Below are positions 1 through 64,000 of a stretch of DNA of 64,000 nucleotides, one piece after another; the stretch's first letter is position 1; each line of letters begins with the position of its first letter. The DNA comes from Nemertoderma westbladi. Lineage: Eukaryota; Animalia; Xenacoelomorpha. Made by a program: the position numbers and the translations under genes. The stretch covers positions 1 to 64,000 of the forward strand of contig JAUCBJ010008373.1 in the NCBI GenBank assembly GCA_032718475.1, written 5' to 3'. The notes beneath the pieces were generated by a model that searched no databases, was not told the DNA's origin, and was given only the letters and a program-made list of their open reading frames with translations.

Positions 1-379
1 GAAGCATTTCCTAAAGAATGCGCCATATATGTTAATTATAATTGAGCCATATCGTTGTGAGTAGTTTAAGTCATAACTCTGTTTATATAGATAAAGCGCC
101 ACGTCCTAAAGGAACTGTTAATATTCCCGAAGGTAAATAATATTGTCAGAGATTATATAATACTGTCAGTCGAATAATACATTAGGCTTACACATAGCAA
201 TAAAATTAAACCGTCGAACCCAATCTCCCGGGAATATCCAGCGGGTGAATGGTCGCGCACGGATTGGTTTCGACTAGTGTAGTGAATCAAATACTTGTCA
301 TAGGCTAAAAAGCGATTTAATATCTAGAAGACATCTTAATTTGGCGGGTTAAACTGCCAAAGGTCTGAAAGCGCGAACA
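1..379 (+). mobile_element. 3' part of a diverged LTR related to the BEL/Pao LTRs at 2755/22093 (runs off window)
   Basis: Colinear with 22920-23295 (shared CGCCACGTCCTAAAGGAACTGTTAATATT and GGGTGAATGGTCGCGCA). Ends in the same GCGCGAACA terminus, with many substitutions. Confidence 0.9.
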
Positions 380-728
380 GGGTCAATCTACCATGACTGG
401 GTCAATCTACCATGACTTGGTCAATCTATCATGACTGGGTCAATCTACCATGACTGGGTCAATCTACCATGACTGGGTCAATCTACCATGACTGGGTCAA
501 TCTACCATGACTGGGTCAATCTACCATGACTTGGTCAATCTATCATGACTGGGTCAATCTACCATGACTGGGTCAATCTACCATGACTGGGTCAATCTAC
601 CATGACTGGGTCAATCTACCATGACTGGGTCAATCTACCATGACTGAGTCGATCTACCATGACTGGGTCAATCTACCATGACTGGGTCAATCTACCATGA
701 CTGGGTCAATCTATCATGACTGGGTCAA
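380..728. repeat. 19-bp minisatellite (GGGTCAATCTACCATGACT)n, ~18 copies
   Basis: Near-perfect head-to-tail copies that start immediately after the LTR terminal CA. Confidence 0.95.
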
Positions 729-1135
729 GCAAGATCTTGAAATGGGTTGGGGCGGTTTCTCTCGATTTGCGGCTACATGAAGAACTACGTATCCTTCTAC
801 TGTAGAATATAACCGGATATTATGGAATTATTCGGAAGCCAGGTAAAAGGAACTGGCCATGCCTTCGGGTCGGAAATAGCTTTCTCAAAGCCACTAATAT
901 TAACTCCCCAGATTTCTCACTCTTTGCACCAAACTCAATATATTTTTTGTACGATAACTATTGTCTCAAGTATACCGGTGATTTTCCAATACCCAATATG
1001 AATGAAATTTACAATCTGAATATACTATACTTTTACTCCCTAGTAAATATATACTTTATTTCTAGATTATGTAGGCCTGCTTGTTCATTGATTAACACAA
1101 ATATTTTAATTCCCCGGTTGGTTTTTGATTTAATC

Positions 1136-1980
1136 AAAATGAATAGGCCTACTAGTTTCTCAAATTCAATTTGAGGTGTTCCAAAATTAATAGGCCTACT
1201 ACACTAGGTTCCCAAATTCATTTTGAGGTGTCCCAAAATGAATAGGCCTACTAGTTTCCCAAATTCAATTTGAGGTGTCACAAAATGAATAGGCCTACTA
1301 CACTAGTTTCCCAAATTCAATTTGAGGTGTCCTATAATGAATAGGCCTACTGTACTACTAGTTTACCAAATTCAATTTGAGGTGTCTGAAAATGAATCGG
1401 CCTACTACACTAGTTTCCCAAATTCAATTTGAGGTGTCCCAAGATGGATAGGCCTACTCCACTAGTTTCCTAAATTCAATTTGAGGTGTCCAAAAATAAA
1501 TAGGCCTACTACACTAGTTACCCAAATTCAATTCGAGGTGTCCCATGATGGATAGGCCTACTACACTAGTTACCCAAATTCAATTTGAGGTGTTCCAAAA
1601 TGAATAGGCCTACTGTACTACTAGTTTCCCAAATTCATTTTGAGGTGTCCCAAAATGAATAGGCCTACTACTAGTTTCCCAAATTCAATTTGAGGTGTCC
1701 CAAAATGAATAGGCCTACTACTAGTTTTCCAAATTCAATTTGAGGTGTCCCAAAATGAATAGGCCACCCACTCTAGTTTCCCAAATTCAATTTGAGGTGT
1801 CCCAAAATGAATAGGCCTACTACTAGTTTCCCAAATTCAATTTGAGGTGTCCCAAAATGAATAGGCCTACTACTAGTTTCCCAAATTCAATTTGAAGTGT
1901 CCCAAAATGAATAGGCCTACTACTTTCCCAAATTCAATTTGAGGTGTCCCAAAATGAATATTAACTGTAGTTTCTCAAAT
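1136..1980. repeat. ~50-58-bp minisatellite (AAAATGAATAGGCCTACTACACTAGTTTCCCAAATTCAATTTGAGGTGTCCC-like)
   Basis: About 15 tandem copies with a variable-length CTA/TAC tract. Confidence 0.9.
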
Positions 1981-2754
1981 TGAATTTGACTTTCTCAAAA
2001 TAAACATCGGTTCTCCCAAAATAAATGCATTTATTAAGATACAGTATATGACAGTTAGGTGGGATAATTGCAAAATACAGTACAAACACTTACTTTATGA
2101 GACAGGGGGAAACGGGACGCAAATTTTGCCTTGGCGAAGTTAAATTCTTAATTTATGGAAAGGAGCAGGTTACAGTGGCACGTTTTATTTAACCAAAACA
2201 ATAAACTAAACACAATGGAACAGGTTAAAGTTTTACTTTTGAGAATAAGCAACTGTTATTTGCATCGAATTTCCCCTGGAGAGGGATGAATTTTTATTGC
2301 GTCCAGTTCCCCCCCCCCCCCTATCTATTTTTATTGCGTCCACCCCCCCCCCCCCCCTATCTGTTTTTATTGCGTCCAGCCCCCCCCCCCCCCCTCCTAT
2401 CGTTTTTGCACTTTATAGTTAAATATTCCTAACAATATGCTGTAGGCCTACTGTACATGTAGGTTATTTCGTTTATATACTTTTAGTAAGGTGGGAGTGG
2501 GGGGGGGGGGGGGGGGGGGGGGTTACTGGCTGCTTTCAAATTCATTTCTCTTTCATCTAGAGCAGAATCAAGATTCCAAATATGAAAACCGTTTAGCGAA
2601 GTCTGTCGTACTTCTCGAGATATGGCTGTCTGTCCGTTTTACTGTCGGTCTGTCCTTCAGTATTTCTAGAAAACAATAGAAAACATACTGTCTGTACTTT
2701 TCTTTATAACAAATCTTCTCTTTCTATTTATGAAATTTTCACTATTTGACTTGC

Positions 2755-3877
2755 TGTAAAGGCTTTTGCGGATTTAGCTGGTTATTTTCCCCGCAAAGTA
2801 CTCTGTAGGTGTTTTAGCGGACATAAAAAGCCGTTTCCTTACTGTACACGTGTTTTAGTGGACATAAAAAGCCATTTCTTCTGTATGTGTACTTTAGCGG
2901 ACATAACTAGCAATTTTATGCCGCAATGCACCAAAATACTCTTAATACAGTGTAGTTCAGATGACGACATCTATCAGCTGAGATGTCGACGTGTAGCTTT
3001 TGGCTTTCTTTGTTCAGGCTCAATCACTCGACCAATCAGAGCGATTTTCTTTTTATTTGTACAGAAGCCTCCGGGAAATCGCGCAATGCATTATGGTTTA
3101 TGTTTACCTTTTTTCCTAAGCCCAGAACACCGGCTGTGGAATGATTCTGTGTTTCAGACTTTAGCCAAACATTAGAACGGCTTTGATCATAGAAACGTAT
3201 AACTGTTATCGCAACAAACCAATCCAAACCAAATCTGCATATCACAAACTGCTCATATTGTCACATACAAACACCGCATTATTTTTACTGCTATTTACTG
3301 TCGATTATTAATTGTATCAGTTGATGGAATATTGTTATATTTGGAGAATATCGATAAATAATCAGAAAACCCCAATCTTCTTGATATACTGAAGGTTAGA
3401 GACCGGTTACATATAGCAATTGCGACTTACATTATAGTGGTTTTGGAGTGAATTGAATGCTATTTCATAGACCCTACATTTGTCAGTGGCTGTTCTCCTT
3501 AGATATGGTTAAAATTAGTGAAGGTCGGCAGATCGGAGTGCAGCATTGTGCGGTAGTGTGCATGAGTGTGATAGATAACAAAGCATCTCCTAAAGAATGC
3601 GCTTTATACGTGAATCATTAGCCATCCCATTGTGTTTAGTGTAAGTCATAACTCTGTTTACATACTTAGAGCGCCACGTCCTAAAGGAACTGTTAATATT
3701 TCCTGAAAGTGAATAATATTTGTCAGAGATTATATATTAACAATCAATCGAATAATACAGTAGGCCTACACCGCAATAAGGTCAGAGCATCCGAATCCAG
3801 TCTCCCTTAACCGTGGGTGAATGGTCGCGCATAGGCTGGCTTCGGCTAATGTAGCTTTATGTGTATCAAATACTTGT
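2755..3877 (+). repeat. 5' LTR of BEL/Pao element, 3'-truncated (last 80 bp and PBS missing)
   Basis: Matches 22093-23215 with ~11 substitutions by eye, and homology stops at ATACTTGT. Contains three TTTAGYGGACATAA direct repeats (2811-2910). Confidence 0.9.
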
Positions 3878-5826
3878 TACTACCTAACCACCCGAACCGG
3901 TACTTACAGCAGTACAGGTACATCAGTATTATTTCATTTGTGATATATTGTATATTGTAGGCTGTTAGGGGATTAGGGATTGATCACCCCTTATTCCTTT
4001 GTATGGTTTACTTATTTCTGTCAGTTTTATTTATTTGTAGGTTAATATTGAACAGAAGGCGTGTAAGCCTGCTCAGATTGTACAGGTAATTTGTAGGCTG
4101 GACTGTTGTCTGACTGTTGTTAAGTCTGAAGAGATTGCAGTGTGTGTAGAGTGTATGTCCGATAAAGTACTAGTTAGGAACGTGGTGGGCATCCAGTGCT
4201 GTAAGGTAAATCCCCCCCGAAAGAATAAGTCGTACTACTCGGTTAGAATGCATACTAACTAACCATTTCGGAGTCTGCATATACTGTAGTTTATTTAGGC
4301 TTGATAGTAGTCTGCCAGCATTTGGTTTGTATTTTGTTTGTGTAGTCTGTACGGGTAGCGTAATATTTATTATTCAGAGTTTATGCGATTATTCGCAACA
4401 TTCACAACCCCAAGTTTATTCCTACAGTAATTGTGCTTGTTATACATACCGTTATAGTTAAATTAACCCCGGTACTACATCAGGGCTGTTTGGCGTAGGT
4501 AAAGACTGGTGATTTTATGCTCTGGTCACTCCGGCAGATACCGTGGTTCTTTTAGCTGTACAAGTATTTTTAACTGCTGGTTATTTGTTGTATAAGTACT
4601 TGTACCTAATTTAGGGTTTAGTGTACAGTGCTTTCCGAAGGTAATTAGTGTGTAGGCAGTATATTTGTGTTGTAAAGTGGTTAATAGGCACGTTAGCTAT
4701 AGTAGGCTGCGGTAATTAACTTCTAGGTAGGAACACTCCGTGTACATAACGTAGTACTTATAGCGATACGGCTATAAGTCGTCAGACGGTGGTATTTTTC
4801 CTATCTAGACAACGCAATATATTTACTACTGCTTTATTATTTTCAAATACCGTAGTATCCTGTCCGTTTGTAATAACCAGAAATTCTAACTCCTTGTTAG
4901 GCTGGTTTGTAGACTTCTTGTAAAATTAACCCTAAAAAAATTCGTACGTGTAATTTTTGTGTTTATTTAGAGATTGTAATCTCACCCCGCAATTGTACGT
5001 AATTTGTAGTAATAAGTAACTTAGGCAAGTAGAATTATTTGTTTTAGTGTCCAACAAGTAGCACTTCACTGAGAGCGTACAGCTTCTGTGTAGTGACTCC
5101 TTCCCAGAAATAATAACATTTATTTCAAATATTGTAACAAAACCCATTAAAAGGGTATATATATATTATAAATCAATTCAAACCGATTTATAAAATAGTA
5201 GGCCTGTCATACAACAATTAGGTCTTAATATCAGTTGGACTACTGCTTAAATAACGGTAATAAAGTAAAGTAAAGTAACTAAGTAACCCTAAAATTCAGA
5301 AATTCAATTATTCTAAAATAATTGACATACCGGTATTTACAATAGGCTTATTATATTTATTTCTATAAATTTGAGCTGAAATTATATACCGGTATTCTGT
5401 AATTAATTCTAGTCTATAATAATACTTATATATATACTATAGGTGTATACCGGTATTCACGATAGGCTTATTATATATTTCTATATATTTGTGCTGAAAT
5501 TATATACCGGTATTCTGTGACAAACCTAGTCTGTAATAATACTTATATATACTATAAGTGTATACTACTACTACTAGGTCGAGCGAACTCGGACATATAT
5601 CTTTCAGTTGCGGGGGTAAACCGCTTGTGGTCGCAACTCCTACAAGCGTCTTTGCAGTAGGTCGCCGGTATATAAGTGTATACCGGTACTCTAATATATT
5701 GTATATATATCACGTTACATAGAGTAACGATATCGGTAATTAATTACTAGGCTAACAGTGATACTGAATTATTAGACTTGCTTTAACTGTAATTATAGCA
5801 GTAGGCATTCAACTGTATAAACAAAC

Positions 5827-8800
5827 ATGTCTGACACAAAGCAAAACCTGTCAGTCAGTCTCCTAGATACAACCATCTGTGACCCAGATAGGAGTGCTGA
5901 ACGTTTGAGACCGAAGTTCAACTCACCTCCTACTGTAAGAAAGATCATCCCTCCAGTAGTAGTATCAGACCCTAGGCTAGTCAAACACCGTAGGTCCATC
6001 ATAGGCACTCGGGCTCAAGTCAAGCGGGACCAAGAAGCAGCTGTTAAACAGCAGCAACACGCGAGCCGAGAACTTATTTCTCAGCGGCCCGATAGCTCCA
6101 GTAGTTCAGATACTGTAGAGCTGACACCCGAGCGTGGAGCAAAGATGGCAGATGCGGTTTATTCAGATCCCCTTCTCATTCTTCCTGCAGCCGTACTCAA
6201 CAGGGTATTGATTGCGGTGGAGGAACACCAAATCGATTGGGCGAGAAGTAAGCGATCGACCAAGGATAGTTATGTGGGATACACAAGGGAGGAACTGAAG
6301 TCTATTGTCGAGTCACAATGGAACTTCCCCGGACCCGGACTCCCGTTTGACTTATCGGAAGCTGCCTGGGAAGACATACACAGGATGGGAGTGACAAAGG
6401 ATATTAGTGATCCAGCTGTATGGAAGAGGTCGGCAGCAGGATACGTACAGAGATTCTTCAGCTCTTTGGAGCGATTAGAGGAACAATTGTTTCAACAACC
6501 CCAAGGACCTCAAGAGCAGGGAGAGCTGCTTTATCAAGTTAGAGAAAGAATTCTAAGAATCAGACTAATCCTATCGGCCTTTGAGGAAGCTTCGAAAAGA
6601 AGACAAGACACGTCGTTGCAAGTTGCCGTAAAGACTTGGTTCCAGCGGGTGGGTCTCAAGGTTCAAGGAACAGCCCAGTGGAAATCTCAGCTGGCTGAGC
6701 GCTCAACCCATGGAGAATCAACAGACGCTACCTTTTCTCAAGTGGAAAGCGAAGCGACAGCAGAGAAACCGCAGAAGAGGGACGCTATTGACATCTATCT
6801 GTCAGACTATCAACGATTTCTAGGTGATGAAGAGTTGAGGAGACGGCTGGCTGGACTTCGCCCTAATAGTGAAGGAGCCAAGCTTGTGTTGGACGCAATA
6901 GATGCGGAAATGTTAGCTGCGAACCAAGCTAAATTTGATGAACACCTCCGCATCGCTAGAGTCCAAGAAGAACAAGTAAAGAAAAAACGTGGCAGAAGCA
7001 GCGACAGCGGCAGAAGTTGAAAGAAAAGCGGCAGCGGCAGCGGCAGCGGCAGAGGCAGAGGCAGAAGCGGAAAGAAAGGCGGTAGAAGTGGAAAGAAAGG
7101 CGGTAGAAGGGGAAAGAAAAGCGGCAGTGGCAGCGGCAGAAGCGGAAAGAAAGGCGGTAGAAGTGGAAAGAAAGGCGGTAGAAGGGGAAAGAAAAGCGGC
7201 AGTGGCTGCGGCAGAAGTGGAAAGAAAAGCAGCAGAGGCAGTGGCAGAAGCAGAACGGAGAGCGTTTGAAGAGACCACCCAACTAGAGTTGGAAAATCTT
7301 CAAGAGAATCAAGACTACATAAATAAACAGTTAACAGCTAGTCAGATGCAGATGATAAGTCGATCTACTCCCAAAAGGCAGGGATTTACATCATCTGATG
7401 AAGGCGATACTACCGATCCTGAAGGCGGAGGAAATAGATCTCGTCTAAACAGGCGTAGAAGAATGCCCCACCGTCAGAAATTGCCTGATTTGCCCCCAGC
7501 TGTGAGAAGGCAACTAGCTAGCACGGACTTAGGTAGTACAGAACCCACAGACCAAATTATTAGAGTAAAAAGACTCCCAACTATAATAGATGAGCCTGAA
7601 ATAATTAGGCCTGTTCTCGAAGCCACCCCCTCTGTGATAGAGACCCCTGTACTTCCAGAACCCAACTCTAAATTCCCTTTGCACAGCACTAAACTACTTG
7701 TGCCCAGCAGAACAGCCCCTGAGACAACTCCTGTCCTGGACTCCGAGCGAAATATCAATGACTTGTCGCCCGTTGTCCCTCGTCCGCCCGCTACTATGTT
7801 GGCGGCTCCCGCTTCGGCGGTCGAGTGGGTGGATGAGAGACGGCGGGGGATGGATCTCCTGCTCGGGCAGATGCAGGAGACTGTTCAACAGTTCAAGGGC
7901 ACAGTAAGGGAAAGTAGGTTAGAGTTGTAAGAAGTGCAGCAAAGTATCGCGTTAGAACGCAATAAATTGGTAAATACTCAAAGGGGTATACCACCAACCC
8001 CGGTAACAATGTGTCAACCTGTTAGGTCTGAAGTATTTCATGCGCAAGGTGTGGAGCCTACACGCATCTATACTGCTAGTGAAGTAGAAACTCCTATAGT
8101 AAACCCTATTAAGGGTAATTATAAACCTGTAGACAATGATATTCCATATAGACCTGATCATAATCCGAGAAATTTATATACCGATAACTCGATATTAAAT
8201 AACACGATGGCCCAAGAAAGTTTTACACGTAAATGGCTAGAACCGAAGCCCGTCAAGCGGTAAAGGTGGGAGAGATCGTCAAGTTCAATGGAGATGAGAT
8301 GAAATGGTTACCTTTTAATGAATATTATAAAGATATCATACAGAACTCTGTGCTATCTAACGGAGAGAAACTTAGATTCCTCATCGAGTGCTTGGAAGGA
8401 TCTCCCAAGTTAATGGCGTTAAAGTTTATTGGACATCCAGATGGATTAAGACAAGTTTGGGATACACTAAACATCAGGTATGGTAATAGGAATAACATAG
8501 CTAGGTATTTGTATGCAAAATTGGTAGCGCCCCGAAAGTTCATTAGCAGCGGGATTATAGAGTTTTCCGATGAGATCCAGGAGATCTGTAGACAATTAGA
8601 TTGGCTAGGTAAGTCTCATGAATATCAGAGTTCTATGGTTATTGGAGCCGTAGCATCTACTTTACCCAAGGGTGGAGTAGGTACACGCTGGGATAAGAAA
8701 GTGTTATATATGATGGAACAACAACGACGAGACCCTACCATGGCTGATCTCATGTCATTCTTAGTTGGAGAAGTAAAATTACAGCTCCTAAAGCAGTCCA

Positions 8801-11800
8801 GGGAGAAGACACCGGAAAATAAGGTAAGTGAGAAACCCGTTTCTAGGAGAAAGGTAACACCAGTGTGTTATACAGACGATGGCAAAAGCCAGGCCTCTCA
8901 AGAGGAAGACAGCGGGAAAGACACTGAAAGATCTTACTATGTCAACAAAACGTCTAAAGACGTAAGTAAATTTAAGTCTCGAACCCATGACAGGAGAGAA
9001 CAGGTAAGAAAAACTCCTCCTACGTCTCCTAAGAGAATTCACGGAAGAAAGCCCGAGGAAAGAACGAGTGTGCACAACGTTACCCAAAGTAAGGTAAGTA
9101 ACATCAAACCGAAATGTGCGCTGTGCGACGGGCCCCACCGTTTAAGTGTGTGTGATGAATTCCTAAAGAAATCATTAAAAGATAGACGTGAAGTCATGTG
9201 GGATAAGCGGTTGTGTTATAATTGCCTCAGACAAGGACACCAACGGCGAACCTGTTACTCCGACGCAAGGTGTGCAAAGTGCGGCGCGAAACATCATATC
9301 TTGTTGCACACTGAATTCGAACGAAACAGCCCGAGTCAGGTAAGTGAGTCCGAACTATATGTCCAATTCAGTGATGTGAACGACACTGACCAAAGTTCTG
9401 AGATGGAAGGATTCTATACGGACGAATTCTCCGACGAAAACGAATCCTGTTACCTAATAAATACCGCAGTGTATCGAGCACTTACGTATGAGAAAGAAAC
9501 CGACAGTGAGCTCCCCCTAACTACTCCTGACCGACAACCATCTTGGAAAGCACCAACTTCCAATGTAGGAATCCGAGAATTTCCCGTAGTGCAGTTGAGA
9601 GTCCACGGGCCTGACAAGAGTTATATAGTGAACGCCCTCCTTGACTCCGGCAGCACAGGAACATTCATCGACAAAGAACTAGCCGAAGACATCTTTGCTG
9701 GACAACCCAAGTTCCGAACTAAGTTAAACATGTCAGGAATTATGCAGGTTTGGAAATCTACAGTAATTGCAGATTATTATGTAGGTGCGTTGTCCACCCC
9801 CCAGGATGAACTAGGAGAACACAGCATAAGGTCAGTAAAAATGGTGGCGATAAAGAACTTCGCTACCAGCCAAGTAGAACCTTATAACTGGGATGAGGAC
9901 GATTTCACCCAGCAGCATAAGATACCTAGATTCAATACAGACTATCCTGGAGTGCAAATACTCATCGGCCAAAATGTGCATGAGGCGCTTGAGACATTGG
10001 AGAAACGGCCTGCTCAACCGCAACCACTACAAACCTATGCGGGAAAAACTAGAGTAGGTTGGTACTTTACTGGCCCTTCCCGTAGAACTCTCATGGAAAG
10101 GTTACCCAAAGAGCGGGTCTACCAGGTAAGTGAATGGGAAGAGGAGAACAGTGAGGTAGATAATGATGACATCTACCAACTCTTCGACGAGGAGAAGACC
10201 ATCGACCTCCTTACGGAAAACGAAACTTGGCAAAACCAAGTGAACCTATGTCACCTCATTCATCCAGCTGAACAAGTGTACAACGACGAACTGAATGAAG
10301 TGATAGATCGCTACAACGCAAAGACTCGCGTTGAACACGCCGTACGATTCTTTACTCAAGAGGCTGTAGAGCCCAATTCCTACGATAAGGCCCTATCGGT
10401 AGAAGAAGAAAGAGCCAAGCAGATCCAGGAGACAACTATACGTTTTCTTAAAGATCAAGGTAGATATGAAATTGGTCTGCCATTTCGAAAGCGAGAACCT
10501 AAATTTATAAACAACCGACCATTGGCGGAGAAAAGAATTGCGCAACTACATCGACGCCTTACGGCAAATGCTTCAGCTAAGGAAATGTACAAGACTCAGT
10601 TGAAGAAAATTATTGACAAGGGATATGCGGAGCGAGTACCGGAATAAACACCCATAACTGAGAGAACGTACTATCTAACACATCATTACGTTCCCAAACC
10701 CGGTAAACCCAACGAAGTCCGGGTAGTATTTGACGGCTCCGCCCTCTACATGGGCCAATCCCTCAATTCCGAGTTGTTGCCAGGACCCAACTTACTCCAA
10801 TCCTTGTTGGGAATACTCCTAAGATTAAGACAATATTCAATCGCTTTCGCCTCTGATATAGAAGGCATGTTCTTACAAGTTAAGGTGCTGGATAAGGATC
10901 GAGACAGCCTACGATTTCTGTGGTGGCCTGAGGGAGACCTCAACCAGAAACCGGTGGAGTACTGGATGACCATCCAGGCTTTTGGGATCATCTCGAGCCC
11001 TTCAAACGCCTGCTCAGTAGTGCTTACCACTGCTGATGACAACCGGGACGCCTTCTCCAAAGAGGTTGTTGACAACATCAAACGGGATATATACATGGAC
11101 GACAATTTAAAGTCCCTCCCATCGGTGGAAGAAGCCATTGATGTCGCCAAAGGAACGGTAGAGTGCTTGAAAAGAGGTGGATTTCGATTAACTAAATTCA
11201 CCAGCAACTCCCGTGAGTTTCTGGAATCGATCCCGGTAGAAGACCGAGGAGTTAAAGATCTAGACCTAATCAAGGACGATCTTCCAGAAACCAAGACGCT
11301 TGGTTTGAAATGGGACACGGAGAGAGATATCCTGTTTTTCCAGCTAAAACAGCGAGATAATCCAGTTCGGACTAAACAGATTTGTCTAAGTATCCTGAGC
11401 ACTTATTTCGATCCATTGGGATTTATTAGCCCAGTTATATTGATTGCTCGGAGTTTAGTACAACAAATGTGGCTTGAAAACCACTCATGGGACGATCCAC
11501 TTAAGGGAGAACTATTAAAGAAGTGGATGAAATGGGAAGATTCTCTACCATCCATCGAGAACTTTATAATTTCCCGTTCATATTTTGGTCACATTCTCCC
11601 TACGTATTCCTATCAACTCCATGTGTTTGGAGACGCCAGCGATATGGGAATAGGTATAGTAGCCTACCTGAGAGTTGAAACTCCGGATGGAATTAAGGTC
11701 GCCTTGGTTACCTCTAAGGCCTTGATAAACAACAAGTTGAAAGTTCCTCGAGCGGAGTTAAAGGCGGCTCTATACCCTACAGCCATCGGCCGGAATGTAA

Positions 11801-13977
11801 CAGAACAGATCGACTATCCACTGGAAAAAACTGTCTATTGGACCGATGCTTTACTCGTGTTAGAGTATATAACCAATGAAGTCTGTCAGTTCATCGTCTC
11901 CGTTACCAACAGAGTAGCCATTATACTTAGTCGCACGAAGATAGACCAATGGAGACATTGCCCCAGGACGATTAATCCAGCCAACATCGCCTCCAGGGGA
12001 GCAACTCCACAAGAACTGATAGATACTCCAGACTGGTTAGGTGGACCCGACTTCCTAAGCAAAGAAGAGGATGAATGGCCTCCTCATCTTACTACGGCTG
12101 AGATTAGACAAGCCAAGGGAGCGGAGAAAGTCAAACCTTAAACCTGGGCGAGTAAATCGAAGTTATTTAAACCCGCGATAGATCTGTCTGTACTACAAGT
12201 TTCCGGAGACGATGCTTTGGATCCACAATTCCCCTCCACAAATAAGTCTGTTGTGGAAATGAGAGAGATAGATTGGAAATCTGGAACGAAAGACGTCTCG
12301 CAGGGACTCTCACCACTTCTGCAGAGAGCGATACATCACTATAGTTCCTGGAATCGGCTCTGTAAGGCCGTTACATATTTAAAGCGATGTTTTCATCATC
12401 ACTACTCCAGGACGAAGACCACTAGTGATACCGCTCCACTGACATCTGCGCAGGTCCATGTTGTTAAAGATCTTCCCAAATACAAGATATCCGACAGGTT
12501 TCTGAAGGAGAAGAGCAGTTACCAGGAGCATGAAGAAACCAATAAGCAGATACTGAGACTCCTGCAATGCTATGAGGATTCCGATAAGTATTTCCTGTTG
12601 TTGAGAAATCCACAGATGCGCTTAAGGGATCGTTTCTCTAGCACAATGATAGATGGGTTAATACGTGTTGGAGGAAGACTAACTAATGCTCCATTATCCT
12701 TTGACACTAAGTTTCCCATACTCATTAGAAATCTTGAAATACAAATCAAGATGATTGTAGATGTTCACAGTAAGCTTTATCATGCTGGTAGAGAACGAGT
12801 TCTTAGCGAAATTCGAACTCGCTATTATTTTTATAAACCCCGTAGAGCTCTGAACCAAGTTCTTAGGAACTGCATACCCTGTAGGAAAGCATTCAGTAGG
12901 CCTTTAACACAGCGAGAGGCAGAATTACCTAGGGAACGAGTAAGCTTCTATGAACCACCCTTTACTAATACCGGTGTGGATTTATTTGGCCCTATTGAAG
13001 TATATCGTGCTAGGAATATAGTCAAGAGATGGTGTGTCATCTTTGTCTGTATGACTTGTAGAGCTATCCATCTCGATATGGTGAACGATTTGTCTACCAA
13101 TAGCTTCATATTGAGCTTACGCCGACAGATCGCTCGCTTTGGAACTAGTAACACGATGAGATCTGATAAGGGAACAAACTTCATTGGTGCCAACAATGAA
13201 ATCAGGGCTTACGTCAAAGATTGGAACCAAAGACAGGTGGACGATCAGCTAAGGGTAACAGCGTCTAGCTGGACCTTCAACGCCGCCGACGCCCCTTGGT
13301 GGGGAGGAAGTTGGGAGAGATTAATCAGAAGTGTGAAGACAGCATTTCACTTTATAGTGCCGTGCCGCGCGTATCTCACCGACGAACTTTTGCGGACATT
13401 AATGGAGGAAATCGCCGCCTATCTCAACGAGAGACCGCTTATGCCAGTCTCATCGAGTCCCGATTCCCTGGAAGCGCTAACACCCGCGCACTTCCTACTG
13501 AAGAAACCTGTAGCCATGCTCCCACGATCGGAAATCACGGACGGAGACGAATACTGCCGGCAAACTTGGCAACTTATGCAGTTGTTATCCCGTCGTTTCG
13601 CTGACCATTTCGAAAAACATTATCTGCCCACGCTACAACTTCGAACTAAGGGGTTTGCGCAGCAAGAAAACGTCAGCGCTGGAGACATGGTCCTTATTGT
13701 GGATTCAGATCTTCCACGTAAGCGGTGGCAGACAGGTCGCATCATCGAGACTCATATCTCGGATGACGGTTTAGTGCGATCGGTAGAACTCGGCGTCATG
13801 CGACGTAACTTTAAGAAACCGGGAATTGTCTTCGAGACGCAGCAGCTCAATCGCCCAGTTGGTCGTTTATGTTTACTGGAAAGAGACAGAGAACTCTCCG
13901 GAAACTATGGAAGGCAAGATACTCTTCCCACGACCACCTCCCTAATCCAGCAAACATCTAGGGACTCCCCAACGTAA
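5827..13977 (+). pseudogene. BEL/Pao gag-pol polyprotein, disrupted (frame changes ~6980 and ~8240; in-frame stops at 7928, 10645, 12139)
   Basis: DUF1759-like gag (VKFNGDEMKW), triple Cys/His knuckle (CALC..H..C, CYNC..GH..C, CAKC..HHILLH) and protease ALLDSGS. RT motifs YLTHHYV..VRVVFDGS (read through the stop), DIEGMFLQV and YMDD. Pao RNase H LHVFGDAS. Integrase HxGR/CIPC, GVDLFGP, SDKGTNF, PWWGGSWERLI. Confidence 0.93.
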
Positions 13978-14134
13978 CATCGTCTGGAGTGGGTGTGTGA
14001 CTATATTATTTTATATCTGATTTTATTATTTTTATATTTAGGTATGTATTATTATGTCATTTTATTATAATCGTTTTCTTTAATTTTATTTAGTAGAATG
14101 TTATTTTAGCGATTATTTAGTAGATTAGTGCCAT

Positions 14135-16203
14135 ATAACTCCAACTGGGGGCCATAGGGCCACTCCTTAATAATTAAGATATAAACTAGTACATTAACTA
14201 TCGAATAATAATAGAACAAGAGAAGCATGTTATTAATAATATCTATTAATTGTTAGAAAAATCCGATGCAAAAAATTACACGGCTCCAATATAATGACCA
14301 TTATATATATCTTGTTGGATATTTGTTTGCAATACATTTCTATAGGAAAAGTACATAACACAAAACGACCACAGGGCCACCTAATTTTTCTGGTAATTTT
14401 TGTGTAATTTACACATCAAAAACACATTCTAGAACTCAGATCTTTTCCGAAAATGCTTTGTTAGACTTTTCTACACCGTTTTTATTCATTTCAAAACTTA
14501 TGTATATTTTAATATATTATTTTATATATCTTTGATTCCACGACTAACTTGTAGGTATTTGAACCAAGATGGTGGCTTATCTAAGACAAAGTTGAAAAAT
14601 TAGTAAGTGTGAATTAAAAACTTTGTAATTAAATTTTGGTATCGAAATTTTTATTGGAGCTATTTGATATCATTAATGCAGATGATCCTCTTTGTGCTTG
14701 CAGTCAAATACCGTATTATTAAGTTTTTATTACATAAAACCATGACATAAAAAATAGTGGCCCTATGGTTTTGACGGATCTTTATTATAACAGATATATA
14801 GATTTCACCTTTAGAGTTCACCTTTCACCTATTGATTTTTTATACACCAGAGGGACTAGAACAAATGAATCAATTATAATTGAATTGTATAATCGGCGTG
14901 CTGTATTTTTTTTAATTAAAATTCTACATTTATGCTACTTTCTAATAGTTTTTTTTATTTCGCTCACTGAATAGAATGTGTACGGAATAGAACGCTCACT
15001 GAGTATAACGCTCACTGAATAGAACGTTGACTGAGTATCATGCTCACTGAATAGAACACTCACTGAATATAATGCTCACGGAATAGAACGATCACTGAAT
15101 AGAACGTTAATTGCGTGGAACGCTCACTCAATAGAACGTTGACTGAGTATCATGCTCACTGAATAGAACACTCACTGAATAGAACCCTCACTGAATATAA
15201 CGCTCACTGAATAGAACACTCACTGAATAGAACGCTCACTGATTATAATGCTCACTAAATAGAATGCTCACTGAATAGAACGCTCACTGAATATAACATT
15301 CACTGAATATAACGCTCACTGAATAGAACACTCACTATATAGAACACTCACTGAATATAATGCCCACTGAATAGAACGCTTACTGAATAGAACGCTCACT
15401 GAATATAACACTCACAGAATTGAACATTCATTGAATAGAATGCTCACTGAATATAACATTCACTGAATATAACGCTCACTGAATATAACACTCACTATAT
15501 AGAATGCTCACTGAATATAACGCTCACTGAATAGAACGCTCACTGAATATAACACTCACAGAATTAAATATTCATTGAATAGAATGCTCACTGAATAAAA
15601 CACACACTAAATAGAACACTCACAGAAATGAACACCCACTGAATAGTACACCACTAAATAGACACTCTCTGAATAGAACGATAATTGAATAGAACACTCA
15701 CTGAATAGAATACTCACTGAATAGAACGTTCACTGAATAGAACGTTCACTTAATTGAACACTCACTGAATAGCAAGTTCACTGAATAGAACGCTTACTGA
15801 ATAGAACACTCCCTGAATAGAACGTTCACAGAATATAACACTCACTGAATAGAACGCTCAATGAATAGAACGATCGCTGAATAGAACGCTCACTTAATAG
15901 AAGGCTTACTGAATTTTTGAAGATAATCAGCTTTAAATAGAAATAAAACTACTGTATTATGAAAGAACCTAACAGCGCAGGGGTTAATAACCACCACTCA
16001 TAGGACCTAAAGATGCAACACCTAATGTCCAAAGGACCTTATAACGCCTTACAACTACTTCATACCATAGGGCCACTGTGGCCCCATGGCATGATTAAAC
16101 CATAGGGCCACCTTTCCGACCATAGGGCCACTGTTGGATATTGAATAGAACCATAAGGCCACCTACTGACATCCATAAGTGGCCCTAAGGTTGTGTGTTG
16201 GAT
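14135..16203. mobile_element. Probable non-autonomous DNA transposon nested in the BEL element
   Basis: Imperfect TIRs (TCCAAC...TAGGGCCACT / AGTGGCCCTA...GTTGGA), TA-rich flanks, repeated CATAGGGCCAC subterminal motifs, no coding capacity. Confidence 0.55.
14962..15912. repeat. 16-bp minisatellite (CTCACTGAATAGAACG)n, ~55-60 copies
   Basis: Directly visible degenerate tandem array. Confidence 0.95.
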
Positions 16204-17429
16204 ATATATATATATTCGCGTTTATTACTTAATTACTTATATATTATATATTTAGTGCAACGGCGAGAAATAATTCTTTTTCTCTTTCCTTACTGTCCGT
16301 ATTACATTATAAATACGTGACTACAGTAAGATGAAATGTCCGTACTTATTAAAGTACAATAAAGCTCCTACTATATTCAAGTATTATTGGTAAGTAGAGT
16401 ATTAGGAATGCAAAATTCAGATCCTCGTGTCTCGGCTAAACCAAGCTCTGGGTAGACCTTGGAAACGACTTGCCTCTTCTCGTTGACATTGCTTCTTGCG
16501 ATATTGCTCTCATACCGTATATTAAATAATACATATAGTAGCGTGATGTCCCTTTAACAGTAGCGTACAACGCAAAATAAATCTGTTAAACCCTTTGACC
16601 ATCTGTAATTCTAGTCGATTAAGATATCGCGGCACCCACCGATATACTTGAAAGACAAAATTCTAGAATCAGTGGTTAACGTCCCCAGACATGTTCTGGA
16701 ATAAATCGGTGCCCATCTTAAATATTAACTATTAATATTTATAAAATCTGTCAAACAGATACGATAGAGTAACTACTTACAAGTTAACTCTAGAAAATCT
16801 ATAAATTAAAATCTGTAAAATTTTAGATCCTTTAAAATTCTAGTCTATTAAGATATCGTAGCACTTACCAATACTCTTAAAAAGACAAATTTCCTAGAAT
16901 TCAGGATCCCAGTCCCCAGACATGTTCTGGAATAAAATTGTGTCTATTTTAATATTAAATAATAAAATTTACGGGAATAAATTTAAATTCATCTCTTTTA
17001 ATGAATTTGATAAATTGTCATTTTATGCAATTTACAACATTCCCAAAATTCCATTAATTAATAGATCATGGGAGCGGAGATTCACCCTATTAAGTGTATT
17101 AGTGTGCGAGAATCTCCAATATATAGTCAATAGCCGATAAAATTCATAAAATCATGTATAAAGGGGATATTGACAATTAAAGAATTACTATTAAATAGCA
17201 TCCCAGATCTGTATGCATGGGAATTACCCTAATTCTACCGCTAGCTTTCCATAATGTCACCATAGCAACAACCACGCTAGAATTAGAAGCGAGTTAAAAG
17301 AACAATAGAAAGCTTGCCCCATTGAATAGCATAGGGAATAAATAGCACACTGCTAGTATCCAAGGATACATAATAATAACGTCGCATTCTGGAAGGCACT
17401 TGACTAACGGACAAATGGCCCGAATGTGT

Positions 17430-17717
17430 ACAATTTGTGACAGTTGTGTGGAATTTGTGCGTTTATAGGTGAATGTTACTACTAAAGTGTGTTTACAGTA
17501 GCGAGTCGCAATTGTGAAAGTAGCCCTAACTCTGCAGTAACAACCTGAAGTAAAATCTAAGCCTTTGGGACGGACAGTGGAGTGACTTGTGCCGGTTATC
17601 GTTGTCGTTGTGTAGCTACTACGTTGGCGAAAAACACAGCGACGACGGTACATCGGCGCTGAGGATCTTGCACTGTCCGGGGGCCGAGAGGGGTAGGCAG
17701 CGACGCCCGCTAGCCTA
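17430..17717 (+). promoter_or_regulatory. Structured RNA leader (IRES-like candidate) upstream of accessory ORF
   Basis: Nested stems 17571-79/17671-79 (9 bp), 17589-96/17652-59 and 17597-613/17634-650 (17 bp with 3 G-U pairs), plus hairpin 17694-17717. Function is inferred only. Confidence 0.55.
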
Positions 17718-17759
17718 ATTATAAACTCATTATAATATTGATAAACTCATATAGCAGCT

Positions 17760-20700
17760 ATGACTGAGTTGATAGAAGATGATCTTGGTATTAGGGAGCG
17801 ATATACTCTACCTTTACAAGCGTTTGTTGATAGCTTGATACGCGGCGACGCTAGTCCAACTACTACGGAGGACGATGGTCGTTATATCGAACCGCCAATG
17901 TCCCAGGAGCAACTCACTCGTGAATTGGACTATAGAAAATTCACAGCTCGCTATACACATCGTAATGGTACGTATATGGACTTCTTAACTACCGGCCATC
18001 CTATCGATTTACACGATACGGACGATGTAGACACCGAAAGGGAAATGGTTTTATTTAAATATCATACCCAGCGGAGTCGGAACGATAAACCGAGAATAGA
18101 ACATGAGAATTCTATTCGGAACCGACTCGAAAGAGAAGACGTTGAAGAGCCGGATAAACGCAGCGACTTCAACGATTATCTGGAATTCGTGAGAGAAACA
18201 TATCTCAATATTGCCAGTCAACAATATTTAGAAACTCGATATCCTCAAGGTATACATCATGACCCTATGATAGAACTCAAACGGCTCTATTTCACTATGA
18301 TGTATCTTACCGCCGATCGACCGCTACCTGTCGTCCCAGATAGCTTCGAACAGATGGAGGAATATTGTAAAACTGGAGAACGATCACCCGCGTTTCCCCT
18401 GCAGGACGTGCGTCTTTGGTATTACTGCGACGAATGCCCTAGACCCAATCAGCAAACGGAAAGACATAAACTTCCGCGGAGATGTTGCGCTAAACACAGT
18501 TTTACACGATATACTTATGGGAGTTTCGAGCGAAACCTGTTCGATGTATCACCTACGCTTGCTCGACTCAAACGATCCTTAAATAAACCAATGATCAGAG
18601 TTCCGGAATACTCGGTCAGACCTCCTCATTCCTTAGTGAGACCTCAAACGCTTGATCCTAATAGTATAACGGATCCCCCTGAACTGTACTCACTATTTAA
18701 AGATCTTGTGTTACCCGAACAGTTAATCGGTGGCACTCCGGTAGTAGGCTCGCTAGATATTCGCCCTTCCTACCTAGCCGGATTGGGACGCGGGCATCTA
18801 ATATCGCCGTTCAACCCGTACAATCGTCCCGGTTTAACCCCGATACAACCCGTTACCGAAGTCGAGGAGAGCGTTGTACGAAACGCGTTAGACGCTATTC
18901 AGCAGAAGATCGGAAAAGGAACTTACGATTGTTTAGAGAAACGCAAATTGCAGCAACAAGTCCAAGCGGTGAAAGAATTAGCTTTACCCCAGTTAGATCG
19001 AGAAATCCAGAACCTCGAGGAAGACATCGAACGTGGACGAACCTATTCTCTGCAAGAGTTCTTAGACGAGCGTTTACAACAACAAGCGGAGGAAAATCAG
19101 CTCAAGGAGAAACACATAGAAATGGATGAGAGAGAAGAAGCAGCTTTAGCCCAGCCAGAAGCTCAAATCCTTATGACTGATTTATATTCTAAAACCATCA
19201 TCCATCCTTCGATGGTTCCCCATTTCGGAGACAAACTCTTCGCCACGGCACAACCTCAACCGGTTGATATCAACCTAAGATCTCGAGATCTTATCGCTGA
19301 CGCTCCTATGTTGCAACGTCTGCCAATCGAGGCCGCTCGTGTCGACGGTATACTCGTTGAACCTCCGGACAATAGAGCGGATCTTGTCCGTCGTATGGTA
19401 CACGAGGTCAACATATGCGCTAGACCTTTACCGAACTCATTTTATGGAATCAAAGATCCCCCTTATTATGTCAATCTAACTCAATATTATATGGTAAAAC
19501 CGGAAGATCCTACACATAGTCTAAGGTTTCTACCACTAATAAATCCTCTCGATCTTGTCGAACTCGAACAACTGCAGAAACATCTGGATCAGTTAGTGAA
19601 AGTAAACTCATTCCGAAAACCCTACAATGTTTCCAGAATAGAGAAAGATACAATACCTCCGTATAATCTCGATGGATTTATCAAAACTCGATTAGTCCAC
19701 TGGAATCTCGACGTGTTATTCGAGGAGGAAAGAATACAACGATATGGAGATGTAGAAACATATACTTCACAGTATTTGAAGTATAGAGATCTACCTAATG
19801 CTAGCGAATGCGCCACCTTGTGGCATCCAGTGGGAATGACTCTAGAAAATGCCACTAAAGAGTGGAACGAGACTCTTAATGTTATCGAGATGTATGGAGT
19901 TGTCACTTACGATAACGAAGGCAGCGTTCCGGTTGGAGAACTGGGGACTACGCGCATGATACATATACGAGGACCAGCTGGTTCCACCCACGTATTTACT
20001 CGAGCGTGTTCCGATGTGATTGATTATTCTTTTGAGACTCTAACCTTAGATACAAAAGAAACTCCGACATGGACAATTCGAACTCGCGCAGCGTTACGTC
20101 ACTGACACCGAGCGCAAACCGGCCATGGGTATCGATGGATCGATGTTACCTCAGCCCGTGCTCGAGATGTTGTTTAACGAAAGCATCCTTAAAATCGGCT
20201 CAGCTGTTTATGGAGTTCTCCAAAACGACTTTAGGAACATGGAGAATATCCCATATCCTTTCGTAGATACTCAGCTGATTGCTCCCTGGGCAGAAGGCCG
20301 AGGTTTCTTCCGAACTATGTATGCCAATACACCCAGCGGCATCACTAAAGTACAACGAACCTCCATCGGACATCTTGCCTTTCGAGAATATGGATGGAAT
20401 TTCAAGGTTGGAAATCCTATCAACTACCAACAAGTATATAGAGATCATTATTCTCGATTATACTTTGACGGACACTTGACCGCACCTGGTGCAGTGTATA
20501 GCTTTATGAGTGTTCCACTTCGTCCCTCCTTAGCTATATACACGATCTTTGAAAACGCCGCACTTGCCGGTTGGCTAGCCGATGTGTGCAGTCGTACTAT
20601 ACGCGCCCATCCCTTAATACTTGGAACCAAACTCACCAAGCTAGATGAACACAATAAATTAATCCGCTTTGAATGTTTCAGGCGCTTTCTGACTCCGTTC

Positions 20701-22014
20701 CGTAACGTTGATAGTCAGTTCAAGGACCGCGCTCTGACTAAGCTCAGCCTAAGAGACTCAGCTGCTGAGAAGTTAGACAGCGCTGGATTCGCCATTGTCA
20801 AGGACGTTTGTATACAGAACTTACATTCCTCTGTTATACAAAGACCCCGAATACCCACGGGTTATTCTATCGTGGAAGTTCAGACAATGGGTTCACTTGA
20901 GGAGACAGCCGCACCTACATCAGCTATGCAATTGGAAGACGAACCAATATGCTTAGAATCTGAGGAGATTCAGCCTACAGCGCCCCGGAGCAGCGACAAC
21001 GACTACGTCTTGGAATGGTATCAAGGTCCACAATGTCTCACCGCATACGATTATCGGCACGCCAACTATGTTTCTCGAAAACGTTGCCGATTATGCGCAT
21101 CGAGAGATCATTTCACCCCCATGGACTCAGACGTACCCTGCTCCTATTTCCATGAACAACCGATGATGGAGATCTATTGTGCATATTGCAGATTCAATAA
21201 CTTGCACATTTTCGCAGTCTGCCCCCAATTTATGACTCAATGCCATCATCGTCAACTTAAATGACATGCCAGTTTTGATTGCCCTTTTAACCGCGATCTA
21301 GAGAGCGTAGATGAGATGATTACCCTGCGCTACATCAGAGCTTGGGAAGCGAATGCGGATTTACATTGTGAGTCACACCATCGCTATTACCCTGGACGCG
21401 CCTACGAAGGAGTTTACGCGTTCCATCCTTATCTATTCGCGTCTGTTGAACAAAAATCACGCACACCGAGTTACGAACTAATGAAGCGTGTTGGTGAGTG
21501 TATTTCCACCAAATTTGTTCGTAAATATCTCAGGAACATCAATCCTAACGATATTAATTCATACAACTTGATCACTTTCATCCGTCAAGACCCGGAGTAT
21601 GGCGATTTGTTTATCAACTCGCATCCAGAGTTACAGGAAGTACATCGACGGCCCTACGAATATCGAGCCCGAGAATGCGAGTTAGAAAGAACCATTAAAC
21701 CGAGGAAGTTTCTCACCACTCACGGTCCACCTACCGCTATTGTTCAGACGACTCGTCAGGGACCAGTAGGAGCTGCTGTCCTAAAACGCGCTCTAAAAGC
21801 CGTTAGACCTCGCTCCACTGAGGTTGATATCGATCAACCAGGTACCTCTACCAGTGGATACACCGACCGTAATCCCAAACCTTCCGATGCAATTGTATTG
21901 CACCCTTCATCCAGGAGTTATAGCCCTCCTAGTAAAGTGGCTCGCCCCAAAGAGAAAAGGACTCTTGCTAGCCTCAAAAAACTGCGTAAACGCCGTCCTC
22001 GCAAGAAAGACTAA
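17760..22014 (+). pseudogene. Accessory ORF (~1400 aa when repaired): coiled coil + DEDDy-like 3'-5' exonuclease fold + CCHC zinc knuckles + basic tail
   Basis: ORFs 17760-20105, 20125-21264 and 21316-22014 join through one +1 shift (~20050-20100) and one in-frame TGA (21262) that sits inside a knuckle (QCHHRQLK*HASFDCP). Exonuclease-like motifs VVTYDNEG, LPQPVLEMLFNESILKIG, FVDTQLIA, SIGHLA..YG..FK, LT....YSFMS. No signal peptide or TM segment seen. Confidence 0.75.
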
Positions 22015-22081
22015 CTGTTTAGAGTATTCTTATATTTTAGAAACTGTGATTTTTTATATTTTATAGAATTAAATCCCATTT

Positions 22082-22092
22082 TCTGGGAGCGG
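22082..22092 (+). promoter_or_regulatory. Polypurine-tract-like primer site of BEL element
   Basis: TCTGGGAGCGG directly abuts the TG of the 3' LTR. Confidence 0.7.
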
Positions 22093-23295
22093 TGTAAAGG
22101 CTTTTGCGGATTTAGCTGGTTATTTTCCCCGCAAAGTACTCTGTAGGTGTTTTAGCGGACATAAAAAGCCGTTTCCTTACTGTACAGGTGTTTTAGTGGA
22201 CATAAAAAGCCATTTCTTCTGTATGTGTACTTTAGCGGACATAACTAGCAATTTTATGCTGCAATGCACCAAAATACTCTTAATACAGTGTAGTTCAGAT
22301 GACGACATCTATCAGCTGAGATGTCGACGTGTAGCTTTTGGCTTTCTTTGTTCAGGCTCAATCACTCGACCAATCAGAGCGATTTTCTTTTTATTTGTAC
22401 AGAAGCCTCCGGGAAATCGTGCAATGCATTATGGTTTATGTTTACCTTTTTTCCTAAGCCCAGAACACCGGCTGTGGAATGATTCTGTGTTTCAGACTTT
22501 AGCCAAACATTAGAACGGCTTTGATCATAGAAACGTATAACTGTTATCGCAACAAACCAATCCAAACCAAATCTGCATATCACAAACTGCTCATATTGTC
22601 ACATACAAACACTGCATTATTTTTACTGCTATTTACTGTCGGTTATTAATTGTATCAGTTGATGGAATATTGTTATATTTGGAGAATATCGATAAATAAT
22701 CAGAAAACCCCAATCTTCTTGATATACTGAAGGTTAGAGACCGGTTACATATAGCAATTGCGACTTACATTAAAGTGGTTTTGGAGTGAATTGAATGCTA
22801 TTTCATAGACCCTACATGTGTCAGTGGCTGTTCTCCTTATATATGATTAAAATTAGTGAAGGTCGGCAGATCGGTGTGCAGCATTGTGCAGTAGTGTGCA
22901 TGAGTGTGATAGATAACAAAGCATCTCCTAAAGAATGCGCTTTATACGTGAATCATTAGCCATCCCATTGTGTTTAGTGTAAGTCATAACTCTGTTTACA
23001 TACTTAGAGCGCCACGTCCTAAAGGAACTGTTAATATTTCCTGAAAGTGAATAATATTTGTCAGAGATTATATATTAACAATCAATCGAATAATACAGTA
23101 GGCCTACACCGCAATAAGGTCAGAGCATCCGAATCCAGTCTCCCTTAACCGTGGGTGAATGGTCGCGCATAGGCTGGCTTCGGCTAATGTAGCTTTATGT
23201 GTATCAAATACTTGTGATAGGCTAAAGTCGATTTATAACCTAGAAGACACCTAAATTTGGCAGGTTAAACTGCTAAAGGTCTAAAAGCGCGAACA
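22093..23295 (+). repeat. 3' LTR of BEL/Pao element (1203 bp, complete)
   Basis: TGTAAAGG...GCGAACA followed by TSD CTTGC. Confidence 0.95.
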
Positions 23296-24939
23296 CTTGC
23301 CGATCAGTTTATTGCTTTACCTAGTTAAGAGGCATACGCCTTAATTAAACTCCCATATTATCATAGCAACTGGAGTTTTCTAGAACTGTTGAGTTTTACA
23401 TTAAGATCCGGTTTGTGGTTCCAGGTGACACATATCGACTTCAAGAAAGGTTCATTGAGTAGTTCATGTCCAAAATTAAATATTTATTCGTTAAAACGTG
23501 TTTAATAAACTTCGGCATCCAGTTTCCTCTTAACATCCTCCGAACTCTATATTTTACGCTAATTTAACCTTACCAGCTTATCAACTACGGTATAATACAG
23601 TACTATGGGGTAGCTCCAACACTTACTGTATATTTAAACCACTGCGCACTGTAGTTAACAAACTAATTCGTTGTATTACAATTTCACACTACCGGGCATC
23701 CTCATTACCCCATATCCCGTTCACAAAAAAACAACTTAAAATTCTTCTTTTTTCCATATAAAAAGTGGCGCCTGTAAGTGTGATAGAGCCAAGCAGTTAA
23801 TTAAGTTCATTACGATAAAAAACAGCATTTTCTGCAGCCTTTTAATGGATATTAATTACAGTATTTTCTAGTATAAGATTTAAATAATAATACTTAAAAA
23901 TAATACAGCTGTAATCCCCATGGCCCATACCGGCATAACCCATACCCGTTGTCAAGCTGTCAAGTGATTTCCTTTAAGAAATTAGTTTTTTATTGATGAT
24001 AAACGTAAATTACCTTATTAAAATTCCCCGTCTCTCCACACCCTATACTTCCAGCTGCCCCATTCCATGGCGTGCTTGCTATTACACGTTGTGGGGTCTT
24101 CGAGCAGCACGTGTTCAAATGTTCAATGACTGAACAGCGACTAATTAATAAAATTAATGAGAGATTCATTGACCAGCTACCGACAGACCAATATTGTGAC
24201 ATATATTTTAGTTTAATGTTTGATTCAATTAGAGGCACAAACTAAAAAGGCTACAAATATATAGGGTTGAATAATTAAATTAGTCACCCATTAAAAGGTA
24301 GCCAAATATAAGTTGCAATCTATATAAATTTTTTAAATTCAGTAGTGTGCGTGTGTTGTGTATTGATTCCGTAGATTTCATGTTGAAATAGCGTTCATTA
24401 ATTTAATTTCTATTTAATTATTCAGGCATAATAATACACACATTAAATTAGTTCGTGTGTGTTAAGTGTGTAAGATTTGATTGTTTCGTCACGAAACCAT
24501 TAGGTCACAGTAACTGACGAATTCTTCGCGAATTTCGCAAACGTCGCAAACTTCGGGAATTTGTTCTACAATTTTGACTCCTTAAGCAAAAGGGTCCCGA
24601 ATGAGTTTTTTAACCTTTATTTTTTTGTGATTTTGAGTGCTTTTTTATATTAGTGAATGTTCTAGAACCTTAGTATTTTTTACTAGCTAGTAATTTTTGG
24701 AAATTATTTTGGTTATTAATATATTCTTCAACAGTTTAACCTGAAATATCATGGACTTTCACATTTTTTATAATTTCAAAAAATACTAGCTAGCAAAAAA
24801 ACACTAGCTATCATAAAAAACATATCTACTAATGTTGTAGAACTTTCACCAATACCAAAAAATTTTAAAAACTCTAAAAAAGGATTGGTGAAAAATGGCT
24901 GGGGTGTCGACAGGGCGAAGTAGGGACCGTGTTGCTTAA

Positions 24940-26111
24940 CCCCTTAGAGCCTAATGACGTCCACTGCACGTCACCATGGACAGCACGAAGACGTGCAGTG
25001 GACGTCATGCTGGAATACATGTTTTATTGGAAGGCTCTTGGAGTAGGTATACTGGTGGATAGTATTAATGACATTTATTGCTCTTCATGGCAAAAAATCC
25101 ACTCTGTACTGTAGATAGGCTGTATTGTAGACTGTATTATTAGTGTTAGGTATATGGCGTAATGCCAACCACAGTACAGTAGTTCAGACTGACAGAGAGA
25201 CCGACAGACAGACAGACTCGATTTATGTAAACGTGTAAACTGACATCAGAAATGAAATCAGCAACCCTTAAAACCCCCATAGCGAAAATGTTGGTTAGTT
25301 AGTATACTTTCTTAAGTTTTCACAGACTGACTGACAGAAAGACCGACAGCCAGACAGACTAGATTTTTTTTTAAACGTGAAAACTGACATCTAAAATAAA
25401 ATCAGCATCCATTAAAACCCCCATAACGAGAATGTTAGTTAGTTTGTATTCTTTTTTAAGTTTTGACAGACTGACTGACTGACAGAAAGACCGACAAACA
25501 GACAGACTAGATTTATGTAAACCTGAAAACTGACATCAGAAATGAAATCAGCACCCCTTAAAACTCCCATAGCGAGGATGTTAGTTAATTTGAATTATCT
25601 TTTTTAAGTTTTGACAGACTGACTGACAGAATGACCGACAGACAGACAGACTAGATTTATGTAAACGTGAAAACTGACATCAGAAATGTAATCAGCACTC
25701 CTTAAAACCCCCATAGCGAGAATGTTAGCGACAAGTTTTTATTATTAACCATATTTCGTAAGATATATTTTAAAACATTTATTTATTAATAATGCAATAA
25801 CTGAATAACCAGATAACGGAAAGACAAACCGAATTGAAACTTTTAATTACTAATAATAATAATTGTGGTGAGAGGTGATGGAAATCAAGAATATATGTTA
25901 TGTTATGGAGCACGCGTTGGTAGGCACAGGCAAATGAATTGATGTCTGTTGAGATGTATTGAAGGAGCACTATTGCTTCTACTTGACTACTATGTCCTTG
26001 TGTACTAGCTTAGGCACTGGCTTGGTCAAAGACTTTAGCTTGCAGTAATGTAAAACTTCAAGAAATATTATTGGGCACGGCTGTCCTTGCCATGCCTTAG
26101 GCTCTATGGGG
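24940..26111. mobile_element. Degenerate piggyBac-like MITE
   Basis: TTAA|CCCCTTAGAGCCTAA at the left end and TTAGGCTCTATGGGG (14/15 inverted match) at the right end. The right TTAA is not retained. Confidence 0.5.
25185..25730. repeat. ~145-bp tandem repeat x4 with (GACA/GACT) microsatellite blocks
   Basis: Recurring AAACTGACATCAGAAATGAAATCAGCA...AAAACCCCCATAGCGAG units. Confidence 0.85.
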
Positions 26112-26704
26112 GAGAATGGAATCAGTGTATGAATTTACAATGTTAATTATGTTTAAATCAATTAAAAATACATTTATTAACGCAAATCACTTGGAAAAAA
26201 TAAAAAACTATAATGGGATGGGGTACATGGATTCCAGATATCTAATTTCTGTGCAAAATAACTTTAATCGTATGGTGCTAAACAATTAATTTCCATGGAG
26301 AGATCGTTCAAAATGACTCAACCATACAATTTAGCTGAAGATATTAACTTCGATTATGGCTTCCGACATTTATGGCTTCCGACACACACACACACACACA
26401 CACACAGACTTTTGAGAAACGGCCATAGTATAATTATATCAGTTCGCTGATGGCTCGCCATACGTGTCTCGCCCCACATAGCTTGGTAGTGGGAACCAGT
26501 CCCACCTCACCACTATTCAAGCAAAGTTTAATTACATCTATATGACAAGCATCTGTGTAAGGAAATGAGCCAGACTAATAAGACAGACTCTTGCTTATTG
26601 TTTATCTTGCAAATTGATTGGCTGATTATTTAATCGTGATTTTTAAGAAAAATTTGCCATATAATTTCGTCGAGGTTATGGTAAATTAATACCGTAATTC
26701 AGTA

Positions 26705-27480
26705 TCATTACTGGCTCCAAGCCATTCCATCCGAGAGTCTAGTCCTACACTTCCTAGACAAGGAATTCAGGCTCTCCTTGGAGTATTGGCTTGGCGTCCA
26801 CATGACTTCAGGACCTTCACCCTGCCCGCCCAAGGCCATCTGAACAATTATAGATGTTATTTAGATGGCATTGACACTGCCCCACCTGCTCCACCCCTGC
26901 AGACGCCTTTTGGGGACCACCACGTTGGCTGTGGCGGCGAGGGAGTCAGGGTCACCCGCCATGACTCTGACTCGCTCCGGACTGCTGCATGTATCTTCCA
27001 ATCAGCTCAATCTGATGCTCTAGCGCCCCGGAGTGAAGTCCCTGGTTTGATATCTGGCTCACGTAGTCGCTCTACTGATGTGTACCTCCCAAATTGGAAG
27101 AGGGGTCAACTCATGGCCCTGGACGTCACCGTTATCTCCCCTCCCCAATCCCGAACCATCTCACAAGCCGCCACCACAGCTGAACATGCACTCTCCATTG
27201 CCCGGGAGCGAAAACTCGCTGCTCACTTGGAGGAGTATCGCAATTCAGTTGTGTGATTCACCCCCCTTGTGATGGAAGCTCTGGGACGATGGGATCCCAC
27301 TCCAATGCCATCATTCAGGAAATCGCGAGTCTGCAGAGCCTGCGCTGTGGCATTCCCGTGTCCGATTCAGTCAACCACTTACAGTATTTGAACGCCTGTC
27401 TGTGTCCTTGTGGCGTGGGAATGCCGCAATGTGGCTCCGCAGAAGCCCAGTTTTCCCTCCCTTTGTGGATGGGATCCAGT
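26705..27480 (+). mobile_element. 5'-truncated CRE-like non-LTR retrotransposon fragment (restriction-like endonuclease end)
   Basis: Frameshifted translation WLQAIP..FR..YWLG, FGDHHVGC..RVTRHD, SRSTDVY..W..G..ALDVTVISP, FTPLVMEALG.W, RLSVSLWRGNAAM. Confidence 0.75.
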
Positions 27481-28019
27481 GAGGTGGGCCCCCCGGCCAT
27501 TCAGACACCTACTGGGATCCATCCACAGAGCAATCTAAGTAAAGTACAATACTTTAATTTTAGATTAGGTGCATGCCCAAACTTACTTACTTCGTTAATT
27601 TTGTTAATTTGTTTTATCTTTAAGGAATAATAACAATAACAATTTAATTAGCTGGGTTATCAATACTATCGGCATAAGGTAGAGTTTTAATATTTCTTAC
27701 AAATTGGGTCGCCTCTTTTTTTCTTTAAAAAAACATATTTCTTTTAATGGAGTAATACGTGCCTTTCATCAATCTTCTGTGCGCCTTTGGGTTAGGGTGG
27801 TGCAAAGTAAGAGGGGGGTTGAAGAAGGGGAGTAACTTTCCCCTCTCCTTTGCTAAAATACACTAGACAGCTAGAGGGAAAAATACACTGGAAGTGAGGA
27901 TACAGTAGGTAAATTTACAGATTTATAGCCGCGGCTGGATTTGCACACAGTGAAAATTGATAATTGCAGTGGTGAATTTTCACTGGAGGGGGTTAACATA
28001 GGCTACCAATTAAAGTCAT

Positions 28020-29095
28020 CCCAAAATTGATGAAAATTTCACCAAAAAAATTATTTTATACCAAATTAAATAATGTGACCCCAAAAAAATTATTCAACAC
28101 CAAATAAAATAAAGTCACCCCAAATAAAATTATTCAAACACCAAAATAAATTTTTCAAAACCCAAAAAAATTATTCAATACCAAAACAATTATTCAATAC
28201 CAAAGTAAATAAATGCTCCCCAAAACCAATTATTAACACCAAAATAAATGACAAAACCCCCAAAAAATTACAAATTTTCCCAAAACAAATACATTTTCCC
28301 CCAAAACAAATACATTTTAGCCCAAAATAAATACATTTTCCCCCAAAACAAATACATTTCCCCCCAAAACACTACTACTATTAGGATCGGCATGCTGCAT
28401 TGCAGCTGCATTTTTAACAATGCTGTGCCGGATTATCGACAAAATTGCACCGCCACAACTCCCTATCACCCATGACATTTGCTAGATCATCCGAATCTTC
28501 AAGGCCAGTGTCCTTTAAGATGCGCCTCAAGAAAGTCATGGGCTGCCCACCATGCTTATTCACTCCATGAGGCTGCCAAAGTACAAGATTATGCACTGGC
28601 TGGTCCTCACGGCGAAAGCAATGTCCTGCAAAGCGGAGGCGATTTTGTTCTAGTGTCAAGCTTGGGGGAACCAATGAGACACCTCCAATGTTATACAGTA
28701 TAGTGTCTCGTTGGAGATGTGTGCATTGTACTTGACACAATGAACCCGGCATAGCATTCTTGTGAATGTGCCATCCAGAGATTTGGTGTCCTCAGAAGTT
28801 AGAGCCCAGCATGGACTCCCATAGAGGAGTACTGGAACTACTGCTGCTCTAAATAATCGGACCTTAAGTTTCCAATTAATTCTCGGTGACTTCCAAATCC
28901 TGGAAAGCCTATTCAAGGCTGCCCATACCTTTCCCTTACGTATTCGAAGGTCCTCACCTGACTTCCGGATCCATGATCAAACAAATACATTTTAACCCAA
29001 AATAAATACATTTTCCTCCAAAACAAATACATTTTGCCCCAAAATAAATACATTTTAGCCCAAAATAAATACATTTTCCCCCAAAACAAATACTA
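28020..29095. repeat. Degenerate 20-21-bp tandem array (CCCCAAAACAAATACATTTT) interrupted by a LINE fragment
   Basis: Copies at 28020-28370 and 28979-29092 on both sides of the RTE insert. Confidence 0.8.
28371..28978 (-). mobile_element. RTE-clade LINE 3' fragment with (TAG)n tail
   Basis: KLKVRLFRAAVVPVLLYG..W, HISNETLY, RLRFAGHCFRR..P...VLWQP. Ends in TAGTAGTAG. Confidence 0.85.
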
Positions 29096-30674
29096 TACTA
29101 CTGCAGCAATAGGCCTCGCACTTCCTGGAAGTTATACAAAAACTTCAGTACTGCCGTAAGGCAGTGATTTTTTATGTCCTTTTATTTGACTTTTTTGTCC
29201 TCATTTTTTTAAGAATTGTGCATAATGACTTTTGTTGTCCCTTTAATGACTTTTGTTGTCCTTTAATGACTTTTTATGTATGTAATTCTTCAAACTGTCA
29301 GACTGCTGATTTCTGGACTGTCAGACAGTTGATTTCAACATACTGTACCTATGCCAAAACATTCAAAAATTGTTGATTTCTGGTCTGTCGGACAGTTGGT
29401 TTCACTATGCCTGTGCCAAAACATTCAAAATTCCATGATTTATAGACTATGAGATAGATTTCCATATGCGCCTGTGGTAAAAGATTCTAAATTTAATAGT
29501 TTGTGGTTGTTATCGATAATCGATTACCACATGACGTAGCAAAACACTCATTTTATAGCCAAAAACAATTACCAATTGATGGAAAGGAGCAGGTTAAGGC
29601 CGGATTTTCTAACCAAAACAATAAACAGTCACTTTACCAAATGAAGGAAAGGAGCAGGTTACTGAGGCTAGCCTTTCTAACCAAAACAATAAACGGTCAC
29701 TTTACCAAATCAGGGAAAGGAGCAGGTTACAGAGGCGGGATTTTCTAACCAAAACAACCGGTCAGTCGATAGACCTACCATTACCGTATTTAAATGGTAG
29801 GCTACACAGTGTAGGCCTACAGCAGTACCGGTGCCGGTACTAAAATACCTGCTTTATATTAACGTAAATTAACGTTAAATTAACGTCAAAATGTTTGCAG
29901 GGTATACCTACATCTGTACATACAATACAGCAATACTGCAAAATACTGTAGTGCTCTATATACTAATACCGGTTCTGATAGCCTGAGAGAACAGCAGTAG
30001 AGAATCCGGTAGCATGGAATCTAACGGTGAATTTCTGGAGGACATAAAAAGTAAAAAAAAACTAATACCGGTACTGATAGCCTGAGAGAACAGCAGTAGA
30101 GAAACCGGTAGCATGGAACCTAACGGTAAATTTCCGAGGACATAAAAAGTAAAAAAAAAGGACCATGAGCGATTTTAAACGGACAATAAAAGTTATTGCG
30201 CTGCCGTAATACTGAAATCTAATAACAGAATAAGTACAGGCCATAGGCAATAATAGATAGGCAATAAAATAGGCCTAGGTGCACTGAAACGGAAGAAGGC
30301 ATAACTGTAGGTATACTGTACATCTGTGCAAGCAGCTATTGGTGGCAGTGGGGAGATACCGTAATAGACCGCAATCATGTGCACTACTTGAGTTAGTTGT
30401 TTGTAACACCGTATAGTTCCATTGGGTAAAGCATCAACCCACGCAGCCGACACCATGGTCCATCATAAGAGGTGATGAGGCATGAGGAGCAAGTTGTAAT
30501 CCACCACGAGTTAGGGCTTGGGTAAATAAATATATTATCCTCCTCTAAAATATCACCTGTGATGTCTAACTCAGGGATTACCTTTACCAGGGCAGGAATC
30601 CTGCAACGTAAGTTGCTTCTTTGACAAAAGTGAAACCTGTATATTCGTCGTTATGGAATAAGAAAAGCAATAGG

Positions 30675-30895
30675 TGTTAGAGTAACCAATATGTAATTTA
30701 ATCAGATTAATTATATTGATTAATTATAATATACAACTGATTAGTCAGCTGTGCAGTAGGAGATAATTGTATGTTACACAGCTGTGCAGTTAGAGGTAGT
30801 AGGACAATATGCATAACGATGAAGAAGAATTAATTAATATATGAACTATAGTAAACTACAGTAATTGTTTTCTGATCCTGTGAGTAATCCTCACA
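30675..30895 (+). repeat. Gypsy 5' LTR
   Basis: Identical to 35552-35772. Confidence 0.95.
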
Positions 30896-30897
30896 TT

Positions 30898-30910
30898 TGG
30901 TGACCCAGCG
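30898..30910 (+). promoter_or_regulatory. Primer binding site, tRNA-Trp-like (TGGTGACCC)
   Basis: Starts 2 nt after the LTR. Matches the reverse complement of the tRNA-Trp 3' end for the first 9 nt. Confidence 0.7.
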
Positions 30911-30952
30911 ATTTCTTTCTTTTTTTTTAAATAAATTAGTTGCTATTGTCCA

Positions 30953-33900
30953 ATGTCTTTCACTGCTTACCGTAAGGCTGATCTGGCTGAAGTCCTCCAG
31001 CAACTGAACAGTTCTGATCCCAACTACTCGCTACCCGACAAGAAAGCCGACATGATCGATGAACTCAGCAAAGAGAATCCGGTCGCAATTAAGATTCTTC
31101 TGTCGCATATACAGAAGAGTCAAACGGTTCTACAGCCATCAGTACCTCATCCGCAAACACCACATTCGTATCCACAAAAGGTAAAACTACCCGAATTCTA
31201 TGAGAAAGACGCTAGAGTATGGTTCCAACAAGTGGAAGCCGTGCTTGAAGGACACCCAGCTGCAGCAATGAGATCCAATTTGTTGGCTGCTTTGCCAACA
31301 GAAACAATATTGGATGCTGGAGTCAACCTCAGTGATACTTTCGAGACGATTAAAGATAATATAATAAATCATTTGGCTGACAGCGACAACAAACGCCTGC
31401 GTAAATTACTTGCAGCTCAAGAGCTTGGTGACAGAAAGCCTTCAGCAGCCCTGCGGCAAATGCTGCGCCTAGCACCAGCAAATGAACAAATCGTACGTTT
31501 GCGTTTTCTAGAAATCTTACCATCCTCGGTCAGTATAGTTCTAACAACTTTGAGTGGTCTTTCACTGGAACAAATGGGTGATGTTGCTGATAAAATGATT
31601 AAGCAACAGGATTCCCAATCGTCAACTAGTTTATCCGCACCAATCCATCATCAGACTGAAATCAACATGCTCCAGGAGTCGCAAAAAATCCTTGTCCAAT
31701 CACAGAAGTCACTCGCTGATCAAATTTCGCAGATAAATACGCAACTAAGAGACCTCTCAACACGCCGAGATGGAGATCGTTCCCGTTCTCGATACAACTC
31801 ATCACGCTCTGGTTCTCGTTCAGCAACACCTCATCGTCAGCGCTCACATTCCCGCTCCCAATCTCGAGAATACAACCCAAATGGAGCCTGGTGTTACTAC
31901 CATTACACTTATGGCAGAGAAGCATCCACGTGTCGACCGCCCTGTTCATGGCGCAATCTAACAAACCGACGTTGTGGAAATCCAGGTAACTCTGACAGTA
32001 ATAATGAAAACAATAATACCGGTGGTAGTGATATTTGTAATATTCACGTAGAAGCTTTACCGGTAGGAGAATTTCTAATTGATTCTGGCAGTGGTTATTC
32101 TATATTACCCCAGAAATTCCAATCCCTTCTGAAAAATAAATCCCAGAATAATGTCCTGTTGAAAGCAGCTAATTATTCTGAAATACGAAATTATGGGAGC
32201 GGAATACTTGAATTTTATATTCCAACCCTTAGAAAGGAACCATTTACTTGGAATTTTATAGTGGCAGACGTAACACAACCCATTCTTGGAATTGATTTTC
32301 TCCGACACAATAATATCAATATTGATTGTGCGAGTAAACAAATATATTTCAAAACTCCAATGAAAATGTCGATTCAAAACGAAAACAATAAACCCAATAA
32401 AAAACAAGAACAACCCTCAAAAATCAGCAACCAGAATCAATCCAACTTTATCTACAGTACGACTTCTAACATGACCAGAACCCCACATATATTTTCAGTA
32501 ACTGGTGGCAGGAATTATCGTTTAAAGCTAATAGTGATGATTTTAATGATTCTCTCTATTTTTTACCCTTTAGCATATTGTGTTAGCAAGTTACCGTTAT
32601 CCATATTTGCCTTACCTTTCTTCTTTATATTTGGTACTGGTGCGATATTAGGTTTAACATTGGATTGTTTTACAATTGGTGATGAACTATTTGGTTATGC
32701 AGGACCGCCCAAAGTAGACATTAGTAGTAAATCGTCTGATTTTTGGTTTCCAATTTCAACTGTTTCAAGTAAGGAAATTAATAAGGAAATTTCAAGAGTT
32801 AACTTAATCAATTCAAATACCAAAACAAGGTTAAATAAATTGTTAAATAAGTATGATACTGTTTTCTCTCTGAGATGTAAAAACGAACCAGTAAAACATA
32901 ATATAGAACACCATATAATCACTAGCGGACCTCCGTGTTTTTCTAGACCGCGTAGATTATTTGGTGAAAAATTAACCGCCGCAACTTCCGATTTTAATAA
33001 TTTAGTTAAAAATAGCATTGCAGAACGCAGCGATTCGCCATGGTGTTCTCCGTTGCACATGGTACCAAAATCTGATGGTACTTGGAGAAATTGTGGTGAT
33101 TATCGTCGCTTAAATCGGCAAACTGTTTATGACTGCTATCCTATGCCAAACATAGCAGACATAAGCAATAACTTTAGGGGCTGCACCGTCTTTACAAAAA
33201 TAGATCTCGAAAAAGCTTTTTACCAAATTCCTATGGCGGATGATGACGTAAAAAAAAACTGCTATTACTACACCTTTTGGTATGTTTTGTTTTAAAAGAA
33301 TGCCTTTTGGTCTCAAAAACGCAAGCCAAACCTTTCAACGATTAATTGATACTGCTCTTTCAGGTTTACCTTTTGCTGTGGGTTACATTGACGATATATT
33401 AATCGCAAGCCCAAACGAAGAACAACATTTTAAGGACCTGGAGGCAGTACTAAAACGATTTGAGAGTTACGGTTTGAAAGCCAAAATATCAAAGTGTTCA
33501 TATTTTCAAACTGAAGTACAATTTTTAGGTTACGTGATATCTAAAAATGGCGTTTCCCCAAATCCATCCAAAATTCAAGCGATAAAAGAAGTACCACAAC
33601 CCAAATCTATTTCTTCATTGCGTCGATTTTTAGGAATGTGTGGATTTTACCACCGATTCATACCAAATTTTTCATTGATAGCTGCACCACTCACCGACCT
33701 CACTAGAAAAATAAATAAGTCCAAAAACGAAAATTTTGAACTTACTTTAGATGCGCAACTTGCCTTTAGCAATTTAAAAAGTGCTTTAGAAAAGTCAATA
33801 ACTCTGTCTTTCCCTTTGAAAGGAGCACCTCTAAGTATAACAACAGATGCTTCTTCCATTGCGTTAGGTGCAGTTATTCATCAGTTGGTTAACGGGAGAG

Positions 33901-35405
33901 CAGAGCCATTAGCTTTCTATTCTAGAAAATTAACAGCTGCAGAATCAAAAAAATCAGCTTTTGATCGAGAACTTCTTGGAATTTATGCAGCATTAAAACA
34001 ACACGATTGGTTACTTGGCCAAGAAATAACAATTTTTACAGACCATAAACCTCTTGTGCATAGTTTAACAATGAAAAATCCTTCGCCACAACAATCTAGA
34101 TGGTTATCCTACATTTCAGAGTTCACAAGTAAGATTGAACATGTTTCTGGTTCCGATAATATTGTGGCTGACGCCCTTTCTCGTCCTATATGTGCCATTT
34201 CATTCGACAATTTGGAAGAATTAGCCGACGCACAATCAGCTGATAGTGACTTACAATCATTTTTCCGCTCAACTAATTTACCTTTAAAAAGAGTGAAAGT
34301 TCTTGGCGACAAAGAGGTAGTTTACGATGACTCTACGCCCCATCTAAGACCATATATTCCGATGACATTAAGACGCCAAATTTTTGACAGTATTCACAAT
34401 TTATCCCATCCAGGTCCCAAAGAATCGTCACATTTAGTTACTGCTCGTTTTATATGGCCAGGTGTTAAAAAGCAGGTAAAAGTTTGGGCTAACGAATGTC
34501 AGCATTGCCAAACTTGTAAAATTACACGCCATATTAAAACTCCAATAGACACAATACCTACTTCATCTAGGTTAGACACCGTACATATAGATATCGTAGG
34601 TCCATTACCTCCATCCAATGGCTATAAATACTTATTCACAGCGGTAGATAGATACACCAGATGGCCCGAAGTAGTACCTTTAAGAAATATAACTGCAGAT
34701 ACAGTAGCTACTGCTTTCTTAAATTCTTGGATAAGTCGATTCGGTATTCCCCGCAAAATAGTTACTGACCGCGGTTCACAATTTGAATCAGCTTTATTCT
34801 CCGCCCTGATTTCACAATTAGGAATTGATCGCGCACGTACTACTGCATATCACCCTTCCTGTAATGGCCTTGTCGAACGATTTCATAGGAGTCTTAAAGC
34901 ATCACTTAGGGCAAAATGTTGCAGTAGAACATGGTTTAGAGAACTACCTTTAGTGCTTTTAGGTTTGCGATCCGCAATAGGAGTACATGGATTTTCTCCG
35001 GCCCAATTGATGTACGGAACTGAATTACTCCTCCCAGGTCAATATTTTCTACCTGAATCAAATACCTTAGACCAAACGTTGCCCAATTTTGTTGAAAATT
35101 TATTCCGTAAAGTTGATAAATTTAACCCACCAGAGAGAAAACATTTGACTAAATCATACCTTCCACAATCGCTTGAGAACGCTACACACGTGTGGGTTCG
35201 AGATCCTATTAAGCGATCTTCACTAAATCCTTTATACAAAGGACCTTACGAAATAATTAGTAAAACAGCGAAAACAGTCAAAATTAAAATTCATAAAGGT
35301 GAAGAAACATTGTCTCTAGATAGAATAAAGCCTGTAGTGAAACCTCAAAAATTAGACGATCGCAATAATAATGTTATTAAGAAAACAGTAAGTTTTAGGT
35401 TATAG
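30953..35405 (+). CDS. Gypsy gag-pol (gag, PR, RT, RNase H, integrase); single +1 A in homopolymer at 33250-33258
   Basis: WFQQVEA/LGDRKPS gag, FLIDSGS protease, SPWCSPLHMVPK..GDYRRLN, YIDD, TDAS..RELL..TDHKPL, HPG..CQHC, HIDIVGPLP, TDRGSQF, GPY. Removing one A restores VKKTAITTPFG. Confidence 0.92.
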
Positions 35406-35537
35406 TAATCAGTTATTTTTGAGTCTATTTCACTTTCAATCTCATTAGGTTCAGTCTAACTTTAATGAGCCTTTAATGATACTCTTGTTTATCTCATATT
35501 TAGTGTAAATATTTATTTAATAATGTGCTCCGCAATT

Positions 35538-35548
35538 AGGAAGGGGGG
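35538..35548 (+). promoter_or_regulatory. Gypsy polypurine tract
   Basis: AGGAAGGGGGG, 3 nt before the 3' LTR. Confidence 0.85.
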
Positions 35549-35551
35549 TCA

Positions 35552-35772
35552 TGTTAGAGTAACCAATATGTAATTTAATCAGATTAATTATATTGATTAA
35601 TTATAATATACAACTGATTAGTCAGCTGTGCAGTAGGAGATAATTGTATGTTACACAGCTGTGCAGTTAGAGGTAGTAGGACAATATGCATAACGATGAA
35701 GAAGAATTAATTAATATATGAACTATAGTAAACTACAGTAATTGTTTTCTGATCCTGTGAGTAATCCTCACA
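35552..35772 (+). repeat. Gypsy 3' LTR
   Basis: Identical to the 5' LTR and followed by TSD ATAGG. Confidence 0.95.
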
Positions 35773-37459
35773 ATAGGCTACTTGGAACTCCGATCGCTTC
35801 ACAAAAATGTCAGTATCGCGGCCGTATCCTGCGACCCCTTTAGCCACATAGAAACAACGGGTTCAGTCAGCTGCAAAACGCCCCCAATTAAATCTCGCTA
35901 ATTGAGCAACTGAAGTTGGCATTCCGCAATGGGAGGGAGTTCTCCTGGAGTGGGGGGTCGCGGTGGAACACCCGACAAGGGAAGTAGAATGGAGGTATTG
36001 TTGGTCAATGGTCGCAAGGAACCGCCAGGGACTTTCTTGTGCGGAATTCCCGCGGCTGCGCGGGACACTCTGGCCAATGTCAGAATGTTGAATACAAATG
36101 ACGGCAGTGCTTCCATAACTTAAACGGAGAGCCGTCATCTGCCTGCACTGCGTCGTGGTAGCGCGGCGATCCACTGATCTCGTTCGGCACCGACAGGAGA
36201 AATTTTCACTGCACGAACGTTCAGTAAACTGCAGAACTGTCTAGCTGTCTGTTTGTAGGTTAAGTATACTGGTATAATAAATCATTCTACGGTAGCAGTA
36301 CAGCTTACAGCAGTACTGCAGTATGAAATGAATGGACTTCGCTAGCGAAGTCGGATCAGGCAGTATGCCAGTCCTGTAGTATAGTAGTCCTTGTACGAAA
36401 CCTAATACAGTAATAACAGAATACGTTGTTCTGAAGGCAATAGGCCTATCGGTACGAATACTGTAAGTGAAGACTGAAGCATGCGCCCATGTAAAGAATA
36501 CCAGGATTGAATTTAAGATATTTCGTGCTGTAATTTTTTTTTTTTTTGGTTGACAAGTATTTATTTTTGGGGGAAAAATAATTGTTTTTGGGGGTAGAAT
36601 AATTGTTTTTGGGGATGAATAGTTGTTTTTGGTGAGAGGGATGTGTCCCATACTCAATATTTGGGGATGTGAATTGGGTCTACAAAAAATATATTAGGTG
36701 GAAAATAATTTATTTTCGTGTTAAATCATCTAATTTGGGGTGACATTCAATTAGTAGCGGTTGAAATACACTAGGGAAAAGAAAATACGCCCTGAGGAGT
36801 GAGAATACACGATCAGACGATAATGTAGCGTTAGCTCCAAATCGGTATAACCTTAGGCCCTGTGGCGTTAGGTACTGTAGCTTTAGGTCCTGGCGCAAAT
36901 ATCTGACTGGTGATTCTGTATTAATCTATTCTACAATATCCCTACCTCTCGTTTATTGTTTTGGTTCCTTTCAACTCGCCTCTGCCAGTCTGTAACCTGC
37001 TCCTTTACTAACCTGCCTGCCTGCCTGGTTTTGGATGTTGGAGGCAGACTGGACCTACTGACCTAATGGCACGGCCTTAACTGCCTAACGCTACCAGGAC
37101 CTAAAGTTACGGACCTAACGCTAACAGGACCTATAATGCCACGGACCTAACGCTACCATCAGGACTGCAGGACCTAATAGCCTAAAGCGCCAGGACCTAA
37201 CGCACTATAACCGAATACACTAGGTGCTAGGCAGCTAGGGAAATTTAACCGGGTCGAGTGATTTTGCATGGCGAGTGAAAATTCTCTGTTACACACCGGG
37301 TGTCGGTGATCTCTACTCAGCTACTCTATGGAAGGTTTTACGTTTTACCGTTCATCATCTAGCTAGCCGAGTACAGCAGTAGCCAGATACAGTACAGAGC
37401 TGCAGAGTGAGTCAGTCTGTTGGTGAAGTGTTCATTTATATTATTTTCATTTGTTAATT

Positions 37460-40435
37460 ATGGATTTAACAAATACCGCTACCATTTCGATTTCGTCTAA
37501 TTACAATGACAGGACGCATCCGATCCATGGGAAACGCAGTTTCTATTCAATTCCAGACAACGAAATTCAGAAAACTAAATGTCGTAGTAAATTTCATTAT
37601 CAAAAATCTACGGATGACGACGAGGACGATAGTGCCAGACGGTTGCAGCAATCTAATAAACTGTGTTCCTATATAGAAGAAAATATAGTTGGGAATGGAA
37701 GTTGTTTTATCGGACCTTTTGGGGAACGGCAGATAGTATACTGCGATTATATAGCCTCGGGTAAATCTCTCCGATTCATCGAGGATTATATAAGAAGTCA
37801 AGTGTTACCGATGTATGGTAACACCCACACAACCACCACGGTCACGTCGTTACAGACCACGTTGTATCGCCACGAAGCTCGCGATATTATACGTAACGCC
37901 TGTAACGCTAGCGAATACGACGCCGTTATTTTCGCCGGGTCTGGAGTAACAGGCGCCGTACATAAACTCATCGGGGCTATGGATCTAGGGAATCGGAAAA
38001 CTGTTGTGTTTCTAGGGCCATTCGAACACCATTCCAGCCTCCTACCCTGGAGAGAAGCTGGAGCCACTATAGTTTATATCCCAGAAAACTGTGAAGGAAC
38101 TCTAGATATTAAAGAACTGACGAATAAACTTATAGAATATAAATCGAGTGGATTTCTTATTGGTTGTTTTAATGCGGCTAGCAACATCACTGGAATACTA
38201 GAAAATGTTAACGAAGTTACAGCGTGTTGTCATAGTAACGGGTGTTTAGCTTTGTGGGATTACGCTACAGCAGGTCCCTATGTTCCCATTGATATGAACC
38301 CAGTTGACCCCTGCAGGAGCGACCACAGTCTCGTCTCCAAGGACGCCGTATTTATTTCTCCCCATAAATTTATAGGCGGGGTTGAAACTCCGGGTGTTCT
38401 GATAGCGAAACGGAATTTGTTGACCAATGGGGTGCCGCACTGCGGCGGGGGCGGGGGGAGTGTGTTCTTTGTGACTCAAGATTCGCATCGGTACCTACAG
38501 GAAGTGGAGAACAGAGAGGAGCCAGGGACCCCGGCAATAGTAGGGAGTATCCGAGCTGGATTGGCGTTCCAACTGAAACATAACGTAGATCCGGAGTTTA
38601 TAAAAGCGAGGGAACTCAGTCTAGCTCGGCGCGCGTTGGAAGTCCTCTCGACCAATCAGAACGTAGTAATCCTGGGTTCCCAAACGACCCAACGTCTCCC
38701 GGTTATGTCCTTCCTCGTCTACCACCAACAATCCGGATACTTCCTCCATTACAACTACATCTGCGCCCTCCTAAACGACTTGTTTGGTGTTCAGACGCGC
38801 GGAGGCTGCGCATGCGCTGGTCCATACGCCCAATCTCTACTTGGATTGGATGAGCCCACAGCGCGGCTCTATGAGCAACTGTTATTGGAGGATTCCCGAC
38901 TGGATAGAACTCATCTGCGACGGCGTACGGAATTCTCGGACAAGGAAGTTCTGAGACCGGGGTTCGTGCGATTCAATCTGTCCTACTTTATGTCGGACCC
39001 GACGGTTGAATACATTCTCGATGCGGTTTGCTTCGTGGCCGAGCACGCCTGGAGATTTCTTCCCTGGTACACGTTCATTGCTGAGACCGGGGAATGGCGT
39101 CATCGGAAACACAGGGTCTTTACAGACCGGAAGTGGCTGGGATCTATTTCCTATTCCAATGGCGCAATGGTTTTTCCAGATGCTGCCCCTCAACCCACCT
39201 CCTGTCACCCCGGTGTGTCTCCTTCCTTACCAAACACCTTCCCAGATGTCCTCGCTACCGCCTCCCACATCCTCAATCTCATTACCTCAGACAGACAATG
39301 CCTTCCCGATCAGAGACTCATGTTTGAGGATTGCCTTGATTTGCGTTGGTTTTTATTGCCTTCTGAGGCGTATTTGTACGTCCGAGGTGAGGGTGCCGGG
39401 GTTGGTCGATCAGTTAATCAGTTACCTTACATCCCCAGGGGAATGACGGCAGTGAGGCAATGCTATCCGCTTAGTAAGCCATTAGAACACAAAGAACACA
39501 TGACTGATTCACAAAATCTTGTTGACAACATGACGCATTCTCAAGATCTTAAAGACAACAATTCACAAGTAGAGAATGGCGCCTTGGAGTGTGTTCAGGA
39601 TGGTTACTTATTATCGCCTCAAATTTTGACGGATTCTCGATTCCACCACCCCCCGAGGCCGTTGTTTAAGTCGATGATTGAGGCGATTAACGAGTTTGGG
39701 ATGATCAGCGACGGGGATAACGTCCTTCTCGCACTGAGCGGGGGTAAAGATTCCCTTTCGCTGCTCCACGCCCTCAAGCAGTACCAATACGTATCGCGGT
39801 CCAAGGGAGTCCGATTCCGTATGGGTGCGGTCACGGTGGATCCCCAGGCCCAATCCTACGACCCTAGTCCTTTAATCCCCTACATGCAGGCTTTGGGAGT
39901 TCCGTACCACTACGAACGCCAGGATATTATCGGACAGGCCCGAGATACTGAGCCTGTTAGCATATGTTCATTCTGTTCCCGACTAAAGAGAGGAAAGATG
40001 TACGCGTGCGCTCGTCGACATGGATACAACGTGCTCGCCTTGGGACAGCATCTTGATGATATCGCAGAGAGTTTCTTCATGTCTGTGTTCCACAACGGGT
40101 TGCTACGGACGATGAAGGCCAACTACCCCGAGTCGGGGGGTCATCTGCGAGTCATCCGGCCGTTGGTTTATGTTCGAGAGATCGAGACTCGTCGATTCGC
40201 TGAGTCGGTGAACCTTCCGGTTATCCCGGAGAACTGCCCCGCCTGCTTCGAGGCTCCCAAGGAACGTCATCGCATTAAGCAGCTATTAGCGGCCCAAGAG
40301 TTAATGTTTCCTGATTTATTTTTTAGTTTGAAACTGTCTTTGAAGCCTTTATTAGCTAGAGGTTGTAAAGGTTCAAGTGCAGATGATGGAGTTGTTAATG
40401 ATCACTTAACTAATACGTTTAGTAAATTATTATGA
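37460..40435 (+). CDS. Class V aminotransferase (cysteine desulfurase-like) fused to TtcA/PP-loop tRNA sulfurtransferase; intronless
   Basis: YCDYIASG, YGNTHT, EHHSSLLPW, WDYATAGPY, SPHKF (PLP Lys), REEPGTP and RGGCACA in the N-terminal part. Then LSGGKDS, CSFCSRLKRG, LGQHLDD, IRPL, NCPAC. First ATG at 37460. Confidence 0.9.
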   Translation: MDLTNTATISISSNYNDRTHPIHGKRSFYSIPDNEIQKTKCRSKFHYQKSTDDDEDDSARRLQQSNKLCSYIEENIVGNGSCFIGPFGERQIVYCDYIASGKSLRFIEDYIRSQVLPMYGNTHTTTTVTSLQTTLYRHEARDIIRNACNASEYDAVIFAGSGVTGAVHKLIGAMDLGNRKTVVFLGPFEHHSSLLPWREAGATIVYIPENCEGTLDIKELTNKLIEYKSSGFLIGCFNAASNITGILENVNEVTACCHSNGCLALWDYATAGPYVPIDMNPVDPCRSDHSLVSKDAVFISPHKFIGGVETPGVLIAKRNLLTNGVPHCGGGGGSVFFVTQDSHRYLQEVENREEPGTPAIVGSIRAGLAFQLKHNVDPEFIKARELSLARRALEVLSTNQNVVILGSQTTQRLPVMSFLVYHQQSGYFLHYNYICALLNDLFGVQTRGGCACAGPYAQSLLGLDEPTARLYEQLLLEDSRLDRTHLRRRTEFSDKEVLRPGFVRFNLSYFMSDPTVEYILDAVCFVAEHAWRFLPWYTFIAETGEWRHRKHRVFTDRKWLGSISYSNGAMVFPDAAPQPTSCHPGVSPSLPNTFPDVLATASHILNLITSDRQCLPDQRLMFEDCLDLRWFLLPSEAYLYVRGEGAGVGRSVNQLPYIPRGMTAVRQCYPLSKPLEHKEHMTDSQNLVDNMTHSQDLKDNNSQVENGALECVQDGYLLSPQILTDSRFHHPPRPLFKSMIEAINEFGMISDGDNVLLALSGGKDSLSLLHALKQYQYVSRSKGVRFRMGAVTVDPQAQSYDPSPLIPYMQALGVPYHYERQDIIGQARDTEPVSICSFCSRLKRGKMYACARRHGYNVLALGQHLDDIAESFFMSVFHNGLLRTMKANYPESGGHLRVIRPLVYVREIETRRFAESVNLPVIPENCPACFEAPKERHRIKQLLAAQELMFPDLFFSLKLSLKPLLARGCKGSSADDGVVNDHLTNTFSKLL

Positions 40436-41620
40436 TTTTAATAACGAAACCATTTGTTTTATTAGTTTCAATAAAATTCCCTCCGAACCTATTATTATTT
40501 GACTGAATTTTTATTATTTCTTATTTTTGACATTAAACAAAACTCGTAGCACATAAAGTGCAATGCAATCTTGTTTATTACATATTTATTTATTACATTT
40601 GTTATTTTTTCAAATGCTCTTATTATTTCTCTTATTATTTTTTCATGCTCTTTATATTCGTAATATATGACAAATTCATATGTACAATTCCATTAAATAA
40701 AGTTATGACTCGTTTTTTTTGTACATTTTTGACAAAAAAAATGTTTTTCATTACAAGAATCCTTTGTGTTTTATTTTTTTATTTCTACTCCCACACGTTC
40801 CTACAAACGATATGAAAATATACTTTAACATGTCAATAAACAACCGAATTGATAAATATACAACAAAAAACAAACAAACGATATGCCTATGACAGAATGC
40901 CACTCAAGCCTCTCACCAACAGCTGTTCTTGTCATGCAGTTTTAGCGAGATGCCAATATGCTAAGTATACATATCCATCCATCTCTATTGAAACTGGATT
41001 AAAAATTGATCCTGCGGTATCATATAGCTTCCCTGAAATAGCTAAATACTTTACTCTCGCAAACCTAATGGAAATTGATAAAAGTTAAATCCAAATTTCT
41101 TAAACGCCTCCTTTGTCTACCATCTAATTCGTCAGTTACCTTGGCCCACCACCATCTACAGTACGAAGTGCAACACCTTAGTAGAAGACATTGTAGAACT
41201 ACACCCAGGACTTCTTAAACCGTCCGTTCTCGAAGATTATCGCCAGTTTCGTGCTGAACGAAAAATCACTATGAAAATGGAAACTACACTGCAGGCCCAG
41301 CTTTTAGCTGTCTAACACGTCGACACGTTATTACAGTACAAGGACAACCGCCCATGGTTTCCAACATCTGATCTGCCCCACTTCACTACCTTTTCTTGAC
41401 GGATTGTATTTGTAAATAGTGCGGCGAAACAGCAGCTAACCGATACCATGTGTTAATCTGTACCTCTTCACCATCTCTTTCAAGACTAGCATTGACATAA
41501 CCTTTACTTGGTTATTTTTAGGACCGCGTAGCGTTAGTAGGCGCTAGTATTCACTCCGTTGTTGTTGTTGGCGTTGTTGTTAATTTCTCGTTAGGTTTTG
41601 GTATTAAGGATTGATGATAC

Positions 41621-41695
41621 GGCCCCGGTGGCTCAGTTGGTAGAGCGTGGGACTGGAATCTCTAGGTACCGAGTTCAATCGGCCCCCATTCCGGT
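41621..41695 (+). pseudogene. tRNA-derived sequence (pseudo-tRNA / SINE head)
   Basis: A box TGGCTCAGTTGG, D-arm AGAGC, anticodon-arm-like GGGACTGGAATCTC and B-box-like GAGTTCAATC. Acceptor and T stems are defective. Confidence 0.6.
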
Positions 41696-42354
41696 GAATG
41701 ATTTTTGCTTGTTAAAGGTTTATATTTAATTATGTCTTAATTTCTAATATTTTACTTATAGATTGTGTTAAATTTTTATTAATATATATTTAATAATTAA
41801 AGCCTTTAATTGCCCCGCGTGGGGTCGTAAATTTAAAAAAAAATAAGCTAAGTAAACCAAGTTAACCTTGATCATGGCATACGAAGTCCCGAAATTTGTA
41901 TTTCTCAACCTCAATTTGTTATAGGCATATAATTCACTAATTGAACTTCTAAGCTTATCCCTTGGCACCCGTAGCACCAACGCCTTACGTACGAGCACAG
42001 TATCGGGACAGTAATCTAATTAGGTGTTTCGGTGTTACTGTTATGTCGTCCCTTTTTATACAGTATTTAATTGTGTCAGGCTAATGGGGACGGGCCAAAG
42101 CGTCCCAATACGGACTTACTACGCCTAGTCTAGCCAGCCTGTATTTAAAATTCACTGACTCCGTGGCTCGCCCCATATTGTTGTGTTTCCAAGCCTATCC
42201 CTGTATTTTTGCTCTGGCTATCTAAACCAAACTGAAGTTTTTGTGGACAACAGCGGGATATTCAAAATAGTAGGCCTAATCACCTTTTTATGTCACCTAG
42301 TCAGTCAAATAATATTTTTCCTTAGTCACTCTCTACCAAGGCCCTCTTCTAGTA

Positions 42355-42924
42355 GGTACGTACTAAAAGGTAGAACGATCTATAACGGGCTATAACGATC
42401 TATAACGGGCTATAATATGAAAATTTACAATAAAAACACATATTTTAGCATGGATTTATTTTCCTAGTCAGTAAATTAATTAAGCAATTTGGTTGTTTTA
42501 GTCCATACTGCTTTTCATATTTTTGGTATCATGAAATCAGTCATTATAATAAGTCAGCATATATATTCATAATCATAAGTAGTAGTCTGGTAGTGTAGTA
42601 CGTCGATATGCTGATATAGGCATTGTGTTGTAGTCGATATAGAATAAGCGAGCAATATAGGCCAATAAAAAAACGAACCAGTACTAACTGCAGTAGGCCT
42701 CAATTAGGCATAGGCCTACCCTAATTTTTAACCTGCGGTATTTTTCACACCGCAGTGCTAATCCAAAAGTTAAACACACCCTATGGGCGTTTTTTTAATG
42801 TAAATTTTCATATTATAGCTCGTTATAGGTGGTTATAGCTTGTTTATAGGAATTTATAGCCCGTTATAGACCGTTATAGATCGTTATAGCCCGTTATAGA
42901 TCGTTCTACCTTTTAGTACGTACC
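42355..42924. mobile_element. Mutator-like MITE (570 bp)
   Basis: TIR GGTACGTACTAAAAGGTAGAACGATCTATAACG.... Perfect 9-bp TSD CTTCTAGTA (42346-54, 42925-33). 10-bp subterminal CTATAACG(AT/GG) repeats. Confidence 0.88.
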
Positions 42925-43467
42925 CTTCTAGTAGGCCTTGCTCTCTACGCGGTTGCGGTTCTACACCCTGCAGCCATGTCCGTCTGCCTGTGACCGGTAG
43001 CTTGGCTAGAATATTGGATGTTGCAATTCAACTTTCCAGTTTGACTGTTCAGCTGCTCACATTTCCCTTCTCAGTGACAAGAAGTAACGAATCTATTTTC
43101 TTTCTTTGTATGCCTCTCCGTTTTCTGCTAGGTTACTCTGTTTTAGTCTGTTACTTCCGTAGTAGTGCGCGGTACTTAGTTCGTTTAGCTGCTTGGTACC
43201 TAAGTAGGCCTACAGGAGCAGCTGGAGTATATAACTATCTAAAGTAAAAGGAAGACTGCTCTGTTGGCTGTGTTGTGTTTGATGCAGTATTTAGCTGTGA
43301 GTTGTCTTTTAGTGGTTTCGTCAAACATATAGGCCTATGTGTTACCTTCAGAATTTCTTTATTAGATTCTGACTTTTACTAATTATCTATGCTAGCTTAT
43401 CAGCTTCTTGTTATATTGTATTATGTTGATTTCTGATTCCCACATGTATCTAGGCCTATTCTAACTG

Positions 43468-44265
43468 ATGAATATTGGTATATTTCGACTGTTTCGAACG
43501 AAAATCTCTACCAGAGTTACCGATATCGGTACCACTAGCTTTACCAGTAAGAATTCGGTGGCAACAATAGTTGGTTTCCGCACAATGGCTTCCATGGTCA
43601 ACTATCCCTCCAGCAACGGTAAAGGTGACTGCCCGGGGTACTACATACCGGGGGGAAGTAAAGGTCTAATAGTCTTACAGGAATGGTGGGGTCTCAATGA
43701 ACAGATCAAAAAGGAGGCCCAAGATATATCGGGTTTAGGTTCCGGGGCTGTGTCGATCATAGCTCCGGATCTCTATCGTGGCGCTGTCGCCAAGGATAGG
43801 GAGACCGCGGGCCATCTTATGGGAGATCTGGACTGGATGGGGGCCGTTAAGGATGTAGAGGCCACGGCCAAGTACCTGATTGGCCAGGGCTGTACCAAGG
43901 TGGGTGTCACCGGTTTCTGTATGGGCGGTGCGTTAAGTTTCGCCGCGGCCGCTTTAGTCCCCGAGCTCACGGCAGCCGCTCCTTTCTACGGAATTCCCTC
44001 CAAGGAACTCGCCGATCTCACCTCCATTAAGATCCCGATCCAATGCCACTTCGCTGAGTTGGATGAAGCAGTTGGATTCTCCTCTCCAGCCGAATACAAT
44101 AAGTTGAGAAGTGAGTTGGAAAGGGCCGGCGTTACGATGGAGTTTCATACGTACAAGGCTGGACATGGGTTTACCAATCACGAAAGTCCTCTGGGTACTT
44201 ACAATAAGGAGTTAGCTGGTCTCGCTCTCAAGCGAATGATGGACTTTATGCTCAAACATCTTTAA
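43468..44265 (+). CDS. Dienelactone hydrolase family (carboxymethylenebutenolidase/usf-like); intronless
   Basis: LQEWWG, APDLYRG, GFCMGG nucleophile elbow, FYG, ELD and AGHGF (Cys-Asp-His triad). Confidence 0.92.
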   Translation: MNIGIFRLFRTKISTRVTDIGTTSFTSKNSVATIVGFRTMASMVNYPSSNGKGDCPGYYIPGGSKGLIVLQEWWGLNEQIKKEAQDISGLGSGAVSIIAPDLYRGAVAKDRETAGHLMGDLDWMGAVKDVEATAKYLIGQGCTKVGVTGFCMGGALSFAAAALVPELTAAAPFYGIPSKELADLTSIKIPIQCHFAELDEAVGFSSPAEYNKLRSELERAGVTMEFHTYKAGHGFTNHESPLGTYNKELAGLALKRMMDFMLKHL

Positions 44266-44930
44266 GAAACTCTACTTGCTTGGGTATCGTTAGGTTTCAA
44301 TGAATTAGTTAGGTAATTTTGCTATATTTCTTGTGCTATACGGTTTTTGTTATTGTTGATGTTATCACGGAAGTTTAAATCTTTTGTAAATGTTAACTTA
44401 CGCAAGAATTGACCGAAGGTGATTCCAAACCAATATCTCGTGTACTTTTGAATTCTATCTTTAATTTATTGAGTTACAATCTGTTACTTTTTACAATATT
44501 ATATTAACTATTATACATTTAAATCACTCAACTCAAATAACTCGAATATTATAGTTTTAAGTAGTAAGTATTTTTCCGTATTTTTTTTAAATTAATCCCT
44601 TCATTTAAAAAAAATTGGCTGTAAGGTTTGAAAACTTTGAATGTCATTATCTCAAAATTATATTTTTAGTTTTTATTTTTTCCTCTTGTTTCTGTTTCTC
44701 TGGAATAACTGGACCAAATTGCATAACATTTTCCGCTTATGTTCTTCTACTAATCCTTTATAGCTGGTACAACTTTTTTTGGTCCCACGTGTGAGACACG
44801 TGTTAAATTACTTCTTTTCAAAATTTCAAACCATTCCGTTGCACCAAATCCGCAGTACTTTAAATAACTAATTTTACAATGCTTTTTAATTTACTCGAAA
44901 CTTATGTATATAGTGGTGGTTTGTACAGTT

Positions 44931-45073
44931 CAGGGGCCGTATTCTTAGTTCCCACTAGCCACAGGTAGTCAGACTAGATACTGTAGCACAAACTTCGCAC
45001 TATATTTAGGTTAAATTTCGTGCTATGTTGTCTGACTACTCGTGGGTAGTGAGAACTAAGAATGCGACCCCTG
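44931..45073. mobile_element. Small palindromic MITE (PIF/Harbinger-like ends)
   Basis: CAGGGGCCGTATTCTTAGTTCCCACTA / TAGTGAGAACTAAGAATGCGACCCCTG inverted repeats. Confidence 0.7.
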
Positions 45074-45969
45074 AGCGCACATGAGTAGTAATTATTTGTT
45101 TTTTTTTCTTACACTATACAATTTTTTTTACCCTTCTTGTTCAGTACTCTTAGTCATGTATTCCTGGCCTGGGAGCCGATGCTTCAAGATGTCCCCTAAC
45201 AGCCAATGTAACAATATGTTTCTTAGCCTGTGAGAACTCCAACTCCAATATCTTATATTGTAATTATTAACTTCATACATCGTATAATTATTCTGTTGAT
45301 ATTGTCAGGCCTTATTTTATATACACGGACCTACGAATTCATTATTTCTTTCATACAAACTCATTGTTAGTTATATTTTAAATATCTCGTTGTCCTCGTT
45401 ACTCGCATTCAAAGAGTTTGTCGTGATCCCAGTTAATGTTATAGCAGTATTTTACTATATTTATCCATCTGATCACAATAACACGAGATGAGATGGCCAA
45501 GTGTATTAATTAGGGTTGAGCACAGTGGCTGCAAATTATTGGTATTGGCAGAGGGGAGGCCAAAAACTACTACTACTATAATCTGCATGCTGCATTGGAA
45601 CTGCACATTGAGATGCTATGATGGCTTAACAAAAACATTTCATCACATGAAAAACCCATGTTTTTTCTAATTTTTCAATAAAAAAATGGAGAAATATTAT
45701 GAAATTAAGAATACTGCCCAAAATTTATTGAAGCTTATGAAATTACCTTTCATATAAATCAAAAATTTCAAAAACGGTTAAGAAATGGCGGAGGATTAGT
45801 ATTTTTCGTGTGAAAAAAATGTCATTTAGAGATAATTGCCTTCAAAGTTCAAACCTTCCCGCGCCAAATTTCTGCCCGTGAGTTAATATTAATTTCTGCC
45901 GTGAGAAGGTTAGCCTACCTAATTGTAATATCTGCCGAGGCTGACAGTTTGTTATGGGCCAGCTGGCCA

Positions 45970-46790
45970 GGGGTGTTTGAAAAAGGTGGACTGGACACAG
46001 AAAACATGGACAATGGACAGACCAATCACGGGCGAGTTGCGTCACACAGCATGTCCACCCTTTTCAGCTTTGTTTTTTATCTTTTTCAAATTTGAATAAG
46101 ATGGACAGGGTTGAGAAAGAACAGGCAATAAATTGACCAATCAGATTTATCTGCACATTAGGCTATAGCAGCTCTGTTCACGTTTTTCAAAAATTTTCAG
46201 ATGTTTTTATGGATAATTGTTATTATTATCCCATACTGCCATGCTTATTGTTACCAACCGAAGTTGTCCATAAGTAGTTCAATAATCTGATAATATGGGG
46301 GGGCTAGCCACGAAGTCTGTGAGCTGAGCCTTAGCATCAATATGTGAACGTTAATATTCTAACACATTATAACGTTAATTAATAACTACTGTATCTATTG
46401 TACGGTAAAAATATAATATGCTTTGTTTACCGTTCGTCCCGAGATCTGATATTAAACGACCGAGCGCAGCGACGCTAGCGATGGTATGTAAATAAGTCAG
46501 ATCGAGGCGCGAAAAGGTAAATAAAAGGTATTTTGTTTGTTGTACAATAGGCCCCCTATGTAGTTTTATTGTCACAATCATGCTTATTATTATTATAATT
46601 ACTTTATTAAAATAATCAATTAATTAATTAATAATTTTGTCAATATTGCACCGCAGATTTTCTTCGTGAAAAACTTGAAAAAGGTGGACAGTCCAATCAC
46701 TACAAAACAGCATTGCTTGATACGTACGTTTCTGATTGGTCTGTCCACTGTCCCTGTTTTCTGTGTCCAGTCCACCTTTTTCAAAACCCC
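45970..46790. mobile_element. Non-autonomous TIR element (~57-bp TIR, 9-bp TSD-like flanks; MULE-like)
   Basis: GGGGTGTTTGAAAAAGGTGGACTGGACAC... / ...GTGTCCAGTCCACCTTTTTCAAAACCCC. Flanks AGCTGGCCA / AGGTGGCCA. Confidence 0.75.
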
Positions 46791-46799
46791 AGGTGGCCA

Positions 46800-48508
46800 G
46801 GGGTGTTTGAAAAAGGTGGACTGGACATAGAAAACATGGACAATGGACATACCAATCACGTGCGATTTGCGTCACACAGCATGTCCACCTTTTTCAGCTT
46901 TCTTGTCCACCTTTTTCAAATTTGAATAAGGTGGACTGGGTTGAGAAAGAGGAGGTAATGAATTGACCAATCAGATTGATTTGCACATTATAGCAGTTCT
47001 CCACGTTTTTTAAAAAATGTCAGAAGGTTTTTATGGATTAATATTGTTATTATTATCCCATACTTACTGTGACCAACCGAATTTGTCGAAATAGGCCTAG
47101 TTCAATAATATGGGGCGAGCCACGAAATCTGTGAGCTGAGCCTTAGCATCAATATTGGAACGTCAATATTCTAACTCATTACAGTATGTTAATTATAATA
47201 ACTATCTATTAATTGTACTGAGGGGGAAATATAATATGCTTTATTTACCGTTCATCCCGAGATCTGTTATTAAACGACCGAGCGCAGCCTGGGAGGTAAA
47301 TAAGTCCACATATTTTGGGAGTGGCGGTCCGAAACCCTAATTCAAAGTGGAAATGGGGGCCCAAAAGCTTAATTAAAACTGTCATGTAACCCCAACCTTA
47401 AATATTTTGGATCCTAAATTCCACAAAATTTCTTAGATTAGAACTTCAAGGTTATAGGGTTACTAATGACAGTTTTAATTAGGGTTTGGGCCTGACCAAC
47501 TAACCCAACCACAAAAATAAACCAATAAATCCAAGTTAAAGTGCTGTACCGTACGCTAGACCTACTACAGTACAGGCCACCAGAAAACGCAGATTTGTTC
47601 AAATGTGAACACATTTGATCAAATGTGTACCAGTGTAATGTAATGTTGTTGACAATTGAATATAATTGAACATATTTGAATTGGCTACAACCAACATTTT
47701 TTCGTCAAAGGATACATTTGAATAATTTTTAAACGCTTAGTAATCTGGAAACTCTCTGTAGTTTGCCGAGAACTGTCACTCACTGCAGCTGGAAATGCGA
47801 TAAGGTTTTTGTTTGCCTTTATAGTGTGCGGTTAATAGTGTCTAGTAGGCCTATAGTTAGTGATGTTAAGGTTTTGCTGGTCGTTTCTGTGACTGTGCCC
47901 TCTCGCTGTCAGGCAAATGGCGCGACATCTGCCTGCACTAAATTAATTATTCAATGGTCTAGGCTCCTCCATCCATATACCAATCCACTCCCAAACACTC
48001 CATGAACCTCCATGTGGTGTTCCTCTCTAGGCCTACCAATACAGCCCATGTCCGCAATGTTACGCCCTGGGGGCTCTCTCATCTACCTTATATCAGACAT
48101 AAAGGCGCAAGCACCGCACACAAAGTTTTCCCTTTGTTGGTCCCAGCAAGTCAGCCTCCTGCTGTGTGCTCTAGAAGATAACTCGCCATTGAATTAACGT
48201 AGTGAGTGACCTGGCAATCAGATAACTTGATAAAATCTGCTTTTTCTGGTGGCCTGTACTGTATTATTATACTGTAAGTCTATAGGGGGGGGGGGGGGGG
48301 GGGGGGGGTAGATACGCCTAGGACACCGACAGCATTCTTAATGCAGCTGCTTCCAGCATGCCGATTATAGATAGATAATTGAAACCTGAAAAAGGTGGAC
48401 AGTCCAATCACTAATAAATAGCATTGCTTTAATACGTTTCTGATTGGTCAGACTATTTATTATCTATGTTATTTGTGCATGTGTCCAGTCCACCTTTTTT
48501 AAACACAC
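46800..48508. mobile_element. Second tandem copy of the same TIR element, with nested insertions
   Basis: 46800-47290 repeats 45970-46470. A right-end homologue lies at 48387-48508. Confidence 0.6.
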
Positions 48509-48576
48509 ATCTTATTCCTAATTATGTAACTAAGAAAGTAAACTCAGTAAGCTACAACTGTGACACCACACACAAC

Positions 48577-49517
48577 CATGGCCTACTATATATACGGCCT
48601 AACATGTTGTCGATTTGGCCTTAAAAAAAGAGGCCAGTTTTTCTTTACACTATTTTAATATTTTGATATGGGGAGAGTTCTATAAATTGTCATTTGCTGC
48701 AGTTTGGTCAACTGACGTAATTGAAGTCTCTTCGTTAAGCAAGATACTAAATTTTATGGTAGCTAGTGTTTTCGGTAGGTTTAGCTAGTAATTTCAACAC
48801 TGGTTCCGACATCCTACTTCCCTCTATAAATTTTTTGTAGTAGCTTGCACTTATTACTATTTGTATAGAACATGTTCCAGAACATGTTAGCTATTCATTT
48901 TTAAAAAAGTTATGTTCTAGAACAAATATTTTTTGTTCTAGAACACTTTTTAGAAAAAAATCTGGATTCTATTTAAAACGCATGGAATCGTTCTAAAACG
49001 TGTTTAAAATCAATTAAAAAAAATTTTCAAAATTTTTAAATTTTATTCATAATATTTTTTTTTCACAATTTTTTTTATTGACTTTAAACACGTTTTAGAA
49101 CGATTCCATGCTTTTTAAATAGAATCCAGATTTTTTTCTTCAAAATGTTCTAGAACAAAAAATATTTGTTCTAGAACATAATTTTTTTAAAAATGAATAG
49201 CTAACATGTTCTGGTCTGGAACATTTTCTATACAAATAGTAATAAGAACTAGCTACTACAAAAAATTTATAGAGGGAAGTAGGATGTCGGAACCAGTGTT
49301 GAAATTACTAGCTAAACCTATCTAAAACACTAGCTACCATAAAATTTACTATCTTGCTTAACGAAGAGACTTCAATTACGTCCGTTGACCAAATTGCAGC
49401 AAATGGCAATTTATAGAACTCTCCCCATATCAAAATATTAAAATAGTGTGAAAAAAACTGGCCTCTTTTTTTTAAGGCCAAATCGACAACATGTTAGTTA
49501 GGCCATAGTAGGCCATG
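48577..49517. mobile_element. Foldback element with ~450-bp inverted arms, P/Galileo-like termini
   Basis: CATGGCCTACTA...TAGTAGGCCATG ends. 7-bp direct repeat ACACAAC on both sides. Arms are near-perfectly complementary around a short AT-rich centre. Confidence 0.8.
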
Positions 49518-51629
49518 ACACAACCCATAACTCAGTCCTGCAGTCTGTCAGTAAAACTGAGCTACTGCTGTACTGTAGTACTACAGTACTACTGTACTAT
49601 AACTACTGAACTACACCTGTACACATCACACAGACAGACTATGACTAGAACTGCAAAATTTGAAATTAGTTAGTAGATGACAGGTGGCATGATACATGAT
49701 AGGCCTACCAGTATGTGATGTGGGCAGTCAGTGCAGTGGGAGTGCTGGAGTGAGGGTTCTGTTTCTGTCAGTCTGTAGCATGTAGGCCTAATGCTGTAAT
49801 GCAGTAATGTGTTTGTGTTATACTGTTATATTGCTGTAATGGCTGAATGGTGCCGCAGTAGTGGGCCTACTGCTACTGCAGTACTGCAATACCTGCCAGC
49901 CTGCGTACCTCGAACCGGTAGCGTAATCTAGTATCTAGTGCAGTACCGGTACTACTGTAGTAGGCTACTGTAGTAGGCCTACCGGTACCGTAAACCGTTG
50001 AGAGCTGGTGTATCATGTATTGCTGTCTCGTCTATAGGTCTAGACTGCCATGACATTAGACTGACATGCCGTAACATTGATAGGCTATTGCAGTATTCTG
50101 ATTGAGCCTACCACTGTACCATACAGTAGGCCTAACCGTAACCTACCCGTACCGTACCGTAACCCTGTTATAGAACATACCGGTTCTGCCTAAAGATAAG
50201 CTGAGGTAAATGCTATTGTGCTATAATGGCTGCCCATAAAACATTTCGTATAAAACAGAAACTGGGACACAAACAAAAACAGAACCGACCGATACCGCAA
50301 TGGGTACGAATGAAAACAGGAAATACAATTCGCTACAACGCGAAGAGACGCCATTGGCGACGAACGAAACTCAAGTTGTAGTTTATATGTTATATCTCAG
50401 TATGTGGAGGCGGGAGAGTTGGAAAAAAACTGCAGTGGTGAGACAAGGTGGAAGATCTGAGGATAAGTAGGCCTACTCCGAACCTCGCCCGCTACGCTGG
50501 CTGAGTTGATGGTAAACGGTAAACTGTCGATGAATTTTCAATCAGACTGTGGTGTGGTATCCAGTATTCGCTATTTCCTGGTGTACTTCAATTTTCTTTA
50601 TTGTTGGAAATTAAGGTTCCATTTACATTTTGATTGTTCATTGTGTGCCTAGGTGAACGTTGGTTATTCCACTTCTGAATATTTGATCAGTTTACATTAC
50701 CAGTGACTCCTCCGGTGCATTTTCTAGATTTGTTAGCCATGGCTGGTTATATCTGTATATAACACATATAAAAGTTAATTGTTAAACTGAGATTAAAAAA
50801 TATTTTAATTCCCCCCCCCCCTTCTTGATTTGATTATTTATTTCACTTATTCAAGGTGCCCTTAATCCCCCCCCCCCCCCCCCCCCCCCTCGGCCAACAC
50901 AAAGGGAATATGGGAGTAATGTATTACATAGTTGAACTACCGGGACATGGTGTATATAATAATAGGTGCCAAATAAAGTCTAGGAGAAGAAGAAAAGAGA
51001 AAATAAACAACTGTATACCAATGTGACAAACAAAACGTATGGGAACGAAGCACCTTTTTCAAGTGTAAGACAAGTGTACGGTATTGAGTTTTGTTTTTTG
51101 CGTTGTTTTTATCCTTCAACGGTTGGCAAAAATTTAATTTTAAATTGTGCTCAAATTTCTGAATGTCGTGGTGTGTGTAAATATATTTTTTTTGTACAGG
51201 TATAGTAATTACTAAATGCGATATTGAGAGAACATAATCTACCACAGAAACGTAGTAACTATTATCACGACAAATATTTTATTCAAAAATAAAATATATG
51301 TAACCCCGTAGGTAGATGGGAGTGTTGGGACTGGATAATATTAATATATAACTTTATACGGTGGTGCATACTGCATATAGCATAGAGGCTATGCGAATTG
51401 ATGAATTCGGAGTTTTGTGTTCCATCATTAAAAATTTAATAATATAATTAGATTTTACTGAGGAATGCTAAATTGTATCTTACGAATTATTTTGCATTTA
51501 ACCAAAACCAGAGAACAACAAAAGGGCGTATACTAACAACAATAGGGCGTATACTAACAACAATGGTGCGTATACTAACAACAAAGGGTTTCCTCATAAT
51601 GATGATTAGCTTGCACTAAGGTGCAGTGT

Positions 51630-53545
51630 CGGCAGACCCAGAAACATAGCGCCCCCTACCGGCGGACCCAGCAACATAGCACCCCCTACAGGCGGACCCA
51701 GTAACATAGCGCCCCCAACCGGCGGACCCAGCAACATAGCGCCCCCAGATCTTGCGGTCACCCACACACAGCGCTGACGGACCCAGCAACATACAGTGCC
51801 GGTGGACCCAGCAACATAGCGCTTCCAGATCTCGCGGTAAGCCACACACAGTGATGGTAGAGCCAGCAACATAGCGCCCCCAGATCTCGCACCCAGATCT
51901 CACGGTCAGCCATACACAGTGCTGAAGGACCCAGAAACATAGCGCCCCCAGATCTCGCGGTCAGCCATACACAGTGCCGACGGACCCAGTAACATAGCGC
52001 TCCAGTTCTCACGGTCAGACATGCACACACAGTGCAGGTGGACCCAACAACATAGCGCCCCCAGATCTCGCGGTCAGCCATACACAGTGCAGGTGGACCC
52101 AACAACATAGCGCCCCCATTTCTCATGGCCAGCCACATACACAGTGCGCGGGTGAACCCAACAACCTAGCTCCCCCAGATCTCATGGCCAGCCACATACA
52201 CAGAGCAGGCGGACCCAGCAACATAGCACCCCCAGATCTCTTGGCCAGCCACATACACAGTGTAGGCGGACCCAGCAACATAGCACCCCCAGATTTCACG
52301 GTCAGCCACACACAGTGCAGGCGGACCCAGCAACATAGCGCCCCCAGATATGACGGTCAGCCTTACACAGTGCCGACAGACCCAGCAACATAGCGTCCCC
52401 AGATCTCACGATCAGCCACACACAGTGCCAGCAGACCCAGCAACATAGCGTCCCCAGATCTCACGGTCAGCCTTACACAGTGCCAGCAGACCCAGCAACA
52501 TAGCGCCCCCCACACCTCATGGCCAGACACACACAGTGCTGACAGACCCAGTAACATAGCGCCCCCAGATTTCATGGACAGCCACATACACAGTGCCGGC
52601 GGATCCAGCAACATAGCCCCCCCAGAACTCACGGTCAGCCACATACACAGTGCAGGCGGACCCAGCAACATAGCGCCCCCAGATATGACGGTCAGCCTTA
52701 CACAGTGCCGACAGACCCAGCAACATAGCGTCCCCAGATCTCACGGTCAGCCACACACAGTGCCAGCAGACCCAGCAACATAGCGTCCCCAGATCTCACG
52801 GTCAGCCTTACACAGTGCCAGCAGACCCAGCAACATAGCGCCCCCCACACCTCATGGCCAGCCACACACAGTGCTGACAGACCCAGTAACATAGCGCCCG
52901 CAGATTTCATGGACAGCCACATACACAGTGCCGGCGGATCCAGCAACATAGCCCCCCCCCCCCCCCCCCCCAGATCTCGCGGTTAGCCACACACAGTGCC
53001 AGCAGACCCAGCAACATAGCGCCCCCAGATCTCGCGGTTAGCCACACACAGTGCCAGCAGACCCAGCAACATAGCGCCCCCACACCTCATGGCCAGCCAC
53101 ACACAGTGCCGGCAAATCCAGCAACATGGCGCCCCCAGAACCCACGGTCAGCCATACACTACGCAGTGCCGGTGGACCCAGCAACATATCGCCCCCACAC
53201 CTAGTGGCGAGCCACACAGTGCGAGCGGATCCAGCAACATAGCGCCCCCAGACCTCATGGTCAGCAATACACAGTGCCAGCAGACCCAGCAACATAGCGC
53301 CCCCAGACCTCATGGTCAACACACACACAGTGCCGGTGGACCCAGCAACATAGCGCCCCCAGATCTCACGGTCAGCCATACACAGTGCCGACAGACCCAG
53401 CAACATAGCACCCCCAGATCTCGCGGTCAGCCATACACAGTGCAGGTGGACCCAACAACATAGCGCCCCCAGATCTCGCGGTCAGCCATACACAGTGCAG
53501 GTGGACCCAACAACATAGCGCCCCAGATCTCACAATCAGCCATAG
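51630..53545. repeat. ~55-bp GC-rich minisatellite (GACCCAGCAACATAGCGCCCCCAGATCTCACGGTCAGCCATACACAGTGCCGGCG)
   Basis: About 35 copies, with a 335-bp higher-order duplication (52346 vs 52681). Confidence 0.93.
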
Positions 53546-54599
53546 TTCAAAGATCTAGGAGGGGCATGTTCGGTGTCTTGCAGCAATGATTACTATATTG
53601 CTCATAGAATATTGGTTACAGGATTTGAATGTACTAATTGTAATTTTTTGTTTAACAGAACTAAACTCTACTGGTGGTGGGTTTTATATAAGCTGTTAGA
53701 ACTAGATGTATCATTGCCTATATTGGGTTACGGTTATTGTTGAGAGTTCTTTTAAATTATATTATTTTTTGTTCATCAGTAAAATTAATATTTTACATTT
53801 AATATTATTTTAACGAGCCTGAACAGTAATTAATTATAGGTTATATCGTTTCGAGAGTAGGACCATTGGAAACAGCGCCCTCGAAAACCTTAGTACAAAG
53901 AAAATTAATAAAGAGGGGCGTATAGATGATGAATATATAGTATGTGTGGAGAAATGAGTGGCAGATTGGAGAACTGCATACGGAACAGGCACCATAAAAT
54001 AAAACATCGCCCCATAGGAGATAACTGTCAAATTTCATCTCAAAAGGATTAAAAACAACCAAATGAGATCAGGTTTTCACTGTCAGACATTTCGCCCTCT
54101 AACGGTAGACTACGGAACTGTAGATGACTCCACGACTCCGTAAAGATGCAGCCTATGCTGTAGTAGATGCCAACCAAGTTTAAACCTAAGCGGATTGTAA
54201 ATAACAAAGTTGGAGACGATTTTCACTTTAAGACCATTCGCGCTCTAGCGGCAGACTAGGGAACTGTAGACTACTCTGGGTAGAGGTGTCACTTGATGAC
54301 ACCCTTTGGGCAGCTTTGTGGCAGTTGTGATAACCATTGGGTGTCAGGCGCTAATCGGTCTGATTAATTAGAATAATCAATTAAACCCCAATGAGGTGTC
54401 ATAAGACACCTACCTATTAGGGTGTAATTGTACTAATTAATTGATGACACCTGTTAATTAGGGTCTAATTAGCCTAATTAGAAGGTTTATCCAGACACTC
54501 TGGCGCCAATGACACTCTATGGGTGATAATTGGGTGTCATATGACACCCAATGGGTGTCAGTTAGGTCGTAACTGTCACAAAGCCACCCAAACTCCTAC

Positions 54600-54875
54600 T
54601 ACTCATAGCGTCCCCAGATCTCACGGTCAGCCACACACAGTGTCGATGGACCCAGCAACATAGCGCCCCAGATCTCGCGGTCAGCCATACAAACTGCCGA
54701 CGGACCCATACACAGTGACGGCGGACCCAGCAACATAGTTCCCCAGATCTCATGGTCAGTCATACACAGTGCCGGCGGACCCAGCAACATAGTGCCCCAG
54801 ATCTCACAGTCAGCCATAGGCCCTACATAGTGCGAGCGGACCCAGCAACCTAGCGCCCCCAGATCTCACGGTCTC
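54600..54875. repeat. Second block of the ~55-bp minisatellite
   Basis: Same unit as 51630-53545. Confidence 0.85.
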
Positions 54876-55020
54876 CCTTACACTTCCCTATTTCATCCCT
54901 GGTCACAGATCGGTGTCCTTAAGCATACGAGCAAGTCATTGTGGACATGCAGTATCCTGGTATCTTCCTCATAATAGCCCTTTTAAGAAAAGATCACCTC
55001 GAAGCATCGAAGCTGGTATG

Positions 55021-55492
55021 GTACCTCGGTACGGTACCTCTTGGATGGCGGTACGGTACCTCTTGGATGGCGGTACGGTACCTCATCGAGGGCGGTACGG
55101 TACCTCATCGATGGCGGTACGGTACCTCTTGGATGGCGGTACGGTACCTCTTGGATGGCGGTACGGTACCACATCGATGGCGGTACGGTACCTCATCGAT
55201 GGCGGTACGGTACCTCATCGATGGCGGTACGGTACCTCATCGATGGCGGTACGGTACCTCTTGGATGGCGGTACGGTACCTCATCGATGGCGGTACGGTA
55301 CCTCTTGGATGGCGGTACGGTACCTCATCGATGGCGGTACGGTACCTCATCGATGGCGGTACGGTACCTCATCGATGGCGGTACGGTACCTCTTGGATGG
55401 CGGTTCGGTACCTCATCGATGGCGGTACGGTACCTCATCGATGGCGGTACGGTACCTCATCGATGGCGGTACGGTACCTCATCGATGGCGGT
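55021..55492. repeat. 22-bp minisatellite (GGTACGGTACCTCATCGATGGC / ...CTCTTGGATGGC)
   Basis: About 21 copies of two interspersed variants. Confidence 0.95.
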
Positions 55493-56486
55493 CCAACAAG
55501 CAAATGATCTTTCCGTCAAGACTTTCTGACTAAATATATTTTATGTGCTCAAAATTTATAAAATCATTATCCGTTACTACTCAAATGACAATTTTTGAAT
55601 ATTTTATTTACTACTTTTTACTTTTTTAGTATGTCAAGGCTCTATTATTAGTTTGTTTGTTTGTGTGTGGCAGGAATGTTTGCACGCTAATAAGTCGGTC
55701 AACCATGAACCAAACTTGGTACACATGTAGTCTATCAAAAGTTTACAAATTCTACACACAGACAGACTTATATAGTTCATCGGTCTGCCGCTGGGGGCGA
55801 ATTGACAGAAACGTAAAAGTAGCTGTAATTATAGAACCAACCATCATCTGAAATTTGTTAGTAGTAACCTACGAGCATTGCTTAACTAGAAATTCTACAC
55901 AGATAGACTTTTGTAGTTCCTCTGTTTGCCGCTAGGGGGCGAATTGTCAGAGCGTTAGAGTTCAGCGAGCTTAGCATGGTTTAATATGCATTGCCTTTTT
56001 TCGTTCATTTTATACTGATAAAGTTAATCGATAATACTAATGTGTTATGTAAAAATAAATTACCCCCCCCCCCCCCTGGATTAGATAAGTGCCCTAAAGA
56101 TAGTCGTTTCAGAACCATAAATCATAGTAGGCATACCGGTACTGTGGCAGTTTTCATAAAAATTTATCAATTTTAACATTTTGGGTGCCTAATTCATTGT
56201 CTACTATAATTGGCGGTTGCACAGTTTCCGACAGTGTATTAAGGATTCTTGGATCAGCAAAAAACGATCTACGCTAAGCCCATCGTGTTCCGGGATATTA
56301 TTTAATTGATACACAGTACTGCGTCATTTATTAACAAACCCTTCGATAAATTAAAACCAATAATTATTGAATTTGACTATTCTATTGACATGAGTATAGA
56401 AAGTATCATTTATGTGATCCACCAGCACCTTGATAAAAGTACAAAGCACAAATTACTCAATATTACACTACAGAAAATGAAAGTAA

Positions 56487-58978
56487 TTAGGACCAAGTCA
56501 GTGCACCGTCTTTCACTTTCAATGTAACGCGAATATTAACCGAAGCTAAGTGGGTGATTAGTAAATGGAGGGCTTGGGGGAAATCGTTTACCCGACAGAT
56601 GCCGCTGGGTCCACATCGCATGCAGACCATGGAATCACCTGGTAAAATAGACAGACAACTTCCACAGGTCTCGCAGATGTAGGCAGTACGACTGTCGCAA
56701 CATCCGACCAATCTGTCGAACAACAGCTCGCTGGCCCCGTGGCTCGCTATCGCGTCTCTTTCCATCTCCCCGAACCGGATTCCACCGCCGCGTTGCCGAC
56801 CCTTTATCGGCTGACCCGTGAGGCGATCCTTCGGGCCCGTGGTTCGACATTGGAACTTATCCGACACCATGTGCCGCAGTCGTTGGTAGTAAACAGGACC
56901 CACGAAGATAGCCGCCTCTAACTCGAGTCCGCTGATACCGCTGTACAAAGGCTCGAGTCCGTGGTAATCGAAACCCGCCTCTCGAAGGTACTCGCTGAAG
57001 TACTCGATACCGGGGTTCGTATCGTTGTACTCGAACGGGGTGCCGTCGTGACAGAGGCCGTGGATGACGCCGCTCTTAGCCGCGAGAAATTCCACCAACA
57101 TACCCACGGTCATCCGAGATGGGAATCCGTGCGGGTTGAACAAAATATCCGGAATCATTCCGCTCTCAGTAAAGGGCATATCGACCGTCGGCCACAGGAA
57201 ACTGCAGACGCCTTTCTGTCCGTGACGTGTAGCAAATTTATCGCCGACGCTGGGATTCCGCGTCTCCCGCAGCACAATAACCACGTGCCGCGGCCCCACC
57301 CGGGCTCCCTCCGTCGCCCCACACAGTTTAATCTGCTCCACGTAAACTACGTCGTTCTTCTTGTATCTCTCGACTTTGTACCGCCGGGTATTCGCTTCGT
57401 ATGTGCTGTAAAACGGCGACCCCGCCGTTAACTCGCAACCAACATAGGGAAGTCCGTCCGAATCCAGATTCGGACAACCCGTCTCGTCGGGATCCAACGC
57501 GAAGGTGTAATCCAACACCGAACGTCTGCGATCGTCCACTAAGTTAATCCGGACGCCTTTATAGATGGAAGCTGCAGCCAATCCCCGTTCCATCGACGAT
57601 TTATTAATGACTATCGCGTCTTCCATATCGTAGCCAGTGTAGGAGATTACGGCGACTATAGCGTTGGTCCCCATTGGGTAGTCATCGAGATGGTATTCGT
57701 CGTAGGCTTGCGGTCGGACCAACGGCGCCTGCGGGGTCTGCAATCGGTACATCTTGTTATCAGCGCGGAAGTCCAACGCGTGCACTGAACTCCCCATCGT
57801 TTGCTTCCCCATCTGGCACTGGTATATACAGCGGGGCGCCTGGTTGTGGTCCGAGAATGGAGTCATCTTACCGAGCATGCTGAGCATACTGTCCTTGGAG
57901 AGTTCCACATGGGTGGTCTCGGTACGTCGTTCCTTTGGCTCCACCGCTATCTCCATGTACAGCTGCTCCATCGGCCCCAAGAGTTCCACCTCCGATAACT
58001 CGATGTTATAAACAGGTCGGATTAAACGCGCGGAGTTTGTGTAGATATACACGGCTGGGTAGACGCAACCGGGTCTACGTGTCGCTATCACGACGATCTC
58101 AGCATCCGACGGGAGTTTGTTGGTCGCCACTTTCATCTGACGCAGACGAGCCCCGAACTCGTCGGCGTGGTCCCGAGACACCCAGCCGACCATCCGCCCA
58201 TCGAGACAGACCGCGTAACTCCGGTTGTAGACGCCCCCTGGCGGGGACTGCACGTACGGGACCATCCCGACCGCGCAGAGCGCCGGGGCGACCCGCTCCA
58301 ACGAGGGTTCCCCGATCGTAACGTCCGCGTCCCCCGCCAGGTGGTTCAGCAGTCCGCAGGGGGTCCCGTCCGGTGTGTGAACCGGACAGATGAACCCCCA
58401 GGCCTCCGGTAGGAGGCGTCGCACTGCCGTCGTTCGCATCGTCGTAAAGAAACTCCCCCGGTGAACGCACCGGAAGTGAGTAATGAACCGGAAGTAGTTG
58501 ATTCTCTCCGCTATAACCGAGAACCCTGTGTACTGCATCAATCCAATCCCAGAGGAGCGATTGCCAACGTTACCAGTTGCTATGGTAGCCACTATAGCGA
58601 CGCAGGGGTCGGCCATGCGATTGATCGTGTTTTGTATAACAGCTGGCGATACCTGAACACTCTGAGCGCCAGTCTGCTGTAATTTCTTCAACAGGAGGTA
58701 TCGAGCGTTGGTTAGAGACGATATGAGACGGTCGCGTAGCAACATGAGTAACAATTGTCCCGGGAGTAGGATCTCCTGGTTGTGCGGCGAGTCTGGCGAC
58801 TCCAGAGCAGCTTCCCCGGACTGCACGGCGTAGAGTTTCCGCAACATAAAGGCGAGGATGTTGAATTTGTCGATGTTGTCTTCAAGATGGACAGCAACGC
58901 ACTCGGCGATGAAGAGTTTGCCGACCTCTATGTCGGTGTACCACGACGGTGCGAAGGAACTACGTCGGAAGTATTTAC
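56487..58978 (-). CDS. POLR1B: RNA polymerase I second-largest subunit RPA2, last exon
   Basis: RFITHFRCVHRGSFFTTMRTTAVRRLLPEAWGFICPVHTPDG, YTGYDMEDA, GDKFATRHGQKG, GGIRFGEMERD and a C-terminal Zn finger. Acceptor TTTCCTCTGCAG at 58979, phase 1. Confidence 0.95.
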
Positions 58979-59102
58979 CTGCAGAGGAAACAATCGAGTT
59001 TAGGAATCGCATTTAGCCTCCATTAGATGCCTCCTAGGAGGCTGAGGTCACCCAAATGGTTGTATTAATTAATTTAACCCAAAATAGTACAGAGTAATTT
59101 TT

Positions 59103-59692
59103 GGTCGACTATAGAGTTGAAACAGTGAATTGTCACTGATCTCTGTTCTCTGGATTCTCCGGACGGTTTTTTGGTCTCTGTTTCCCGGGTATCCATCAGA
59201 GATCAGTGATTTTTTCAAATTAAAAAATATATATTTAACTTGTACGACATAAAATTAAAAATATAAGATTTTTTTTCACAAATATTTTTTTACTATGAAA
59301 TATTACAACTAATGCTTAATTTTAATTATTTTTAATACGCCGCTTCCATAAAATTATATATTAACTTTTACACTATGTTTAATCATGACTCACACTAACT
59401 GTACATGCAATCTATTTAATTAAAGGTGTGTTTAATTAAGATAAATTAACACCTAAAGATAATTCTTATTTAAGGATAAGGGTGCTTAATTTGATAATTA
59501 AGTTGATAATTTAAGTTGATAATTACGTACCTGTTTGTGCTATAGTCAATTAATTGAAAGTACAAATATGCCGTAAGCAAAGTCTCTGATCTCTGGCTCT
59601 GGTCTCCGGCATTTTTTAAAATAATTCTCTGGGTAGGTCTCTGGTTCACCGGCATTACGGAAAACAGGTCTCTGTTTCAATCTAGTCGACTA
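59103..59692. mobile_element. Degenerate MITE in RPA2 intron
   Basis: Imperfect TIR GTCGACTATAGAGTTGAAACAG / CTGTTTCAATCTAGTCGAC. Confidence 0.5.
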
Positions 59693-60097
59693 TAACATAA
59701 CTTATTTTATGGTCTACCAAATCATATTGTCTGGGTCACTAAAAACTGTTCAGGATTATATTAATATTAAATTTGCGGTAGAATTGTGAAAAAACAATTA
59801 CATCGCTCCTGTGAAAATGAGGAAACAAAGGGGGCAGAAATTTCATGCGAGAAAGACAAAATGATACGATATAGTAAAAAACAAAAAGGGTAATTTATAT
59901 ATATTTCCTAAAAATAAAGGATACGTTTGTGTGACGTGAACATTTTGGTTTTTAGGATTTTAGTGTTTAGGTTCAAAGGCGCAGTAGTAAAAACAGTTAG
60001 AAAGTCAGTTGAAGGCCCTATTATATAAACATGTTTTGAGTTGAGTTTTGAATGATTCTAAATTAGTGCTAGTTCTTAAGCTAAGCGGCCCTTTCAT

Positions 60098-60790
60098 CTT
60101 GTGGGGGTGCATCATGTACCGTACAACACCTTGTGGGGGTGCATCAAGTACCGATGGGAAAACAACACCTTGAGGGGGTGCATCATGTACCGATGGGAAA
60201 ACAACACCTTGAGGGCGTGCATCATGTCAGGAAGGGAAAACAACACCTTGTGGGTGTGCATCATGTACCGAAGGGAAAACAACACCTTGTGGGGGTGCAT
60301 CATGTACCGATGGGAAAACAACACCTTGTGGGGGTGCATCATGTACCGATGGGAAAACAACACCTTGAGGGCGTGCATCATTTCAGGAAGGGAAAACAAC
60401 ACCTTGTGGGTGTGCATCATGTACCGAAGGGAAAACAACACCTTGTGGGCGTGCATCATGTACCGAAGGGAAAACAACACCTTGTGGGGGTGCATCATGT
60501 ACCGAAGGGAAAACAACACCTTGTGGATGTGCATCATGTACCGAAGGGAAAACAACACCTTGTGGGTGTACATCATGTACCGAAGGGAAAACAACACCTT
60601 GTGGGGGTGCATCATGTACCGAAGGGAAAACAATACCTTGTGGGTGTGCATCATGTACCGAAGGGAAAACAACACCTTGTGGGTGTGCATCATGTACCGA
60701 AGGGAAAACAACACCTTGTGGGGGTGAATCATGTACCGATGGGAAAACAACACCTTGTGGGGGTGCATCATGTACCGAAGGGAAAACAAC
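60098..60790. repeat. 39-bp intronic minisatellite (CCTTGTGGGGGTGCATCATGTACCGAAGGGAAAACAACA)
   Basis: About 17 copies inside the RPA2 intron. Confidence 0.95.
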
Positions 60791-61099
60791 AGCTTGCATG
60801 GATGAACAATGTCTTAAAAATGTTCGATAATAATAATTGGTAATAAAAGGCTTAAGTTAATTGAAACAAAGGTTTGCCAAAAAGTTTTTGGAGAAGTTTT
60901 TTGGACTTTTTGGAGATACTGGGATTTGGCGTAAATCCAAAGCCCTATAAATCCAATCTCCATAAAGTTTCATATCAAAACCCAGTATCTTCAAATAGTT
61001 TCATATCAAAACCCAGTATCAACGACTATGCCTCATTTAATGAGTAATAATTAAATTCTGGTAAATAGATTCCTGTTTTTTATTGGTTGGCTAAATTAA

Positions 61100-62370
61100 C
61101 CAATGGCTTCCCTTGGTTCTGACAAATTTTGGGTTCATTTCATAGCTTTGATCATCAATCGCAGAAGGTCGAAAGTCTTTTGCGTTTTTCTCAAAATGAA
61201 AAATTTGGGGATACTGGGTTTTGGAATGAAAGGGACGTAAGGGGGAGGCTGTTGAAAATAACTGGGGCAGCATGTTTAAATGCACGGGAACCAACCGTCT
61301 TTAAGTTGTATCTTGGGACCAATAAAGTCCACAGTTGTTGGGTTCTAGTCGGGTTGTAGTTTTGGATTCAACAGTACTAAAATGTAAGCCGGGGCGAGAC
61401 CATTAATCGCCTTCCACGTCATGAGTGCAATCTTGTACTCGATACGGAAGGTGACCGGCAACCAGTGAAGAGTTCGTAAAGTAGGGGTGATGTGAGACCG
61501 AACAGGTTGACCTGAAATAAGGCGGGCGCAGCTATTAAGTGCAAGTTGTAGTCTGTTGAGGGACACAGTTGGTAGATTATACAGGAGACTGTTGTTTTGA
61601 TTGATACGTGATATTATTAGAGCATTGACAAGCTTCTTCAGATTATCAGAAGACAAGTGTTCTTTAATTCGACGTATTTTCCAGTTCCTGAGGGGAAAGT
61701 TAATAGATGCTGCGAGAGTTTTAATGTGATCGCGCATATTTAGCTGACTATCGAAGCGAACTCCAAGGGTTGTTACGGTGGATAGGGATTGAGTTATCTT
61801 GCCGCCTAGAGAGACTGAGAATTCTGATGCAAAGCTCAAGAAATCATTGCCGCGTCCAATTAGTAGGATGTCTGTCTTGTCATCATTCAAGAACAGGTGA
61901 AGTTCGTCGAGTTGGACTTTGATGGCTTGAATGCAAGTTGTTATCGAAGCTTTTAGTGTCAATGAGTCAAGGCAGTCGAAAATTATGAAGATCTGGTTGT
62001 CGTCAGCGTAGATGTGGTAACCAACTTCAAGATGATCACATGCCGTAGCAATGGGTAGGCAGTAGATAAGGTACAGGATTGCTCCAAGGACTGCGCCCTG
62101 GGGAACTCCACTCAAAAGGTTTACAACTCGATAAAGTTTCCCATTTATTGAATCTACGAATGATCTATCTGGACCGTCACGTCAATGCCGATATTATGAA
62201 GTGTCTCCTGTAATATGTTGTAATCGACAAGGTCGAGGGCGGCCGATTGGTCTAAGAGAATGAGAGCTGCGAATTTACCACTATCAATAGTTTCGAGTAA
62301 ATCACTTTGTAATCTGCACAATAGTGGTTCAACAGAGTGACATTTACGATAACCCGATTTACGATAAATG
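61100..62370 (-). mobile_element. L2/CR1-group LINE RT fragment in RPA2 intron
   Basis: GVPQGAVLG, YADD, LGVRFD, LQLALNSCARLI..HITPTLRTLHWLPV..RIEYK. Upstream AALILLDQSAALDLV remnant. Confidence 0.88.
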
Positions 62371-62536
62371 TTTCTTTTTATACAAAAAAAAAAATTGTGT
62401 GTAAAATCAACATGATCATTAAAATCTAGGATCGATTGCTTTCTATTGCGGAATATAGGTAGACTGTAACTTATATTCGTAAGGATTAATAGAGATCAAT
62501 AAATTAAATAAAACATAGAGAAATCATAAACCTTAC

Positions 62537-63111
62537 CGATATACTCCAAGGCGTGATTGCGTCGATATATTGCGTGCGAGAGAACCAAATCCGCTAACAT
62601 ATACGTTATGGAACCTTCAACAGGTGTGTTACCTTCGTTCCCCTTGATAAGTTCTGTTAGTATCTCCTTGTCGGTATAATCAACCAAACAACGCAGAACT
62701 ATAGCCAAGGGAATGTTGTACGACTGTTTCTTATGGCTAAAGTTCATAACAGCCGAGCCGTTGTTCAGATAGTGTAGAACCATAAGAGACGATGATTGGT
62801 CAGGCCGCAGACATCGCATTAGAACCCCGTAGGGAGTGAACAGCTCCCCTCGCTGAGTCCAGGAATTTCGTTTAACTGCGATGGGAAAGTTCCTACGCTG
62901 CATTATCAACATCCGCACGACCTTTTCGTTGCCTTTCACTATAAAGTAACCCCCAACCTCGTTGTGCTCCTCCCTGCGTGCGACTAACTCCCGGGGTGTC
63001 AGTCCACCCAGGTTGCAGTAGTTGCTCTGTACCATAACGGGGAACTGTCCAAGAGTTCGGTCCTGCGTACCTGAGTAACCGTCCAAAGTCCAATGTATCC
63101 GAGCCATTAAC
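62537..63111 (-). CDS. POLR1B: RPA2 internal exon
   Basis: PVMVQSNYCNL, EVGGYFIVKGNEKVVRMLI. Acceptor TTTCTAG at 63112 and donor G|GTAAGG at 62536. Phases are compatible with both neighbouring exons. Confidence 0.92.
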
Positions 63112-63761
63112 CTAGAAAGTATGAAAGTCGTCGTATAACATCATGTATGGCTGTATGGGACAGGTAGTGGTGCAAATTAACCGCAAGTGCAAAAAACTTT
63201 CGTTTATTGTTTTGGTTCGAAAACAGAGTGACACGTCCTGACGTCACTGTTATACCGTTATTATAAAGATATAAATATAAAGATGATACCGTTATATAAT
63301 ATCACGCACCCACATATAGGGATGGGAAATAAATTAACTTGTCAGTGTATAAAAGAGAACGAGGTGTGGAGATAGTGTAATAATCAAAACATAGTATGAT
63401 AGTATAAGTCTACCATATATTTGTAATCAAATATATATTAATTAAGTCATTACGTAGATGAATATATATAAATATTTAATATTCATTTCCCAGGGCATGG
63501 TGTTGGTGTTGAGGTTGGACTAAAAACATATTATTATTTAGTTACAAAATTGATATCAATATTATTTATTACCTTTGGTTTGTTAGTTTTTTTTAATACT
63601 ACAGTCTGACAGTACTAGGTAGCTAGGCCTATTCTTTGGTGATCTTCACCAGTCAGTCAGTTTATCTTACTGTCTTACCGGTTAGCCGGTAGCTATATGT
63701 TATTAATAATTAGGAACTGTCTGACACTGACACTAATTAGCCTCTATTTAGGCCTACTAAC

Positions 63762-64000
63762 CTCGCGCTGTAAGTTACCCCTCGCTCTCTGCACTCGTTC
63801 GGAAACAGTTTGCTGGTGCGACTCCGTCCGGTTAAGTCCTGTGTGACCATTGGTTTAGTTAAACTGAGATCCTGATAGGCGAAAGTAACCCTCTTTCCGT
63901 TTGGTAGTTCGAACTCCTCCGGTCGCAGGGTGTCTAAAATCTTCCGGAAGCCGATATTACACATCCAGTTGTAGCTCTCGACGTGCGGTTTCACGAGGTT
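63762..64000 (-). CDS. POLR1B: RPA2 N-terminal exon (continues beyond window)
   Basis: PHVESYN...FPNECRERGVTYSAR. Donor AG|GTTAGT at 63761, phase 2. Confidence 0.9.

Follow-up and report, generated by a model that had tools for sequence, protein, structure and literature searches.

BEL/Pao retrotransposons are catalogued as carrying gag, pol and sometimes env. The locus described here raises the question of whether a member of this group can carry a third gene of a different kind. It lies in a window of 64,000 nucleotides from Nemertoderma westbladi (assembly GCA_032718475.1, contig JAUCBJ010008373.1, positions 1 to 64,000), for which an original prediction had proposed a 20.5-kb BEL/Pao element with a structured RNA leader and an exonuclease/zinc-knuckle protein instead of env.

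Identity and state of the element

The stretch 2755-23295 is a BEL/Pao LTR retrotransposon according to its domain content, LTR pair and target-site duplication (Table 1). Its two LTRs are identical at 1112 of 1123 nt (2755-3877 and 22093-23215) and the 5-mer CTTGC flanks the element on each outer side. The predicted bracketing by LTRs and a 5-bp duplication thus stands, except that the 5' LTR ends 80 nt before the equivalent of position 23295, the end of the 3' LTR. These 80 nt do not occur a second time elsewhere in the element, and the true 3' end of the LTR is confirmed by an LTR end at positions 2-379 of the window that matches with 79% identity. BEL/Pao elements are expected to use a primer site for tRNA-Arg or tRNA-Gly; in this copy, in which the LTR end is absent, none was evident when a TGG start was sought within 120 nt of the break. 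LTR length (0.2-1.2 kb for BEL/Pao), TG...CA ends, target-site duplication and a polypurine tract (PPT) directly 5' of the 3' LTR all agree with the group.

The predicted assignment to BEL/Pao was borne out by the Pfam domains DUF1759, Peptidase_A17 and DUF5641, and by the pol order PR-RT-RH-IN. The Gag has a triple Cys-His box (9115-9153, 9214-9255 and 9271-9309) that conforms to the BEL/Pao pattern CX2CX3-4HX4C, CX2CX2-4HX4-5C, CX2-4CX3HX4H given in PMC554778. It is followed by the protease motifs LLDSG (9637) and LIG (9961), the reverse transcriptase motif YMDD (11092), the RNase H motif DAS (11632) and an integrase (12750-13870). With these motifs, the integrase in last position, the 1.2-kb LTR and the PPT, the element resembles the Belpaoviridae (Semotivirus; PMC8742986 and PMC554778), but differs from them in its Gag extension of ~800 residues: in the 54 of 120 relatives that aligned, the capsid region starts at median residue 318. 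The pol matches best, at 32-43% identity, BEL/Pao polyproteins from fish, echinoderms, corals and other assemblies, and none of the 120 listed contains an exonuclease or glycoprotein Pfam domain. Gag-pol has five breaks, namely frame changes near 7000 and 8240 and stops at 7928, 10645 and 12139, those at 7000 and 7928 within the Gag extension. With its truncated 5' LTR, broken gag-pol and broken ORF3, the window copy is decayed and dead.

Table 1 Positions of features of the element in the window
Feature	Position	Strand	Remarks
Left target-site duplication CTTGC	2750-2754	.	
5' LTR, without final 80 nt of LTR	2755-3877	+	
5' untranslated region, 1.95 kb	3878-5826	+	short tandem duplication at 5327-5565; this copy
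Gag N-terminal extension, ~800 codons ahead of capsid region	5827-8232	+	Ala/Glu/Arg/Lys repeat 6980-7255
BEL/Pao Gag-Pol	8233-13977	+	capsid DUF1759, protease, RT, RNase H, integrase
Internal copy of 3' PPT octamer, candidate internal plus-strand primer	12117-12124	+	RH-IN linker; post hoc, weak
Probable nested non-autonomous inverted-repeat element	14133-16209	.	imperfect 32-nt inverted ends, subterminal 12-nt repeats
Structured leader/cis region 5' of ORF3, 1.55 kb	16210-17759	+	covered in 4/4 runs
Second internal copy of 3' PPT octamer	17070-17077	+	in leader; post hoc, weak
ORF3, ~1,417 codons, ATG 17760 to stop 22014	17760-22014	+	4.25-kb sense frame
Region with DEDDy-like motifs in ORF3	19899-20553	+	motif order by eye; HHalign
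Three Cys/His clusters, zinc-knuckle type	21085-21282	+	no Pfam match
Basic C-terminal tail of ORF3	21943-22011	+	14 K/R in final 30 residues
PPT	22085-22092	+	7/8 purines
3' LTR, complete, 1,203 nt, TG...CA	22093-23295	+	
Right target-site duplication CTTGC	23296-23300	.	

Size of the family unit

From the pol stop to the 3' LTR the element measures 8,115 nt, in line with the ~8 kb of extra sequence first proposed, but ~2.1 kb of this stretch (14133-16209) are probably a nested element. Its inverted ends match at 23 of 32 nt, it contains a 16-nt tandem array (14961-15914), and in all four sequencing runs the cover of 15950-16201 is far below that of the sequence past 16202. Since this part is probably nested, we place the family unit at ~18.5 kb. 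Even so, it falls outside the 4.2-10 kb of the ICTV profile of Belpaoviridae (PMC8742986), a range that, like the gene content (gag and pol, with an env-like gene as the sole possible addition), describes the group and is not a criterion of descent. The expectation that BEL/Pao elements are typically much shorter agrees with this range and with a median length of 7.4 kb (PMC3118150, supplement 9); however, machine calls in the same source reach maxima of 16-22.8 kb and include elements of 21-22 kb. Extra domains or ORFs are also found in giant LTR elements of 16-30 kb, Burro of planarians and Ogre of plants (PMC6431247), but these are gypsy-type, the extras of Burro are fused into the polyprotein and the size of Ogre is largely LTR.

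Contigs with 80-100% identity to 15950-23500 numbered 54,022, 16,210, 612 and 281 in four runs of four studies; this copy evidence spans that interval only, and read depth was not taken as copy number. Together with the 5' LTR cut at 3877, the missing primer site and the position of the nested element between pol and leader, this confinement would suit a chimera, in which the abundant unit is LTR-leader-ORF3-LTR, gag-pol (3878 to ~14130) was joined at the broken 5' LTR end and ORF3 is not normally linked to the BEL pol of the window. We consider this most improbable: no separate LTRs of gag-pol were found, a single target duplication encloses everything, the 5' end is explicable by a simple deletion, and the same 11 nt, which include the PPT octamer, are present in pol (site 12117) and in the leader (site 17070).

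A third gene under purifying selection

The sense ORF of ~4.2 kb that had been placed ~80 nt before the 3' LTR exists as a frame whose stop lies 78 nt before this LTR, but it is not open in this copy, in which the frame breaks near 20045 and a stop lies at 21262. As predicted, ORF3 has no transmembrane segment, its top 19-residue Kyte-Doolittle mean being 1.19. An env identity is rejected on this ground and on that of the negative Pfam and PDB searches for glycoproteins, which sets ORF3 apart from the third gene of env-bearing semotiviruses. The zinc-knuckle-type clusters of the original prediction are present (CX2CX4HX9C and CX2CX5HX4C; the third, which the stop at 21262 cuts through, is not complete in the window copy), as is a basic tail that represents a candidate nuclear localisation or RNA-binding motif.

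Sequence variation among the copies reveals whether this frame is maintained. From the best 40 of 1,928 variants, the 35 best-supported ORF3 variants were classified. Those segregating among copies comprised 18 synonymous and 2 non-synonymous changes, whereas those private to the window copy comprised 5 and 10, respectively (Fisher p 0.0009). The synonymous share of the segregating variants was 18/20 in the ORF3 frame and 2/20 and 1/20 in the other frames, at an expected share of 0.34, and the excess appeared in all three ORF3 pieces (10/11, 5/6 and 3/3). Almost the entire depth at 21262 lacks the stop, which is private to the window copy. ORF3 is therefore a real gene carried by the family and under purifying selection. 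A one-off capture of a host gene is rejected because of the many copies, the selection and the lack of a host homolog.

Homolog searches and the exonuclease question

No homolog of ORF3 was found for a 786-aa piece among 1.84 billion representatives, nor for the exonuclease piece in a 5.8-billion-cluster search that covered longer proteins and those of 198-630 aa. Pfam and NCBIfam gave no match for any ORF3 piece, viral and metagenome contigs yielded no homolog, and a PDB sequence search returned chance matches to EccB1 only. The ESM Atlas was blank for two large native pieces, which is no proof of novelty, and single-sequence AlphaFold models of two native pieces (pLDDT 31 and 32) were uninformative.

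The resemblance of ORF3 to the predicted exonuclease is one of motifs. By eye, DEDDy-like motifs occur in order (D-x-E, D, Y-x3-E, with ExoII shifted by 4 residues), so that five to six motifs in DnaQ order and spacing lie inside 220 codons; acidic residues occupy all four motif positions, the last being E instead of D. In HHalign, the best match among the ORF3 pieces fell, unguided, on the ExoII/DT region, with a score of 25.3 over 45 columns and a probability of 11%. No shuffle out of 60 exceeded this score, one of the 18 native controls did, and for the ExoI piece the score was at shuffle level (27/60). With a profile built from 29 bacterial DEDDy domains the exonuclease piece ranked 20th of 250 frames (E 13), and no significant match of ORF3 to PF01612 or its relatives was obtained with Pfam, our own profile or HHalign. 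Taken together, the ordered motifs make a DEDDy fold in ORF3 probable, although the match itself is not significant. The negative library searches and the native control that outscored the HHalign match would also be compatible with a selected orphan protein that has a different fold and serves, for instance, in structure or scaffolding, with exonuclease motifs that arose by chance. This is quite unlikely in view of the order and spacing of the motifs and of the fact that HHalign, unguided, chose the expected region.

A structured leader as a candidate cis signal

The sequence 5' of ORF3 contains a 160-nt internal duplication (16579-16741 and 16809-16971) and a long hairpin at ~17566-17680. 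It folds more strongly than shuffles, with z < -2.5 in 6 of 19 windows and z -5.1 and z -6.8 in further tests. The structured RNA leader of the original prediction is hence retained in part, but the strongest structure (15990-16200) lies in the probable nested insertion and was rejected as part of the leader. Rfam gave no match in the leader; its sole result was a miRNA match in gag, ascribed to chance. The hairpin was also considered as a hammerhead, an idea that was dropped in the absence of an Rfam match and, by eye, of a stem III. Contigs that skip the middle of ORF3 retain the leader (joints 18128-20934 in run X4 and in run X5, the latter possibly of RNA, and 19122-21856 in run X3), as would be expected of a cis signal.

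Proposed role of ORF3

We regard the window copy as a recent insertion, since broken, of a multi-copy ~18.5-kb BEL/Pao family, and tentatively favour a reading in which ORF3 would be a nuclear RNA-binding accessory factor that handles the RNA of its own element. As ORF3 is preceded by 20 ATGs from 16000 to 17760, it would be expressed from its own message, either spliced or internally promoted. The protein, with a predicted DEDDy-exonuclease-like domain, zinc-knuckle-type clusters and a basic tail, would act in the nucleus, bind the structured RNA of its own element and aid processing, protection and export of the long genomic transcript. Export factors of the Rev/Rex type are nuclear proteins through which unspliced genomic RNA leaves the nucleus by way of a cis RNA element; the basic tail and the structured leader are the features of such a system present here. 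From these factors and from CERV, an LTR-element protein of C. elegans Cer1 with an NLS and a Cys-rich region that is needed for genomic RNA export (PMC10309623), we infer the nuclear, self-directed role. ORF3 as a putative accessory protein shares the candidate NLS and the Cys-rich region with them, which is a functional analogy only, since CERV as described there has 517 aa, is spliced from gag exons and has no exonuclease domain.

Alternatively, ORF3 could be an anti-silencing factor that trims, degrades or sequesters small RNAs, or mimics DEDD proteins of the piRNA pathway (EXD1, MUT-7, Maelstrom), and would protect the family in trans. The DEDDy-like motifs, the Cys/His clusters and the high abundance of the family speak for this, and a resemblance to mut-7, EXD1 and Maelstrom has been pointed out for other elements (PMC5408684). 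Still, it appears unlikely: the DEDDy ORF3s of that study had no clear link to copy number or piRNA escape, and a trans suppressor leaves unexplained why the 1.55-kb structured leader is kept in deleted derivatives.

Nidoviruses use an exonuclease for their large RNA genomes. By analogy, ORF3 could act as an active 3'-5' exonuclease in reverse transcription, by proofreading or cDNA end trimming, and so enable the copying of an 18-kb RNA. A length of about twice the ICTV range and the acidic residues at all motif positions would agree with this, and copies of the PPT octamer spaced 4,953 and 5,015 nt hint at further adaptations to length. However, this recurrence was noticed post hoc and was reached by 54 out of 3000 shuffles; one further copy of the octamer lies in an unrelated gypsy element. 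As the tail of ORF3 is basic and of nuclear type, the final motif has exchanged D for E and no giant size is reported for the rotifer elements that carry DEDDy ORF3s, we judge a role in reverse transcription very unlikely. A fully 'complex' BEL/Pao lineage, in which an 18-kb genome is served by a 1,400-residue accessory protein (active 3'-5' exonuclease with knuckles), by a structured response element and by internal primers for the plus strand at 5-kb intervals, is likewise highly doubtful.

Relation to known elements and significance

A third gene comparable to ORF3 is known from Juno and Vesta, gypsy-like LTR elements of bdelloid rotifers in which an ORF3 with a DEDDy exonuclease replaces env (PMC5408684). 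Like theirs, the ORF3 described here lies 3' of pol, lacks transmembrane or env features and has DEDDy-type motifs with one D/E exchange; a Cys-His-Cys motif is found in some Juno/Vesta. Unlike our element, Juno and Vesta are not BEL/Pao, have LTRs of 159-551 bp and an ORF3 with strong HHpred homology (PMC5408684), whereas the window ORF3, likened to theirs by description, has ~1,400 codons, an N-terminal 700 residues without assigned domain, knuckles, a basic tail and weak homology. The nematode BEL elements Tas, Cer7, Cer13 and Atlas also have extra coding sequence after integrase, but there the extra gene is a viral glycoprotein (PMC9094657 and PMC554778). A literature search, with Repbase, GyDB and subscription journals outside its scope, found no BEL/Pao element with an exonuclease ORF3. 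Cer7-type elements are said to possess an additional accessory or exonuclease-like region, which, if true, would lower the novelty of ORF3; the literature search found no paper on it. Of the original proposal, a non-env third gene borne by the family is supported, but an undescribed lineage is an overstatement: DEDDy ORF3s in the place of env have been published for the rotifer gypsy-like elements (PMC5408684), very long BEL/Pao calls exist (PMC3118150), and part of the length belongs to a probable nested insertion.

A thriving family of nearly twice the catalogued size with a selected orphan gene of 1,400 codons implies that accessory genes evolve in BEL/Pao, too. Should the DEDDy call prove true, this family and the unrelated rotifer elements would have captured one enzyme class at the same genomic position, and the role of retroelement exonucleases in RNA processing, silencing escape or fidelity would become testable in an abundant family, whose deleted derivatives provide natural controls for such tests.

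Classification and boundaries of the element

One pair of LTRs, flanked by a 5-bp target duplication, encloses the element, which we regard as very improbable to be a chimera. By its predicted polyprotein it is BEL/Pao by descent, in agreement with the original prediction: Pfam recognizes DUF1759 (E 9e-12), Peptidase_A17 (E 4e-35) and DUF5641 (E 5e-18) in Gag-Pol, and it carries hallmarks described in PMC554778 (triple Cys-His box, LLDSG and LIG, YMDD, DAS, integrase last). The 120 relatives most similar to the integrase part share 32–43% identity with it; all are BEL/Pao polyproteins of the ordinary kind, and none lists an exonuclease or glycoprotein domain. The Gag N-terminal part has ~800 codons compared to a median of 318 in relatives (54 of 120 aligned), and no homolog of this extension was found among the 120 pol relatives.

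The predicted bracketing of ~20.5 kb by LTRs and duplication was observed, but only the 3' LTR is complete. It reaches the terminal CA at 23295 adjoining the duplication, whereas the 5' LTR is 80 nt shorter, and these last 80 nt are found nowhere else within the element. Since the LTRs differ at 11 of 1,123 aligned nt, the insertion is young. No TGG start of a primer-binding site was found within 120 nt of the 5' LTR break; the site seems to have been lost together with the LTR end. Gag-pol of this copy contains two frame changes and three stops.

Features of the window (coordinates in nt)
Feature	Position	Remarks
Related LTR, 3' end	2-379	79% identical to element LTR, same terminus
19-nt tandem array	380-728	directly 3' of related LTR end
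BEL/Pao element	2755-23295	
Gag N-terminal extension	5827-8232	charged Ala/Glu/Arg/Lys repeat inside
Purine-rich repeats	7027-7255	further 5 kb upstream of octamer at 12117
Polypurine tract (PPT) octamers	12117; 17070; 22085	spacings 4,953 and 5,015 nt
Probable nested element	14133-16209	16-nt tandem array, ~60 copies
Leader	16210-17759	
ORF3	17760-22014	~1,417 codons
DnaQ-type motifs	19899-20553	
Cys/His clusters	21085-21282	three, 3' of exonuclease-like region
Compact gypsy-type LTR element	30675-35777	PR-RT-RH-IN; LTRs ~226 nt, 99% identical; one frame change near 33270
Intronless host ORF, 991 aa	37460-40435	Aminotran_5 (cysteine desulfurase-like) fused to PP-loop domain
Intronless dienelactone hydrolase-like ORF	43468-44265	
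Long inverted repeat	48599-49497	foldback element-like
55-nt satellite array	51630-54873	large
RNA polymerase I subunit RPA2	56487-63140	long exons
RT fragment between RPA2 exons	61345-62181	39-nt tandem array there too

The 991-aa ORF is suggestive of a tRNA-thiolation enzyme, and the host looks intron-poor.

The extra sequence behind integrase

The ~8 kb predicted after integrase are present (8.1 kb) but fall into three parts, the first of which is probably a nested non-autonomous DNA element. Its ends form an imperfect inverted repeat, matching at 23 of 32 nt, and it has subterminal 12-nt repeats confined to this segment within the window. Contig depth in bin 15950-16201 was 337, 211, 18 and 0 in four sequencing runs; the bin after it reached 1.1 million, 0.56 million, 1,543 and 104. 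The family unit would therefore be about 18.5 kb. The second part is a non-coding leader with predicted RNA structure, as had been proposed: folding z lies below -2.5 in 6 of its 19 windows of 150 nt, while the 5' untranslated region has 3 such windows among 24 and 14000-14950 has none among 11. Folding z is -6.8 (20 shuffles) for 16500-17150, -5.1 for 17520-17780, with a long hairpin just 5' of the ORF3 start codon, and only -2.3 for 16205-16420. Rfam holds no family match for the leader.

The PPT octamer recurs twice upstream, the two internal sites having 11 nt in common. Shuffling that preserved codons and composition produced two extra copies in 54 of 3,000 trials; because this test was post hoc and the octamer is also present in the neighbouring gypsy element, the spacing is a lead only. 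The octamers could possibly act as internal plus-strand primers. A loose-end row at 17088 in run X5, only guessed to be RNA, still shows the octamer.

ORF3 is maintained by the family

The third part, ORF3, ends 78 nt before the 3' LTR as predicted for the ~4.2-kb ORF, but in the window copy it is broken by a frame change near 20045 and a stop at 21262. At an 80% likeness threshold, four sequencing runs, each belonging to a different study, placed 54,022, 16,210, 612 and 281 contigs on 15950-23500. They range from <90% to >99% identity and cover every ORF3 bin. Nearly all contig depth differs from the window copy at the stop, and every one of the four runs shows single-base length differences at the frame break.

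Forty of 1,928 variant rows were listed, 36 of them within ORF3; the stop site was excluded from classification. Among the rows listed, 15 ORF3 variants are private to the window copy (at least 97% of depth in run X1 differs), 10 of them non-synonymous and 5 synonymous, a ratio such as neutral decay would give. In contrast, 18 of 20 segregating variants are synonymous and 2 non-synonymous (Fisher p 0.0009). Read in the other two frames, only 2/20 and 1/20 would be synonymous, and the bias is present in each ORF3 piece (10/11, 5/6, 3/3). This bias, in frame and across all three pieces, indicates one protein-coding gene maintained by a transposing family; copy and selection evidence spans the element's 3' part (15950-23500) as distinct from pol.

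Some contigs keep the leader and 3' end while skipping the ORF3 middle (18128-20934 in X4 and X5; 19122-21856 in X3), which suggests deleted derivatives. An abundant length variant, seen in contigs from X5 as well as from the DNA runs X1 and X3, lacks ~209 nt near the start of ORF3 (17787-17997).

What ORF3 may encode

ORF3 contains no hydrophobic segment (highest 19-residue hydropathy mean 1.19) and is therefore not env, as anticipated. No relative was found in any protein, domain, structure or metagenome library searched, and the N-terminal 700 residues match nothing recognised. The proposed exonuclease found partial support. DnaQ-type motifs were read by eye in order (VVTYDNE, MIHIRG, LFNESILKI, LQND, VDTQLIA, SIGHL, YTIFE), and HHalign of a PF01612 alignment against the native piece 20050-20700 matched exactly on the ExoII/DT motif region (29% identity over 45 columns; score 25.3, probability 11%, pairwise E 0.003), a score reached by 0 of 60 shuffles but exceeded by 1 of 18 native control pieces. 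However, hmmsearch did not retrieve the exonuclease-like piece with a profile built from 29 bacterial PF01612 domains: it ranked 20th among 250 frames, at E 13. The ExoI piece scored at shuffle level, and two structure predictions were uninformative (pLDDT 31 and 32). We consider a DEDDy fold probable, its catalytic activity less so, and exonuclease identity likely but unproven. An orphan protein of another fold is unlikely, and a proofreading or cDNA-trimming factor is improbable. The Cys/His clusters agree with the zinc knuckles originally predicted, and the C-terminal tail has 14 K/R in 30 residues.

Since 20 ATGs precede ORF3 from 16000 on, it would need its own message. The soluble protein, with knuckles, basic tail and nuclease-like domain, would most plausibly bind RNA in the nucleus, its natural target being the leader that deleted derivatives keep. 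We infer, tentatively, a role in processing and export of the element's own RNA, by analogy with the export factor described in PMC10309623. A role as a small-RNA antagonist has, we think, a small chance of being correct; processing and export is favoured over all rivals.

Comparison with known elements

The ICTV profile gives BEL/Pao elements 4.2–10 kb and env as the only third gene (PMC8742986), whereas this family would have a unit of ~18.5 kb and has a non-env third gene. The predicted unusual length stands against that range, but is by itself no record, because machine-called maxima in PMC3118150 reach 22,762 bp (median 7,382 bp). Gypsy elements of giant size, accessory domains and nematode BEL elements that bear env are described in PMC6431247, PMC6338049, PMC2774666 and PMC9094657. 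The closest precedent is the ORF3s of rotifer Juno and Vesta, DEDDy exonucleases without TM domains whose function is untested (PMC5408684). Our search of the open literature, which took in neither Repbase nor GyDB nor subscription papers, turned up no exonuclease ORF3 in a BEL/Pao element. Cer7-type elements may carry an accessory region. The family described here is large and abundant and maintains under selection a 1,400-codon non-env orphan gene behind a structured leader, an architecture that appears new for BEL/Pao.

Follow-up and report, generated by a model that had tools for sequence, protein, structure and literature searches.

The third open reading frame (ORF3) of a 20.5-kb BEL/Pao LTR retrotransposon of Nemertoderma westbladi probably encodes a highly diverged DEDDy exonuclease domain of the WRN/EXD2-like kind, as judged from the sequence motifs that it contains, and its reading frames A and B, which are separated in the copy studied, are fused into one ORF in other copies of the family. 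At the family level, three of the four residues of the acidic tetrad are present. The copy studied lies in a window of 64,000 nucleotides (contig JAUCBJ010008373.1, positions 1 to 64,000), to which all coordinates refer; it is a decayed insertion and would yield no functional protein.

The Host Element and the Layout of ORF3

The element is bounded by paired direct repeats of 1123 nt, which are 99.0% identical and align without gaps when the window is compared with itself (Table 1). Its gag-pol carries BEL-type Pfam markers in PR-RT-RH-IN order, with matches to DUF1759 (E 9e-12), Peptidase_A17 (E 4e-35), DUF5641 (E 5e-18) and Integrase_H2C2, a weak protease match (E 0.014) and a YMDD motif. 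A diverged LTR relative (78-79%) at 2-379 matches 22919-23295 and 3581-3877. This match finishes together with the 5' LTR but extends 80 nt beyond the point where the 3' LTR appears to stop, which leaves the true LTR boundary uncertain. The gag (5827-7930, +) has a long orphan N-terminal extension with an Ala/Glu-rich repeat.

The window as a whole is repeat-rich, animal-like DNA. It also holds a Ty3/Gypsy-type element (30675-35772) with identical 221-nt LTRs and a gag-pol in two frames that overlap at 33252-33295, an unbroken 1002-codon ORF (37427-40435, +) with an aminotransferase class V domain and a PP-loop domain, and an RNA polymerase I second-subunit gene (56487-63140, -) in long unbroken coding blocks, between which are found a reverse-transcriptase fragment (61345-62181) and a 39-bp tandem array (60006-60929).

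ORF3 ends 78 nt upstream of the 3' LTR. Frame B is +1 relative to frame A, and an in-frame stop at 21262 interrupts the third knuckle of the window copy. All motifs named in the first-pass annotation of this DNA, i.e., VVTYDNEG (19899-19922, frame A), LPQPVLEMLFNESILKIG, FVDTQLIA, SIGHLAFREYGWNFK, LTAPGAVYSFMS, CRLC, CAYC and KKLRKRRPRKK, are located where it had placed them. Its CCHC knuckles are indeed Cys/His motifs, but the first is a non-canonical CX2CX4HX9C and the second a CX2CX5HX4C; no canonical CX2CX4HX4C knuckle and no Pfam zinc-knuckle match are found in the window copy of ORF3, and zf-CCHC leads for the linker-knuckle part are weak (0.79, ESM Atlas). In other copies, the third knuckle has its second Cys and thereby the canonical CX2CX4HX4C pattern. 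The orphan N-terminal ~700 residues (17769-19856, +) contain a Cys/His cluster (CDEC...H...CC..H) and an acidic stretch that is probably coiled-coil, and have no library or Atlas match. ORF3 lacks membrane-like segments, its 19-residue hydropathy peaking at 1.19, so that an env identity is ruled out by the lack of a transmembrane anchor.

Table 1. Features of the BEL/Pao element and of its ORF3 in the window copy
Feature	Position	Strand	Basis
5' LTR; starts with TG, 3' end uncertain	2755..3877	+	99.0% identity to 22093-23215
BEL/Pao gag-pol, five reading segments (stops and frame changes)	5827..13977	+	Pfam markers
16-bp tandem array, repeat family D1	14876..15900 (end approximate)	.	within 3.8-kb pol-ORF3 spacer
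ORF3, ~1,410 codons (about 1,414, first ATG to final stop)	17769..22014	+	ORF listing
ORF3 pieces in window copy	17769-20045 (frame A); 20050-21264 and 21265-22014 (frame B)	+	
ExoI-like block VVTYDNE (D 19911, E 19917)	19899..19919	+	rank 1/1421 positions, 8.9 bits
Frameshift private to window copy	20044..20047	+	length difference in other copies
LPQPVLEMLFNESILKIG, LP..L..LL...ILKIG block with ExoII column	20146..20229	+	rank 1/1370, 10.1 bits
FVDTQLIA, D-L/T block	20260..20283	+	rank 1/1418, 15.3 bits
SIGHLAFREYGWNFK, S-L block, weak	20362..20406	+	chosen by ordered chain, -0.6 bits
LTAPGAVYSFMS, ExoIII candidate 1, YSFMS (Y 20497, Ser at acid position)	20476..20511	+	
PLRPSLAIYTIFE, ExoIII candidate 2, YTIFE (Y 20539, Glu 20551 at acid position)	20515..20553	+	
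Non-canonical Cys/His motif CX2CX4HX9C (CRLC)	21085..21141	+	motif scan
Tandem zinc-knuckle pair: CX2CX5HX4C (CAYC), then stop-interrupted knuckle	21178..21282	+	motif scan
Basic tail KKLRKRRPRKK, putatively NLS-like or RNA-binding	21976..22008	+	sequence
Short purine-rich tract preceding 3' LTR	22085..22092	+	sequence
3' LTR	22093..23215	+	window self-comparison

The Probable DEDDy Domain of ORF3

A DnaQ-like match had been expected by the first-pass annotation, and, taken strictly, this expectation failed in all libraries searched. Pfam (up to E 10) and PDB sequences gave no match to the ORF3 pieces or to a read-through query, in which an X stands at the frameshift about seven codons 3' of the true break; NCBIfam and PHROGs returned nothing relevant for the ORF3 pieces, and NCBIfam nothing for frame B. 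No relatives of frame B were found among longer proteins (0/1778 candidates), and no frame B loci in viral and metagenome contigs; four matches of frame B to ABC transporters in plasmids were rejected as chance. The lone match of frame B among 1.84 billion protein representatives is an acidic repeat protein, which was rejected as a relative. In the ESM Atlas, the N-terminal 696 residues of ORF3 had no usable match and the linker-knuckle part had only leads at 0.81 or below, while a single-sequence AlphaFold model of the frame B part reached a pLDDT of 32.9, too low to use.

The motif blocks were evaluated with a custom PF01612 profile of 45, mostly bacterial, members at <55% identity from 187 domains; the PDB relatives of the bacterial EXD2-like seed are WRN-exo, EXD2, Rrp6, NrnC and a mut-7 homolog (7jw2). 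When the whole ORF3 was scanned block by block, ExoI, LP..KIG/ExoII and D-L, i.e., three of the five conserved PF01612 blocks, each ranked first of ~1,400 positions, in order and at the places proposed earlier. The LP..KIG/ExoII block stands at 10.1 bits vs. 0.2 for rank 2; the D-x-E of ExoI is present, and its lead over rank 2 is only 1 bit, which makes the ExoI block weak evidence by itself. The S-L and ExoIII blocks were not ranked first and both score below zero bits; a single-block scan leaves S-L outside its four best positions. At the ExoII column (codon 20215-20217), 43 of the 45 profile members have Asp, as do other copies of ORF3, and the window copy has Val. ExoIII can be read in two registers: that of the first-pass annotation, YSFMS, scores -11.7 bits (rank 45/385) and is penalised by one private change, whereas YTIFE scores better (-3.7 bits, rank 4/385), was picked by the ordered chain and ends in a Glu that would give a D-E-D-E centre.

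The ordered four-block chain of frame B scored 22.4 bits, which not one of 2000 shuffles equalled, nor did any of 243 windows taken from ORF stretches elsewhere in the window. By itself, the frame A chain gives a weak signal (9.4 bits, equalled by 129/2000 shuffles and 18/311 windows), and the sum of the two, with the frames scored apart, was reached by one shuffle in 2000. These block-chain p-values are optimistic because the blocks and wide gap ranges were picked after the sequence was seen, and ORF3 falls far short of the 57-126 bits that 14 family members, themselves part of the profile, reach on the B chain. By hhalign, native frame B aligned to a 62-sequence EXD2-like alignment in the expected register (P 0.0044, probability 7.9%) and the frame A piece in the wrong one (P 0.41). 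With hmmsearch --max, the 45-member profile gave ORF B the second-best score among 1084 six-frame segments (6.0 bits, E 0.36); ORF B was absent from the top 10 of a narrower profile, A1. When frame B was aligned with 40 EXD2-like proteins by MAFFT, both ends were mis-registered, and structure prediction from this alignment was not used since it would be circular.

The DEDDy likeness may have arisen by chance, with ORF3 being an unrelated orphan protein with zinc knuckles, which would agree with the negative library searches, the weak hhalign and hmmsearch scores and the unusable single-sequence fold; given the first-ranked ordered blocks, the shuffle tests and the Asp that other copies have at the predicted ExoII column, we consider this quite unlikely. 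The DEDDy domain of the first-pass annotation is retained as a remote homology, in which the custom profile recovers the ExoI, LP..KIG and D-L register but no library gives a match.

Other Copies of ORF3

Contigs from four DNA runs (X1-X4) of three studies, one of which runs may be the source sample, were aligned to 19700-22090, with 10,794 contigs in X1 and 4,655, 4,031 and 197 in the others. These thousands of contigs in several identity classes are taken to reflect a family with many copies, contig depth over ORF3 not being equal to copy number. A one-base length difference at 20044-20047 is found in 6116.5/6116.5 (X1), 14439.9/14439.8 (X2), 19448.3/19448.3 (X3) and 371/452 (X4) of crossing depth, and at 21262 each of the four runs has a sense codon instead of the stop in at least 99.8% of depth. 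The two breaks thus belong to the window copy, or its assembly, alone. The earlier proposal of one original ORF is supported by these copies, in which frameshift and stop are absent and the frames are fused; the frameshift itself exists but is located at 20044-20047, not at 20050-20100. A programmed +1 frameshift at this site is rejected, as other copies differ in length there. The window copy has a frame B stop codon right at the break, and matching depths among the 40 of 683 differences listed suggest that no less than 35% (X1) and 61% (X2) of depth lacks this stop.

At the ExoII codon, all covering depth in the four runs of the three studies differs from the window and encodes Asp by the standard code, which supports the DEDDy homology independently of the profile. 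The first-pass annotation had regarded ExoII as substituted, which is true of the Val in the window copy but not of the other copies, and its pseudo-nuclease argument consequently fails as far as it rests on ExoII. In other copies, the LT of ExoIII candidate 1 also follows a Pro, as in WRN, and no difference is found at either ExoIII acid position among the 40 of 683 differences listed. Loss of the tetrad, as in an EXD1/Maelstrom-type pseudo-nuclease, is not borne out for the family, which keeps three of the four acids. Calling a pseudo-enzyme from a single decayed copy is unsafe. On balance, we lean slightly towards a domain that retains metal-dependent activity, in which the fourth acid would be Glu or lost.

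Codon positions were compared for 38 of the 683 differences, namely the 40 listed ones, which were selected by the tool for support, less the two at the frameshift; variants with under 99% share in X1 were taken as shared and the rest as private to the window copy. Shared variants fall at codon positions 1/2/3 of the fused frame as 5/0/15 (15/20 third) and private variants as 8/6/4 (4/18 third), with a Fisher p of 0.003, which becomes 0.0025 at a 99.5% cut and is weaker, 0.10, at a 98% cut. Because the shared variants are mostly at third codon positions, the fused ORF3 frame has probably been under purifying selection in the family. Neutral decay fits the window copy and is consistent with the 1% LTR divergence and the stops in pol. 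In the final 150 nt of ORF3 and the pre-LTR stretch (21860-22090), contig depth is several times higher, and some contigs skip parts of ORF3, which suggests deleted or non-autonomous relatives.

Possible Functions of ORF3

We tentatively propose, at nearly an even chance, that ORF3 is an RNA-binding protein with a DEDDy domain and knuckles that works on RNA 3' ends in its own particle. This proposal is supported by the DEDDy ORF3s of the bdelloid rotifer LTR elements Juno and Vesta and of Terminons, which are described as having intact DEED residues and for which 3'-end processing is proposed, their function being undemonstrated in that account (Rodriguez, Kenefick, Arkhipova 2017; PMC5408684). 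The ORF3 of the family likely encodes a single protein of ~1,410 residues, located in the cytosol or nucleus. With its DEDDy domain and zinc knuckles, this protein would bind RNA of the element itself and would likely trim or remodel RNA 3' ends inside the element's ribonucleoprotein particle. By analogy, its substrate may be the element's own genomic RNA, primer tRNA or cDNA ends.

Alternatively, the domain may trim or sequester host piRNAs or siRNAs, or mimic Nibbler, mut-7 or EXD1, and thereby weaken the silencing of its family, a possibility that builds on the silencing roles of Nibbler, mut-7 and EXD1. Such a counter-defence seems unlikely to us: mut-7, Nibbler and EXD1 share the domain class, the seed has the mut-7 homolog 7jw2 as one of its PDB relatives and related copies of the family are numerous (10,794 contigs in X1), but the likeness detected is to the whole DEDDy class rather than to its silencing members, by a mostly bacterial profile, and the rotifer DEDDy ORF3s are described without clear tracking of copy number (PMC5408684). 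An active Nibbler/mut-7-like 3'-5' exonuclease that combines a D-E-D-E centre with tandem knuckles and destroys or trims host piRNAs is rather improbable; if true, it would be a retrotransposon-encoded enzymatic suppressor of small-RNA silencing.

ORF3 could also be an Egalitarian-like RNA adaptor that carries the RNA of the element into germ line or nucleus and for which catalysis is dispensable. Egl is reported to bind RNA via its exonuclease-homology domain with dispensable catalytic residues (PMC13186709), and ORF3 possesses knuckles, a basic tail, an acidic helical stretch and an ExoIII candidate 1 without acid. The ExoI D/E of the window copy, the ExoII Asp of other copies and the absence of a LOTUS-like or other Egl domain in Pfam searches of ORF3 speak against such an adaptor, which we regard as very unlikely.

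By analogy with the ExoN of nidoviruses, ORF3 might finally be a proofreading or cDNA end-processing exonuclease that acts beside the reverse transcriptase and helps maintain an RNA genome of 20 kb. The element measures 20.5 kb, and 40-kb Terminons, which are covered together with Burro elements in PMC6431247, carry DEDDy ORFs too; the WRN/PolA branch works on DNA, and the DEDDy domains of Dada transposons are proposed to act on DNA 3' ends (PMC3706591). However, the large planarian Burro elements are described in PMC6431247 without such a domain, and ORF3 is an ORF separate from that of the reverse transcriptase, so that proofreading appears highly improbable, and a protein working on RNA 3' ends remains our preferred reading.

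Comparison with Known Systems

The DnaQ-like domain is described as a well-known accessory domain of LTR elements (PMC6338049), and the comparison of LTR-element DEDDy ORF3s with mut-7, EXD1 and Maelstrom was already published in 2017 (PMC5408684). In the literature outside Repbase and subscription papers, where most matches were judged by listing, no BEL/Pao element with a DEDDy ORF3 was found. The principle of a DEDDy ORF3 in LTR elements is already known, and what is new is probably the BEL/Pao host, the size and the domain set. What DEDDy ORFs do in retroelements has been an open question ever since their description in low-copy rotifer families, and the BEL/Pao case would be a further DEDDy capture, in a different superfamily. 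The abundance of the family, its signs of selection and its three or more retained catalytic acids open the way to tests of activity, of substrate and of any influence on piRNA silencing.

Unlike Juno and Vesta, which are of the Ty3/Gypsy type, the host of ORF3 is BEL/Pao, and its ORF has ~1,410 codons, a 700-residue orphan N-terminal part, a knuckle pair and a basic tail. The ORF3 domain, which is set beside the rotifer ORFs by description, is also far more diverged, with no library match. Like the DEDDy ORFs described in Juno, Vesta and Terminons, ORF3 is an extra DEDDy-like ORF downstream of pol without a transmembrane segment, and a Cys/His motif, as in ORF3, is noted for Vesta2 and Vesta5; the rotifer tetrad is DEED and the rotifer families are low-copy, whereas the ORF3 family has many copies (PMC5408684).

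ORF3 shares the order and spacing of ExoI, LP..KVG-ExoII and D-L with WRN-exo, EXD2 and bacterial EXD2-like PF01612 proteins (2e6l, 2fbt, 6k17), and its ExoII column aligns gap-free to the WRN-exo/EXD2 branch. It differs from them in a ~45-residue insertion before the LP block, a longer loop after the D-L block, the lack of a clear ExoIII YxxxD and scores under any library cut-off. The ExoHD of Egalitarian, EXD1 and mut-7/Nibbler belong to the same domain class and use it on RNA, but their flanking domains are not detected in ORF3, and the similarity detected shows no closer kinship of ORF3 to them than to other DEDDy members. Dada elements likewise carry a transposon-borne DEDDy exonuclease domain, but they are DNA transposons in which this domain, with four catalytic residues, is described as inserted within the DDE transposase (PMC3706591).
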